Source: Bacteroidales bacterium (GTDB lineage Bacteria > Bacteroidota > Bacteroidia > Bacteroidales > PUMT01). Taken from it: a stretch of 61,000 bases of DNA. This document shows, piece by piece, positions 1 through 61,000 of this stretch; positions within the stretch are counted from its first letter, which is position 1; the number at the start of each line of letters is the position of its first letter. The position numbers and the translations under genes are program-made. The stretch is taken from the NCBI GenBank assembly GCA_007132225.1, contig SLPB01000061.1:1-61000 (forward strand), written 5' to 3'. The notes below the pieces were generated by a model. That model worked only from the letters and a program-made list of their open reading frames with translations, made no database searches and was not told the origin of the DNA.

Positions 1-744
1 CCCTTCCGCTCACCCCACAGCACCATAAGTTCAGTTGCAATGGTTGGTGGCGGCAGTGTACCACAGCCCGGAGAAATTTCACTTTCACATAACGGAGTGT
101 TGTTCCTGGATGAGCTGCCCGAGTTTCAGCGTTCTGTTCTTGAGGTTTTAAGACAACCTCTGGAGGACAGGGAGATAGATATTTCACGTTCAAAATATTC
201 AGTCCGCTATCCCGCCGGTTTCATGCTTGTTGCCTCTATGAATCCATGTCCATGCGGATACTATAGTAACCCTGAAAAGGAATGTGTTTGTCCGCCCGGC
301 ATGGTTCAGAAATATATTAACCGGATTTCCGGACCTCTTATGGACAGGATTGATATACATATTGAAGTAATACCGGTGCCATTCGAAAAACTTTCGGAAA
401 AAAGAAATGCTGAAAGTTCTGCAGCTGTCAGGGAGAGGGTTGCGAGCGCCAGAAAAGTGCAGGAAAGACGCTTCAGTAAATACAGTAATGTTCACTCTAA
501 TGCACAGATGAACACAAAAATGATCCACGAGTATTGCCCGATTGACAAAACAGGTCAGCTTTTACTTAAAAATGCCATGCACAAACTTGGATTATCCGCC
601 AGGGCATATGACCGCATACTTAAGTTAGCCCGTACAATATCCGATCTGGAGAGAACCACTGAAATAGAGAGTATACATCTGGCTGAAGCCATTCAGTACC
701 GGAGTCTTGACAGGGAGACATGGACAGTTCAATCAAGGGCATAA
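1..744 (+). CDS. comM: ComM/YifB Mg-chelatase-like AAA+ ATPase (5' truncated by window edge)
   Basis: Frame is open from base 1 (PFRSPHSTISSVAMVGGG). Motifs GEISLSHNGVLFLDELPEF, NPCPCG, SGPLMDRID and LSARAYDRILKLARTISDL are typical of YifB/ComM. Confidence 0.92.
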   Translation, partial: PFRSPHSTISSVAMVGGGSVPQPGEISLSHNGVLFLDELPEFQRSVLEVLRQPLEDREIDISRSKYSVRYPAGFMLVASMNPCPCGYYSNPEKECVCPPGMVQKYINRISGPLMDRIDIHIEVIPVPFEKLSEKRNAESSAAVRERVASARKVQERRFSKYSNVHSNAQMNTKMIHEYCPIDKTGQLLLKNAMHKLGLSARAYDRILKLARTISDLERTTEIESIHLAEAIQYRSLDRETWTVQSRA

Positions 745-866
745 TGGATCATCCATGCTGTATGCAGTTCTTTTTGTGTAACCTGGCAAAAAAAATAATC
801 CATGCTTTATTGACCTGCAGTCGGGTATACATACTATTTTGTGTTACCTGGCTGATGGCGGGGCAT
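744..866 (+). repeat. Two degenerate tandem copies of a dispersed intergenic hairpin repeat
   Basis: TTTTGTGTWACCTGGC at 772-787 and 837-852, and ATCCATGCT at 751-759 and 798-806. The second unit resembles 33398-33456 (CATRCTATTTTGT...GGCTGATG.CGGG) and folds 811-865. Confidence 0.5.
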
Positions 867-915
867 TTTTCAATATATTTTACACTTATAATAGGAGAGA
901 TTGTCTAATTTTTTT

Positions 916-923
916 TAAATTTG
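916..923 (+). promoter_or_regulatory. Bacteroidota -7 promoter element upstream of hppA
   Basis: TAAATTTG matches TAnnTTTG. No clear -33 TTTG. Confidence 0.4.
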
Positions 924-1020
924 TGACTGTTTTTTTTGATACTTTAGTAAAGTGCTGTGGAGTAAATACTTACGATAAATTTTTATCATACTATTATAAA
1001 TTATATTTATTAACTTTTAA

Positions 1021-1028
1021 AAAGGAGG
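1021..1028 (+). promoter_or_regulatory. Strong Shine-Dalgarno sequence of hppA
   Basis: AAAGGAGG lies 7 nt upstream of ATG 1036. Confidence 0.6.
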
Positions 1029-1035
1029 AATTGTT

Positions 1036-3228
1036 ATGCCTGGAATATTTTGGTTAGTACCGTTAAGTTCTTTGTTTGCCCTGGGTTTTGCTTATTATTT
1101 CTTTAAGCAGATGATGGAGCATGATGAAGGAACTGACATGATGAAGAAAATTGCTGCCCATGTCCGTGAGGGAGCAGGTGCCTACCTGCGTCAGCAATAC
1201 AAAGTTGTAATTATTGTTTTCGCGGTGATCACAGTTATTTTTGCCATAATGGCTTATGGACTCGGAATTCAGAATCCATGGGTGCCATTTGCATTTCTTA
1301 CCGGCGGTGCCTTTTCCGGACTGGCCGGTTTTTTTGGAATGAAGGCTGCTACATTTGCATCGGCAAGGGTTGCCCATGCATGCCGCACATCGCTTGACGG
1401 CGGACTAAAGCTGGCTTTCCGCTCCGGTGCCGTAATGGGCCTTGTTGTGGTTGGTCTTGTACTGCTTGATGTTTCTGCATGGTTTCTGGTTCTCAATTGG
1501 GCCATTCCTGAAGCACAGCCAGGATTAAAACTGCTTACCATCACTGCCACTATGCTTACTTTTGGTATGGGTGCATCCACCCAGGCTCTCTTTGCACGTG
1601 TTGGCGGTGGTATATATACCAAGGCTGCTGACGTTGGTGCCGACCTTGTAGGTAAGGTTGAGGCCGGCATACCCGAGGATGACCCCAGAAACCCTGCCAC
1701 CATTGCCGATAATGTAGGTGATAATGTTGGTGATGTTGCCGGTATGGGAGCCGACCTGTTTGAATCGTTTGCCGGTTCAATCCTGGCTACTGCCCTGCTT
1801 GGTGCTGCTGCATTCATAGGATTCGGTTCGGAAATGCAGTTCAATGCAGTAATAGCTCCTATGCTGATTGCTGCAGTGGGTACATTGCTTTCAATTGCCG
1901 GTGTATTTTTTGTGCGGACCAAAGAGGGAGCAACCCAGAAGGAGTTGCTTAAATCCCTTGGCGTTGGTGTCAATACCAGCGCAGCTTTGATAGTTGTGTT
2001 TTCACTTGGGATATTGTACCTTTTAGGATTACCAAATTACCTGGGTATTTGGGCATCAATAGTTGTAGGCCTGCTGGCCGGTATTGGTATCGGACAGTCG
2101 ACGGAATACTTTACAGCTTCCGCCTATAAACCTACCCGCAAGATTGCTGAATCAGCCAGTACTGGTCCGGCAACATTAATTATCAGCGGTATCGGAACCG
2201 GACTCATCTCTGCCGCCGTTCCCCTTGGAATTATCTGCGTGGCCATTACACTGGCATTTGGATTTTCATCAGGATTTAACTTTGACGCTACCAGCCTTAA
2301 TATTGGCCTTTACGGTATAGGTGTAGCTGCAGTTGGTATGCTCTCCACTCTGGGCATAACCCTGGCTACAGATGCATACGGCCCCATAGCCGATAATGCG
2401 GGTGGCAACGCTGAGATGAGCAAGCTTGGAGACGAAGTGCGCGCCCGCACAGATGCTCTTGATGCACTTGGAAACACAACTGCCGCAACTGGTAAAGGAT
2501 TTGCCATAGGTAGTGCCGCACTGACTGCACTTGCTTTGCTTGCTGCATATTTCGAGGAAGTGAAGATCATGTTTGTTAAGTTCCTTGACCGTCCCGATGA
2601 ACTCATAAACAACATTCCCGCAATTGATGCGCAGTTTATTGATTTTATCCACCACTATGATATCCACCTTATGAACCCGCTGGTAATAGTTGGTATTTTT
2701 ATCGGTGTATTGTCGGTATTCCTTTTCAGCGGAATGACCATGACTGCAGTAGGCCGTGCGGCGCAGAAAATGGTTGACGAGGTTCGCCGGCAGTTCCGTG
2801 ACATTCCCGGAATCATGGAAGGAAAAGCTGAGCCCGATTATGCCCGTTGTGTTGCTATTTCAACTAAAGGTGCGCAACAGGAAATGATGGTGCCATCACT
2901 GATAGCTTTATTCATACCTGTTATCGTGGGACTTGTTTTTGGTGTAGCAGGGGTAACCGGATTGCTGGTTGGAACTATTTCCTCAGGCTTTGCCATGGCA
3001 ATCTTTATGGCTAATGCCGGCGGTGCCTGGGATAATGCCAAGAAATATATTGAAGAAGGCAACCTTGGAGGCAAAGGCTCCGAGAACCATAAAGCTGCCG
3101 TTGTTGGTGATATGCTTGGAGACCCGTTCAAGGATACCTCCGGGCCAAGTCTTAACATACTTATCAAACTGATGGTTATGGCTTCCGTTGTAACCGTTGG
3201 GGTTGCCGTGAGCTACAGTATATTCTAG
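1036..3228 (+). CDS. hppA: Membrane-integral ion-translocating pyrophosphatase, K+-dependent (Na+ or Na+,H+ type)
   Basis: Motifs GGGIYTKAADVGADLVGKVE, DNVGDNVGD, GNTTAATGKGFAIGS (Ala form = K+-dependent), GGAWDNAKK and GDPFKDTSGP. Many transmembrane segments. Confidence 0.97.
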   Translation: MPGIFWLVPLSSLFALGFAYYFFKQMMEHDEGTDMMKKIAAHVREGAGAYLRQQYKVVIIVFAVITVIFAIMAYGLGIQNPWVPFAFLTGGAFSGLAGFFGMKAATFASARVAHACRTSLDGGLKLAFRSGAVMGLVVVGLVLLDVSAWFLVLNWAIPEAQPGLKLLTITATMLTFGMGASTQALFARVGGGIYTKAADVGADLVGKVEAGIPEDDPRNPATIADNVGDNVGDVAGMGADLFESFAGSILATALLGAAAFIGFGSEMQFNAVIAPMLIAAVGTLLSIAGVFFVRTKEGATQKELLKSLGVGVNTSAALIVVFSLGILYLLGLPNYLGIWASIVVGLLAGIGIGQSTEYFTASAYKPTRKIAESASTGPATLIISGIGTGLISAAVPLGIICVAITLAFGFSSGFNFDATSLNIGLYGIGVAAVGMLSTLGITLATDAYGPIADNAGGNAEMSKLGDEVRARTDALDALGNTTAATGKGFAIGSAALTALALLAAYFEEVKIMFVKFLDRPDELINNIPAIDAQFIDFIHHYDIHLMNPLVIVGIFIGVLSVFLFSGMTMTAVGRAAQKMVDEVRRQFRDIPGIMEGKAEPDYARCVAISTKGAQQEMMVPSLIALFIPVIVGLVFGVAGVTGLLVGTISSGFAMAIFMANAGGAWDNAKKYIEEGNLGGKGSENHKAAVVGDMLGDPFKDTSGPSLNILIKLMVMASVVTVGVAVSYSIF

Positions 3229-3251
3229 ATTTCCCGGTTATCTCCAAAATT

Positions 3252-3287
3252 TTAAAAAGCCTGCAGAATTTTCTGCAGGCTTTTTAA
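3252..3287. terminator. Bidirectional intrinsic terminator between hppA and lpxH
   Basis: Perfect inverted repeat TTAAAAAGCCTGCAGAA-tt-TTCTGCAGGCTTTTTAA with A and T tracts, between convergent genes. Confidence 0.85.
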
Positions 3288-3338
3288 TTGTCTTTTTTTG
3301 ACTTCTTACCCGGTAACAGAAGCAAACGGGCGAGTGCC

Positions 3339-4088
3339 TCAGGCAGAATAATTTTTAATTTCCATCTTCTCACCGTCAAAAACAGCATAAGAGAAATGCC
3401 ATAGCCAGTCCCCGAGATTAATATAGCGGGAGCCGTGATCTCCAAGAGAAATGTCAAGAGGGACATGGCGGTGCCCGAAAACAAAATAATCAAAATGTTT
3501 ATTCTCCAGTATCCGGTTGGCAAATATAATCTGTTCCTCATTATCTGCACCCTTAAAAGGTGTAATCAGCTCTTTGGAGTACCTGCTTTTATGCGACCAT
3601 TTATGTCCGAACCATATTGCGAAATTGGGGTGAAGCCTTGCAAAAATCCATTGCAGTGCAGGATTCGTGAATATCTTTTTTAATATTTTGAATCCTGTAT
3701 CCCCATCATCCATCCCGTCACCATGTGCCATGTAGAATGTCTTACCGAAAAGATCGGTAATGTAAGGGCCCGTATGAATTATCATACCGGTTTCACCGGG
3801 GAGGTAATCAAAAACCCAGATGTCATGGTTGCCGGTAAAAAAGTGAACCGGGATTCCACTGTCTGTTAGTTCCGCTATCTTTCCCAGTACTCTTGTATAT
3901 CCTCTTGGTACAACACGTTTGTATTCAAACCAGAAATCAAATATATCGCCCAGGAGATATATTTCGCCAGCCTCTTCTTTTATGCTATCCAGCCATTTAA
4001 CAAAGAGGCGTTCACGAGTGAGGCTGTCTGTGCCTGATAATCCGAAATGAGCATCGGAGGCGAAGTAGATATTTTTATTATGATTCAA
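3339..4088 (-). CDS. lpxH: UDP-2,3-diacylglucosamine diphosphatase
   Basis: Metallophosphoesterase motifs SDAHFG, LGDIFD, GNHD, HGDG, GHRH and NLGDW. TTG start. Confidence 0.88.
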   Translation of the reverse strand: MNHNKNIYFASDAHFGLSGTDSLTRERLFVKWLDSIKEEAGEIYLLGDIFDFWFEYKRVVPRGYTRVLGKIAELTDSGIPVHFFTGNHDIWVFDYLPGETGMIIHTGPYITDLFGKTFYMAHGDGMDDGDTGFKILKKIFTNPALQWIFARLHPNFAIWFGHKWSHKSRYSKELITPFKGADNEEQIIFANRILENKHFDYFVFGHRHVPLDISLGDHGSRYINLGDWLWHFSYAVFDGEKMEIKNYSA

Positions 4089-4103
4089 TTTGAGTTTAGT
4101 AGG

Positions 4104-5273
4104 TTAATCCAGTGCTCTTGCCAATCTGCGCCGTAGCTCCCGGGCGGACAAATTTTTTGCCATGATGCCTGCATCCCGGTTTATTAGATAGTTGGAAGGA
4201 ATCGCCTGTACATTATAGTGTTGCGCTGCAGTAAAGCCACCTTCTCCAAACTCTGCAACATGAACCCAGGGAAGCTCTGAATATCTTATGCTTCTAAGCC
4301 ATTCCTCCCTGTCCCTTTCAACCGATACCTGATAGATCTGAAAGCCTTTATTCCGATATTCCTGATGTACTGGAATAAGATCATGGCTTAGCTCAACACT
4401 GCCCGGATTGAGGGATGAGCCAAAAAACACCAGTATATATTTCTCCTGAAGGGAGTGAAGCCTGACTGTATCTCCGTCAATGCCGGGCATTGCTATATCA
4501 GGATATAACGAATGCACATTTCCGCTTGCTTCTGCCATATTTAGAATCCTGAACCGGTCATATCCCCTCTCCTGAGCCTCTGCATCTGCAGCAAGGGCTT
4601 TTACATGCAAAGATTCAGGATATTTTTTCCTGAGCGATTGTGCCAATATTTTCATGTATTGTATGTCCCTTACCTGATTCAGCACATAGTAATCATCTTC
4701 AAGTTGCTGGTAAATCGCTGTAATTGAGGCAAGAGACTCCATGTTTTCCATTATGAAAGCTATTGAAAATTTTCGCTGGGCCTGGATAATTTCATTAATC
4801 TCTTCATAAATTCGTGCTTCCTCTTTTTCAAAATCCGGATCATCTTCCAGGGCAGCTATTTCCATTATAAGGGGTTGAATCTGTTTTTTGGTTACAGCAA
4901 GCCGGTCATTTAATTTTTTAATCGATTCAGATCCCTCTGACCCATAAACTTTGAAGGTCCCGGACAAGTTTGAGGCATCGGCCACGATCCTGACCGTTTC
5001 TCCCGGTTCAGCCAGTAGTGTTATGAAGTTATTATCGCTGAGCCTTAGGTTATAAAAAGAAGGATGAGAAATTTTTGCTGAGAAGGAAAAGGTGCCGTTT
5101 CTTTTTATTTTGGCCGAATCCAGAACTGCTGGCCCCTCTACATTAAGGCGATCCAGGTAGATCATTTTACCTCTTCCCTCTTCCAGTTCACCTTTTATAC
5201 TCACCCTGCCGGATTCTTTACAGGAAACCAAAAGCATCACAAAAGGTAGTAAGAGTAATAATAAATGCTTCAT
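4104..5273 (-). CDS. DUF4369 + TlpA-like thioredoxin-fold lipoprotein lacking CxxC
   Basis: Lipobox LLVSC. Colinear with the neighbouring gene (KGFQIYQVS, IPSNYLI) but has SSLNPGS where the neighbour has ASWCGPC. Confidence 0.8.
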   Translation of the reverse strand: MKHLLLLLLPFVMLLVSCKESGRVSIKGELEEGRGKMIYLDRLNVEGPAVLDSAKIKRNGTFSFSAKISHPSFYNLRLSDNNFITLLAEPGETVRIVADASNLSGTFKVYGSEGSESIKKLNDRLAVTKKQIQPLIMEIAALEDDPDFEKEEARIYEEINEIIQAQRKFSIAFIMENMESLASITAIYQQLEDDYYVLNQVRDIQYMKILAQSLRKKYPESLHVKALAADAEAQERGYDRFRILNMAEASGNVHSLYPDIAMPGIDGDTVRLHSLQEKYILVFFGSSLNPGSVELSHDLIPVHQEYRNKGFQIYQVSVERDREEWLRSIRYSELPWVHVAEFGEGGFTAAQHYNVQAIPSNYLINRDAGIMAKNLSARELRRRLARALD

Positions 5274-5440
5274 CTTTTAACTTAAATTAGTGGTTGACTA
5301 CCATGTCCGTATTGTTAACCCCTCAAAAAATGTTCTTATACCCGGTGTAAATTCCGTTTTTAGTATTCTCAAATTATGGGTCCGAACATTACTATTCCGG
5401 TAAACCCTTTATGGCGGAGTTAAATTATTTTTATAAAATG

Positions 5441-6649
5441 TCAATCAAATACTCCCGATAGAGCACGTTCCAGCTCTGCTCCCCTGAGATTCCTGGCAAT
5501 TATTCTTCCCTCAGGATCAAGGAGGAAGTTGGCAGGGATTCCCTGGATGCTATATAGAGGAACAACAACGGAGTTCCAGAACTGCAGATCGCTCACATGT
5601 GTCCATTTTTCCATGCCATCTTCTTCAATCCCCTTTATCCATGCATCCCTTGTCCGGTCCAGTGAAACCTGGTATATATCAAATCCCTTGCTATTATATT
5701 TGTTATATGATTCAACCAGGTAGGGGTTTTCCTCCCGGCAGGGACCACACCATGAGGCCCAGAAATCGAGCAAAACAAAATTGCCTCTCATCGAGTGGAG
5801 GCTGATGGTATCGCCCTGGGGATCGGGTAATGATATTTCAGGAGCAACTGCACCGTCTGAAAGGACGCTTTCCCTTTGCTTTCTCAGTTCAATTTGTTCC
5901 TTCATATCATTTACATTCTCATTAAGAGTGACAGTATGTTCCAGATCAGGATATTTATTAATCAGCACTGAGTCTACCAGCAGGTAATACTTAAAGTCTT
6001 CTTCCTTTCCAAGAACAAAGGTTGATGGGTCAGTTTGCTGGTAGAGTGCTATAAGGCTTGCCAGTGATCCCGGATTGCTTGTTATGAAATCAATAGTGAA
6101 CTGCCTTTGTTCTTCAGCTATTTCTTCATACTTTTCTCTTATTTCATTCCTGAATTCCTGTATGTCTACACCTGATTCGTCGCGGCCTGTACGGTAGCGT
6201 TCACCAAGTGAATCCATCTTCATTATTGTAGAGTGCATTTTTTTGTTCAGCTCGAGCGAAAGCCGGGATTCAGACGATCCTTCTATATTTGCGGAACTTT
6301 GCAGGTTGTTAATGTCTCCGGTAATTTTAATATCCTCGCCTGGAGAAACAATAAGCACCAGGTAGCTGGATTGATCCGACCTGAGTGACATGAATTTTAT
6401 TTGATCTGTCTCATCCTCAAACCTGAAATTTCCGTTATCATCGACAATAACCGAGTCCAGGGGAATAAGATCATAAGTGCTCATTTCATAAAGGTTTAGC
6501 TTTTTCCCGGCTGCATTATCCAATTTTCCGCTGATTGAATAGTTATTGTCACTCTTCGAGCACGAGAATAACAATAGTATAGCTATAGATATTAAGAGTG
6601 TATTTGTTGCAGGAAAAGTTAAGACAGTTTCTTTAAATAGTTTTTGCAT
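5441..6649 (-). CDS. DUF4369 + TlpA disulfide reductase family lipoprotein
   Basis: Lipobox LLFSC. Motifs DFWASWCGPCR, GIPANFLLD and RNLRG. Confidence 0.9.
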   Translation of the reverse strand: MQKLFKETVLTFPATNTLLISIAILLLFSCSKSDNNYSISGKLDNAAGKKLNLYEMSTYDLIPLDSVIVDDNGNFRFEDETDQIKFMSLRSDQSSYLVLIVSPGEDIKITGDINNLQSSANIEGSSESRLSLELNKKMHSTIMKMDSLGERYRTGRDESGVDIQEFRNEIREKYEEIAEEQRQFTIDFITSNPGSLASLIALYQQTDPSTFVLGKEEDFKYYLLVDSVLINKYPDLEHTVTLNENVNDMKEQIELRKQRESVLSDGAVAPEISLPDPQGDTISLHSMRGNFVLLDFWASWCGPCREENPYLVESYNKYNSKGFDIYQVSLDRTRDAWIKGIEEDGMEKWTHVSDLQFWNSVVVPLYSIQGIPANFLLDPEGRIIARNLRGAELERALSGVFD

Positions 6650-7080
6650 TTTCTTATTAGGTATTTTATTGAGATTTTGATTACCTGGTAATTATTTTTT
6701 GATTTTTAAGCTCCATTTAAAGAACATTGGATTTGCTTTTTTTATTATTGATGCAAATGAGTTATTTTTCTTTGCATGGTTTTTTAAATACAATCAGGGG
6801 GGATATTCTTATTGGATTGAATGGGAATGAAATTCATATCTATGGATGATCACATTTGCAGGTGTTAAAATATCTGGCATGGTTTGATATCTGATATAAA
6901 TTTAATATTGTAAAGATAATTATTTTTTATCTAATGAACAGACCATGTTGATCTGCCTCTCAAGTAAAGACATAACATCAGGTTTTGAACTCTCCTGTTT
7001 GATTATCGGTATATTAGGAAACATCCTGCCTTTACCTTCACCTTAATTAAGGAAAATTTATTTTGTAATTTTACAATATC

Positions 7081-7216
7081 AGCGGCAGGTAATAAATTAA
7101 TTCCTCTGACTTCGGTTTTAGGAATTAATCATATTTTATACTGATGAGTTACATTATTTTTGCAATAAGTCCACTAATATTTTTACCGGGCGATTATTGC
7201 ACAATCACTGCCGGCT
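7081..7216 (+). promoter_or_regulatory. Candidate structured 5' leader of the glycogen gene
   Basis: Hairpin ATTAATTCCT(7096-7105)/AGGAATTAAT(7120-7129) capped by cUUCGg. Second stem TGCAATAA(7161-68)/TTATTGCA(7194-7201). Closing pairing AGCGGCAG(7081-88)/CTGCCGGCT(7208-16). Confidence 0.35.
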
Positions 7217-7265
7217 TTAGAGGGAGGTATACTGATTTTATTTTTTTTACAAAACTTACAAAATT

Positions 7266-10200
7266 ATGCAAGAAACACTGAATTTGCCGGATTATTTGTT
7301 TGAGGTTAGCTGGGAGGTATGTAACAAAGTCGGAAGCATACATACCCTTTTATCTACAAAGGCGGGTTTTCTGCAAAAGAAGCTGAATAACAATTATATT
7401 CTAATAGGCCCGGATGTATGGAGAGGGGAATCGGAACACCCTGAATTTATTGAAGACAAGGAATTATTTGCCGCATGGCGTCAGGCTGCGGCGATGGATG
7501 GGTTAAGAATACGTACGGGAAGATGGAATGTTGAAGGGCAACCTTTGGCTATCATAATCGATTTCACTCCTTTTATATCTCAAAAGGATCAGATATTCAG
7601 ACAAATGTGGGATAGATTTAAACTGGATTCCATCTCCGGTCAATGGAATTATGTAGAACCTGTTCTTTTTGGCTATGCTGTTGGCCTGCTTATTGAAAGC
7701 TTTGTAAAATTCAATGTTCCCAGCGGAGAGCGTGCCCTTGCCCATTTTCATGAATGGATGACAGGTTCCGGGATATTATACCTGAGGGACCAGGTTCCCG
7801 CCGTGACAACAGTTTTCACTGTCCATGCTACTGTAATGGGCCGGACTCTTGCCTGCAACTATCAACCTCTGTACAGGGATTTTGAGAAATTTGATGCCGA
7901 AGCAAGGGCCAGGGAATTTAATGTTGTTTCAAAGCTTTCCCTGGAAAAACTTTCCGCTGAAAATGCAGATTTATTTACTGCAGTAAGTGAACAAACAGTC
8001 CGTGAATGCAGGCACTTTTTAGGTAAGGAGGCAGATATTTTAACTCCCAACGGAATTGAGGATTATCTTCTGGTTGCCGGAGATCAGTTTGAAAGCAAAC
8101 GTTCTTCTTCCCGGGAAAAGTTGAAAAAAGTAAGTGCTGCCCTCCTGGACAAGGCTCCGGATGATGATGTTATGTTTGTAGCAAATAGCGGAAGGTATGA
8201 GATGAAGAATAAGGGAATTGATGTTTTTATTTATTCTCTTGCAGCCCTGAAGAATAACCCTGCATTAAAGAAAGAAGTGATTGCTTTTATAATGGTGCCT
8301 GCTAACCAGATTGGCCCGCGCAGGGATTTGATAGATTTCCTTGAGGGCAATACAGGTCATCCCGGGGCAGCCGGAAAGGTTCTAACGCATTACCTTCATG
8401 ATCAGGATTATGATCCTGTTGTTCAGAAACTTCAGGCAGCCGGATTAAACAACGATCCCGCAGACAAGGTGAAAGTAATATTTATACCCTGTTACCTTAA
8501 CGGTAATGACGGCATATTCAATGTTCCTTACCATGATTTGCTTGCGGGCATGGATATTACTGTATTTCCCTCCTATTATGAGCCGTGGGGGTATGCACCC
8601 ATGGAAAGCATTGCATTACGTATTCCAACCATCACCACCAGTCTTAACGGTTATGGATTATGGGTTAATGAGCATTTTCATGGTGAAAAGTCCTCTATTG
8701 ATATTATTACCAGAGATGAAGATAATTTTCAGCAGGTAGTGGATCTTATAAGTGAAAAACTTGCCGCCTTCTCAGCTTTGAATGATTCGGAAATTGATGT
8801 TATTAAACAAAATGCCGGAGAGATATCAAAAATAACACTATGGAAGAATTTTATCGTTCATTATTACTCAGCATATGAACTTGCACTGAAAAAGTCTGAA
8901 CCAAGAGTTACAGGGCTTCCTCCCACTGAAATTACAGAAGCTGTTGCCCCCGTTTACAAAGTAAGCAAGGTCCATGAGCCTAAATGGAAAACAATTCTGG
9001 TTCATAAAAACATACCTTCCAGATTAACTGCACTGGAGCAGATATCAGGAAATCTGTGGTGGAGCTGGAACGAAAGGGCCGCAGAGCTTTTTAGCAGTAT
9101 TGACCGGGAACTCTGGAATGAAACCGGTTGCAATCCCGTTTATTTTCTGGAGAAAGTAAGTTATACCAGGTTCATGGAACTTGAAAAGGATGAAGCTTTT
9201 CTTTCTGAGATGGATGAGGTTTATGATGTTTTTCAGAAATACCTCAAAGAACCCTTCAGGGAAGGATCTCAGGTCGCATATTTCAGTATGGAGTACGGAC
9301 TTCATTCAAGTATCCCGATATACAGCGGTGGACTTGGTGTACTGGCAGGTGACTATCTCAAGGAAGCCAGTGATTCGAAAGTAGATATGGTGGCTGTGGG
9401 ATTATTGTATAAATACGGGTATTTTAAGCAGCAACTGGCGGCAGGTGGTGAGCAGATAGCTACCTATGAACCCACAAATTTTGCTCATTTGCCGGCAAGG
9501 ATTGTAAGGAATGACGATGGCGATCCGCTGACAATCAGCATTGCCTTTCCCGGCCGGAAAGTCAAAGCCCGTATATGGAGGATCGATGTAGGAAGAATCC
9601 CCCTGTTTCTTCTTGATACTGATATTGAAGATAATCAGGATCATGACAGGAGTATCACTCACCATTTATATGGAGGTGACTGGGAAAACAGGTTCAAACA
9701 GGAGATGCTCCTTGGTATCGGAGGTATTAGAGCATTGAAGGTTATGGATGTTGATCCTCATCTTTTCCACTGTAATGAGGGTCATGCAGCTTTTATCGGG
9801 ATTGAAAGGCTAAACCAGTACATTAATGAACAAAAACTTATATTTTCCCAGGCTCTTGAAGTTGTAAGAGCCTCGACACTGTTTACCACTCATACTCCTG
9901 TGCCGGCAGGACATGACTCTTTTGACGAAAATTTACTGCGCACCTATATTGCTCATTATCCAGTAAGGCTCAATATTAGCTGGACCCAGTTTATGAATCT
10001 CGGGAAAATCCACCCTGAAGATCCAAATGAGAACTTTTCCATGTCCTACCTGGCCGCCAACCTTTCTCAGGAGATAAACGGGGTAAGCCGTCTGCACGGA
10101 AAGGTAAGCAGGCATATCTTCAATGATCTCTGGAAGGGATACCTGCCCGGAGAACTGCATATTGATTACGTAACCAATGGCATTCATCACGACACATGGA

Positions 10201-11513
10201 CATCAGGTGTTTGGAAGGATTTTTACCGCAAGGTCCTCGGAGAGGATTATGTGAAAACACAACACTTGTCCGCAACCTGGAAACCTGTTCTAAAAGCAGA
10301 TGATTCAGAAATCTGGAAGATCCGTCAATTACTTCGCAGGAACATGATTGATTATATAATGGAGCGAACCCGTGAAATATGGATAAAAAAACATGAAAGT
10401 CCGCGTTATTTTCTCAACATAAGGGAAAGGCTTAATCCTGAATACCTGACTATTGGGTTTGCCCGGCGTTTTGCTACATACAAAAGGGCCCAACTTCTTT
10501 TCAGGGATATCGAAAGACTCTCTGCCATAGTCAATCATTCCGAAAGACCGGTTCAATTCCTCTTTGCAGGCAAGGCCCATCCCAACGATAAACTGGGACA
10601 GGACCTTATGAAGTATATCGTGGGAATATCCAAAAGGCAGGAATTTTCCGGGAAGATAATTTTTCTTCAAAACTACGATATGGATTTGGCCAAGGTGCTG
10701 GTAAAGGGTGTGGATGTATGGCTAAATACACCTACACGTCCGCTCGAAGCCTCGGGAACAAGCGGCATAAAAGCTGTTATGAACGGCGTGCTTAATTTCA
10801 GTGTCCTTGACGGATGGTGGTTAGAAGGATACCGATCCGGTTCAGGCTGGGCACTTCCGGAAGAAAGGATATATGATAATCAGGAATTCCAGGATGAACT
10901 CGATGCAGATACCATCTATAATATAATTGAAGAAGAGATAGCTCCGGCCTTTTATAATCGAAATAGCAAGGGTGTGCCCGAAAAGTGGGTGCAGATGATT
11001 AAAAATTCGATAAGCGGCATTGCTCCCATGTTTACTATGCGGCGGATGCTGAACGATTATATTAAAAAGTTTTATAACAAACAGAGCAGGCGGTTACTTA
11101 GAATGAAGGAGAATGATTTTGCACTTGCCAGGCAGCTGTCATCCTGGAAAAGCCGGTTTTGCCTTAACTGGGATAGCATTGAAGTTGTTAGCCTGACCTA
11201 TCCTGAAACTGATGGTAAAGTTTTAATGATAGGACACGAACTCAGCGGTGAGCTTGTGCTTGATCTTAAGGATATTCACGCTGCTTCAGTCGGTGTGGAG
11301 CAGGTGGTGGCAGATATTCATCCCGTTAGTGGTGAGACAAATATTCAGGATGTACAGGAACTTCAGATAATTAGGAGCCATGGCAGTATTGTTCATTACC
11401 GGGTGCAGATATATCCTACACGTGCCGGGGCTTTTCATTATGGCATACGAATCTATCCAAAACATCCTGAACTGCCTCACAGGCAGGATATGGGTTTTGT
11501 GAAATGGATATAG
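7266..11513 (+). CDS. glgP: Fused GT3 glycogen synthase (N-terminal, ~aa 1-545) and GT35 alpha-glucan phosphorylase (C-terminal)
   Basis: GT3 motifs FEVSWEVCNKVG, HFHEW, GRYEMKNKG and PSYYEPWGY. GT35 motifs YFSMEYG, YSGGLGVLAGD, HCNEGH, FARRFATYKR and EASGTSGIK (PLP lysine). One uninterrupted ORF. Confidence 0.93.
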   Translation: MQETLNLPDYLFEVSWEVCNKVGSIHTLLSTKAGFLQKKLNNNYILIGPDVWRGESEHPEFIEDKELFAAWRQAAAMDGLRIRTGRWNVEGQPLAIIIDFTPFISQKDQIFRQMWDRFKLDSISGQWNYVEPVLFGYAVGLLIESFVKFNVPSGERALAHFHEWMTGSGILYLRDQVPAVTTVFTVHATVMGRTLACNYQPLYRDFEKFDAEARAREFNVVSKLSLEKLSAENADLFTAVSEQTVRECRHFLGKEADILTPNGIEDYLLVAGDQFESKRSSSREKLKKVSAALLDKAPDDDVMFVANSGRYEMKNKGIDVFIYSLAALKNNPALKKEVIAFIMVPANQIGPRRDLIDFLEGNTGHPGAAGKVLTHYLHDQDYDPVVQKLQAAGLNNDPADKVKVIFIPCYLNGNDGIFNVPYHDLLAGMDITVFPSYYEPWGYAPMESIALRIPTITTSLNGYGLWVNEHFHGEKSSIDIITRDEDNFQQVVDLISEKLAAFSALNDSEIDVIKQNAGEISKITLWKNFIVHYYSAYELALKKSEPRVTGLPPTEITEAVAPVYKVSKVHEPKWKTILVHKNIPSRLTALEQISGNLWWSWNERAAELFSSIDRELWNETGCNPVYFLEKVSYTRFMELEKDEAFLSEMDEVYDVFQKYLKEPFREGSQVAYFSMEYGLHSSIPIYSGGLGVLAGDYLKEASDSKVDMVAVGLLYKYGYFKQQLAAGGEQIATYEPTNFAHLPARIVRNDDGDPLTISIAFPGRKVKARIWRIDVGRIPLFLLDTDIEDNQDHDRSITHHLYGGDWENRFKQEMLLGIGGIRALKVMDVDPHLFHCNEGHAAFIGIERLNQYINEQKLIFSQALEVVRASTLFTTHTPVPAGHDSFDENLLRTYIAHYPVRLNISWTQFMNLGKIHPEDPNENFSMSYLAANLSQEINGVSRLHGKVSRHIFNDLWKGYLPGELHIDYVTNGIHHDTWTSGVWKDFYRKVLGEDYVKTQHLSATWKPVLKADDSEIWKIRQLLRRNMIDYIMERTREIWIKKHESPRYFLNIRERLNPEYLTIGFARRFATYKRAQLLFRDIERLSAIVNHSERPVQFLFAGKAHPNDKLGQDLMKYIVGISKRQEFSGKIIFLQNYDMDLAKVLVKGVDVWLNTPTRPLEASGTSGIKAVMNGVLNFSVLDGWWLEGYRSGSGWALPEERIYDNQEFQDELDADTIYNIIEEEIAPAFYNRNSKGVPEKWVQMIKNSISGIAPMFTMRRMLNDYIKKFYNKQSRRLLRMKENDFALARQLSSWKSRFCLNWDSIEVVSLTYPETDGKVLMIGHELSGELVLDLKDIHAASVGVEQVVADIHPVSGETNIQDVQELQIIRSHGSIVHYRVQIYPTRAGAFHYGIRIYPKHPELPHRQDMGFVKWI

Positions 11514-11555
11514 ATTTAGATATAAATACATTACAACATAATAATAACAGGCTTT

Positions 11556-12836
11556 ATGGATAATAAATCTGACAAGAATAAAATAAAGATGTCACGAAAG
11601 CAATTTTTGGGACGTTCTTTTATTGCCACCGCAGGTCTTACGGTCCTGCCCGGGTATACACTAAATAACATTGGCTCTGAAGGTACAGCTGTCAAATCTC
11701 ATGCCGGAGGAATTGGTGCCGGAGCTAAAGGAGCAAGTGTAATAAGTGGATTGGAAAACATAAATATTTATCATGATCCAAAATATTATGCGGCTTTTCC
11801 ATCAGTCATAAAAAATTCAAACGGAGAGATCCTGGTTGCATTCCGGAGAGCTCCGGATCGTAGAATTTTTAAAGAAGACGGTAACAGCCATGTTGACCCT
11901 AATAGTTATTTAGTAATTGTACGGTCAGGTGATAATGGTTTGTCGTGGACTAAAGAACCGGAGTTATTATATGCCCATGCATTCGGTGGCTCTCAGGACC
12001 CCTGCCTGCTCAGGCTCAAAGATGGCACTCTTATTTGTACCAGCTATGGATGGGCATTCGTCCAGGAGGAGGCAATAGAAAAATTAAAGAAACCGGTGTT
12101 CACAAACAGAAGGGGATCCATATTTCTTGGAGGCTATTTTTTGAGATCAACAAATAACGGGTCCTCCTGGGACGGACCTTTTTATCCTCCTAATATCCCT
12201 CCTGAAGTTAAGTATTCTGCTACCGGGGATCCCTTACCTGCATATAATCGCGGAGCCCTCTGGGAGGGTCGTGACGGCCGCATATTTTGGGTCGTAGCAG
12301 CTGGTAATGATCCTGATAATATAGGGAAAACTGCCAATTATTTGTTAATTTCTGAGGATAAAGGTTCCAGCTGGCACTATTCCTGCCCTGTGGCAGAGGA
12401 TGATAATGCTTCATTTAACGAGACTTCAATTTATGAAACTCCAAAAGGAGACCTGGTCGCATTTATCCGCACAGCCGGCTTAGAGGATCAGGCTTGCATT
12501 GCACGGTCAACTGACGGAGGAAAGACTTTTAAGCCATGGCAAAAAATGGGATTCCAGGGCCATCCTCTACAAGCATTAAGACTGCCGGATGACCGCGTAT
12601 TTTTAGTTTATGGTTACCGTCATGTTCCCTATGGTATAAGGGCACGTATACTGAACCCTGAATGCACTGATTATAAGACAGCTCCGGAAATAATCATAAG
12701 AACTGATGGCGGATCCCGTGATATCGGTTATCCTTGGGCCGTTATGCTGAGTGAGGACAGAGTACTTGTTACATATTATTTCAATATAGAAAACGGAACC
12801 CGCCATATAGCCGGATCTATTCTGAAAATTGGGTAA
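11556..12836 (+). CDS. Exported Asp-box (BNR) beta-propeller, sialidase/GH33-like
   Basis: Tat-like signal SRKQFL. Asp boxes SGDNGLSW, STNNGSSW, SEDKGSSW and STDGGKTF. C-terminal DIGYP. Confidence 0.75.
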   Translation: MDNKSDKNKIKMSRKQFLGRSFIATAGLTVLPGYTLNNIGSEGTAVKSHAGGIGAGAKGASVISGLENINIYHDPKYYAAFPSVIKNSNGEILVAFRRAPDRRIFKEDGNSHVDPNSYLVIVRSGDNGLSWTKEPELLYAHAFGGSQDPCLLRLKDGTLICTSYGWAFVQEEAIEKLKKPVFTNRRGSIFLGGYFLRSTNNGSSWDGPFYPPNIPPEVKYSATGDPLPAYNRGALWEGRDGRIFWVVAAGNDPDNIGKTANYLLISEDKGSSWHYSCPVAEDDNASFNETSIYETPKGDLVAFIRTAGLEDQACIARSTDGGKTFKPWQKMGFQGHPLQALRLPDDRVFLVYGYRHVPYGIRARILNPECTDYKTAPEIIIRTDGGSRDIGYPWAVMLSEDRVLVTYYFNIENGTRHIAGSILKIG

Positions 12837-12853
12837 TAAAATAATAAACCCGT

Positions 12854-12876
12854 TAACCTGGCAACAGGGTTATTTT
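12854..12876 (+). terminator. Possible terminator after the sialidase-like gene
   Basis: TAACCTG-GCAA-CAGGGTTA hairpin (GNRA loop) followed by TTTT. Confidence 0.4.
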
Positions 12877-13019
12877 GATGTAACAGTAATGTTGACCCAT
12901 GAGTTAACTATAATATTCTGACCTTGCATATACAATCCGGCAGTATATTCCAGATTAAAAGGGTGTATACCCGAACCTGCCATGATATACGGTTTTTAAT
13001 CGGAGAGCGGACTAACAGG

Positions 13020-16000
13020 TTAATTGTTGGTTATTTTACGAAATTCGCTCTCTATCTGGTTTAGCACGCTTTCAGGAACCATAAACTCCGGGGGGAGGTT
13101 ATGAATTCCCTGCTTCAGCGTGAAACCCATTACCTGGCTAAGCCAGGGTGAGCTGGTAAGTACAGGTAAATGGCGGTAAAGAATTTCACGTGATTCCCGG
13201 AATGCAAGGAGCTCACCTATAGTGTAATCAAGGCTGAAAATGGGTGAAGGTCCCTGGTCTTCTATGCCGGCAATGTCAACAAGCTCCTCAGAGTTATAGG
13301 CGAATGTATATATGCCAGAACCAAGACGAAGCAGTACATTTTCCCCCACCTTCACAATGTCTGTGATGGCCGGGTAACCTTCCGGGCTTTCACCGTTTAC
13401 AGTGATATCATCAATATTGGCATGGGGAAGGGTTACCCTGGCCGATGTGTTAGCCGGTATTTCAACAAGCAGGGTGAATTGATTTTCCTGGAACTCCCAG
13501 GATGATTCAATCCTGCCATGTATTGAATTAATTATGGATCTGGCATGGGACAATCCTCCCCCGGGCATAGGTTCTATAGCTATTTTCTTGTAAGCCGGGG
13601 AAAGGGGCTTGATCCCCGATACATTTTCATAGAGCCATTCTCCTATGGCTCCGTATGCATAGTGGTTAAAAGAGTTCATTCCTGCACTCTGGAATTCGCC
13701 GTCGGGTTTTATTCCGTCCCACCTCTCCCATATAGTTGTGGCTCCCATTGTAACAGGATAAAGCCATGAAGGGTGACTTTCCCTTATTAACAGTCCATAG
13801 GCTGTCTCATGATGACCGTAGCGGCTTAGAACAGGATTCAGCAGAGGTGTGCCCAGGAAACCTGTAGTGAGGTGCCGCCTGTTTTGCACGTCGGTAACAA
13901 GCCTTTCTACCGCTAACGGCTTAAGATCTTCGGGAAGAAGGTCAAAAGCCAGGGCAAGCAGGTATGATGTCTGGGTATCTGACATCACCCTTCCTCCCGG
14001 GGTAAGGTATTCATTACGGAAGGCGTATTTGATATTTTCAAACAGGCCGGTATATTCAATCACATCGTCTACTTTGCCAAGAATTCCTGCCGTTCTCCTG
14101 AGCAGATCGGTGGAATGGGCAAAGTACATTGTCCCTATCATATGAAAATCAGTGTATGCACCGGGATAGTGAGCGTTGCTTGATGTGCTGTATGAAAGCC
14201 AGTCGCCAAAGGAGTGATCAATATTCCATAAATAGGTTTTCTCATTGCTTGCTGCCCGCATTCTCATGTAGTTAACCCATGCTTTCATACTCTCATATTG
14301 TTTTTCCAGTATGCCTGTATCGCCATAATAACGGTAAAGGGACCAGGGAACGATCAGTGCCGCGTCAGCCCAGCCGGCAGATCCGTAGTGGTTTTTACCC
14401 AAAACATGTGGAACCACGTGGGGAACACTGCCAGCTTCATTCTGGTCAGCCTCCAGATCACCCAGCCATTTGGTAAGGAATGCGGCAGTATTCATGTTGA
14501 TATTTGCAGTATTGGCAAAAACCTGGATGTCGCCAGTCCACCCCATTCTTTCATCCCGTTGGGGACAGTCAGTGGGTACTTCAAGAAAGTTTCCCTTTTG
14601 TCCCCATACAATATTATGCTGAAGCTGGTTTACCAGCGAATGGGAACTCTGGAAATGGCCGGTAGGTTCCATTTCCGAATGTATAACCACGCCAGTGAGA
14701 TTATCCAGTGAAAGCTCACCCGGAAAACCTTCCACGGTGACATATCTGAAGCCTTGGAAAGTAAAGCGTGGCTCCCAGACTTCAACTTTCCCTCCCTTGA
14801 GTATATAGGTGTTTGTCTGATCCGCTGCTCTTAGATTATCGGTATAAAAATTGCCGTCCTTATCAAGCACTTCTGCATGCCTGAGGGTAACCCTGGTTCC
14901 TGACGGACCATGGACCTGCAGGCGTATCCATCCTATCATATTCTGCCCCATATCCACGACTCTGTCCCCTTCGGGAGTAGTAAAGATATCCACTGGTTTC
15001 AGCTCCTGTATTTTCAGCACAGAGGGCCCTTCCCGGGCAATAAGTTTATCTTTTCCATGATCTGTCAGAATAACTCCCTTCCAATTGCTGTCATCATACC
15101 CCGGCATTGTCCATCCTGTTTTTTCAAGCCTTGCATCATATGTCTCGCCATTATATATGTCTGATTTAAGTATAGGACCGGTTGATGATTTCCAGTGTTC
15201 ATCGGTTTTAAAGATCTCCTTGCTTCCGTCTTCATATGTAATTTCTATCTGTGCCAGAAGGGCAAGCTTATTGCCGTAATAGTTCCGCTGGTCACCCCAG
15301 CCTATAAACCCCCTGTACCATCCGTCTCCAAGGTAGACGGCAACAGCATTGATGCCTGATTTCAAATGACGGGTAATATCAAATGTCTGGTATTGCAATC
15401 TGTTATTATAACTGGTCCATCCGGGAGTGAATAACTCATTTCCTACACGGCGGTCGTTTATATACATTTCATATAATCCGTGAGAAGTAACATATGCCCT
15501 TGCAGATACTATTATTTTACTGGCTTCAAATTCAGACCTGAGCATTGGCGCGGGTCCCGACTTCTCAGGATCTTCATCCAGATCAGGCTCTATCCATAAT
15601 GCCTGCCAATCGTCAATTTCAAGTAATCCCATTTCCCAGAAGGAAATTTCACTCCAGGAAGAAACATTTTCATGATTATCCCAGATCCGGACTCTCCAGT
15701 AATATCGTTGTCCGGATTGCAGTTCAGGTCCACTGTAGGAATGATGAATTGAGATATCCGAATTCACTTTCTCTGTATCCCAAATCAGGTCACCGGCTTC
15801 AAGTGAATGCCTGCTAGAGGCAACTTGAATTTGCCAGGCTTTTTGAACTGTATTTTGCCTCCCTGCTTCAATAATCCAGGAAAATCGCGGACTTAAATTA
15901 TCTATACCTAAAGGATTGGTATAATAATCTGTTTTCAGGCTGGTAACAATTGTTGATTCCGGAGACTGGCCCGAAACAAAATAATTCCCCGTAACTGTTA

Positions 16001-16049
16001 GTGAAAAAAGTATCAGAATAAGATTCTGAATGGAGCGGCTAAGGATCAT
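13020..16049 (-). CDS. Alpha-L-rhamnosidase, GH78, secreted
   Basis: Signal peptide. Motifs NPLGID, DMGQNMIG, PRFTFQGFRY, PTDCPQRDERMGWTGD, ATTIWERW and SFNHYAYG. Confidence 0.93.
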   Translation of the reverse strand: MILSRSIQNLILILFSLTVTGNYFVSGQSPESTIVTSLKTDYYTNPLGIDNLSPRFSWIIEAGRQNTVQKAWQIQVASSRHSLEAGDLIWDTEKVNSDISIHHSYSGPELQSGQRYYWRVRIWDNHENVSSWSEISFWEMGLLEIDDWQALWIEPDLDEDPEKSGPAPMLRSEFEASKIIVSARAYVTSHGLYEMYINDRRVGNELFTPGWTSYNNRLQYQTFDITRHLKSGINAVAVYLGDGWYRGFIGWGDQRNYYGNKLALLAQIEITYEDGSKEIFKTDEHWKSSTGPILKSDIYNGETYDARLEKTGWTMPGYDDSNWKGVILTDHGKDKLIAREGPSVLKIQELKPVDIFTTPEGDRVVDMGQNMIGWIRLQVHGPSGTRVTLRHAEVLDKDGNFYTDNLRAADQTNTYILKGGKVEVWEPRFTFQGFRYVTVEGFPGELSLDNLTGVVIHSEMEPTGHFQSSHSLVNQLQHNIVWGQKGNFLEVPTDCPQRDERMGWTGDIQVFANTANINMNTAAFLTKWLGDLEADQNEAGSVPHVVPHVLGKNHYGSAGWADAALIVPWSLYRYYGDTGILEKQYESMKAWVNYMRMRAASNEKTYLWNIDHSFGDWLSYSTSSNAHYPGAYTDFHMIGTMYFAHSTDLLRRTAGILGKVDDVIEYTGLFENIKYAFRNEYLTPGGRVMSDTQTSYLLALAFDLLPEDLKPLAVERLVTDVQNRRHLTTGFLGTPLLNPVLSRYGHHETAYGLLIRESHPSWLYPVTMGATTIWERWDGIKPDGEFQSAGMNSFNHYAYGAIGEWLYENVSGIKPLSPAYKKIAIEPMPGGGLSHARSIINSIHGRIESSWEFQENQFTLLVEIPANTSARVTLPHANIDDITVNGESPEGYPAITDIVKVGENVLLRLGSGIYTFAYNSEELVDIAGIEDQGPSPIFSLDYTIGELLAFRESREILYRHLPVLTSSPWLSQVMGFTLKQGIHNLPPEFMVPESVLNQIESEFRKITNN

Positions 16050-16256
16050 ATTAATTGATTTTTTACTTTATGCGTTTAAAGGCTATAAATATACCTGATA
16101 GAAATCAGAATATCAAAAAAGTTAAATTATTTTATGGAACCGGGTTAGCCGCAGGGGTTTACACTGAAATAATCAGATTCCGGGGGCAGTTCATCAGTAT
16201 TGGATAAATTGGAAGATTCCGGTAAAAGTTTTTATATAATAATCGAAGTTATTATT

Positions 16257-16303
16257 TTTGATTGTACTATTATAAAAGTATATTGTAAGCTTAAAATTTA
16301 AGC
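16257..16303 (+). promoter_or_regulatory. Candidate araB promoter with overlapping palindrome
   Basis: TTTG(16257-60)-N18-TATATTGT(16279-86), a -7 variant, followed by GCTTAAA-A-TTTAAGC (16289-16303). Confidence 0.35.
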
Positions 16304-16392
16304 AGATGTTTTTTAAGTAATGCCTGAACCTGAGTTTATAAAGATGTTTTAAGTCAAAGGTTCAGTTATGAAAATTATAAATAATTGTTATT

Positions 16393-18060
16393 ATGGATAG
16401 ATATGTGATAGGGTTGGATTACGGGACCGATTCGGTCAGGGCTCTTGTGGTTAATGCCGATACGGGCCGGGAAGTTTCATCGGGAGTATGTTACTACCCC
16501 AGATGGAAAGAAAATCTGTATTGTGAACCTTCAAAAAATATGTTCCGTCAGCATCCGCTCGATTATGTTGAGGGTCTCGAGAATTCAGTCCGTGAAGCAT
16601 TAGCTGATCTTCCCGATAACGTAAGGCAGAATATCGTCGGCATATCGGTTGATACCACCGGGTCAACACCTGCAGCTGTAGATCGAACCGGAACACCATT
16701 GGCTCTGAAAGCCGAATTTGCGGATAATCCTAATGCGATGTTTGTATTGTGGAAGGATCATACTGCGGTAAAGGAGGCTGATGAAATAAATCGTCTTGCC
16801 AGAAATTGGGGTGGAACAGATTATACCAAATATGAAGGCGGGATCTATTCATCAGAATGGTTTTGGGCCAAATTGTTGCATGTTATGCGTGAGGATAATA
16901 AAGTGAGGGAGGCTGCATGGTCCTGGCTGGAACACTGTGACTGGATTCCTGCAATGCTTACCGGCAACCGTTCTGCCGATAAGATAAAACGGAGCCGGTG
17001 TGCTGCAGGACACAAGGCTATGTGGCATGCTGAATGGGACGGACTGCCTTCTGAGGAGTTCCTGGTAAAACTTGATCCTATGCTTGAAGGGTTACGCAGC
17101 AGATTATACAGGGAAACATATACAAGCGATACTGAAGTCGGTAAAATGGACAGGGAATGGGCGGAACGACTTGGCCTTCCTGAAAACATCAAAGTAGGAG
17201 CAGGCGCTTTTGATGCTCATCTCGGGGCAGTGGGAGGAGAGGTCAGACCTTATTATTTAAGCAAGGTAATGGGAACATCTACATGCGATATGGTTACAGC
17301 ACCTTCAGATGAGTTTGGGGATAAGCTTGTAGCGGGTATATGCGGACAGGTGGATGGATCAATTATTCCCGGGATGGTAGGACTTGAGGCTGGTCAGTCA
17401 GCTTTTGGAGATGTTTATGCATGGTTCAGGAACCTGCTTTTATGGCCTGTGAAAAATATATTGCAAAAGAGCAAAAACCTGACTTTCGAAGTAAAAAACA
17501 GGCTGCAGGATGAAATTACAGAAAACATGATTGAAGAGCTTTCAAAATCCGCAGCATCTATTGACCCTTCCGAATCCGGTTTGCTTGCTATTGATTGGCT
17601 TAACGGGAGGCGAACCCCCGATGCAAACCCACTGCTAAAAGGAGCTGTGACCGGAATAACACTGGGGACTGATGCACCTGCAATTTTCAGGGCACTTGTT
17701 GAGGCCACCGCCTTTGGCTCAAAAGTAATTATCGACAGGTTTATCGAAGAGGGTGTTAGAATAGATGGTGTTGTTGCCCTGGGTGGTGTGGCCAAAAAGT
17801 CTGAATTTGTCATGCAGATCGTTACTGATGTTTTAAATATGCCTGTTTCAGTTGTACGCAGTGAACAAACCTGTGCCCTGGGTTCAGCTATGGCTGCCTC
17901 TGTTGTTGCTGGTATACATGATAATTTTGAAACGGCACAGAATAAAATGGGCAGTGGTTTTGAGAAGGAATATCTTCCCCGGCCTGATTATGTTGCCAAA
18001 TATGAAGAACTTTACAAAAAGTACCTTCAGTTGGCCGAAAGTATTGAAAAAATGTATTAG
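16393..18060 (+). CDS. araB: L-ribulokinase (FGGY family)
   Basis: Motifs GLDYGTDSVR, LWKDHTA, YSSEWFWAK, CAAGHK, GLEAGQSAFGD and DWLNGRRTP. Confidence 0.93.
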   Translation: MDRYVIGLDYGTDSVRALVVNADTGREVSSGVCYYPRWKENLYCEPSKNMFRQHPLDYVEGLENSVREALADLPDNVRQNIVGISVDTTGSTPAAVDRTGTPLALKAEFADNPNAMFVLWKDHTAVKEADEINRLARNWGGTDYTKYEGGIYSSEWFWAKLLHVMREDNKVREAAWSWLEHCDWIPAMLTGNRSADKIKRSRCAAGHKAMWHAEWDGLPSEEFLVKLDPMLEGLRSRLYRETYTSDTEVGKMDREWAERLGLPENIKVGAGAFDAHLGAVGGEVRPYYLSKVMGTSTCDMVTAPSDEFGDKLVAGICGQVDGSIIPGMVGLEAGQSAFGDVYAWFRNLLLWPVKNILQKSKNLTFEVKNRLQDEITENMIEELSKSAASIDPSESGLLAIDWLNGRRTPDANPLLKGAVTGITLGTDAPAIFRALVEATAFGSKVIIDRFIEEGVRIDGVVALGGVAKKSEFVMQIVTDVLNMPVSVVRSEQTCALGSAMAASVVAGIHDNFETAQNKMGSGFEKEYLPRPDYVAKYEELYKKYLQLAESIEKMY

Positions 18061-18161
18061 AAGATTTTTATTTTCATTTTCCCGGCAATTTTTTTCAGTG
18101 TTTGAAATCTCACATGAATTCCATTCACTGATTGCTAAATTGATTAACCTGATTGTAACAC

Positions 18162-19103
18162 ATGGAAGTTCACTCTGGAACTCACCTCAAGCGATTGCAA
18201 AAACCTTCTGTTTCCATAGGGATCTTTGATGGTGTTCACAGGGGACATGCCGCACTTTTCAGCAAAGTTAACCAGAGGGCCACTGAAATGGGCGGAGAGT
18301 CTGCTATTGTCACCTTTTCGCCGCATCCCAGGATAGTTTTGGGCAAAAACAGTGATGACCTGAGATTTCTTACAACTCTTGAGGAAAAAATATCCCTTAT
18401 CCGCCTCAATGGTATCGATCACCTGTTTATAATTCCCTTCTCAAAGGAATTTGCGCAATTGCCTCCTTGCCGGTTCATTAAAATGTATCTGGTTGACCGG
18501 GTAGGATTAAGGCATCTTGTATTTGGCTTTGATCATCATTTCGGATACAGGCGTCAGGGTAGTTATGATAACCTTAGGAGTTGTGCAGACCTTTATGATT
18601 TTAGTATTGAACAGCTTGCTCCCGTTGTTGATGGGAAAACCCGGATCAGCTCAACAATTATACGTGAAGCACTTATACATGGAGATGTCCGGCTGGCAAA
18701 CCGGTTGTTATCATATCACTACAGCCTGGAGGGATTAGTTGTTGGAGGCAGCCAGGTTGGACGGGAGATAGGATTTCCTACTGCAAATGTTGAAACAGGT
18801 GATAAATTTAAACTAATACCCGCTGATGGTGTTTATGCGGTTAAGGTTACATTTGAAGAAACTGATTATATCGGGATGATGAACATAGGATTCAAACCGA
18901 CTGTAAACCAGAATGGCGGAGATAAGAGCCTGGAAGTTCATATAATTGATTTTGAAAAGGATATTTACAACAAGAATATTAAAATAAGCTTTGTCGATCG
19001 TATCCGGGAAGAAAGGCAGTTCAGCTCTGTTGAAAAATTAAGGAAACAGCTGGTTGAAGACAGAATTATTGCTGTGAAAATCCTTTCTCATAAATATTTC
19101 TGA
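18162..19103 (+). CDS. ribF: Bifunctional riboflavin kinase/FAD synthetase
   Basis: Motifs GIFDGVHRGH, TFSPHP, ISSTIIR, GREIGFPTAN and EVHI. Confidence 0.96.
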   Translation: MEVHSGTHLKRLQKPSVSIGIFDGVHRGHAALFSKVNQRATEMGGESAIVTFSPHPRIVLGKNSDDLRFLTTLEEKISLIRLNGIDHLFIIPFSKEFAQLPPCRFIKMYLVDRVGLRHLVFGFDHHFGYRRQGSYDNLRSCADLYDFSIEQLAPVVDGKTRISSTIIREALIHGDVRLANRLLSYHYSLEGLVVGGSQVGREIGFPTANVETGDKFKLIPADGVYAVKVTFEETDYIGMMNIGFKPTVNQNGGDKSLEVHIIDFEKDIYNKNIKISFVDRIREERQFSSVEKLRKQLVEDRIIAVKILSHKYF

Positions 19104-19220
19104 ATTTTTTTATCCCTGAGTATATGATGTTTGATGAACCGCTTCTCTTTAACATAAAATTTTTTCCATCTATATAAAATAGGTTAATAAAATTAATAAT
19201 CAATTAATTATCGCTGTAAG

Positions 19221-19307
19221 GTTATTCATATACAGAATTTCAAAGCCGATGGATCCCCCTGTTTTATATATGTTATTTTGTGAGACTTTAGTATCATGGG
19301 GATTCAT
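19221..19307. repeat. Dispersed ~87-bp intergenic repeat, copy A
   Basis: Aligns with 33371-33456: a 22-bp block at 19/22 identity, then a 59-bp unit ATGGATCCC...GGGATTCAT with self-complementary ends. Confidence 0.7.
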
Positions 19308-19333
19308 CCGTCTGAAAGTATCCGTCTGAAAAT
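19306..19333 (+). repeat. 14-bp tandem duplication
   Basis: ATCCGTCTGAAAGT followed by ATCCGTCTGAAAAT. Confidence 0.8.
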
Positions 19334-19447
19334 ATTTTATGTAAATTTGAAATAACTACTTGCAGTTTTTGAATTAAATAATTAAAATGTTAACCGGGAT
19401 ATTTGAATCCGGCTGTTTGCCCTTTCCTTAGCATAAATACTTTTATT

Positions 19448-20362
19448 ATGATTAGTCCACCACCACTTAAGCCATATGATGAAATTGGAATCGTTACCTG
19501 TGCCGGTAAAATTGAAAAAGGAAGCCTCGATGCTGCCATAGTTATTTTGGAAGGATGGGGATTAAAGGTCACTACCGGGAAACATGTTTATGGCAGGTAT
19601 AACCAGTTTGGAGGAACCGACCAGGAGAGAGCAGAGGATCTGCAGTTTATGCTCGATAATCCAGGTATTAAAGCAATATTGTGCTCACGTGGCGGATATG
19701 GAACGCTCAGGATCATTGACAGGATAGATTTTAGTTTGTTCAGGTCCTACCCTAAATGGGTTGTCGGTTACAGCGATATAACCGTCCTGCATAGCCATAT
19801 AAATCAAAACTGCGGCATCGAAACTTTGCATGCCCTTATGCCATCGGAATTATCTCCCAAAAGAGATAAGGTGCTAACCAAAAGATCTGTCGATTACCTG
19901 AGAGAAGCATTGTTTGGAACTCTTCCTGCCTATTACCAGTCAAATCATCACCTCTCAAGAGAAGGGAAGGCTGAAGGGCTTATTACAGGCGGTAATCTCT
20001 CGGTGTTATACAGTTTACTCGGGTCATCATCGTTTCCCGATACCAGGGGCCGGATATTATTTATTGAGGATGTCGACGAATATCATTATCATATTGACAG
20101 GATGATGATTGCCCTTCGCCGTGCCGGAGTTCTTGAGCATGTTGCCGGAATAATTGTGGGTGATATGACAGGCATGAAAGATAATAAGGATCCTTTTGGT
20201 AAAACGGCGCAGGAGATTATTGCTGAAGCAGTTGATGATTTTGACTATCCGGTTTTATTTGGGTTTTCCTCAGGTCATCAGCCTGAGAACCATCCTTTGT
20301 TTCTGGGAAGGGAGGTATCTCTTTTTGTCGGGGAGGCTTCCTGTAGTCTGGCATTTAAATAG
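19448..20362 (+). CDS. ldcA: LD-carboxypeptidase (peptidase S66)
   Basis: Motifs RGGYG, GYSD (Ser), GGNL, IEDV (Glu) and SGH (His). ATG 19448 preferred over TTG 19403. -7 element TAAATTTG at 19342-19349. Confidence 0.9.
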   Translation: MISPPPLKPYDEIGIVTCAGKIEKGSLDAAIVILEGWGLKVTTGKHVYGRYNQFGGTDQERAEDLQFMLDNPGIKAILCSRGGYGTLRIIDRIDFSLFRSYPKWVVGYSDITVLHSHINQNCGIETLHALMPSELSPKRDKVLTKRSVDYLREALFGTLPAYYQSNHHLSREGKAEGLITGGNLSVLYSLLGSSSFPDTRGRILFIEDVDEYHYHIDRMMIALRRAGVLEHVAGIIVGDMTGMKDNKDPFGKTAQEIIAEAVDDFDYPVLFGFSSGHQPENHPLFLGREVSLFVGEASCSLAFK

Positions 20363-20390
20363 TTTAGTTTTCACTCTGAATCTGATATTT

Positions 20391-20762
20391 ATGGCTGAAC
20401 ATAATGAACTTGGAAGACGGGGTGAAGCAGTTGCGCTTAGATATTTAAAAGATAAAGCCTATACCATTCTTGAAAGTAACTGGAGAAGTGGCCATATGGA
20501 GATCGATATAATTGCCAGGAAACATGATGAGCTTATTATTGCTGAGGTAAAAACGCGGAGGAAGAATTCACTGGCAACGTTGGATGAAGTTGTAAATAAA
20601 AGAAAACAGAACCTGTTGATTAAAGCTGCCAATTCGTATATTGGGAAAAGCAACCTGAATCTCGATGTTCGTTTTGATATATTGATTGTTATCTTTTCTA
20701 ATATGTCCGGTGCCAGGGTTTATCATATTGAAAATGCTTTTTATCCAACCCTGAGGAGCTAG
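20391..20762 (+). CDS. yraN: YraN family PD-(D/E)xK nuclease
   Basis: Motifs MAEHNELGRRGE, NWR, EIDIIA, EVKTR, RFD and HIENAF. Start reassigned to ATG 20391. Confidence 0.92.
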   Translation: MAEHNELGRRGEAVALRYLKDKAYTILESNWRSGHMEIDIIARKHDELIIAEVKTRRKNSLATLDEVVNKRKQNLLIKAANSYIGKSNLNLDVRFDILIVIFSNMSGARVYHIENAFYPTLRS

Positions 20763-20919
20763 GGAAGAAAAGTACCACCGTGGCTTCAACATTTTCAGGT
20801 GTTTGTTACTGACTGACGGAGCATTGCAAGCATATTTTATTTAAATCATTGGTTTTGCAAACCTTGACGTAACAATATTTTCATGGACGATTTATCCGCT
20901 AAATAAAGTAAATTTTTTT

Positions 20920-21273
20920 ATGGACATAGAAATGATCAGAGAATACTGTCTTTCAAAAAAAGGGGTGACCGAAGAGCTTCCATTCAATGAAACCACCCTT
21001 GCTTTCAAAGTTATGGGCAAAATATTTGTTTTAACCTCGCTGGAAGGTGCTTTAGCTCTAAATCTCAAATGTGACCCTGCCAAAGCTGTTGAGCTGCGGG
21101 AAAATTATCCAGCCGTGCAGCCCGGCTACCATATGAATAAAAAACATTGGAACACTGTATATGTAGATGGCAGCATGAGGGAAGAGCTGATCACCGGGCA
21201 AATTGACCACTCTTACGATCTGGTTGTAGCCGGACTGACCAAAAAGGCAAAAGTTCAATTAAGATCTCTCTGA
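20920..21273 (+). CDS. MmcQ/YjbR family DNA-binding protein
   Basis: Motifs FKVMGKIF, NLKCDP, PGYHMNKKHWNTV and IDHSYDLV. Confidence 0.92.
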   Translation: MDIEMIREYCLSKKGVTEELPFNETTLAFKVMGKIFVLTSLEGALALNLKCDPAKAVELRENYPAVQPGYHMNKKHWNTVYVDGSMREELITGQIDHSYDLVVAGLTKKAKVQLRSL

Positions 21274-21396
21274 CCGGGCTTATCAGGGAGAGGGGTATTG
21301 TTACCCGGGACTTAAGGGTAAAATATCTGCCGGTAAAAAGATTGAAAATATTGCACGGACACTTTAATGGGGTAAAAACTAACGCCTAATTTACTG

Positions 21397-22413
21397 TTAA
21401 TCAATTAGTAAATTACAGCCTCTTATTTCAGAATTGTCAAAGCGGCCCAATATCTCAAATTTCCCGCAGGGAAGGTTCTTGCCAATATCTGCTGTTTCAA
21501 GGAAAGCACACGAGTCAATGTTTGCAAGGTCTATGATGTTCACCCCACCGCTTCTTCCGGTCTCAATACAGGTGAAAGGGTCATACAAATCCCTTATCAT
21601 TATCTTCATCCAGGGCGGTGAGCTGAATTTTCCTTCTGATTTTGAATAGGCCTGGGATAATAACTCGGTCATACCATATTCAGAATGTATCTTTTCTAAG
21701 CCCAGACCGGATTTTAATATGGAATGTAGCTCTTCTCTTATAATCTCCTTTCTTCTTCCTTTCATGCCCCCTGTTTCCATTATAATTGTGTTTTTTAATT
21801 TAAGGTTTTGTTTTTCCGCCAGATCAATCAGGGCAAAGCTTACCCCAAGTAAAAGGATTCTTTGGTTTTCTGATTCAAGCTTTTTTAAAGTTGAGCCAAG
21901 TTTGTTCAAATCATCAAGGTAAAAGCCACTTTGGGGGTGCCTGCTATCTGTGATAAGTTTCCCGGCCATATAAACCAGGGATGAATCTCCTCTTTCCAGG
22001 TAGGAGGGCAGCAGGGCGATAATGCAATAATCACCCGGCTCTCCGTAAAATAAATTAAAGCATTTTAAAAAGCTTGTTTTGTAAAGATTGATATCAGTTA
22101 AATAATGGCTTGATGGTACACCATAATCTGTACTGCTGCTTTTAAATACCATTTTGACCGGATCATGTGATGTAACGATTTTCTGTGTCTTAAAAAAAGA
22201 TACCGGGAGGCATGGTATATCCTCCAGTGAGGTTATACCCCGGGGATTAATTCCCAGAAGATCAATGTAGTGTTTGTAAATCCTGTTTTTTTGAGACTGG
22301 AAACAGAATATTTCCCAGGCCAGATCTTCAAATTCCCGGTTGGACGATATACGGAAAATTTTACTTTTCAGGGCCTCCCGCTTATCAGTACTCATCTTTT
22401 TATGGTTCATCAT
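21397..22413 (-). CDS. LuxE/PaaK-like acyl-protein synthetase (ANL-related acyltransferase)
   Basis: Motifs LPVSFFK, FKSSST, SSLVYM, ETGGMKGRR, SEYGMTELLSQAY, DLAN and RGCN. Confidence 0.8.
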   Translation of the reverse strand: MMNHKKMSTDKREALKSKIFRISSNREFEDLAWEIFCFQSQKNRIYKHYIDLLGINPRGITSLEDIPCLPVSFFKTQKIVTSHDPVKMVFKSSSTDYGVPSSHYLTDINLYKTSFLKCFNLFYGEPGDYCIIALLPSYLERGDSSLVYMAGKLITDSRHPQSGFYLDDLNKLGSTLKKLESENQRILLLGVSFALIDLAEKQNLKLKNTIIMETGGMKGRRKEIIREELHSILKSGLGLEKIHSEYGMTELLSQAYSKSEGKFSSPPWMKIMIRDLYDPFTCIETGRSGGVNIIDLANIDSCAFLETADIGKNLPCGKFEILGRFDNSEIRGCNLLID

Positions 22414-22552
22414 GTTGCAAATTAATATTAATCTTTCAGATTAATAATAGTTATTGAATGATTTCGTTTATTATATTTATGACCATAAACCAGTTTTAAT
22501 CCCTGTTTTATAAGCGAAAGCCACAGTTATTTGTAATACCAAAGCAATATAG

Positions 22553-23953
22553 ATGGAAAAATATCAAAAAAAGGAATTATTAAAAAGGATTGCCAGACTT
22601 GTAAAGCAAAATAAGGAACTTAATGAACAGTTGCGACAGCTTTCCGAGGGTAACAGGAAACTGGAAAGCCTGGTTGAAAATTATGAGCGTAAGCTTTCCC
22701 GTATTAAGTCCCCTGGTCATGAAGAGGATTCAAAGGCTGATGTTAGCGGTATACTCAAGTTTAAAATGGGAACGGTGCTGTTTGCCAACATTCATGGCTT
22801 TGCCAAGCTGACTGAAAATATGGACACACAGGGATTAATGGACGAACTTGATGAGCTGTTTTTTCATTTTGACCAGATAGTTAAGAAATTCAAACTGGAG
22901 AAGATAAAAACTATAGGTGACTCATATATGTGTGCAGGAGGGGTACCCCTAAAAAATAGCACTAACCCCATTGATGTGGTATTAGCCGCATTGGAGATGA
23001 ATAAATACCTTGGAGAACTGAAATCAGGATCAGACAAAAACAAGGTATGGGATATCCGCATAGGAATACATACAGGATCGGTTACAGCCATTGCAAGCGG
23101 AAAGAAAAAAATTTCCTGGGAGCTGAAAGGCGACACAGTCAATATTGCCAGCAGGCTGAGCTCTTCCTGTAGTAATGATAGAATAAATATTTCAGATAAT
23201 ACTTACGAGCTGATAAAGGAATTTTTTACATGTGAATATAACGGGAAAATACCGGTCAAATATCTGGGAAACCTTTCCATGTATTATGTGAAGGGGATCA
23301 TTCCCGATATTTCACTCGATGGTAAAGGCATATTTCCCAATAGTAAGTTTGGCACTAAGTTTAAACTCATTCAGTTTAGCGATATGCAGGAGTTAATTCT
23401 TGATAAGCTTGAAAAGGAATTACCCCGGCACCTTTACTATCATAATGTTAAGCACACCATTGATGTGGTTACCGAGGTTGAGCTATTAGGCTGGGCTGAA
23501 GGTGTGGATGAAGAAGATGTTTTATTGCTGAAAACTGCTGCACTTTTTCATGATGCCGGGCACACCGTGGGATATGATAATCATGAAGCTATTGGGTGCA
23601 GTATTGCAAGAGATTTTCTGCCTGGTTATAATTATACACCGGCTCAGATCGAACGGATTTGTGAGCTTATAATAGCTACCCGGATGCCACCCAGGCCAAA
23701 AAACCTGCTTGAAAAAATAATTTGCGATTCCGATCTTGATTACCTTGGCCGCAGCGATTTTATTCCCGTTTCAAATAATTTGTATGAAGAGCTGAAAGAA
23801 CAGAACAAAATAGGAACCCTTAATGACTGGAATAAATTACAGATCAAATTTATTTCCGGTCATCAATATTTTACTGAAACAGCCCGTAACCTTCGTGAAG
23901 TAAATAAACAAAACCAGATAGAGCGTATAAAACAACTTATTAAGCAGGATTAG
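22553..23953 (+). CDS. Coiled coil + class III nucleotide cyclase + HD-domain fusion protein
   Basis: Cyclase motifs VLFANIHGF, KIKTIGDSYM, RIGIHTG and GDTVNIASRL. HD motifs YHNVKHT, LFHDAGH, HE and CDSDLDYLG. Confidence 0.88.
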   Translation: MEKYQKKELLKRIARLVKQNKELNEQLRQLSEGNRKLESLVENYERKLSRIKSPGHEEDSKADVSGILKFKMGTVLFANIHGFAKLTENMDTQGLMDELDELFFHFDQIVKKFKLEKIKTIGDSYMCAGGVPLKNSTNPIDVVLAALEMNKYLGELKSGSDKNKVWDIRIGIHTGSVTAIASGKKKISWELKGDTVNIASRLSSSCSNDRINISDNTYELIKEFFTCEYNGKIPVKYLGNLSMYYVKGIIPDISLDGKGIFPNSKFGTKFKLIQFSDMQELILDKLEKELPRHLYYHNVKHTIDVVTEVELLGWAEGVDEEDVLLLKTAALFHDAGHTVGYDNHEAIGCSIARDFLPGYNYTPAQIERICELIIATRMPPRPKNLLEKIICDSDLDYLGRSDFIPVSNNLYEELKEQNKIGTLNDWNKLQIKFISGHQYFTETARNLREVNKQNQIERIKQLIKQD

Positions 23954-24094
23954 GCCCTAAGCTTAAGCTCATCCTCAATACAATTTGAGGTAAATCAAGT
24001 GAGCCTGACCATCAGGGTCAAACTCACCTTCAAATTAATCTGCCCCTTTATGCAGATTAAATGTCCCGGGAGAAAAGGTGACACTCTTCCGGAT

Positions 24095-25282
24095 CTAGCC
24101 TCTAATGGCAGTTATTCCGGGTAGCTCACGGCCCTCCATGTATTCAAGCATTGCACCGCCTCCTGTGGAAACAAAGCTTACCTGGTCTGCCAGTTTATAT
24201 TTATTAATTGCAGAAACCGAGTCTCCTCCTCCTATTAGGCTGAATGCTCCCTTATCTGTTGCTTCAGCAATTGCCAGGGCTACACTTTTTGTGCCGGCTT
24301 CAAATTTTTCCATTTCAAACACTCCCATAGGACCGTTCCAGAGGATGGTTTTGGATTCTCTTATAATATCCGCTATTTTATTAATGGATTCCTGGCCAAT
24401 ATCCAGTCCCATCCAGCCATCGGGCACCTCATCAATAGGTGTTTCCTTTGTTGATGCATTGGCATCAAACTTGTCGGCAACGATATTATCTGTGGGAAGT
24501 ATAAGATTAACGTTTTTTGCCTTTGCCTTTTCTATAAGATCACGTGCAATATCCAGCTTGTCTTCTTCAACAATAGATGCTCCTATCTTCCCTCCCTTAG
24601 CTTTAACAAATGTGTAGGTCATGCCCCCGCCAATAACAAGGTTATCTACCCGTTCCAGCAGGTTCTCAATGATAAGGATTTTGTCGGATACCTTTGCTCC
24701 TCCCATAATTGCTGTAAAAGGGGACTGAGGATCTTCAAGAATTTTGTCCATGCTGTTAAGTTCGCTTTCAATGAGATAGCCAAACATTTTATCTTCAGGA
24801 AAGAATTTGGCAATTATAGCAGTTGAAGCATGTGCGCGGTGGGCAGTTCCAAATGCATCATTAACATAAACATCTGCCAGTGATGCCAGTTCAGCAGCAA
24901 ATTCCTCGTTTCCCTTCTTCTCTTCTTTATGGAATCTCAGGTTTTCCAAAAGTAGAATCTCTCCGGACTTAAGATTTTTTGCCATCTCCAGGGGAACATT
25001 TCCAATACAGTCATTTGAAAATTTTACCGTGGTGCCGGCCAATTTTGAAACATGCTTAACAAGATGCTTGAGTGAAAACTTCTCTTCAAAACCTGTCTCC
25101 GGCCTTCCAAGATGAGACATAAGAATTACAGAACCTCCCGAAGAAAGAATTTTTTTTATGGTTGGCATGGCTCCCCTGATACGTGTATCATCTGTTATTT
25201 CAAGTTCACTGTTAAGGGGTACATTGAAATCCACCCTGACCAGTGCTTTTTTCTTCTTAAAGTTGTAATTTTCAATTTTCAT
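24095..25282 (-). CDS. pgk: Phosphoglycerate kinase
   Basis: Motifs [43 protein letters not shown] and STGGGA. Confidence 0.98.
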
Positions 25283-25356
25283 GATTTGTATAGGTTTAAG
25301 TAAAAATTTTATTTTGTCCGGATGTTAATATTTTAACGACTAACATTAAACTTATG

Positions 25357-25390
25357 CAAAAGTAAAAAACTATTTTTTATTTTACCTTTG
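25357..25390. promoter_or_regulatory. Back-to-back -7 elements for pgk (minus) and holB (plus)
   Basis: CAAAAGTA at 25357-64 (TACTTTTG on minus) and TACCTTTG at 25383-90. Both match TAnnTTTG. Confidence 0.55.
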
Positions 25391-25527
25391 TCTCCAAATG
25401 ATCTTGCAAATAATTAGTCGTTATTTTTTATTAAAAATGGCCAAGTTGGCTTAAAGCCTTGAAAAGTCAGGACTTCCCCGTTTAACTTACAGAAAATGTG
25501 TCTGATAACCATAATTTTTATATATAA

Positions 25528-26658
25528 ATGCAATTTAAAGATATAATAGGCCAGTCAGAAGTAAAAACCAGCTTATTACATATTGCAAATGAGCGAAGGG
25601 TCCCTCATGCACTCCTGTTTGCGGGAAATGAGGGTGCCGGTATGCTGGGCCTTGCTATAGCTTTTGCCAGGTACCTGAATTGTGAAAATCCGCAGGAAAC
25701 AGATTCATGCCAGGAGTGCAGTTCATGCAGAAAATATAGCAAAATAATTCATCCGGATTTACATTTTGTTTTTCCGGTCGCTTCAACAAAAAATTCCGGG
25801 AGTAATCCTGTTAGTGATGATTTTTTGACGGTTTGGCGTGAATCAGTACTTTCAAATCCATACATGGGACTTTTTCAATGGTATGAATATATGGGTGTTG
25901 AGAATAAGCAGGGAACAATAACCAGGAATGAGAGTATTCAAATAATAAGGAAACTATCTTTAAAGAATTTTGAAGCAACATATAAAGTAATGATCATATG
26001 GATGGCTGAAAAGATGAATATGTATTCTGCCAATAAATTACTTAAAATCCTTGAAGAACCTCCTGAAAATACGGTGTTTATCCTGATCGCCGAAAATACT
26101 GACCAGATCATTCCCACCATATTATCCCGTACCCAGCTTATAAGGATACCCAGGATTGATAAAATTAGTATGGCAAATGCATTAAAAGATAATTATGATA
26201 TAAGGGACCAGGATCAAATAGATGGTCTGGTGAGACTTGCCGAGGGTAATTTTCTTACGGCAATAGAAGCGGTTAAAGAAACAGAAGAGATTAGCTATCA
26301 TTTTGATATGTTTGTGAAGTTGATGCGGTTGTGTTTTTCGGTTGATATTGTGGGGATATCTTCCTGGATTGATGAAATGGCTAAACCGGGAAGGGAAGTC
26401 CAAAAGCAATTTTTTCAGTATGCTTTGCGTCTTATACGTGGAAACTTTATATTGAATGTAAAAGCAGGTGATATAGATCTTTTATCGGGTGAAGAGAAAA
26501 ATTTTTCATCCCGGTTTTCTAAATTTATTCATCCCGGGAATGTTTTTCTTATAAGTGATGAATTGAATAAGGCCTGTACTCACATTGAATATAATGGTTA
26601 CAGCCGGCTTGTTTTTTTTGACCTGGCATTGAAAATGGCCAGATTATTAAAGGCTTAG
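25528..26658 (+). CDS. holB: DNA polymerase III subunit delta'
   Basis: Motifs HALLFAG, a zinc-binding Cys cluster, HPDLH, NKLLKILEEPP and TILSR. Confidence 0.93.
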   Translation: MQFKDIIGQSEVKTSLLHIANERRVPHALLFAGNEGAGMLGLAIAFARYLNCENPQETDSCQECSSCRKYSKIIHPDLHFVFPVASTKNSGSNPVSDDFLTVWRESVLSNPYMGLFQWYEYMGVENKQGTITRNESIQIIRKLSLKNFEATYKVMIIWMAEKMNMYSANKLLKILEEPPENTVFILIAENTDQIIPTILSRTQLIRIPRIDKISMANALKDNYDIRDQDQIDGLVRLAEGNFLTAIEAVKETEEISYHFDMFVKLMRLCFSVDIVGISSWIDEMAKPGREVQKQFFQYALRLIRGNFILNVKAGDIDLLSGEEKNFSSRFSKFIHPGNVFLISDELNKACTHIEYNGYSRLVFFDLALKMARLLKA

Positions 26659-26817
26659 CTTTTTTAGATTTTTGTACTTTTGCTGCTCACATATTCTAAT
26701 CATACTTTTTATATCCGGGTTATGAATCTCAGTAATCTCAGTAAAAATATTTGGCCCGGGAATTTTGTGGATATAAAAATTAAATGTTGGTTGCCAGCAA
26801 AAAATAATTAATTTGAT

Positions 26818-27981
26818 ATGACTACATATTTCAGAGGATGTCCTGCCATAATGACCGAATCGGGGCATGAACAAAAGAAAATATGTTCATGCAACAGCCT
26901 GGAGGTATTTGACTGGCTGGCTGATTTTAAAGATATGGCAGTTAGTCACGATATTATTGAGATAAGGTTTAAAAATACGAGAAAGGGGTTTTTTTTAAAT
27001 GGCAATCAGTTAGTGCTCAAGCAGGGTGATATTGTAGCAGTGGAGTCTTCGCCAGGCCATGATATAGGTGTTGTTTCGTTGCGCGGGGAGCTTGTTCTGG
27101 AACAAATGAAAAAATATAATGTTTCCCCTGACAGTGCAAACCTCAGGAAAATATACCGCAAGGCCAAACCGGCAGATCTGGAAAAATGGAAGGAATCTAT
27201 TCTGTTAGAGATGCCTACTATGCTTAAGGCCCGTGAGATTACCGAATCGATGAAACTTAATATGAAGATAAGTGATGTCGAATACCAGGGAGACAATACC
27301 AAAGCTATCTTTTATTATATTGCTGAAGAGAGAGTTGATTTCCGCGAGCTTATTAAAGTATTGGCCGAAGAGTTTCGTATTCGTATTGAGATGAAACAGG
27401 TTGGTGCCAGGCAGGAGGCCGGGCGCATCGGAGGCATTGGTGTTTGTGGACGGCAGTTGTGTTGCAGCTCATGGCTGGTGAATTTTAAATCGGTTACAAC
27501 AAATGCAGCAAGGATTCAGGATATTTCTCTTAATCCGCAGAAACTGGCCGGGCAATGCAGTAAATTAAAATGCTGCATCAATTATGAGGTCGTAACATAT
27601 AGTGACGCGAAAAGAGGGTTTCCTGAGCTGAACAAGGTGCTGGAAACCAACGAAGGGAAATATTACTTTCAAAAAGCTGAGATTTTTAAAAAATTAATCT
27701 GGTATTCCGACAATCCTGATTCAAATTTCAAGATGGTGCCCCTTACTATACAACGGGTCAAAGAGGTAATTACGCTAAATAAAGAAGGCAGGAAACCTGA
27801 TAAGCTTTTAGAGGACAATAACAATAATTACCCGGAAGTTACAAAAGAGAATGATTTTTTGATCAATGAAAGTATAACACGCTTTGATAATGCCGTGGAG
27901 TCAAGGGGAAGGAAAAAAAAGAAAAAAAGGAAAAAAAATAGTAAGTTCAAAGGACAAAATAATGGCAAGCAAAAGCTTTAA
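26818..27981 (+). CDS. ricT: PSP1-domain RicT/YaaT family Fe-S protein
   Basis: Motifs RVDFRELIK, GGIGVCGRQLCC and KLAGQCSKLKCC. Lys-rich tail. -7 element TACTTTTG at 26675-26682. Confidence 0.88.
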   Translation: MTTYFRGCPAIMTESGHEQKKICSCNSLEVFDWLADFKDMAVSHDIIEIRFKNTRKGFFLNGNQLVLKQGDIVAVESSPGHDIGVVSLRGELVLEQMKKYNVSPDSANLRKIYRKAKPADLEKWKESILLEMPTMLKAREITESMKLNMKISDVEYQGDNTKAIFYYIAEERVDFRELIKVLAEEFRIRIEMKQVGARQEAGRIGGIGVCGRQLCCSSWLVNFKSVTTNAARIQDISLNPQKLAGQCSKLKCCINYEVVTYSDAKRGFPELNKVLETNEGKYYFQKAEIFKKLIWYSDNPDSNFKMVPLTIQRVKEVITLNKEGRKPDKLLEDNNNNYPEVTKENDFLINESITRFDNAVESRGRKKKKKRKKNSKFKGQNNGKQKL

Positions 27982-28462
27982 AAGATTTTTCTTCCGGGTA
28001 TTTAAATACACCCTTGCAGGCTTATTCTTCGGAGTGCTTATTTCCTGTGACCAGGATCTTGTTTACGAGGAAAATGAACGTATCCCGGGCAATAAATGGA
28101 ACCGTTATCACATTCCCGTCTTTGAGGTCGGAATTTCTGATACCCTTGAAGCGCATGACCTTATTATAAATATTAGAAATACAGGCGAATACCCAATGGA
28201 GAATCTTTTTTTATTTATTTCGGTTAAAGCTCCGGGGGGAGCATCCACAAGGGACACCATTGAACTTTCTTTAGCTGAATCCTCCGGCAGATGGAAAGGC
28301 AGGGGGTTTGGCAGTATCTGGCAAAACAGGTTTTATTACAGGCAAAACGTCCGTTTTGCCGAAAAGGGTAAATTTATTTTCCAGGTGGAGCAGGCTATGA
28401 GGATTGAAGATTTGCCAGGGATTGTAGATGTGGGATTAAGGGTGGAAAAGTCGAAGCGTTAA
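27962..28462 (+). CDS. gldH: Gliding motility lipoprotein GldH
   Basis: Lipobox LISCD. Motifs RNTGEYPMENLFL, DTIELSLA, GRWKG, QAMR and DVGLRVE. Follows PSP1 as commonly seen in Bacteroidota. Confidence 0.88.
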   Translation: MASKSFKRFFFRVFKYTLAGLFFGVLISCDQDLVYEENERIPGNKWNRYHIPVFEVGISDTLEAHDLIINIRNTGEYPMENLFLFISVKAPGGASTRDTIELSLAESSGRWKGRGFGSIWQNRFYYRQNVRFAEKGKFIFQVEQAMRIEDLPGIVDVGLRVEKSKR

Positions 28463-28485
28463 CATTGATTTAAGTAATTAAAGAA

Positions 28486-29181
28486 GTGGCAAAAAAGAAA
28501 CTGCAAAGATTTGCTGAAATTCCGAAATTCAATAATGTTGTACAGGCCGGTGTAGATGAGGTGCTTAACAATGAACATCGTTTGTGCGGGAAATGGGGCG
28601 AATTTTTTTTCTGTTCACCAAATCCAATTGTTATTGAACTTGGATGCGGGAAAGGTGAGTACACCGTAGGACTGGCAAATTTATTTCCGGAAAGGAATTT
28701 TTTGGGTGTGGATATTAAGGGATCAAGAATATGGTCCGGCGCCCGGCATGCATATGAGAATAAAATGCAGAATGTCGGATTTTTGCGGACCCGTATAGAA
28801 ATGATTTCTTCATTTTTTGAAAGAGAAGAGATAGATCAGATATGGCTTACATTTCCGGATCCTCAACTTAAAAAGGCCAGGAAGAGGCTTACATCACCAG
28901 CATTTTTGAATCGTTACCGCCGATTTCTCAGGAGCGGCGGACCGGTTCACCTGAAAACAGACAGTCTTGAGCTTCACAATTACACCCTTTCGGTTATCAG
29001 GGCAAACGGACTTGAATTGCTTGAAGCAACCACTGACCTCTATAGTTCTGTGCATGCCAGGGAGGAAAATTCCATAAAAACATATTATGAAACCAGGTAC
29101 CTTGAACAGGGAAAGTCTATCTGCTACCTTAAGTTCAAAGTTGATTGTTTAAAAGAAATTGAAGATCCTGATGAAAACTGA
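28486..29181 (+). CDS. trmB: tRNA (guanine-N7)-methyltransferase
   Basis: Motifs ELGCGKGEY, GVDIK, TFPDP, LKTD and TYYE. GTG start. Confidence 0.95.
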   Translation: MAKKKLQRFAEIPKFNNVVQAGVDEVLNNEHRLCGKWGEFFFCSPNPIVIELGCGKGEYTVGLANLFPERNFLGVDIKGSRIWSGARHAYENKMQNVGFLRTRIEMISSFFEREEIDQIWLTFPDPQLKKARKRLTSPAFLNRYRRFLRSGGPVHLKTDSLELHNYTLSVIRANGLELLEATTDLYSSVHAREENSIKTYYETRYLEQGKSICYLKFKVDCLKEIEDPDEN

Positions 29182-29214
29182 ATTTTTCGCCAGATTCTAT
29201 TAAACCTGATTTAT

Positions 29215-29550
29215 TTGATTGAAAACAAGGGGTTTTTTGAAAAGGTTTATTACGTAACATCGCTAATACCCCCGGGAAGAGTGAGTACCTACGGGGCTAT
29301 TGCCCGATATCTCGGGGCTGCCGGTTCTGCACGAATGGTCGGATGGGCGTTGAACAACTGCCATGATTCTGGTGAATTCATTCCTGCTCACAGGGTGGTA
29401 AACCGCAATGGTATTCTTACCGGGAAACATCATTTTGGCACAGCAAATGCCATGAAGCAACTCCTGGAAAATGAGAATGTTGAGGTTGAAGACGATAAAG
29501 TATTAAATTTTGCCCAAATATACTGGGATCCCTGCAGGGAACTTAAATAA
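29215..29550 (+). CDS. Alkyltransferase-like (ATL/MGMT family) protein
   Basis: Motifs IPPGRVSTYGAIA, ARMVGWAL and PAHRVV (Ala in place of the catalytic Cys). Confidence 0.88.
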   Translation: MIENKGFFEKVYYVTSLIPPGRVSTYGAIARYLGAAGSARMVGWALNNCHDSGEFIPAHRVVNRNGILTGKHHFGTANAMKQLLENENVEVEDDKVLNFAQIYWDPCRELK

Positions 29551-29558
29551 CCAGGATA

Positions 29559-30524
29559 TTAGTTCCCGGGTGATCCCTTTTTAAGAGGAAAAGGGATCAT
29601 ATCCTTTATATTCTCCAGTAGCTCTCTATTCCTGAAACCGACAAACCAGGGATTAAGATTATCTTTTTTATTATAGATAAGCTGCTGCCCGGTATTGGCA
29701 GCCTGAACAACCCCTCCCCCGGCAGCAAGCACTATTGCATGTCCTGCAGCAGTATCCCATTCCCAAATATTTGTAAACCTGGGATATATATCAGCTTCAC
29801 CCTCGGCAAGCATACACAGTTTAATGGAGCTGCCGGTGGTAACAATCCTGGTATCATGGTATCTTTTACTGAATTCATTAATAAAGCGGCGGGTCCGTTC
29901 ATCCGGGAAAGACCGGCTGGCCACTATTCCGTAACCCTTTTTGCTGGTGAAGGGAAGCTGAATGCCATTTTCAAGCCAATTTATATCAGAGGGCACATTT
30001 ACCCAGAACCTGTTATCCGTTCCGGGGCCCTGTTTGCCGGTTAAAATATTGTTAACAGCATCGCCAAAAGAGCCATAAGCTAAATTGTTCAAGGCAGAAG
30101 CGTTATTAAAACGCCATGAGCCGAAATTTTTAATTCCGGCATACAAAATATCCCTGACCGGCACATACACCACCCCGGACCAGGGCTGCTGATCAGCTAT
30201 AAGAGCTATATTAACGGTAAATTCGCCGGTGCCATCAATAAATTCCCTTGTCCCATCCAGGGGGTCAACAAGCCAGAAACGTTTCCATGATTTCCTTTTC
30301 CTGTAGGATACAGACCGTCCCTCTTCGCTTAAAACCGGCAGTCCGGTATCCTCAAGCAGGGAGGTTATTACTTTATCAGCCCTGATATCTGCAGTGGTAA
30401 CAGGAGATTCATCGGCCTTGGCATCAATATTATAATCGTTACTCCTGCCGATATCCATAATTTCCAGGCCTGCCTTTAGCGCAGCAAGGATGGAAATATT
30501 AAGCAATTTCCCGTAGTCATCCAT
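29559..30524 (-). CDS. cysQ: 3'(2'),5'-bisphosphate nucleotidase
   Basis: Motifs KADESPVTTAD, LSEE, DPLDGTREF, GSSIK and EWDTAAG. Confidence 0.9.
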   Translation of the reverse strand: MDDYGKLLNISILAALKAGLEIMDIGRSNDYNIDAKADESPVTTADIRADKVITSLLEDTGLPVLSEEGRSVSYRKRKSWKRFWLVDPLDGTREFIDGTGEFTVNIALIADQQPWSGVVYVPVRDILYAGIKNFGSWRFNNASALNNLAYGSFGDAVNNILTGKQGPGTDNRFWVNVPSDINWLENGIQLPFTSKKGYGIVASRSFPDERTRRFINEFSKRYHDTRIVTTGSSIKLCMLAEGEADIYPRFTNIWEWDTAAGHAIVLAAGGGVVQAANTGQQLIYNKKDNLNPWFVGFRNRELLENIKDMIPFPLKKGSPGN

Positions 30525-30537
30525 CTTATAAAATTAA

Positions 30538-30591
30538 TCCTGCCTGTTATGCCGGGAACATCCGGATATTTTATCATATTTACAGGCAGGA
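30538..30591 (-). terminator. Stem-loop between the DUF1080 gene and cysQ (terminator or processing site)
   Basis: 10-bp inverted repeat TCCTGCCTGT(30538-47)/ACAGGCAGGA(30582-91) enclosing an inner CCGGG-AACA-TCCGG hairpin. Followed by TTAATTTT on the minus strand. Confidence 0.45.
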
Positions 30592-30617
30592 AATAGCATT
30601 GGCCGGATGAATTAAAC

Positions 30618-31664
30618 TCAGTTAATTATGGGGGTAAGCAACATATTTCGGAATGATACCGGCCCATGGTCCCCCTGCAGGAAAATCGGGCCGGGAGCAA
30701 ATACATCTGACTGAATGGCACCCCCGGTAGGTCCGTACACAGGCTGATTGTCGATGATAGTAATGTTGTTAAGAACAACTGTCACATGCCTGTCAACCAA
30801 TGTGATATCCATCGACTGCCATTCGCCGGCGGGCTTTTCCGCGGCAACCAGGGGAGATATACGGCTGTAAAGACCTCCCATATGATGGCTGCTGGGTTCC
30901 ATACCATATGAATCCAGAATCTGAATTTCGTACATGCCCCTCAGATAGACTCCCGAGTTACTGCCTTCTGGAACATTGACCTCAAGTGTGAGATTGAAAT
31001 CCTCAAACTCATCTGTTGTCCGCAAGTTTCCGTATCTGATACGGGGTTCCCCGGGAACCTGCATTGCATCATTAAGCAGAATGCCATCAACGGCCTTCCA
31101 TCCGTTTACACGGTCATCCCCGATTAGTTCCCAGCCTGTGAGATCAACTCCATTAAACAGCTCAACAGGCTCACCGAGCTCAAGAGCAGAAAGATCAGGT
31201 GCAGGAGGAACATCAGGCAGTTTTACACCCTGGAAAAAGGATGAATCAATTCCAATGCCACCGGCCCGCGGCACCATGAAGTAACCAGTGATACTTTCCC
31301 CGTCTGCTCTGGCCTCTATCCAGCTGGTAACTGTATGAACCCTTGGTGTATCATCAGTTGCTGTGTCCCTTCTCCGGTTTGAGGTGCGGGTAACATGCAA
31401 AACACCCTCCTCTGTAAGAAAAATGTGTGCAACAGGAGATACGCTGCCTCCCCTCCAAAGCAGGTCAGCATCAAGGTAACTATCTTCCTGGCGCACATCA
31501 AGCCATCCAACACCACTGCCATCGATATCAAAGCTCCAGTGGCCGGTAAATTTGCTAATATCGGCATTACTCTGAGGGTCATCATTTCCGGCAGTCTGAT
31601 CCTGGCAGGAAATAAACGGCATAAAAACAGCAATCACTAACAAACTGAAAAAAATTGTTCTCAT
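30618..31664 (-). CDS. DUF1080 (3-keto-glycoside hydrolase/lyase family) lipoprotein
   Basis: Lipobox FISC. Motifs LFNGVDLTGW, NSGVYLRG, EIQILDS, AGEWQ and LQGDHG..FRN. Confidence 0.88.
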   Translation of the reverse strand: MRTIFFSLLVIAVFMPFISCQDQTAGNDDPQSNADISKFTGHWSFDIDGSGVGWLDVRQEDSYLDADLLWRGGSVSPVAHIFLTEEGVLHVTRTSNRRRDTATDDTPRVHTVTSWIEARADGESITGYFMVPRAGGIGIDSSFFQGVKLPDVPPAPDLSALELGEPVELFNGVDLTGWELIGDDRVNGWKAVDGILLNDAMQVPGEPRIRYGNLRTTDEFEDFNLTLEVNVPEGSNSGVYLRGMYEIQILDSYGMEPSSHHMGGLYSRISPLVAAEKPAGEWQSMDITLVDRHVTVVLNNITIIDNQPVYGPTGGAIQSDVFAPGPIFLQGDHGPVSFRNMLLTPIIN

Positions 31665-31838
31665 AATATATTCGGGATTAGGTTATAAAATTTCTGAAAA
31701 ATTCTGCTCTATCATAGAAATATCCGTTGTGATAACAGGGAAATATAATTCAAATATAAGGATTCTTTACAAATAGAAGTCCGCATTTATCTTTCCATAT
31801 TTGCAAATCTTTATCCGCAATCCTTATGATAAAAAGTC

Positions 31839-33185
31839 TTATGATGATGGAGCCCTGCCTGGAACGGGTGCTACAGGCTCAATCTCTACAGGTCCCATCC
31901 TGTATTCTTCAGGCCCAAGCCTTAAATTTGAGCTCATAATACTTTCAAGGGTAATATCCTCCCCGGTGTATGCTGATTCTCTCCCCATAATGCATGTCAG
32001 TGTTGAGGATGCAAGAGTATCAGCTTCATTAACAGGGTTATCGGTGCGGATGGCGGTCACAAGATTTATCATTTCCTGATCATAGGGAGACACTGGCACC
32101 CTGTCCATTGGCAGGCCGTCTTCATCCGTTGGATATTCATACTCCCATAATATATTACCCTCATAATCCATTATCCGGTTTTGGCAATTTGTATATCCCC
32201 TGGTTCCGTAAATTACCTGAGATACATTGTTGGTGCACCCGTCAATTTCACGGCACATTCCATGATAACTCTTCTGATCGTCAAATACATAATCCACACT
32301 GAAGAAATCGTACATGTTGCCAGAAGGCCTGTGATGCCGTCCTCCCATTCCGGTTGCCCGTATGGGGTATTTTTCAAAGAACCAGTTTAAAATATCAATC
32401 TGATGAATAAGCAGATTAACAATTGAATCGCCTGTGAGCCAGGCCCAGTTTGGCCGGTTCCTTATCATGGCCTCCATGTCGCTCCACCCTTCCTGTCTTC
32501 TGATGACAGGTGGTGCACCCCTGTTATAATAACAATTGGCTGATATGAGGTCTCCTATGGCCCCGTTTTTTATCTTGCTGAAAGTTTTGACATAATCGTG
32601 CTGATGCCGGTATTGGGTGCCTGCAACAACACACAGCCTGGCTGATTCAGCCATTTTACCTGTTGCCATTACTGATCTGGCACCGACAGGGTCAACACCG
32701 GCAGGCTTTTCAATAAAGGCATGTTTTCTTGCCTGTATAGCTGCTTCGAAGTGCCTGGGCCTGAAATGTGAAGGGGCAGCTTCAAGGATTATATCAATAT
32801 CGGAATCTATTACCTGCTTGTATGCATCAAATCCCAAAAAACAATTTTGATCGGGGATATCGACATTATGGCTTTTTTTCAGAGATTCCCTGCAATTGTC
32901 AAGACGATCCTGGAAAACATCTGCAAGTGCTGTTACCTGCAGATTGGGCCCTGAATTGAGAAAGTTAATTGCCGCCCCGGTACCTCTGCCCCCGCATCCT
33001 ATTAATCCCGCTTTTAAGGGTGGGCCGTCAGGTGCCTTTATAGGAAAATCAGGCGCTTCATAACGTTCACCTGATGGTGTACAGGCAGTAAAAAAAGATT
33101 TTGACAAGACGGCACCTATTAATCCAAGGGAAAAAGCATCCCCGATAAATTTTCTCCTACCCGGTGATTTAGCTTTATCATCCAT
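31839..33185 (-). CDS. Tat-exported Gfo/Idh/MocA oxidoreductase
   Basis: Twin-arginine RRKFI and a possible lipobox FTAC. Motifs GCGGRGTGA, EKP and HQID. Confidence 0.9.
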   Translation of the reverse strand: MDDKAKSPGRRKFIGDAFSLGLIGAVLSKSFFTACTPSGERYEAPDFPIKAPDGPPLKAGLIGCGGRGTGAAINFLNSGPNLQVTALADVFQDRLDNCRESLKKSHNVDIPDQNCFLGFDAYKQVIDSDIDIILEAAPSHFRPRHFEAAIQARKHAFIEKPAGVDPVGARSVMATGKMAESARLCVVAGTQYRHQHDYVKTFSKIKNGAIGDLISANCYYNRGAPPVIRRQEGWSDMEAMIRNRPNWAWLTGDSIVNLLIHQIDILNWFFEKYPIRATGMGGRHHRPSGNMYDFFSVDYVFDDQKSYHGMCREIDGCTNNVSQVIYGTRGYTNCQNRIMDYEGNILWEYEYPTDEDGLPMDRVPVSPYDQEMINLVTAIRTDNPVNEADTLASSTLTCIMGRESAYTGEDITLESIMSSNLRLGPEEYRMGPVEIEPVAPVPGRAPSS

Positions 33186-33370
33186 AACAGTTTATTTAAT
33201 ATTGATTAATTAATAGATTTTTTTGATCCCTATCAAAATTAAAAAAATAATAGGAGAACTTTCACCCGGTTTAATGGCATTTAATAGCAGTTAAATATTT
33301 TCTCTTTTGTCATTAAAATATTGAATAAACTATTGTTTTCAAATTTAAATTCAGATATTTACTAAGGCAT

Positions 33371-33456
33371 GGTATTCATATTCAGTATTTCACTCTCATG
33401 GAACCCGCATGTTTATTCATGCTATTTTGTTTGCCGAAGGCTGATGCGGGATTCAT
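33371..33456. repeat. Dispersed ~86-bp intergenic repeat, copy B
   Basis: Homologous to 19221-19307. The 59-bp unit ATGGAACCCGCAT...ATGCGGGATTCAT forms a 13-position terminal stem. Confidence 0.7.
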
Positions 33457-33712
33457 ATTATTACATACCTGTTTTTTCCCTTTTCTAAACAGTTCATTGT
33501 CATGCATTTTTTCTGGTCATGAACCGACTATGTTTTATCTTCAATTATTTATTATTTATATTTGTAGCCAGATTAAATTTAGTTTAAATACTAATAGCTG
33601 GAATTTAATTGTGAAGATTCTTAAAACCGGGAGTATTATAAAATAAATTTATATATGTCAATTCTTTAGCTGGTTTTAATACTATAAAATATATCTTAAA
33701 ATAAGTTTAATT

Positions 33713-33958
33713 ATGGAAAATAGTGTGAAGGAAGAATTACTGGTAAGAGTTAATGAATCCCTTGAAAAGGTAAGACCCTATTTGCAGGCCGACGGGGGTG
33801 ATATTGAAATTGTCGAACTAACTGATGACAATGTGTTAAGGGTCAAATTAACCGGAGCATGTCATGGCTGTCCCTTTAGCATGCAAACACTTAAGGCTGG
33901 TGTGGAGCAGGCTGTTAAAAGCGATGTGCCTGAAATTAAGGAGGTTGTATCAGATTAG
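33713..33958 (+). CDS. NifU/NfuA-like Fe-S carrier protein
   Basis: Motifs RPYLQADGGD and GACHGCP. -7 element TATATTTG at 33557-33564. Confidence 0.92.
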   Translation: MENSVKEELLVRVNESLEKVRPYLQADGGDIEIVELTDDNVLRVKLTGACHGCPFSMQTLKAGVEQAVKSDVPEIKEVVSD

Positions 33959-34121
33959 CTTTCTTTTTTTTCCACTGCAACAAAATATGTTAAGAATTTT
34001 GCAGTTATTGTATTAAATTCATTAAAGCTCTCTGCCTGATTTGTTACTTATAAAATGAACTGATCTCAGTTGGAGGATCTATATTGATTGCTGAAGTATA
34101 AACCTTCAAATAACTGCAAAT

Positions 34122-36779
34122 ATGTGTGTAAGGCTGAAGATATTCTCTCTTTTCTCCCTTTTTCTGCTCATTACCTCATGCTCCACACAGAAGAACAATC
34201 TTTTCACCAGAACATATTTTCAGGTCACTTCCCGGTATAACACATTTTTCAACGGCAGGGAGAGTTTCAGGACTGGCGTGCAAAGGTTAGAAAATCAGTT
34301 TAGTTATGATTATAACAGAATACTGCCGGTTTTTCTGTATACCGATCCTGATATTGCCAGATCAATCGCCCCGGAGATGGACAGAGCTATTGAAAAGTCT
34401 TCCAAAATCATTACAAACAAATCCATTACAGTAAAGCCTAAAGAGGGTGGAGGATTGTTTGGAAGAGGAGACGGGGATTTCCATAAACAGAACGAATATA
34501 ACCGGTGGGTAAGAGAAAGCTATCTTCTTGCCGGTAAGGCTCATTTTTACAAACATGATTATATTCCTGCTGCCCAGGCCTTTCTTTTTATAATCCGGGA
34601 ATACCACATGAACCCCATCAGGCATGAGGCAAAGATTTGGCTGGCAAGAACATACAATGAAAGAGGGAGGTATAACGAGGCCAGATTACTTTTTGAGGAA
34701 ATGCTCAATGACCCTGAATTCAATTCTGACCTTAGGGTTGAACTATATTCTACCATAGCCGATTACCATCTTAAGCAGGATCAGCTGAAAGAGGCTTCGG
34801 TAAACCTGGAAAAGGCTCTTGAAAATACAAGGCGAAAAGAGAGGCGCATACGATATACCTATATTCTTGGCCAGTTGTATGAACGATCCGGCAATTATCA
34901 TAAAGCTTCCGAATATTACGGCCGCGTAGTCAGTATGAACCCTCCATATGAAATGGCTTTCAATGCACGGATTAGTCAGACAGGAGTTTTCCAGGAAGGT
35001 GAAGGGAATGTAACAAATATGATAAATGATCTTGAAAGTATGCTGAAAGATGATAAGAACCGTGACTATCAGGATCAGATTTATTATGCACTTGGAAATA
35101 TCTATCTGCGCAATAACGATGAGGCAAATGCACTCAGGTATTATGCCATGTCGGCAGCAGCGGCCGGACCGGCATCTTCTCAGAAAGCTGTTTCTTATCT
35201 TGCTCTTGCTGATATTTATTTCCAATACCCTGACTATATTACAGCTCAGGCATATTACGATTCTGCAGTAACCAATATGGGACAGGAGTTTCCTGATCAG
35301 AGGGCTATCCGGGAGAAAAGCATTATTCTCAGAGAGCTGGTAAGTAATATAAGTCTTTATGAATTAGAGGACAGCCTGCAATTTCTCGCACAAATGAACG
35401 AAGCCGGGCGCAATAGTAAAATAGACGATATTATAGCACGGGCAAAGCAGGAGGAAGCAGATGCCCTCGAGCAGGAACGGATTACTCAGCAAACCCCGCA
35501 ATACCAGGCGGCACGGATATCTCAGGCTGCCCGCCGGCAGGCGGAGCGTTCCGGTGGGGGCAACTGGTATTTTTATAACCAGTCCGCTGTTAATTTTGGT
35601 CAGAATGAATTTGAATCACTATGGGGCAACCGTCAACTGGAAGATAACTGGAGACGGTCGAACAGGCAGGTCATTTCTACTGATGAGTTTGCCTTGACCG
35701 ATGCAGAAGATTTAATTGACGGTACGGAGGATGAAGAAATTACAGACACAGAAAGCCGGGATTATTATTTGAGAAACATACCCCTCACCGAAGAAGATTT
35801 GCAAGCTTCACACAGAAGGATACAGGATGCGCTGTTCAATATGGGAGTTATATACAGGGACGATTTTCAGGATTATGAACGATCCATTGAGGCCTATGAA
35901 TTACTCGTCAGTCGTTATCCGGAGGGGATATATACCCTGTCAGCATATTATGACCTTTATTCAGTTCATCTTCTTAATAATGATCAACGTGGAGCAGAGT
36001 TTTACAAAAACCTTATAGTTTCCCGATATCCCGGTTCTTCTTACTCCGCCATGCTTACCAATCCTGATTATTTTAAAGAGCATAAGCAGAAAATGCTGGA
36101 AGCAGAACTTTATTATGAGAATACATTTAATCTTTTCCGGGAACATAAATATGCGGAGGTAGAAGAGAGGGCTGTTTACGCTTCAGCAACATGGCCGGAA
36201 AGTGATCTTATTCCCAGGTTCGAGTATCTCCGGACACTCTCTTATGGTTCACGCGGAAACATTCCCCTTTTCAGGGAGAAGCTGGAGAATTATATAAACA
36301 CCTATCCTGAAACAGAAATGGCTGAAAATGCAATCCAGTTTGTTGCTTATCTTGAAGAGGACTACCCTGAAACAATAAGTAAGAGCGGTCTTCCTGTTAT
36401 AAGTGATATATACAAACCCGACCAGATAGGGGAGCATTATTTTGTAGTAGTTGTTGATAACATTCAGGATATGATAAACAGAATGGTTTTCAATATTGTA
36501 AATTTCAATGTGGACCAGTATGCCAGGCTAAATCTTAACATAAGCAGTATAGGGTTCAGCTCCAATTATCAGCTTTTAAGGGTGGATGGATTAACTGATA
36601 TACCTGCAGCACTTGATTATATGAACCGGTTTTCAGGTTCAAATCAGATTTTTTCAGAAACCGGAAGCGGTGACTTCCCTATGTTTATAATATCCCCTGA
36701 AAACTATAATTTGTTTATGCAGGATAAAAACATCCCTTCCTATCTGAATTTTTTTAATGATGAATATCTTAACCGGTAG
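34122..36779 (+). CDS. porW: T9SS periplasmic TPR lipoprotein PorW/SprE
   Basis: Lipobox ITSC. Motifs TSRYNTFFNG, PPYEMAFNA, WYFYN and WGNRQLEDNWR. Multiple TPRs. Confidence 0.88.
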   Translation: MCVRLKIFSLFSLFLLITSCSTQKNNLFTRTYFQVTSRYNTFFNGRESFRTGVQRLENQFSYDYNRILPVFLYTDPDIARSIAPEMDRAIEKSSKIITNKSITVKPKEGGGLFGRGDGDFHKQNEYNRWVRESYLLAGKAHFYKHDYIPAAQAFLFIIREYHMNPIRHEAKIWLARTYNERGRYNEARLLFEEMLNDPEFNSDLRVELYSTIADYHLKQDQLKEASVNLEKALENTRRKERRIRYTYILGQLYERSGNYHKASEYYGRVVSMNPPYEMAFNARISQTGVFQEGEGNVTNMINDLESMLKDDKNRDYQDQIYYALGNIYLRNNDEANALRYYAMSAAAAGPASSQKAVSYLALADIYFQYPDYITAQAYYDSAVTNMGQEFPDQRAIREKSIILRELVSNISLYELEDSLQFLAQMNEAGRNSKIDDIIARAKQEEADALEQERITQQTPQYQAARISQAARRQAERSGGGNWYFYNQSAVNFGQNEFESLWGNRQLEDNWRRSNRQVISTDEFALTDAEDLIDGTEDEEITDTESRDYYLRNIPLTEEDLQASHRRIQDALFNMGVIYRDDFQDYERSIEAYELLVSRYPEGIYTLSAYYDLYSVHLLNNDQRGAEFYKNLIVSRYPGSSYSAMLTNPDYFKEHKQKMLEAELYYENTFNLFREHKYAEVEERAVYASATWPESDLIPRFEYLRTLSYGSRGNIPLFREKLENYINTYPETEMAENAIQFVAYLEEDYPETISKSGLPVISDIYKPDQIGEHYFVVVVDNIQDMINRMVFNIVNFNVDQYARLNLNISSIGFSSNYQLLRVDGLTDIPAALDYMNRFSGSNQIFSETGSGDFPMFIISPENYNLFMQDKNIPSYLNFFNDEYLNR

Positions 36780-36867
36780 TTGCCGTGTCTGAGGCTTTAT
36801 AAGGTTGCTGCACAGATTATTAGTCATTAATCAGATAGGTTGTCATTATCACAAATTAATTACGCCA

Positions 36868-38424
36868 ATGAAGCAAATAACGATATTGTGGGCTGATGAT
36901 GAAATAGATCTTCTCAAACCGAATATTATCTTTCTTGAGTCAAAAGGATATAAAGTTCTGACCTCAACAAACGGGCAGGATGCCATTGAGCTGGTGCAGT
37001 CACATAGACCTGACCTGGTTTTTCTTGATGAATACATGCCGGGTTTAAGCGGATTGGAGACCCTGGAAATAATAAAAAGCTCTTTTCCTTCACTTCCGGT
37101 GGTTATGATTACCAAAAGTGAAGAGGAGGATATAATGGAAGAAGCAATTGGTTCAAAAATTTCCGATTACCTTATTAAACCGGTGCACCCAAAACAAATA
37201 CTGCTGTCTATAAAGAAGAATATTGATACCCGCCGGCTTGTAACTCAAAAAATTACCTCTTCCTACCAGGTTGAGTTTGGGAATTTAACCATGGCAATAA
37301 ATACTGCCGCCTCTTTTGAGGACTGGGTGGATGTATACAGGAGGCTGGTTTATTGGGATATGGAGCTGGAAAACTCGGTAGATACCGGAATGAACGAGGT
37401 AATAGCCCAGCAGAAGCATGAGGCAAATAATGAATTTGCAAAATTTATTAAATCAAATTATTCTGACTGGTTTAAGGATAACCCGGACAGGCCCCTTCTT
37501 TCTCATAATATTTTACCACAAAGAATATTTCCTCTTCTCAAACAATCGGAGAAGGTTGTTTTCATAATGATTGACAATCTTAGATATGACCAGTTAAAGT
37601 CTATTCTTCCCGATATAAGGGAGTATTACCAGGTTGAAAGGGAAGAGCTTTACTGCAGCATTTTGCCAACTGTAACCCAGTTTGCCAGGAATGCAGTTTT
37701 CGGTGGGTTGATGCCACAGGATATTGAGAAACTTTATCCGCAGCTATGGAGCGATGAGGATGATGAAGGCAGTAAAAACCTGAATGAAAAAGAGCTGCTT
37801 GTTAAGCAGCTTAAAAGGACGGGAAATGATCCAAATATCTTTTATGAGAAGGTGGTTAACAGAAAAAGCGGGAAGAAACTCTCAGAGAATATTTCATCGG
37901 TCATTAATAATACTTTAACTGTCCTTGTTTATAATTTTGTTGACATGCTTTCCCATGCCCGTACTGAAATGGATGTAATAAAGGAGCTTGCCAGCGATGA
38001 TGCAGCTTACCGGTCCCTGACCCGTTCATGGTTCCGCCATTCATACCTGCTGGATTTGTTAAAAGAACTCTCTGATAAAGACGTAAAAGTAGTTATTACT
38101 TCAGATCATGGATCGGTAAAGGTGGATAATCCCATTAAAGTTATAGGCGACCGGCATACTACAACCAATTTACGATATAAGCAGGGTAAGAATCTTAATT
38201 ATAATCCCAGGCAGGTATTTGAAATACAAATTCCCTCGAGTATACATCTTCCGAGAACAAATGTTAGTTCCACCTACATTTTTGCTACTGGCGGTGATTT
38301 CTTTGTCTATCCAAATAATTATAACTATTATGCCAATTATTACAACAATACATTTCAGCATGGAGGAGTATCCCTGGAGGAGATGCTGGTGCCCTGTATT
38401 TTTCTTGAACCTCTGAAGAGATGA
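36868..38424 (+). CDS. porX: T9SS response regulator PorX (receiver + PglZ phosphodiesterase domain)
   Basis: Receiver motifs WADDEID, LDEYMPG and MITKSEE. PglZ motifs IDNLRYDQ, SILPT, VDMLSH, SDHG and FQHGGVS. Start reassigned to ATG 36868. Confidence 0.93.
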   Translation: MKQITILWADDEIDLLKPNIIFLESKGYKVLTSTNGQDAIELVQSHRPDLVFLDEYMPGLSGLETLEIIKSSFPSLPVVMITKSEEEDIMEEAIGSKISDYLIKPVHPKQILLSIKKNIDTRRLVTQKITSSYQVEFGNLTMAINTAASFEDWVDVYRRLVYWDMELENSVDTGMNEVIAQQKHEANNEFAKFIKSNYSDWFKDNPDRPLLSHNILPQRIFPLLKQSEKVVFIMIDNLRYDQLKSILPDIREYYQVEREELYCSILPTVTQFARNAVFGGLMPQDIEKLYPQLWSDEDDEGSKNLNEKELLVKQLKRTGNDPNIFYEKVVNRKSGKKLSENISSVINNTLTVLVYNFVDMLSHARTEMDVIKELASDDAAYRSLTRSWFRHSYLLDLLKELSDKDVKVVITSDHGSVKVDNPIKVIGDRHTTTNLRYKQGKNLNYNPRQVFEIQIPSSIHLPRTNVSSTYIFATGGDFFVYPNNYNYYANYYNNTFQHGGVSLEEMLVPCIFLEPLKR

Positions 38425-38846
38425 GTGAGAATATGATCCGGAGCTTTGACCTGGGTAATATAGATGATATTGCCTGCGAGCTGCTCAATATGTTTCCAGA
38501 TGCAGGCATATTTGCATTTTATGGTGAAATGGGTGCAGGAAAAACCACCTTTATCAAAGCTTTATGCCGCTGCCTGGGAGTTGAGCAGATTGTAACAAGT
38601 CCCACTTTTGCCATTGTAAATGAATATAAGGATAAGCAGGGTAGAAAAAGTTATTTTCACTTTGATTTTTACAGGATAGAAAAAGTTGAAGAAGCTCTTG
38701 ATATGGGTTACGAAGATTATTTTTACAGCGATAATCTTTGTTTTATAGAATGGCCCGGGAAGATCGATGAACTTTTACCTGAAGGTACCGTAAGGCTCAT
38801 GATTGATATAGTGGATGAGGAAAAGCGTCGGCTGCGACTGCTTTAG
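38421..38846 (+). CDS. tsaE: t6A biosynthesis ATPase TsaE
   Basis: Motifs GEMGAGKTT, SPTF, HFDFYR and IEWP. ATGA overlap with porX. Confidence 0.95.
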   Translation: MSENMIRSFDLGNIDDIACELLNMFPDAGIFAFYGEMGAGKTTFIKALCRCLGVEQIVTSPTFAIVNEYKDKQGRKSYFHFDFYRIEKVEEALDMGYEDYFYSDNLCFIEWPGKIDELLPEGTVRLMIDIVDEEKRRLRLL

Positions 38847-38885
38847 GCTGCTTTTTTCCAGATATTAATAAAGGATAGCGAAATA

Positions 38886-38917
38886 TTTGAACATCTTTCT
38901 CTTTTTCCTTAACTTGC
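38886..38917 (+). promoter_or_regulatory. Promoter for the ald-like gene
   Basis: TTTG-N20-TAACTTGC, matching the Bacteroidota -33/-7 spacing with a variant -7. Confidence 0.45.
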
Positions 38918-38951
38918 TGTTTGTTTTTTAGAATTTATTAATAAACTGTAA

Positions 38952-40175
38952 ATGACACATCAGAATTTGCCACATTCATGGGCCCTGGGTAAGGGTAGTC
39001 TTTTACCACAGGAAGAGGTGCTTGAGACAGGCAGAAAACGCAAACAACTGGTAATTGGTATTCCCAGGGAACTGCAGGAGGATGAGGGCCGCATATGCCT
39101 CACCCCCGAAGCAGTTGAATTTATTGTGGGCAACGGGCATCAGGTAATGATTGAGACAAAAGCCGGAGCCGGGGCTAATTACAGCGATACTGATTACAGT
39201 GAATGCGGCGGTTATATTGTAAATGATCATAAGGAGATATTTTCCAGGAGCGATATCATAATGAAGGTTTCCCCCCCGGTTATCGGGGAAATTGAGTATA
39301 TGAGCGGACATCAGCTACTTATATCTGCACTCAGGTATAAAATTCAGGAGAAGAATTTTTTTCAGCAGCTTATGAAGAAAAAGATCACTGCAATATCTTT
39401 TGAGCATTTAAGAAGCAATGACAATTCCTTTCCCGTTATTCGCTCAATGAGTGAGATTGCCGGTGGTGCTGCCATTCTTATAGCTGCTGAGTACCTTTCC
39501 AACCGAAATAAAGGTAAGGGAGTAATGCTGGGAGGAATTTCCGGAATTACTCCAACAGAAGTAGTTATTATTGGAGCAGGTGCTGCTGCCGAATCAGCTG
39601 CCAGGGCAGCACTGGGGCTCGGTGCTTTTTTAAAGGTGTTCGATCATTCCATTGACCGGCTTCGCAGACTGCAGATTAACCTGGGGCAAAGACTGCATAC
39701 CTCTATTTTCCATCCAAGGGTAATAACCAGATCTCTCAAATCGGCTGATGTGGTGATCGGTGCACTCCACCTGGGAAGTGAATCACCAAACTTTTTTATC
39801 ACTGAAGAGATGGTAAAAGTGATGAAAAAAGGATCTGTAATAGTTGATTTGAGCATAGATTATGGAGGATGTATTGAAACATCGGAGTGCAGGTCCCTCT
39901 CTTCTCCCGTGTTTACAAAACACGGGGTAATTCATTACTGCGTTCCCAATATTACTTCAAGAGTTTCCAGGACGGCTACCATTGCTTTGAGCAATATTTT
40001 TGCTCCCCTGATACTCTCTATTGGTGAATCCGGGGGTATAAAGGCTTCTCTTATTGAGGATATGGGATTACGCAGCGGGACTTATCTATATAATGGATTA
40101 CTTACTAATGCGTTGATAGGTAGCTTGTTTGACATTCCCTCCAAGGATATAGATTTGCTGATGGCCGCTTTTTAA
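38952..40175 (+). CDS. ald: Alanine dehydrogenase/PNT family protein (Bacteroidota type)
   Basis: Motifs IGIPRE, EGRICLTP, MSEIAG, DLSIDYGGCIETS and HYCVPN. Some catalytic positions appear altered. Confidence 0.75.
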   Translation: MTHQNLPHSWALGKGSLLPQEEVLETGRKRKQLVIGIPRELQEDEGRICLTPEAVEFIVGNGHQVMIETKAGAGANYSDTDYSECGGYIVNDHKEIFSRSDIIMKVSPPVIGEIEYMSGHQLLISALRYKIQEKNFFQQLMKKKITAISFEHLRSNDNSFPVIRSMSEIAGGAAILIAAEYLSNRNKGKGVMLGGISGITPTEVVIIGAGAAAESAARAALGLGAFLKVFDHSIDRLRRLQINLGQRLHTSIFHPRVITRSLKSADVVIGALHLGSESPNFFITEEMVKVMKKGSVIVDLSIDYGGCIETSECRSLSSPVFTKHGVIHYCVPNITSRVSRTATIALSNIFAPLILSIGESGGIKASLIEDMGLRSGTYLYNGLLTNALIGSLFDIPSKDIDLLMAAF

Positions 40176-43100
40176 AAAAATGCTCTCATTTGTATTCCGC
40201 CGGTATGAATAAACCTGGCGCCCTGAGCTGTCCTGCCGTTGTAGTTAAGGCTCATTTGAAGGCTGCCGGTTAGGTTTTGCTGGTATTGGACCGTCATGAC
40301 TATATTGCTTCCCGGTTTCAATCCTTGCAGCATCTCCCATGCCACCGGCGAATTTGGAGGAGCATTGAACTTTATATAATAATAGTCTGCCTTTGCAGTT
40401 ATGCTTCCTTTCGAGGGTATAATGTATCTGAATTCTGTTCCTGTATTGCGTTGTTCAGCTTTTTCTTTTCCCGGATTATTTTCCTGACTGGTCCATTTCA
40501 TATGCATGGATGTTTGTAATGAATGGCCGGTTTGTAATGAAATGTCCAGTTCTGCGGATAATATGTCTATATCAAAGTTCTTCCCGGGGAAGAACCCGGA
40601 GGTATATGACTTGATGCCTTTTTCCAACTGGCTGCTCAGGATCATGGATTGTGTTACATTAAAACTGGTATGCAAACCATCTGAGCGCATTTGCCTAATG
40701 TCAAAACCGTTTACCAGGAGATTCTTGGACATATTGTTCTGATGAAGATAATCGATGGAGAGCGGTATGCTAGCGGGCTGAAACGACAGGGTGTTTCTCA
40801 GGGAGGATGAAAGGTTTATCAGGTTAGTGTCGTTAATATTGGTGAAGAAAGGATTAATGCCATTAAGTATATTAGTATGTCCGGTCTTTTTCCCCGATCT
40901 GAATGCTGCCTGGTTGGAAAAGAATGAAAGCACCCTTCTCCAGTCCCCGCTATTTTGCCAGCTTGCAGGGGAATTGAGACGGATAATCTGGTTAAACTGG
41001 TTTGACCGGACCCTGACAAAGTCATTCCCGGGAATCATTACACGGACATAGTTGGCCTGATCGGGAAATGCAGCAGGTTCAAATTCATCAAGTTCTTTTA
41101 TGCCGTTTTCATTGTAGTCAGTCCATGTATGTGTTCCTTGTCCGCGCGCAACTTCAATAAACATATAATCTTTTTTTACTTCAAGTCCTGAACCAGTTTC
41201 ATAAAAACCTGAGCCCTCAATAATGCCTTTTAAAATCCTCAGGCTGTTCTCCAGTCTGCCGTTAATTGAATTTTCAGGTACGGCCGGCTGCCCGTTGCCG
41301 CTCTCAATTTTAAGTTGCCGGTGATGCAATGTTCCGGATAGCCTGTTGCCCGGCTGTAGTTCTGATCTGAAGCCTGTTGAAAATTCCCTGGCAAATGAGG
41401 ATGGTTCAAATTGATTCAACAGGGGGAGCTTATCCTCTCTTTCCCTGTACGATGTGAAAAAATGAAATTTTGAGGTGTCATCGTTTTCAATGAAAACCTC
41501 TTTCTGATGAAAAGTAAAACTTAGAGCTGAAAACTGTCCGCTTCCCTTTTCCACTATTTTATTATTTTCTCCTTCTGACCGTATGCCCAGCCTGATAAGC
41601 CACAGGGGCCTGCTCACCTCCGCCATGTGCCTGAGAAATTCCGTGCCAATAGCCTCGCTTCCGGAATGAAGGTAACTAAACGACAATTTGCTGTCAAAAC
41701 CGGCAGCCCCTGTACTGGCTTCGACAATGTTTTTGATTCCTGAATAATTGCCTGAAAGATTGAGGTATTCTCCCCTGTAATGCATAAAATCGCCTGATCT
41801 CCTTTTGTAACCGGCAAACCAGTTTATTTTCCGTTCATCATCATTACCGTTAATTTCCGTAAGGTTCCAGTCCCTTTCAAACTCTACTGGTCTGAACCGC
41901 TCAGTAGAGTTAAAATTACTGCCAAGATGTTCAAAGTCAACCCCCCCTTCCAGAAGATCCCCGTCCTTACCCAGCGGGAAACTGCTCTTTAGACCGGCTC
42001 TTAAAGCCAGGCCGACGTTATCTTCATTGTTCAGGTCTGAGAAGGTGTTCCTGTCTGAATTACTGATTGCAAGCTCTATTGATGCTTCAGTATTACCGGT
42101 GAGGGCATTATTTCCACCCATACTTACAACCTGGTGTTTTTTAGGGGTAACAAGCAGCCTTATGGGTTCGTGGCTACCCCCGGGAATTCCGTTAACCGGA
42201 GGCACCCAGCTGAAAACACGTCCATTTGCAGTACTTTCAGCTGGTTTGTAGTTCCCACGGGCCTCTCCCACATAAGAAAATGCCAGCCTGTAATGTGCTT
42301 TTTCCGGGTCAATGGATTGCTGGTATATGCTGTGGGTTATCCCATCGACAATGGTATCGGTTTTTTTATATATCACCATATCATTACGAAACTCAACGCT
42401 GTCCACGGCAGGAACCCAGGCCTGATGCAGGCTGTCGCCAGTCCTGGAAAGCAGTTCTTTCTCCCCTTCCTTCAGCTCCTGCATCAGGGGCTGGTTCCTT
42501 GCATCATGTTCGGAGAATAAATTGACAAAATAATTCCCGTTCTCAGTTGATATTTCAGCAGTATTGGAAAGCAGGAATCTGGTATAGTTCCTGTCTGAAT
42601 ATTCAAATTCGACAACTATCCTGCGGTCTTTGGTAATTGGGGTATTGGAGGTAAAGGTTATTTCTGCCAGGTTATAATCAATGGTATAATCCCTGTCTGT
42701 GCCTCTTGACAGAAGCCTGCCGTCAACAAAAACCCTTTCCGATCCTGCCAAAACTATTATGAATACCTCATTATTGGACCCCGTTAACTTGTATGGTCCC
42801 TGTATACCCTCTTTACCGGTGAAACTGTTACGGTGGAAACGTCCCCTGGAAATTGCTGCACTGGCGGTATTCCTTATATTGTTAACTGAACCTGATCCGG
42901 GTTCAGTTACTGATGCAAATTGAATGCCCTGCCCTTTCTTATCAAGAGGCAAAAAAATTCCTCTTCCCCCTTTTACTTCGAAATCGCCAGCCGTGAGGCG
43001 GTGGTCATCATTATAAAGCTGTATGAACACCTTGTCAAATTCATGTATCTGGCGGGAATAGCCCTCTGGTTGGAGTGGTATGTTCTGGTCGGAGATAGTG

Positions 43101-43636
43101 GCGATAATATTGATATTATCATCAAGTTTTCCCGATAACTGCAGGTTAAGGTTAGAATTGACTATTACATCCTGGTTATTCCCGAAGCTTACACCCCGGG
43201 AAATACTTCCGCTTCGGGTCAGGGTTTCTTCTTTCCATATATCATCACTTACTGGGCGGTATGTATACCGTTGCAGATCCTCAGTGCCTGCCTTTCTCTG
43301 CCAGGGGATTATAAGGTTACTTTTTTTTCTGCTAAGGCTTAAATCCGGATCAACCTTAAAAACACGGTAGCTGACCAGTATCTCTCTTCCAAAATAAGGG
43401 AAATTTTCATTAAGGATAAGAAGAGAGTTCAGGGGACATGTTAGGTAAAATGAGTCATCAATTTTTTCCTTCCCGGGTATGTGCAAAATGATTGTCCCGG
43501 GAACAATCCGGAGAGTGTCCAGCCGGATGGTATCACTATCTGCAATGATGCTCTTTTCCCTTAACCCTGAAAGATCCTGGGGAAAAAGACCTGCCGGCAG
43601 CAGGAGAACCGAAATTATTATAATAAGCTCTTTCAA
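40172..43636 (-). CDS. Large outer-membrane beta-barrel protein of unknown function with SprA-like motifs
   Basis: TTG 43636 gives signal peptide MKELIIIISVLLLPAGLFP|Q. Many amphipathic strands and a C-terminal ...IQMRAFF. Confidence 0.7.
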   Translation of the reverse strand: MKELIIIISVLLLPAGLFPQDLSGLREKSIIADSDTIRLDTLRIVPGTIILHIPGKEKIDDSFYLTCPLNSLLILNENFPYFGREILVSYRVFKVDPDLSLSRKKSNLIIPWQRKAGTEDLQRYTYRPVSDDIWKEETLTRSGSISRGVSFGNNQDVIVNSNLNLQLSGKLDDNINIIATISDQNIPLQPEGYSRQIHEFDKVFIQLYNDDHRLTAGDFEVKGGRGIFLPLDKKGQGIQFASVTEPGSGSVNNIRNTASAAISRGRFHRNSFTGKEGIQGPYKLTGSNNEVFIIVLAGSERVFVDGRLLSRGTDRDYTIDYNLAEITFTSNTPITKDRRIVVEFEYSDRNYTRFLLSNTAEISTENGNYFVNLFSEHDARNQPLMQELKEGEKELLSRTGDSLHQAWVPAVDSVEFRNDMVIYKKTDTIVDGITHSIYQQSIDPEKAHYRLAFSYVGEARGNYKPAESTANGRVFSWVPPVNGIPGGSHEPIRLLVTPKKHQVVSMGGNNALTGNTEASIELAISNSDRNTFSDLNNEDNVGLALRAGLKSSFPLGKDGDLLEGGVDFEHLGSNFNSTERFRPVEFERDWNLTEINGNDDERKINWFAGYKRRSGDFMHYRGEYLNLSGNYSGIKNIVEASTGAAGFDSKLSFSYLHSGSEAIGTEFLRHMAEVSRPLWLIRLGIRSEGENNKIVEKGSGQFSALSFTFHQKEVFIENDDTSKFHFFTSYREREDKLPLLNQFEPSSFAREFSTGFRSELQPGNRLSGTLHHRQLKIESGNGQPAVPENSINGRLENSLRILKGIIEGSGFYETGSGLEVKKDYMFIEVARGQGTHTWTDYNENGIKELDEFEPAAFPDQANYVRVMIPGNDFVRVRSNQFNQIIRLNSPASWQNSGDWRRVLSFFSNQAAFRSGKKTGHTNILNGINPFFTNINDTNLINLSSSLRNTLSFQPASIPLSIDYLHQNNMSKNLLVNGFDIRQMRSDGLHTSFNVTQSMILSSQLEKGIKSYTSGFFPGKNFDIDILSAELDISLQTGHSLQTSMHMKWTSQENNPGKEKAEQRNTGTEFRYIIPSKGSITAKADYYYIKFNAPPNSPVAWEMLQGLKPGSNIVMTVQYQQNLTGSLQMSLNYNGRTAQGARFIHTGGIQMRAFF

Positions 43637-43800
43637 AAAAGGTGGCAGCTTAGGTAGTTGTAAGAACGAAAATAATAACAATTCGGTACATGTCTTAATG
43701 AGTTTATATTTTGTCTTATATTTGTTACGCCGGACCCCTTATGATAATCATATATCAGTACTGACTTTGCTACCGTTACAGCTATTTCAATTTTCTCCTC

Positions 43801-45048
43801 ATGCACATTGGTTATAATCTTTTCATAGCTTTTTATTCCATGGCATTATGCCTGTTGTCTCCTTTTCATTCCAAGGCTGCATTGTGGTACAGGGGAAGAA
43901 AAGGGTTTTTCCGCCGTTGGGCCGGATTTGATTCGGGCGGACGTAAACTTTTATGGTTTCATTGTGCATCGCTGGGAGAGTTTGAGCAGGGCAGGCCTGT
44001 GATTGAGGAGATAAAAAAAAGGGACGGGAATATTTTTATATTACTCACTTTCTTCTCACCCTCGGGCCTGGAGATCAGAAAGAACTATCCCCTGGCCGAT
44101 GCTGTATGTTACCTTCCTGCCGACACGACATCAAATGTCCGAAAATTCCTGGATACCTTTAAGCCTGATATTGCTGTTTTTGTGAAGTACGAGTTCTGGT
44201 TTAATTATATTGCCGGACTAAAAAGGAGAAATATACCCTTATATCTTATTTCTGCAAACTTCAGACCCGACCAGGTATTCTTTAAATGGTACGGCAGATG
44301 GTTTAAAAACATGTTGCATATGTTCAGCCATATTTTTGTGCAAAGTGATAGTTCCCGGAATCTGTTAGAGTCTTCTGGTGTAAAAAATGTTTCCGTCGCC
44401 GGAGATACCCGCTTTGACCGGGTCCGTGCCCTTGCCGGGAAAAGTGTTGAAATTCCTGCTGCAGCAGCTTTTTCGGGGGACTGCTTTACGATAGTTGCCG
44501 GCAGCACCTGGCAGCCTGATCATTCATTATGGGTAAGGTTCATGAATGAGACCGGGCATGATGTCCGGCTTATCATTGCACCACATGAGATAGACGAAAA
44601 TGAGATTGACAAACTCCTGGGCCGTTTCAGGAAAAGGGCAGTGAGGTATTCCCGTGCCCTAACAACTGATCCTGGAAGTGCCTCTGTATTGTTAATTGAC
44701 AATATAGGCTTATTATCCTCACTGTATCGTTATGGCCAACTGGCATATATAGGGGGAGGATTTGGCAAAGGTATTCATAATGTGCTGGAGGCATGCGCCT
44801 ACGGACTTCCGGTAATCTTCGGGCCGAATTACAGGAAATTTCGGGAGGCAAGGGAACTCATTGAGGCAGGAGGCGCTTTTACCGTCAGCAACTACAAGGA
44901 CCTTGTTACCTGTGTGGATGATCTGATTGCAACTCCCGATAAATTAAACAGGAGAGGGGAAATAGCAGGTAATTATGTAAAAAACGGCACTGGTGCAAGC
45001 AGCCTTATTGCTGACCGGATCTTATTTACCCTTATCAGTCAGCGATAG
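43801..45048 (+). CDS. waaA: Kdo transferase
   Basis: Motifs WFHCASLGE, YLPAD, GDTRFD, GSTW, IAPH and GGGF..HNVLEA. -7 element TATATTTG at 43717-43724. Confidence 0.93.
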   Translation: MHIGYNLFIAFYSMALCLLSPFHSKAALWYRGRKGFFRRWAGFDSGGRKLLWFHCASLGEFEQGRPVIEEIKKRDGNIFILLTFFSPSGLEIRKNYPLADAVCYLPADTTSNVRKFLDTFKPDIAVFVKYEFWFNYIAGLKRRNIPLYLISANFRPDQVFFKWYGRWFKNMLHMFSHIFVQSDSSRNLLESSGVKNVSVAGDTRFDRVRALAGKSVEIPAAAAFSGDCFTIVAGSTWQPDHSLWVRFMNETGHDVRLIIAPHEIDENEIDKLLGRFRKRAVRYSRALTTDPGSASVLLIDNIGLLSSLYRYGQLAYIGGGFGKGIHNVLEACAYGLPVIFGPNYRKFREARELIEAGGAFTVSNYKDLVTCVDDLIATPDKLNRRGEIAGNYVKNGTGASSLIADRILFTLISQR

Positions 45049-45226
45049 CCATTTCCCCCTGGTTAACCTTTATCATTGCAAAGGGTAACAAATAGCTGGT
45101 GGCTGCTAACTCTTACTGTTGTGTCTGTCAGGCCTTCAATTATCTTCAGTCAGGCTGGGCCAACCTCTCAGTGCCCCCGATAATGTTTATGGTAATGTGA
45201 ATATAAATTCGCAACTGAAAACAACC

Positions 45227-45243
45227 TGTGTATTAAATACACA
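45227..45243. promoter_or_regulatory. 17-bp palindrome, candidate operator upstream of the TonB-dependent receptor
   Basis: TGTGTATT-A-AATACACA (GTGT-N7-ACAC). Confidence 0.4.
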
Positions 45244-45472
45244 ATGAAACTGACAGTGTCTGTTTAGCATCATAGTTATAAACCCTCCGATATTTCTGTG
45301 TCGCCAGCTATAAATGATTGCCCTGTTTAAGTTTGAGGCAATCGGGTACGGATTTTGATTTAAGTATTTGTAAGAGCACGCAGTCATGGTTATGTTTCGG
45401 TAACAGATACCAGCTCCAGGGACAGACTCCGGGTAGTGATTGTGAACACTCAAACCATGCTTTCAGTTAATC

Positions 45473-48400
45473 ATGAAAATATTAGCTTTTATATTGGCTT
45501 TTACAACCATTGTTACAGGATCTTTTTCCAGGGACCCTGCCACGGCAGCCATTCATGGCCGGGTTGTGGATGCACAGGGGCAAGACCTTCCTGGTGTCAC
45601 CATCTTTGCCATACACACCCCAACTGGTGCTGCATGGGAGACCATCTCACGGGTGGATGGAAGGTTTAACCTTTCCGGCCTGCACACAGGAGGCCCCTAT
45701 AGCCTGACTTTTACTTCTGTGGATTACCGGCCGGAAGAGATTACCGGTATCCGGTTAACCCCTGGTGAGGAAAGATATCTTAGTATCATTCTGATTGAAA
45801 AGGAGGATGCACTTGCCGAGATTGTTATTGCGGAGTTCACGGATGGAACTTTTAATATAGGACGTACAGGTGCCACTACAAATATTGATGCCGGGATAAT
45901 TGGTTCATCACCTTCGATATCCAGAAGCCCTGATGACCTTACCCGACTGACACCGCAGAGCAGGGGTGCCAGTTTTGCCGGTCGTGACAACCGGTTCAAC
46001 AATTATACCCTGGACGGTATAATTTATAATAATAGTTTCGGACTTTCCGGCTTTCAGCTTCCAGGTGGTAATCCGTTAAGCCTTGAGTCCATAGAAGGGA
46101 TTAGGGTTAATCTTGCTCCTTATGATGTACGCCAGGGGGGATTTACCGGAGCCGGCGTAAATATAATCAGCAAAAGGGGTGATAATCAATTCCGGGGAGC
46201 TGTTTATGCTTACTACAATGACGAGCATTTTTCCGGCACAAAAGCGGGTACCTGGGAGCTTCTAGCTGATGAAATCTTTACCCGTATTACTGGGGCATCG
46301 GTGAGCGGACCGGTTTTGGGTGACAGGCTTTTTTTCTTTTTCAGTATTGAGCAGGAAAAAGGTTCAGGCCCCGGACTGCAAAAAGTGTCATCACGTCCGG
46401 GGCTGGCTCCCGACGGACTGCGGGTTTCCAGGGTCCCTGCCAGCGAGCTGGACTTTGTACGGGAAAAAATGATGCAGCTTTATGGATATGAAACAGGAGG
46501 TTACCAGGGATATGGTTTTCTGGATGAAGGATTGCGTATTAATGCACGGCTGGATTTTAATATAAACCCCAGCAACAAGATGATGGTTCGGGTTAACCAC
46601 TATACGGCATTTCGTGATGCTCCGGTTAACGCAAACAGTCTGCACTATAATCCCGAAGCATTGAGATACCGCAATACCAGCCGGTCTGGAATAGAGGCGA
46701 TGAATTTCCGTAACAGCCACTATTCTGCAGATTATAATGTTACCTCTGTTGCCGGTGAGCTCAACACCTTTATAAGTCCTTCAATGGCAAATAATTTCCG
46801 CATTGGGTACAGCAAAGCAGAAGATCCTGTCAGAACCATTCCCGGCAGACAATCATTCCCGTTTATTGAGGTACTTGAATTTGAAGGCACAACACCATAT
46901 TATTATATGACAATGGGGAATGAGTTATTCTCTGCAGGCAACGAGCTTTTAAATAATACTTTAAATATTACCAACAACTTTTCTTTCCACGCCGGCCGGC
47001 ATAATTTAATTTTTGGGGTGAGTCTTGAATACTTGACTTTCTACAATGCCTTCAATCCTGTAATAAATGGTTTTTACCGGTTCAACTCCTTCGATAATTT
47101 TACTGCTGCGGTGATTGAAAGAGATTTTAATATAAGGCCTGACCTTTTCCTTCAGGGATACCCTCTTAATGAAGAGGATGATGGTCCGGTTGATGAAACG
47201 GCTTTCGGGCAGGTTGGTTTATATATCCAGAACAGGTTTGAAGCTTCTTCAAGGATCAACCTTACCCTTGGCATTAGAATCGACGTACCTTTTTACCCGG
47301 TTGATCTTCCAAAAAACCCTGCACTGGATGACATGAACCTCAGGTTCACAAATCCCCGCACCGGCGAAAATATTGTTCCTGACGTAAGTGAATTACCAGG
47401 GGTACATCCATTGTGGTCACCCAGGATCGGTGTAAATTATGACGTATTTGGCGACATGAGTTTGCAGGTAAGGGGTGGAACCGGTCTGTTCTCCGGCCGT
47501 GTGCCATTTGTGTGGATATCCAACCAGGTAAACAACAATGGCCTCGCCCGGGGAGGATATGGCATGACTCCCGGGCAATGGGGGATAGATGGCAATCCTC
47601 ACTGGCAAGGTTTTCAGGATGATGTTGCTTTCTATCGTCCCGATCCTGCAGCACAGCAAGGCGTGGTTTCGGAAAATCTTGCCATTACCGACAGGGAATT
47701 TAAGCTTCCACAGGTCTGGAGAACCAATATTGCTGCCGATTATGTGTTTCCCTATGATGTGGTAGCAACCCTGGAAGGAATCTATTCGCTTGACATAAAC
47801 AGTCCACTTGCTTTAAATGTGAACACCACCCGGCCTGCCCAAAGGTTGAATAATCCATATCCTTTTCCCTACTGGCCCTACGAAGAAAACTTTTATGACA
47901 ACCCGGAATTTACAAATGTGATAATGCTGACCAATATAAATGCCGGATTCTATGCTTCAGTCACTGCAGAGTTGTCAAGGGAGTTCGGGGAGTATGGTAA
48001 CGCATGGATTGCCTATACCAGGAGCATTTCAAGGGATTACGGACTTGAAGGTGGTTCACAGGCAGCATCGCTGTGGCCATTTACAGTGGTCGATGACCGG
48101 AATGATCCCCGAATGGGATTTTCACGTTTCGACCAACCAAACAGGCTGGTAGCCATGGTTACAATTAACACACGAGCATTGGGAAACCGTTTTAATACTG
48201 GTATCTCCCTGGTTTATGACGGAGGTGAGAGAGGTCGGTTCAGCTATACATATTCAGGCAGCTTTAATGATGGAGCTGATCGCCTTATGTATATTCCCGT
48301 TTCACAGCATGATTCCTATCTTGTTGACAAAATGGCTGACGGGGAGATTGTAATGACAGCCGAACAGCAGTGGGAAATACTTGATAAATTTATAAGCCAG

Positions 48401-48787
48401 GATGCTTACCTTGATAATAACAGGGGCAGGGTCGCTGAACGAAATGGTGCAAAATTTCCCTGGATGCATCATTTTGATCTGAGGGTTACCCAGGATTTAG
48501 TATTGCGCCCAGGAGAAAATCACTATAAGCTGCAAGGTTTTTTGGATATTATCAATTTTGGCAATTTGATAAATTCAAAATGGGGAGTCGGTAAAACCAG
48601 TGTTCAGAACAACCTGATGAATTTTGAAGGGGTCGACATTCACGGTAACGGAATGTTTACCATTAACACAGTTCCCGGTACCGGTGATTTCCCGAGATCC
48701 TCATACAGGAACCTTATAGGGCTTGACCGGACCTGGTCCGCACAAATTGGATTACGCTTATCTTTAAACCATGTTCCACGATTATAA
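45473..48787 (+). CDS. Oar-like TonB-dependent receptor with N-terminal carboxypeptidase-regulatory-like domain
   Basis: Signal peptide. Motifs GGPYSL, NNYTLDG..NNSFGL, APYDVRQGGFTGA, SPRIGVNYD, RGGTGLFSGR and PQVWRTN. No SusD partner. Confidence 0.88.
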   Translation: MKILAFILAFTTIVTGSFSRDPATAAIHGRVVDAQGQDLPGVTIFAIHTPTGAAWETISRVDGRFNLSGLHTGGPYSLTFTSVDYRPEEITGIRLTPGEERYLSIILIEKEDALAEIVIAEFTDGTFNIGRTGATTNIDAGIIGSSPSISRSPDDLTRLTPQSRGASFAGRDNRFNNYTLDGIIYNNSFGLSGFQLPGGNPLSLESIEGIRVNLAPYDVRQGGFTGAGVNIISKRGDNQFRGAVYAYYNDEHFSGTKAGTWELLADEIFTRITGASVSGPVLGDRLFFFFSIEQEKGSGPGLQKVSSRPGLAPDGLRVSRVPASELDFVREKMMQLYGYETGGYQGYGFLDEGLRINARLDFNINPSNKMMVRVNHYTAFRDAPVNANSLHYNPEALRYRNTSRSGIEAMNFRNSHYSADYNVTSVAGELNTFISPSMANNFRIGYSKAEDPVRTIPGRQSFPFIEVLEFEGTTPYYYMTMGNELFSAGNELLNNTLNITNNFSFHAGRHNLIFGVSLEYLTFYNAFNPVINGFYRFNSFDNFTAAVIERDFNIRPDLFLQGYPLNEEDDGPVDETAFGQVGLYIQNRFEASSRINLTLGIRIDVPFYPVDLPKNPALDDMNLRFTNPRTGENIVPDVSELPGVHPLWSPRIGVNYDVFGDMSLQVRGGTGLFSGRVPFVWISNQVNNNGLARGGYGMTPGQWGIDGNPHWQGFQDDVAFYRPDPAAQQGVVSENLAITDREFKLPQVWRTNIAADYVFPYDVVATLEGIYSLDINSPLALNVNTTRPAQRLNNPYPFPYWPYEENFYDNPEFTNVIMLTNINAGFYASVTAELSREFGEYGNAWIAYTRSISRDYGLEGGSQAASLWPFTVVDDRNDPRMGFSRFDQPNRLVAMVTINTRALGNRFNTGISLVYDGGERGRFSYTYSGSFNDGADRLMYIPVSQHDSYLVDKMADGEIVMTAEQQWEILDKFISQDAYLDNNRGRVAERNGAKFPWMHHFDLRVTQDLVLRPGENHYKLQGFLDIINFGNLINSKWGVGKTSVQNNLMNFEGVDIHGNGMFTINTVPGTGDFPRSSYRNLIGLDRTWSAQIGLRLSLNHVPRL

Positions 48788-49162
48788 CCGGGGATACAAT
48801 ATCCGGAAATTTAATACTGCATATGTCTATTTGTATAACGTTCAAGCAAATAGAGTGCATAGTTAATAACCTTGATCCATTTGTTGATAACTACAAAGTG
48901 GGACATGATGTAAAAACAGCATGCATTATTTAATTTTGATATCCTACACAGGTCTCCACCTGACTTTTTATATAAACTGTTGTTATAAAGGCCATTAATA
49001 AGCTAATTTTCATATAGACTATGATGTTAAATTATTCGTTTAACAGATATAATCATCTGCACAAAAATATTGAATAGAAATAAAGTATGGATCCGCACCG
49101 GAATGTTACTCTTACTTACTATAAGACATTAAATTATTAATTTTACAAAGACTTGGATATAA

Positions 49163-51757
49163 ATGAAAACTACAGCGATGTCAGTGAAAAATAGAAAAGG
49201 CGATGACCCCATAAGTAATAAGCCTGAACCACATATTAATACATACACCGATGAGGAAGCATTCAGGCATTCCCGGGAATATTTCAGGGGTGATGAACTG
49301 GCAGCACGAGTATGGATTAACAAATATGCACTGAAAGATTCTCTCGGCCGTCTCTATGAACTTACTCCCGATTATATGCATCGCCGGCTTGCAGGCGAGA
49401 TTGCAAGAATTGAAAAAAATTATCCCAATCCCCTGGGAGAAGAAGATATTTATCAATTGATGAAGGAGTTTAAGTATATTGTTCCCCAGGGAGGACCAAT
49501 GAGCGGCATAGGAAATAATTTTCAGCTTGTTTCACTTTCCAACTGTTTCGTTATTGGAGATGATTCGGGTATTGATTCCTATGGCGGAATTATGAAAGTG
49601 GACCAGGAGCAGGTCCAGTTAATGAAGAGAAGAGGAGGGGTTGGCCATGACCTTTCACCTATCAGGCCTTCAGGAAGCCAGGTTTTAAATTCCGCACTTA
49701 CCTCAACCGGTGTTGTTCCGTTTATGGAAAGATATTCAAATTCAACCCGGGAAGTGGCCCAGGATGGGCGAAGGGGTGCTTTAATGCTGACTATTTCAAT
49801 AAAACATCCCGATGCTGAAAAATTTATAGATGCAAAGCTTCAGGCAGGCAAGGTTACCGGAGCCAATGTGTCGGTAAAGATTGATGATGAGTTTATGAAG
49901 GCTGTTACTGAAAAAAAACCTTATATCCAGCAGTTTCCTGTAAATTCCGATAATCCGGAAATAAAGAAAGAGATAGATGCAGGCAAGCTTTGGGAAAAGA
50001 TAGTGCATAATGCATGGAAATCGGCCGAACCCGGAATCCTTTTTTGGGATACTGTTTTACGGGAATCGGTGCCTGATTCATATGCGGATATGGGTTACAA
50101 AACTGTGTCAACCAATCCCTGCGGAGAGATACCTTTATGTCCGTATGACAGTTGCCGGCTACTGGCGATTAATCTATACAGCTATGTAAATGAGCCATTT
50201 ACCAAAGAGTCTAAATTTGATTTCGATAAGTTCAGGCAGCATGTGGGATATGCTCAGCGGATAATGGATGATATTATTGATCTGGAGCTTGAGAAAATTG
50301 ACCGGATACTTGAAAAGATTTCTAAAGACCCTGAGGATGATGAGATCAAGCGTGTAGAACGCAAGCTTTGGGAAAATATCAGGATCAAGGCTGAAGAGGG
50401 ACGACGCACAGGTGTCGGAATAACTGCCGAAGGTGATATGCTTGCTGCACTTGGTCTGACATACGGTACTGATAATGCCAATGATTTCTCAACTGAAATA
50501 CATAAAACCGTGGCACTTGAAGCCTACCGCTCATCCGTCAGCATGGCCAGGGAGAGGGGAGCTTTCGCCATTTACGATTCTCAGCGTGAGAAAGACAATC
50601 CTTTTATTAACCGGTTGAAAAAGGAAGATGAGCAATTGTACCGGGATATGGTCCGGTACGGACGGCGTAACATTGCACTGCTGACCATAGCTCCCACTGG
50701 CACCACCAGCCTTATGACCCAGACCACATCGGGAGTTGAACCCGTTTTCATGCCGGTTTACAAGAGAAGACGCAAGGTAAACCCGAATGACAAAAATTCA
50801 ACCGTCTCTTTTGTTGACGAGGTTGGTGATTCATGGGAAGAATATAACGTTTTTCATCATAAGTTCCTTACCTGGCTGGAGGTAAACGGTTACGACTCCA
50901 ACGAAGTAAAGAAGTATGATGATGATGCTGTTGATGAACTTGTTGCCAAATCACCTTACCATAAGGCCACATCAACTGATGTTGACTGGCTTAGCAAGGT
51001 AAGGATGCAGGGAGCAATTCAGAAATGGGTTGACCATTCAATAAGCGTTACCATCAACCTTCCTGAAGATGCAAAGGAAGATCTGGTTGGCGAATTATAC
51101 GTAACCGCCTGGAAGAGCGGATGCAAAGGAACCACAGTTTACCGTGAGGGATCCCGTGCAGGGGTGCTGGTATCAAACAGAAAGGAAAAGAAAGGGGAAG
51201 ATGTTCATGTACCCAAAAAACGGCCCGAAGTACTGGAGGCTGATGTGGTAAGGTTTATGAACAATGATGAGAAATGGATAGCTTTTGTGGGCAAGCTTGA
51301 TGGAAGACCTTATGAGATATTTACAGGGAAGGAGGATGATGATGTTTTCCCGGTACCAAAAACTATCAAGAAAGGCTATATCATTAAAAGGGTGCAGGAA
51401 GACGGGACCAAGCGCTATGATTTCAGATATATTGACAAATTTGGCTACGGGAACACTTTTGAGGGGTTGTCACGAATATTTGATGTTGAATTCTGGAATT
51501 ATGCCAAGCTTATTTCCGGAGTATTGCGGCACGGCATGCCCATCCCCGATGTTGTTGACCTGGTTTCCTCTCTCAGGCTTGACAGTGAAAATATAAACAC
51601 CTGGAAAAACGGGGTTGAACGTACACTTAGAAAGTATATTCCCAATGGTACCAAAGCCAAAAAGGGATCGCTCTGCCCAAGCTGTGATTCCGGTAATTTG
51701 ATGTTCCAGGAGGGATGCCTCACCTGTCAGGATTGCGGTAATTCAAAATGCGGTTAG
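49163..51757 (+). CDS. nrdJ: Class II (adenosylcobalamin-dependent) ribonucleotide reductase
   Basis: Motifs SLSNCFV, GRRGALM, EPGILF, TNPCGE, IAPTGT and KGTTVYR. C-terminal TSCPD region and CxxC...CxxC zinc ribbon. Confidence 0.95.
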   Translation: MKTTAMSVKNRKGDDPISNKPEPHINTYTDEEAFRHSREYFRGDELAARVWINKYALKDSLGRLYELTPDYMHRRLAGEIARIEKNYPNPLGEEDIYQLMKEFKYIVPQGGPMSGIGNNFQLVSLSNCFVIGDDSGIDSYGGIMKVDQEQVQLMKRRGGVGHDLSPIRPSGSQVLNSALTSTGVVPFMERYSNSTREVAQDGRRGALMLTISIKHPDAEKFIDAKLQAGKVTGANVSVKIDDEFMKAVTEKKPYIQQFPVNSDNPEIKKEIDAGKLWEKIVHNAWKSAEPGILFWDTVLRESVPDSYADMGYKTVSTNPCGEIPLCPYDSCRLLAINLYSYVNEPFTKESKFDFDKFRQHVGYAQRIMDDIIDLELEKIDRILEKISKDPEDDEIKRVERKLWENIRIKAEEGRRTGVGITAEGDMLAALGLTYGTDNANDFSTEIHKTVALEAYRSSVSMARERGAFAIYDSQREKDNPFINRLKKEDEQLYRDMVRYGRRNIALLTIAPTGTTSLMTQTTSGVEPVFMPVYKRRRKVNPNDKNSTVSFVDEVGDSWEEYNVFHHKFLTWLEVNGYDSNEVKKYDDDAVDELVAKSPYHKATSTDVDWLSKVRMQGAIQKWVDHSISVTINLPEDAKEDLVGELYVTAWKSGCKGTTVYREGSRAGVLVSNRKEKKGEDVHVPKKRPEVLEADVVRFMNNDEKWIAFVGKLDGRPYEIFTGKEDDDVFPVPKTIKKGYIIKRVQEDGTKRYDFRYIDKFGYGNTFEGLSRIFDVEFWNYAKLISGVLRHGMPIPDVVDLVSSLRLDSENINTWKNGVERTLRKYIPNGTKAKKGSLCPSCDSGNLMFQEGCLTCQDCGNSKCG

Positions 51758-51804
51758 ACAACATTAATATTCAGGCCGCCTGAGGCTTTCAATTCCTTAT
51801 ACTT

Positions 51805-51843
51805 AAAAATAATCACCCGGTTCTCTTAAGATCGGGTGATTAT
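51805..51843 (-). terminator. Intrinsic terminator between convergent nrdJ and kbl
   Basis: ATAATCACCCG(51809-19)/CGGGTGATTAT(51833-43) stem, with the T tract on the minus strand. Confidence 0.65.
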
Positions 51844-51907
51844 CCATATTCCGGACCTGACAGATAACCGGACTTAATAACTTTGCCGCAGGGTTTGTTG
51901 ACAGCCA

Positions 51908-53098
51908 TTAGCCTAAAACCCCAAGCTCCCTGCCAATCTTTGTAAAAGCAGCAATACATTTGTCGAGATGGTCAGTGCGGTGGGCTGCTGATACCTGAAC
52001 CCTTATCCGGGCCTGATCTTTTGGTACAACGGGGAAATAGAATCCAATTACAAATATTCCCTCATCCAGCAGCCTGGCAGCAAAATCCTGGGAAAGCTTT
52101 GCATCATAAAGCATTACAGCGATAATGGCAGATTGGGTGGGTTTGATATCAAAGCCTGCAGCTTTCATTTTCTCCATGAAATAGCTGGTGTTGATGTGTA
52201 GTTTATCCTGAAGCTCATGAGTTTCGGCCATCATATCGAACATTTTTATACCTGCATTCACAACTGATGGTGGCACCGAGTTAGAGAAAAGGTATGGCCT
52301 TGATCGTTGCCGTAAAATCTCAATTATCTCTTTCCTTCCTGTTGTGAAGCCTCCTATGGCTCCTCCAAAGGCTTTCCCAAGTGTCCCCGTAATTATGTCG
52401 ACCCTTCCACGCATATTGAAAAGTTCGGTTACGCCCCTTCCAGTTTTACCTACTACTCCGGCAGAATGACATTCGTCCACCATTACCATGGCATCGTATT
52501 TCTCAGCCAGTTCATTTATTTTATCCATTGGTGCCACGTTGCCGTCCATGGAGAACACGCCGTCGGTTACTATTATGCGAAATCGCTGCGCCTGCGCTTC
52601 TCTTAGTTTTTCTTCAAGGTCAGCCATATCTGCATTCTTATACCGGTAACGCTGTGCTTTGCAAAGCCTGACACCGTCAATTATGGACGCGTGATTCAGG
52701 GAATCGGAGATAATGGCATCCTCACTGGAAAATAATGGTTCAAAAACTCCGCCGTTTGCATCGAAACAGGCAGCATACAATATTGTCTCTTCGGTGCCGA
52801 AGTATTCAGCTATCCTGGCTTCCAGTTTTTTATGCAGGTCCTGCGTTCCGCAGATAAACCTTACTGAAGACATGCCGAACCCGCGGGAATCCATTCCCTC
52901 TTTTGCAGCCTCTATTAGTGCAGGGTGATTTGAAAGGCCAAGATAATTATTGGCACAGAAATTAAGAACCCTGTCCCCATTTTCGACTTCAATCTCAACA
53001 TCCTGGGGCGATGTTATGATCCGTTCCTTTTTAAAAAGTCCTTCAGACCGGATGCTCTCAAGCTCTTTATGTAGGTGTTCTTTAATTTTTCCGTACAT
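51908..53098 (-). CDS. kbl: Glycine C-acetyltransferase (2-amino-3-ketobutyrate CoA ligase)
   Basis: Motifs NFCANNYLGL, SVRFICGTQ, NHASIIDG, GTLGKAFGG and RPYLFSNS. Start ATG 53098. -7 element TATCTTTG at 53147-53154 (minus). Confidence 0.96.
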   Translation of the reverse strand: MYGKIKEHLHKELESIRSEGLFKKERIITSPQDVEIEVENGDRVLNFCANNYLGLSNHPALIEAAKEGMDSRGFGMSSVRFICGTQDLHKKLEARIAEYFGTEETILYAACFDANGGVFEPLFSSEDAIISDSLNHASIIDGVRLCKAQRYRYKNADMADLEEKLREAQAQRFRIIVTDGVFSMDGNVAPMDKINELAEKYDAMVMVDECHSAGVVGKTGRGVTELFNMRGRVDIITGTLGKAFGGAIGGFTTGRKEIIEILRQRSRPYLFSNSVPPSVVNAGIKMFDMMAETHELQDKLHINTSYFMEKMKAAGFDIKPTQSAIIAVMLYDAKLSQDFAARLLDEGIFVIGFYFPVVPKDQARIRVQVSAAHRTDHLDKCIAAFTKIGRELGVLG

Positions 53099-53239
53099 TC
53101 GGTTATTATTATGGTTTGCACATAACTTCAGGTGATTTACCCTTAACAAAGATAACTTTTTAGCAGGCATTTTTGAGCAGTTGCCCCTATGTTGAATAAT
53201 AGTTGGTCCATTTTTATAATCTCAATGCCAAAAAAGCAC

Positions 53240-54784
53240 TTATTTTTTCAAAATCAGGGCTACCCACTTTTGTCCGGTTGAGGGGGCAGACAATGTTTGC
53301 TTTCCTCCTCCTGAAATTGTGAAAGTTGCACTCCATTCGGACTCCTCTATTTTGAGCCATTTCACTTCAAAATCACCGGATGCCTCACTCATATCAATCT
53401 CCACGCTTCCTCCGTCTCTAAAATACACAGCATATTGTTTACCAATCTCCGCAAGGCACCAGGCCTCATTATAGCTTCTGTTACTTAAAAGGGAGTTGTT
53501 TGGCTCACTGGTGAACACATTAAATTCATTGAAAAGCATTCTTGCACTTTTGATATGGGCCTGTGCATCCGCATTAATTCCTATACCTGATGGAGGCCTG
53601 TGAAACCTGGCAGAAGCGGCTCCGGCAAACAGGGAAACCCAGAAATGTGTTATTCCTCTAATTGACCCTCCTGTCCACCCTAACGAACCCCCATATAATT
53701 TAACTGCAGTGAGAGGCTTCATATCGGTTTCTGTTTTTTCATCTGCTATATCCTCTTTAGCTGCAAGCCAATTGTTATAATATGCATCATAATCAGAACC
53801 TTCCCAGTTTTGAGAAAAGTCATAAAAATCATATTTTGAAGAACGCCTGATTTCCTGTTGCCTTGGATTGTTTAATTCATTTTCTCTTGCCTGATTTGTG
53901 ACAAACACATTTTTTCCTTCACTTTCAGCTTTATCCTTTATATAATTAGTCCAGTAAGCACCGAATTCCAATGGTTCGAGGGTCTCGTTTTCTATTTGAT
54001 ATAAAACGTTGCCGTATTTAAAAGTGATATCAAGTACTTTATCAACGTAATTTTTTAATGTCTCAAGCACAACTGTCCCGGGTGCAGCCGGATCATGTGA
54101 CAATTCGGGAACACAATACCACAGGGGATGATCTCCTCCTGTATATGATCCGCCGGGTAATCCCGAGTCCTGAGAGGTATAGCTGGTATTTCTATCAGGA
54201 TTCCATGGATGACAATTCCAGCCGGTATTATATATTCCATCTTCAGGATGATGCGGATTGTCACCCCTTAGATCGAACCTGTCAAAAAATTCCAATTGTA
54301 CTATGATATCACGTTTTTCACATTCATCTAAAAAAGTATCCAAACGGTCAATCCATTCCTGATCCCATTGATCAAGGTCGTAAACATCTGTATCCACATT
54401 AACACCAGGTGTCCCGCTTGTTTTCAAATAAGGAAACCGGTTACCCTGATTCCGGGAGCTAAGACTTCCACGAACATAATTGCCCCCTATTTCCTGCAAT
54501 AGATCAAGGTGTTCTATAAGAGTCATTTGATCATCATAATATAAATGCAGTCTGCCATCAGCCGGATATTGATACAGATTATCTTCTTCAGAAGCTCCTA
54601 TTAACAGTATAGGTTCATCTTTATATTCCCAGTATCCCGGATTTTCAGAAGAGATTTTAATTTCAACTCTGCTTTTGGGCTTCTCTTCTACCGGGGGTAT
54701 GAGATCTATCCCTTCAGGTTCTGATATTTTGGTGCATCCGTGGATAAATAAAAGCAATGCAATCAGGTGTAATACTCTTTTCAT
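53240..54784 (-). CDS. Lipoprotein with GH-A-like (DUF4038/GH140-like) TIM barrel and C-terminal collagen-binding-2-like domain
   Basis: Lipobox IHGC from ATG 54784. Motifs NYVR, DIIVQLEFFD, YQIENE and ASARFHRPP. C-terminal YAVYF...VKW...WVALI. Confidence 0.6.
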   Translation of the reverse strand: MKRVLHLIALLLFIHGCTKISEPEGIDLIPPVEEKPKSRVEIKISSENPGYWEYKDEPILLIGASEEDNLYQYPADGRLHLYYDDQMTLIEHLDLLQEIGGNYVRGSLSSRNQGNRFPYLKTSGTPGVNVDTDVYDLDQWDQEWIDRLDTFLDECEKRDIIVQLEFFDRFDLRGDNPHHPEDGIYNTGWNCHPWNPDRNTSYTSQDSGLPGGSYTGGDHPLWYCVPELSHDPAAPGTVVLETLKNYVDKVLDITFKYGNVLYQIENETLEPLEFGAYWTNYIKDKAESEGKNVFVTNQARENELNNPRQQEIRRSSKYDFYDFSQNWEGSDYDAYYNNWLAAKEDIADEKTETDMKPLTAVKLYGGSLGWTGGSIRGITHFWVSLFAGAASARFHRPPSGIGINADAQAHIKSARMLFNEFNVFTSEPNNSLLSNRSYNEAWCLAEIGKQYAVYFRDGGSVEIDMSEASGDFEVKWLKIEESEWSATFTISGGGKQTLSAPSTGQKWVALILKK

Positions 54785-55122
54785 AATAGAAACATTTGTT
54801 TTAAAACCCTGAGACCCAAATAATTTTATAAAAAACCTGTCTGTCATTCAAACAGGAAAAAATTACAAGGATGATCTATAAAAAATTGTATAGAATTAAA
54901 ATTACAGTTCTCTGTTTTATTTAACAAATTTATTTAATAATTGTTTTTTTGCCCTGTAAACTAATAATAACAATGATATAAATAAGGTTTTTAATCAAAT
55001 AATATTATTATGTTTGGTATCTGCGGAGAATTAATACTTGCCAGTTATAAGTGCATTTTTTTTGATTGGAAAGAAGCCTGTGGATTTTAATATGCGTTTG
55101 TACAATTCAATAAAATACTGAA

Positions 55123-56085
55123 ATGACCAAAATCCTGGTAATAGGATCTGCCGGACAGATAGGTTCCGAATTAACCCTTAATTTGCGGGAATTGTATGGC
55201 GATGATAATGTTATTGCGGGCATTATAACATCAAAGCCTCCTGAGATACTGAGTGAGACGGGACCATGGGAAATTGTTGATATACTGGACAGGCAAATGA
55301 TTGTCTCGGCAGTAAAAAGTCACAGGGTGGATACTATTGTCAATATGGCTGCAATACTCTCTGCCACGGGTGAGGGTAATCCCATGCTGGCATGGGATGT
55401 TAACATGAACGGGCTGATCAATGTTCTTGAGGTTGCAAGGGAGTTTAAAATGAAGCAGGTACTTGTGCCAAGTTCGATTGCGGTCTTCGGGCCTGCTACC
55501 CCGGTTAACCACACCCCACAGGAAACCGTTCTGAACCCCACCACTATTTATGGGGTCACAAAGGTTGCAGGTGAATTACTTGGTGATTATTATGTTAAGA
55601 GATACGGTCTGGATGTAAGGGGATTGAGATACCCCGGAATTATCAGCCATAAAACCCTTCCCGGTGGCGGCACTACCGATTATGCCGTGGCCATATATTA
55701 TGAAGCTGTTAAAAACAGGAAGTATACATGTTTTGTCAATGAAGAAACACGGCTTCCGATGATGTATATGCCGGATTGCCTCAAAGCCACGATAGAACTT
55801 ATGCAGGCCGATTTCAAAACCCTTGGGCACCATTGTAATTTCAATGTTGGTGCAATGAGTTTCACCGCAGGGGAGCTTGCCCTCTCGGTGAAAAAACATA
55901 TGCCGGATTTTGAAATCAATTATAAACCTGATGAACGTCAAAAAATAGCAGATTCCTGGCCTGATTCAGTTGATGATACAGCAGCTCGTGAAGAATGGGG
56001 ATGGAAGCATGAATATGATCTTGACAACATGACCCGGGACATGCTTAAGGCAATAAGTGAAAAACATGAAAAGGGGCTTATCTGA
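55123..56085 (+). CDS. tdh: L-threonine 3-dehydrogenase (SDR/epimerase type)
   Basis: Motifs GSAGQIG, LSATGE, PSSIAVFG, YGVTK, GGGTTDYAV and IADSWP. Close to kbl. Confidence 0.88.
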   Translation: MTKILVIGSAGQIGSELTLNLRELYGDDNVIAGIITSKPPEILSETGPWEIVDILDRQMIVSAVKSHRVDTIVNMAAILSATGEGNPMLAWDVNMNGLINVLEVAREFKMKQVLVPSSIAVFGPATPVNHTPQETVLNPTTIYGVTKVAGELLGDYYVKRYGLDVRGLRYPGIISHKTLPGGGTTDYAVAIYYEAVKNRKYTCFVNEETRLPMMYMPDCLKATIELMQADFKTLGHHCNFNVGAMSFTAGELALSVKKHMPDFEINYKPDERQKIADSWPDSVDDTAAREEWGWKHEYDLDNMTRDMLKAISEKHEKGLI

Positions 56086-56288
56086 TCCATTTGCTGCTGG
56101 TAAGTAATTACTGAAAGTCACTTTTCGGTGCCAATCCTGATTGAGGACGGACCGGCTGACTGTTCCGGTGCAGTTTATTATCGTTTTTTGCTGGTTTGTT
56201 TTTGAGGACCCTCTGGCAGATCAAAAATTATGATAAGCCGGTTGTGGTAATTTTTGTATTTTTACAGTAAACATAAAACCTGATCCAT

Positions 56289-57815
56289 ATGTCTGAAATA
56301 CCAGTAAGAGTAAGATTTGCACCAAGTCCCACCGGTCCGCTGCACATAGGCGGAGTGCGAACAGCTCTTTTCAACTATCTTTTTGCACGGAAAAATAATG
56401 GCACTTTTATTTTACGTATGGAAGATACCGACCAGCACAGGTATGTAACCGGAGCAGAGGAGTATATTATCGAGTCGCTCGAATGGTGCAAACTGGCAAT
56501 TGACGAAGGTGTTTCTGCGGGAGGCCCACATGCTCCATACAGACAATCTGAAAGAAAGGATATTTACCGCGATTATGCGACGCAGCTTGTGGACAGCGGT
56601 CATGCATACATTGCTTTTGACAGTTCCCCGGAGCTTGAAAGGCTCCGTGAAGAGAAAGAGAAGAGTGGCGGGGTTTTTCAGTATGATCATACAGTACGCG
56701 GATCACTGAATAATTCTTTATCACTTTCTCCTTCTGAAGTTGAAAAGATGCTCAGCAACGAAGTTCCCCATGTAATAAGGTTCAAAATGCCGGTGGACAG
56801 GGAAATTGTTATCCATGACATTATAAGGGGAGAGGTGCGGGTAAATACCTCCACGCTTGATGACAAAGTGCTGTTTAAGGCCGACGGCATGCCAACATAT
56901 CATCTTGCCAATGTAACGGATGATTATCTGATGGAAATATCCCATGTAATACGGGGAGAGGAATGGCTTCCTTCATTGCCTCTGCATATATTACTTTATG
57001 AAGCCCTGGGGTGGAAAGAAAACATGCCTGAATTTGCCCACCTGCCACTTTTACTTAAACCCAGCGGAAAAGGAAAATTAAGTAAAAGGGACGGCGACAA
57101 GCTTGGCTTTCCCGTATTCCCTTTACAGTGGACAGATCCTTCCAGCGGTGCAATATCTGCCGGTTACAGGGAATCAGGATATTTTCCTGAAGCATTTGTT
57201 AACCTGCTGGCGTTGCTGGGATGGAATCCCGGTACCGATAAGGAGATATTTTCACTCGATGAGCTCACTGAGTATTTTTCGCTGGAAAGGGTACACAAGT
57301 CCGGCGCCCGGTTTGACCCGGAGAAAGCAAAATGGTTCAATCATCAATACCTTGTATCCATGGATGATTCCAGGCTTGCCAAAGAGTTTAAAAAGATAGT
57401 CAGAGAAAAGGGGTTTGATGCCGACCATGAAAAACTGGAGAATATCTGTGGACTTGTTAAGGAGAGGGCTGGTTTCGTGAGCGAGATCTGGGATCAGGCT
57501 TCATTTTTCTTTGAAAGACCCCGGCAGTATGATGAAAAAGTAATCAGAAAGAAATGGAAGGAAGAAACACCGGCTTTACTTAGTGAAATTGCCGGGTTGC
57601 TTCATAAAACCGAACCTTTTAGTGCAGGTAATCTTTCTGCTGATATTAAGTACCATCTCGAAAAGACCGGAACGGGGATCGGAACCGTGATGACTCCACT
57701 CAGACTTGCTCTGGTAGGGGAAAGCAAGGGACCTGATCTTTTTAGTATTCTTGAACTTCTGGGAAAGGAGGAGAGCATTGCCCGTATTAATCTTGCCATT
57801 GAGAGAATCGGTTAG
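56289..57815 (+). CDS. gltX: Glutamate--tRNA ligase
   Basis: Motifs RFAPSPTGPLHIGG, PYRQSER, PTYHLAN, HVIRGEEW and KLSKR. Confidence 0.97.
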   Translation: MSEIPVRVRFAPSPTGPLHIGGVRTALFNYLFARKNNGTFILRMEDTDQHRYVTGAEEYIIESLEWCKLAIDEGVSAGGPHAPYRQSERKDIYRDYATQLVDSGHAYIAFDSSPELERLREEKEKSGGVFQYDHTVRGSLNNSLSLSPSEVEKMLSNEVPHVIRFKMPVDREIVIHDIIRGEVRVNTSTLDDKVLFKADGMPTYHLANVTDDYLMEISHVIRGEEWLPSLPLHILLYEALGWKENMPEFAHLPLLLKPSGKGKLSKRDGDKLGFPVFPLQWTDPSSGAISAGYRESGYFPEAFVNLLALLGWNPGTDKEIFSLDELTEYFSLERVHKSGARFDPEKAKWFNHQYLVSMDDSRLAKEFKKIVREKGFDADHEKLENICGLVKERAGFVSEIWDQASFFFERPRQYDEKVIRKKWKEETPALLSEIAGLLHKTEPFSAGNLSADIKYHLEKTGTGIGTVMTPLRLALVGESKGPDLFSILELLGKEESIARINLAIERIG

Positions 57816-57865
57816 AGAAACAGGATAGTCATAAGCAGGGTTTGCCGGGAAGGCTGTTTTATTAG

Positions 57866-58999
57866 TCAGAAGCGGGGACAGGGAACCTGTCCGATACCTT
57901 TAAGATCAGTCAGAAGCTTGCCAAACCTGTAATGAACTGCAATTTCATGGGCGCCGCCTGTACTCTGTATCATATTGGATATTGTAAGATCATAACTGTA
58001 GCTAAGCATGAACTGATCAAACAATACACCTGCCGATACGATCACCGCATCACGGTTCCATTCCGATCCGCCCTGAGGCATCCCGCGATACCATAACCCT
58101 ATCCGCAGGGGTGTCCTGAAATAATATGCTCCCAGATCAAGCTGGTTAACAGATGACTGCCTCCTGAACTGATAAGCCAGAGAAATGGTTTGGGCTTCCA
58201 TATTCCGGTATTGCCTTTTTATATTAAAGGTTGCTCCGCCAAATGCTGTTAATTTCAATGGCATATGACCGGGATCTTCTGCAAGTGTTGAGTTTAGCTG
58301 CATAAGGTGGCCGACAGTAACCCCTGTCCAGAACTTGCTGGTAAAGACCAGCAGTGAAGAGCTGAAATTCAGTTGTCCCCTGTTGAGTTCGGGTGGCGTC
58401 TGGATGCTTGAAGGAAGAATGGTTTCGCCATAGAACTGGTCGGCAAAAGTAAGTTTATCAAAATTTATTCTTCTCTGGAAATAGTATGTTTCCAGGCCCG
58501 GTTGAAAGAAAAGGTCCCTTCCTGCCTTTATCCTGTATGAATAGTTTATTCCCGCCTTAGTTGAGGTTAGCTTGCTGCTGCCGGCATTATCATGTATAAA
58601 ACTTACACCTATTCCGCTGTTATATTCTTCCACATACTGGTCAAAAGAAACGGCATATGTAATAAAGCGCCCCGATAACCTGGGCCACTGATCGCGGTAA
58701 TTCATTACAAGTCTTCCTTCGTTTGCCGATCCTGCCATGGATGGCCCGAGTTGCATTGGAGCGGAGTAGAATTGCGAAAACTGGGAATCCTGGGTGTAGG
58801 ATGAGGATATCGGCAAAAGTAATGCTATAATTGTCAGCCATGTTAAGTGTAAAGTTCTTTTACGGTTATAACCATTTTTATGAAGCAATCTATCCCTGCA
58901 ATCAGCCGCTCTACCTGTGCTGATCTGTACCCGGGAAGAGGGGTGCTTCTGTTTCACCCCTGCACTATTATATTTTACTTTGTTCATGTCTTTTTTCAA
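57866..58999 (-). CDS. porP: PorP/SprF family T9SS outer-membrane protein
   Basis: Motifs QDSQFSQFY, NYRDQW, GLWYRG, YSYDLTIS, GAHEI and CPRF. Directly downstream of a type-B CTD gene. Start codon uncertain. Confidence 0.88.
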   Translation of the reverse strand: MKKDMNKVKYNSAGVKQKHPSSRVQISTGRAADCRDRLLHKNGYNRKRTLHLTWLTIIALLLPISSSYTQDSQFSQFYSAPMQLGPSMAGSANEGRLVMNYRDQWPRLSGRFITYAVSFDQYVEEYNSGIGVSFIHDNAGSSKLTSTKAGINYSYRIKAGRDLFFQPGLETYYFQRRINFDKLTFADQFYGETILPSSIQTPPELNRGQLNFSSSLLVFTSKFWTGVTVGHLMQLNSTLAEDPGHMPLKLTAFGGATFNIKRQYRNMEAQTISLAYQFRRQSSVNQLDLGAYYFRTPLRIGLWYRGMPQGGSEWNRDAVIVSAGVLFDQFMLSYSYDLTISNMIQSTGGAHEIAVHYRFGKLLTDLKGIGQVPCPRF

Positions 59000-59017
59000 T
59001 TTTCATCCATGTTGCTC

Positions 59018-61000
59018 CTAATCTCTTCTCATCAAAAGAAAATCCCCTGTTTCTGTAAATTTCCGTCCACTGTTCAATACTCCTGTTACCCGGAAAATAT
59101 AGACATCTTCAGCAGCTGTTTGACCCTTGTAATAGCCGTCCCAGCCTATCTCAATATCATTGCTTTCAAAAAGCTTAGTTCCCCAGCGGTTGAATATTTC
59201 AAGCCTGTAGTTATCAAGATTGCCATTTATGAGGATGGGATAGAATACATGGTTGCTGAAATCATTACGATCGTACCTTCCTCCGCCTGACCCGGCTTCA
59301 TTGGGTGTAAATGCAGAAGGGAATTTCACCCGGGTAGTTGTTTTTACACTGACAGCTTCATGATAAACTGTTGAGTCTGTGCAGCCTTCGGCCGACCATA
59401 CGTTCAGGTTGACCAAAAAAGAACCGGAGTCGCTATATATGTGTACCGGGTTAACCTCTGTCGAGGTTTTGCCATCACCAAAATCCCAAAGGTAGTTTGC
59501 ACCGTTTGTAGAATAGTTGTAGGTTCTCAGTTCACTTCCAGGAATATACAGTTCTGTTGGTGCCAGCTCAAAACTTGCCTGGGGGGGCTGGTGAACCGTG
59601 ATTACTCTTTCGCTCATTACCTCTTTACCATCTGGACCCATAACATATAGCCGCGAGATATAACTACCCGGTTCTTCATAGGTGTGCACCGGGTTTTCTT
59701 CAAGTGAGGTAATTCCATTATCTCCCAGTTCCCAGCGGAAAGGATAATTTTCGGTAGTAGTCTTTGTAAACCTGACATCCAGAGGCGGGCACCCTTCACT
59801 CAGGTTAACCGCATAGCTGGCAGTGGGTTGCCGGTAATATGTCACCACGACATCGTCCGATGAGATGCATCCACTTATATCAACCGACCATATAAAAGTG
59901 TTAGCCCCTTCATGCAATTCCTCTACAATGGTTTCAGCAGATGAGGGTGAGATAATGTTTCCCCCTCCTGCATCTACCGACCAGCGGCCCGTTCCCCTTG
60001 CCGGATTGTTTGCCGAGAGGTTTGTTGTGCCGGTGTATATTATCTGGTCGGGCCCGGCATAAACATCTGTAAGATTATTCCTGACTTCCACCTGATCTGA
60101 CAATGAACAATTATTATTTGTGATGGTCCACCGGATTACATTATTTCCCTGTCCGAGGCCTCTTATTGTTGTGTTATAACCTGACTCATTATCAAAAGAT
60201 CCCGATCCGCTGATCAGTGACCATTCTCCGGTACCCACTGCTGGCATATTGCCGTTCAGTGGTGATGAATTCCCGCAAACGATAATATCTGCACCTGCAT
60301 TCGGTATTGTTGGCATATCGTTTTGAATTATGACATCACTTGATGAAGAACAATTTTCTGTGGTAATTGTCCACCGTAAAATATTCCTGCCTCTTGACAG
60401 ACCGGTGACCGGTGAATTGTAGATGCCGGAATCTCCGAAAGTTCCCGATCCGCTGATTACGCTCCACATGCCTGTGCCCTGAAGGGGGATATTGCCCTCC
60501 AGGATAGTATGGTCATCACAAATAGTCCTGTCTGCACCTGCTGAGGCGGTTGTGGGTTTATTGTTAACCAGTTTTACATCGCTGTGTTCACTGCACTGTC
60601 CGTTGGTCACTGTCCATCTGAGAATATTGTCCCCCGGAGCGAGACTGGTGACCGGGGTTATGTTACTATACGCATCTTCCATAACACCGGCACCCTGGAT
60701 TATGTTCCATACACCTGACCCCACATCCGGTTCATTGGCTGTGAGAAGAGTCTGATCGTCGCATAAAACCTGATCGGCTCCGGCAAAAGTATTTCTGGGC
60801 TGGTCATTTCTTATTACCACTTCATCGGCTGACAAGCAGCCCTCATTTTCAACTGTCCACCTGTAAGTGTTTGTTCCGGGCGCTATTGAACCAACAATGG
60901 TATTATGCAGCTCTTCTGCAACAAACTGCCCTGAACCGTTTACAACTGACCATCTGCCATTGCCGATAAGGGGATCCCGGGCCTGCAGTTGTAAGTTATC
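59018..61000 (-). CDS. T9SS type-B CTD (gliding-motility C-terminal domain) surface protein with ~81-aa Ig-like repeats and 2 PKD domains (5' truncated)
   Basis: Frame is open to the window edge. Repeats AGxD..C...W...WT...C. PKD motifs WELGD and WDFGDG. CTD motifs PSAFTPN, IFNRWG, WDGYYKG and GDFLLMR. Confidence 0.9.
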   Translation of the reverse strand, partial: DNLQLQARDPLIGNGRWSVVNGSGQFVAEELHNTIVGSIAPGTNTYRWTVENEGCLSADEVVIRNDQPRNTFAGADQVLCDDQTLLTANEPDVGSGVWNIIQGAGVMEDAYSNITPVTSLAPGDNILRWTVTNGQCSEHSDVKLVNNKPTTASAGADRTICDDHTILEGNIPLQGTGMWSVISGSGTFGDSGIYNSPVTGLSRGRNILRWTITTENCSSSSDVIIQNDMPTIPNAGADIIVCGNSSPLNGNMPAVGTGEWSLISGSGSFDNESGYNTTIRGLGQGNNVIRWTITNNNCSLSDQVEVRNNLTDVYAGPDQIIYTGTTNLSANNPARGTGRWSVDAGGGNIISPSSAETIVEELHEGANTFIWSVDISGCISSDDVVVTYYRQPTASYAVNLSEGCPPLDVRFTKTTTENYPFRWELGDNGITSLEENPVHTYEEPGSYISRLYVMGPDGKEVMSERVITVHQPPQASFELAPTELYIPGSELRTYNYSTNGANYLWDFGDGKTSTEVNPVHIYSDSGSFLVNLNVWSAEGCTDSTVYHEAVSVKTTTRVKFPSAFTPNEAGSGGGRYDRNDFSNHVFYPILINGNLDNYRLEIFNRWGTKLFESNDIEIGWDGYYKGQTAAEDVYIFRVTGVLNSGRKFTETGDFLLMRRD

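Follow-up and report, generated by a model that had tools for sequence, protein, structure and literature searches.

The stretch of Bacteroidales DNA analysed here (61,000 nucleotides; hereafter the window) raises the question what kind of entity is represented by two similar, hairpin-forming repeats in its intergenic DNA. A sequence-only reading had offered three options, namely a structured sRNA family, a REP/MITE-like element or a protein-bound site. We found that the two repeats are copies of a dispersed family of non-coding DNA with a size of ~60-140 bases, and that this family is a real and apparently unpublished one, made up of non-autonomous mobile repeats of environmental Bacteroidales.

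A dispersed repeat family

The similarity counted by hand in the earlier reading was reproduced: the 22-nt boxes at 19221-19242 and 33371-33392 agree at 19/22 positions, and the 59-mers, aligned without gaps, at 37/59. Of the 445,298 intergenic 59-mers of the genome that are free of the element, none is as similar as this to 19249-19307. The unit, however, is not 59-87 bp but ~135-138 bp long (19167-19304; ~33318-33453), and the box is part of the module's left portion. The two weaker copies proved real but truncated, and a further remnant came to light. The features within the window are as follows:

19167..19304, + strand: copy 1, a complete module of type A (nhmmer E 2.8e-25; crossover placed by insertion-site comparisons), laid out as its own CAT start, a ~76-nt AT-rich part and a hairpin ending TT
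19249..19307, + strand: hairpin core of copy 1, running from the ATGGA-stem through a loop that contains a small hairpin to the stem-TTCAT
19305-19307, + strand: target-derived CAT after copy 1
19137..19166, + strand: left piece of module D, the older repeat into which copy 1 was inserted (joined flanks 76-82% to uninterrupted D copies)
19305..19349, + strand: right piece of module D after the interruption by copy 1 (same joined flanks, 76-82%)
~33318..33453, + strand: full type-A module, copy 2 (nhmmer E 3.9e-30; left junction eroded, with the profile match beginning at 33323 and the probable start at 33318)
33398..33456, + strand: hairpin core of copy 2 (81.6 bits)
33454-33456, + strand: target-derived CAT after copy 2
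743..790, + strand: truncated copy of the hairpin core, located at the stop codon of a YifB/ComM-like gene (743-788, E=0.0011; E 2e-11 to a copy on C84)
809..866, + strand: degenerate copy of the hairpin core, upstream of the pyrophosphatase gene (826-852, E=0.0007)
20839..20895, + strand: degenerate type-B remnant, absent from the earlier reading (20839-20886, E 0.0026; end read from the sequence)

The family fills 143 regions and 17.4 kb of this genome (G000), with no matches in the reversed-genome control, and extends to other Bacteroidales: it is present in 19/19 genomes of the same taxonomic family and in 13/139 genomes of other families of the order. A model search across the phylum recovered the element from 0/145 other genomes, the phage and plasmid collections searched held no match to it, and three patterns run against viral contigs gave 0, 1 and 0 matches, the single one being a chance hit in a GC-rich coding stretch. 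Copies at unrelated loci of G000 are near-identical (copy 2 of the window shares 92-95% identity with others) and their neighbours are unrelated. Several module types can be distinguished (among which A, B, C and D), with lengths of 62-138 bp and a minimal module of 62-65 bp; copies form head-to-tail arrays and are nested inside one another. In distant families the same architecture recurs with two spacer-length classes, of 71-80 and 27-29 nt.

Insertion after ATG

Mobility is apparent from pairs of filled and empty sites (L083 versus G000:C58, L094 versus G000:C142, and copy 1 of the window versus module D). Insertion takes place directly after an ATG, usually as ATG^AA, on the strand opposite to the + strand of the earlier reading, and the module ends in its own ATG or GTG behind the insertion point. 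Gene starts make up 24/41 outer ends against 498/1978 (25%) in the background (p about 1e-5), and 24/51 outer ends in other lineages; a start codon is occupied by neither full copy of the window. The copies had been described as lying upstream of the promoter elements of unrelated + strand genes. The TAnnTTTG boxes (at 916, 19342 and 33557) and the neighbour genes (a Na+-pyrophosphatase, an LD-carboxypeptidase with scores below the curated cut-off, and a NifU-domain gene) are indeed there, but the meaningful link is with the start codon of the opposite-strand gene.

Module C was found inserted after ATG in 51/67 contexts, carries the triplets GAC/GTC and has an end that reads GTCAA, and its ATGAA target is not duplicated; the pentamer is repeated at A and B copies because the module's own end resembles the target. 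In a few cases, i.e. the copies at G000:C108 and L238, the AA is carried on the hairpin side and the gene continues as ATG-GA or ATG-AT, which places the crossover after the ATG. In total 28 relative-versus-G000 flank pairs were found, most of them too diverged for the junctions to be read. Among the matches listed, population contigs contained no empty allele, reads contained no joint that skips a whole copy (at a depth that was low outside the possible source run) and public read sets contained no RNA run with the element.

The strong conservation of the structure, and the fact that 136/140 family regions of G000 lie outside called ORFs, could also be accommodated by a regulatory RNA or a site for protein binding that does not move itself and was spread by gene conversion. 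We hold this to be highly improbable, since it leaves the precise filled and empty sites, the arrays and the nested insertions unexplained, as do the non-mobile options of the earlier reading in general; the near-identical copies at unrelated loci with unrelated neighbours speak against it as well, and no Rfam family reached its gathering threshold.

A hairpin completed by the module's own end

The stem arms had been noted to differ and yet to pair, and the covariation bears this out: 92.4% of the cells are paired and 53 cells have changed on both sides, versus 18.1 in shuffled alignments and at most 12 when slid. That the ends pair with a G.U agrees with the folding, and pair 4 is a G.T in 81/87 distinct cores (counted by a regex that fixed pairs 2, 3 and 5). 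The claim of a structured unit thus stands on covariation rather than energy, because individual copies are only modestly more stable than their shuffled versions (RNA z -1.7 and -0.5, + strand). The stem, 13-17 bp long, includes a conserved mismatch, and the loop is constant at 33-36 nt with a conserved TCAT. The inner small loops are mostly three-base GNA, a type of loop that is typical of DNA hairpins. The evidence on the folding strand is split. The conserved G.T pairs favour the + strand, but at stem positions 6-13 there are 12 G.T versus 9 A.C, and the geometry of the cut points to the opposite strand. Resemblances to a hammerhead, a group I intron and dif/Xer were dropped by eye, the motifs not being conserved.

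At its own far end the module carries three bases complementary to the triplet that adjoins the hairpin (ATG/CAT, GTG/CAC, GTC/GAC), so that the hairpin becomes complete once the two ends are joined. Over 52 modules the three bases form 83 pairs with the module's own start, where 58.0+-3.5 are expected, and among the 22 distinct combinations 37 versus 26.5 (p=0.0002); against the downstream flank the same bases show no excess (51 pairs versus 52.3). In the GTG-type copies with an assignable left end, CAC is found there in 6/7 and CAT is kept on the hairpin side in 6/7.

Comparison with known mobile elements

The REP/MITE-like option was right in so far as the element is mobile, but the modules are neither MITE nor REP, because they have no terminal inverted repeats, no GTAG and no cognate TnpA-REP. 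Unlike in DDE-type MITEs, one inverted-repeat arm is internal and the ends are not inverted. With REP/BIME systems and their TnpA-REP (RAYT) the modules share an intergenic location, many copies, an imperfect hairpin and mosaic tandem arrays; they differ in the foot (ATGGA/GTGGA/GTCGA, where REPs have a conserved tetranucleotide that is mostly GTAG), the unit size (62-138 bp versus a 20-50-nt palindrome), the clean insertion at start codons and the lack of a CT cleavage site or REPtron (tnpA-REP) gene. With the PATEs of the IS200/IS605 group they have in common the short fixed target, a target-like own end, covarying guide-like bases and the absence of terminal inverted repeats and of target-site duplication. 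However, PATEs have subterminal hairpins with a 5' guide at both ends and a crossover 3' of the whole 4-5-nt target motif, whereas the modules have one hairpin, another end that is AT-rich without a conserved hairpin, and a crossover inside the pentamer, and no cognate TnpA, TnpB or IscB was found for them.

We consider it rather unlikely, then, that a Y1 HUH transposase moves the modules in a PATE- or REP/BIME-like manner, with one imperfect hairpin and a DNA guide directing the nicks in the target and in either end. Module C, with its GTCAA end and unduplicated target, would fit such a route; the target of ISGst5 (IS605 family) is TTCAT (bioRxiv 10.1101/2023.03.14.532601, as far as its available text goes), and guide/cleavage-site covariation, the conserved mismatch and mosaic arrays recall the IS200/IS605 and REP systems (PMC8266576). 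Against it stand the single hairpin, the position of the crossover, a paired triplet that does not lie on the side where a 5' guide would, and the lack in G000 of any PF01797 or REP-transposase gene over the cut-off, although the MAGs may lack short contigs, which bears on this absence. The Y1 genes of relatives have unrelated ends or REPs of their own, and a RAYT-like gene near one G067 copy likewise has its own repeats. A replication-strand bias is also absent (41/92, p=0.35, with rough replichore calls); an apparent bias with raw skew was gone with third-position replichore calls.

Distinctly less probable is an RNA route, in which a module transcript either is the template for retroposition by a reverse transcriptase or provides the guide or donor for an IS110-type recombinase with a two-base AA core. 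Two conserved G.U pairs on one strand, the constant TCAT-bearing loop and an IS110 element that sits between module-D sequences in G000 are compatible with this. However, reverse transcriptase occurs in 6/20 and IS110 in 4/20 family genomes, with no adjoining copy at the relatives' loci examined; the C loops match their own targets weakly (p=0.01, a signal driven by few related copies), and the small GNA loops also argue against it.

No enzyme of the types Y1, RAYT, IS91, IS110, reverse transcriptase, TnpB/IscB, resolvase or two kinds of integrase was found to co-occur with the family, and profile searches (PF01797, NF047646, PF04986, PF07282, PF02371, PF00078, PF00239, PF00589, TIGR02249) were negative or gave unlinked hits; PF14239 gave no match either, which is uninformative because the controls gave none. 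No TnpA element with matching ends was found in G000, nor do the Y1 loci of relatives carry such ends. IS91 derivatives share their ends with a Y2 element; Y2 transposases occur in 4/20 genomes and not in G000, and five such loci lack module ends. An integron integrase is present in 1/20 family genomes. A SAM_4-type tyrosine recombinase, found in 7/19 family genomes and absent from G000, was rejected as a partner, as it shows no association across the order (5/14 element-positive versus 47/126 negative genomes). In two genomes such a recombinase is preceded by one old copy at a distance of 150 nt. No recurrent mobility gene emerged from visual inspection of 216 ORFs beside copies in G000 or from clustering 988 ORFs of related loci, nor, among those listed, from at least 237 neighbour ORFs without a G000 homolog, likewise inspected by eye.

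An integron-cassette-like model

Integron cassettes with their attC sites resemble the modules in that one end of the unit is a hairpin site defined by its structure, the units line up head to tail in arrays and the genomic target is a short motif. The attC hairpin is completed by the cassette's own other end, and this feature is present in the modules as well. Integrase site stems are longer than the 13-17 bp found here. In contrast to attC, the modules lack the AAC/GTT cleavage triplet, their junction being ATG/GTG/GTC followed by AA; in contrast to cassettes, they are 62-138 bp long without gene cargo, target ATG^AA rather than GWT and have no co-occurring integrase. Isolated cassettes inserted at attG sites are described as SALIN cassettes in bioRxiv 10.1101/2022.09.11.507474.

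At the level of sequence, precise insertion, the crossover position, covarying stems, own-end pairing, arrays, nesting and start-codon enrichment are established. To the wider reading, that these are non-autonomous mini-cassettes that insert after ATG and move as folded ssDNA circles through an integron-cassette-like exchange with an enzyme acting in trans, we give about an even chance. Counting against it are the lack of a co-occurring enzyme, of the attC triplet and of a listed empty allele in population contigs, together with a stem that is short for an integrase site. Excision would join the module's own end to its own start. The dumbbell completed in this way would have the joint within its stem, next to the conserved mismatch, and a tyrosine-recombinase-like protein would cut at this joint and at the genomic ATG^AA. 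The AT-rich end may serve as a ribosome landing region, so that the host gene would stay translatable. Circles were not observed; the joint of 33457 to 33323, seen in four runs, is no evidence of them, because tandem arrays explain it.

In the text available of PMC6542083, bcr1 of Bacillus cereus is a lineage-restricted dispersed repeat of 100-400 bp tied to the pentamer TTTAT. As far as that text goes, the likeness lies in the lineage restriction, the pentamer link and an enzyme without assignment, whereas sequence, host and motif differ, and start-codon replacement and own-end pairing are noted for the modules alone.

Implications

Copies of the family break assemblies, and 33/362 contig ends of this genome stop within one. 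The well-defined module anatomy offers a ready substrate for enzyme discovery. A recombinase that makes do with a folded donor of ~62 nt and a target of 3-5 bases would be attractive both for its mechanism and as a tool. Tentatively, the family may represent a distinct class of prokaryotic mobile elements, i.e. minimal (62-138 bp), structure-recognised dumbbell ssDNA circles that an undescribed recombinase would integrate at the ATG of gene starts, where they would bring in a start codon and a translation-initiation region of their own. In this way hundreds of genes in environmental Bacteroidales would have had their 5' ends rewritten without being killed. Landing on a start codon and restoring it amounts to a safe-harbour strategy, for which our literature searches found no precedent. 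Insertion of the element gives core genes, such as those that we take from their translations to be leuB and ispF, an altered leader and in some cases a different start codon (GTG in place of ATG).

Extent of the repeat family

Two 59-bp hairpin units in the window, each preceded by a 22-nt box, had been read from sequence alone as a dispersed family that no known feature explains. The underlying counts were exact on recount (19/22 for the box, 37/59 for the units), and the latter identity is reached by 0 of the 445,298 intergenic 59-mers without an element in the window's genome (G000). The dispersal was borne out by iterated nhmmer, which gave 87 core matches in G000 and 0 in the reversed genome, and an Rfam scan of the repeats matched no family. 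After expanding the flanks, G000 holds 143 family regions (17,417 bases in total), and 136 of the 140 longer regions fall outside the ORFs called. Full-length modules measure 134-139 bp (type A) or ~103 bp (type B), and the scores of 0.99-1.0 that several G000 copies show against their nearest copy point to recent spread. The window, which carries T9SS and GldH genes (Bacteroidales-type content) and is matched by metagenomes from soda and salt lakes, has two full copies (+ strand coordinates):

19167..19304, type A module with hairpin core 19249..19307
~33318..33453, second type A module with hairpin core 33398..33456

BLAST detected the element in 18 of the 19 family genomes, and a covariance model gave 21 matches in the 19th; with this model 13 genomes of other families were positive (14 of the 140 searched in all), as were 0 of 145 in a phylum-wide genome sample. 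Between sister species the best copies are 85-89% identical, against ~65-71% for the adjoining orthologous genes, and this difference suggests horizontal spread or constraint. One 3-kb contig with two copies (L075) was assigned to a MAG under the title Thiotrichales; it is probably mis-binned, as its genes look Bacteroidales-like.

Hairpin structure and module types

Across 32 diverse cores 92.4% of cells are paired, and both sides changed in 53 cells, as compared to 18.1 in shuffled and at most 12 in slid alignments, counts that are inflated by kinship among the sequences. The inner hairpin covaries as well (C-G/G-C 17:14), and compensatory changes recur in separate families. On the gene's strand, opposite to the reader's (+) strand, one plan is common to types A and C and to a rarer type: AA-N5-CAT, a 33-36-nt loop, ATG-N5-TC and a triplet (AA-N5-CAT...ATG-N5-TC: 62 matches versus 12 in the reversed genome). 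An A.C (G.T) mismatch beside the junction is retained in 81/87 cores. When modules are circularised, the reader's strand folds better in 23/31, with a mean gain below 1 kcal/mol. Module D (~150 bp, with a GCGAAGC mini-hairpin) and the rarer type E keep the AA-N5-CAT hairpin plan with different outer triplets. Examples of D/E are:

G000:C137:44174-44340
G000:C143:620-950
G000 contigs C41, C30, C63, C49 and C161
other loci L054 and L134

At L247 and L251 of the relative G017, an identical 20-nt GC-rich insert, possibly another small mobile repeat, lies within modules directly before the hairpin.

Insertion at start codons and the own-end triplet

The family is mobile and real. On the reader's strand TTCAT (ATGAA on the gene's strand) precedes the module at 81/110 left ends (the last bases being fixed by the regular expression), modules themselves end in TTCAT, and copies stand head to tail with a common TTCAT junction. 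A 201-bp module (L083) and a 399-bp array (L094) each face a single TTCAT in G000 (C58 and C142, respectively), and window copy 1 interrupts a module D that occurs whole elsewhere. Module C, 61-65 bp long and represented by 49 distinct sequences, is found within A and B, solitary or in its own tandem runs.

In G000, 24 of the 41 outermost left ends fall at the ATG of an other-strand ORF of at least 100 codons, while starts make up 498 of the 1978 tolerated ATGAA sites (p about 1e-5); in other lineages, where truncated ORFs were judged less strictly, it is 24/51. Part of this excess could be due to selection against non-start sites. Neither full copy in the window lies at a start codon.

The main new result is that the triplet following the hairpin complements the module's own far end, not the target. 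GTG-type copies have a far-end CAC in 6/7 and keep the hairpin-end CAT in 6/7; module C has GTC/GAC triplets, yet ATG precedes the insertion in 51/67 contexts. Pairing with the own end extends to the three bases that follow (83 versus 58.0+-3.5 expected; over 22 distinct combinations, 37 versus 26.5, p=0.0002), whereas their pairing with the flank shows no excess (51 versus 52.3). Circular folding closes the own-end helix in most of the examples listed. Because variants keep AA on the hairpin side while the gene resumes as ATG-GA (G000:C108) or ATG-AT (L238), the crossover is placed directly after ATG; the host ATG therefore stays upstream of the module, whose own ATG or GTG takes over as start. 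Two genes of genome G118 now appear to start GTG-AAA.

Mechanism and candidate enzymes

At the level of sequence, these comparisons establish precise insertion, the crossover position, covariation, own-end pairing, arrays and nesting. The module may travel as a folded single-stranded circle, nicked in the stem and exchanged into ATG^AA by an enzyme acting in trans, an integron-cassette- or tyrosine-recombinase-like route that we consider an even call; that the family represents a new recombination system is possible but doubtful. The geometry, inverted triplets around a 7-base spacer that would be cut at its 5' edge, suits tyrosine recombinases. Integron cassettes, according to bioRxiv 10.1101/2022.09.11.507474, have a site that is recognised through the hairpin structure of one strand, form arrays and insert into genomes at a short motif; the family likewise has a hairpin site, arrays and short-motif genomic insertion. 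The main rival, mobilisation by a Y1 HUH transposase, shares the target, TTCAT being that of ISGst5 (bioRxiv 10.1101/2023.03.14.532601), but IS200/IS605 elements place a guide 5' of each palindrome and REPs begin with GTAG (PMC8266576), neither of which holds for the family, and we regard it as unlikely.

No mobilising enzyme was found among Y1, RAYT, IS91, IS110, reverse transcriptase, TnpB/IscB, resolvase and two integrase types. Every carrier genome examined is a draft assembly, so a short autonomous element may have been missed. Of 20 family genomes, G000 is the only one with an integron integrase (L202, G000:C39:34864-35746, at a contig end; TIGR02249, 397.6 bits). A SAM_4-type integrase failed as partner in the profile test (5/14 element-positive versus 47/126 negative genomes); its family is present in 52/141 Bacteroidales genomes, and our literature search found no characterisation of it. 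In two sister-genus genomes a gene for such a SAM_4-type tyrosine recombinase has an old copy 150 nt upstream of it (L322:1108-1304, L323:2270-2404). Read joints and population contigs, among those listed, gave no free circle or empty allele.

Several other loci were observed. Module-D sequences stand on both sides of an IS110-family element with a 404-aa frame (G000:C181 ~3130-4635 and C174 right end, L204), and the non-coding region downstream of the element contains short matches to module D, as if D were its target. RAYT/Y1 genes of the relatives G067 (L216:1710-1835, 2474-2506; 67-nt direct repeat at the unit's borders) and G017 (L023:1040-2145) are flanked by their own palindromic repeats, unrelated to the family. 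Five sister species carry a further, separate IS200-type Y1 element (L024-L028), which is present in multiple copies and has a hairpin conserved at its right end. Between two oppositely oriented copies lies a 292-aa ORF (G000:C38:478-1353), which we take, from a motif judged by eye, to resemble a SMODS/CD-NTase nucleotidyltransferase.

Implications

Full-text literature searches, which covered mainly open-access papers, listed no description of the family, which is apparently unpublished; the bcr1 repeats of Bacillus are loosely analogous (PMC6542083). The family consists of non-autonomous bacterial mobile repeats, and what would be new in it, as read from its sequences, is a triplet that pairs with the module's own end, a crossover after ATG and a module start codon that would replace the host's.
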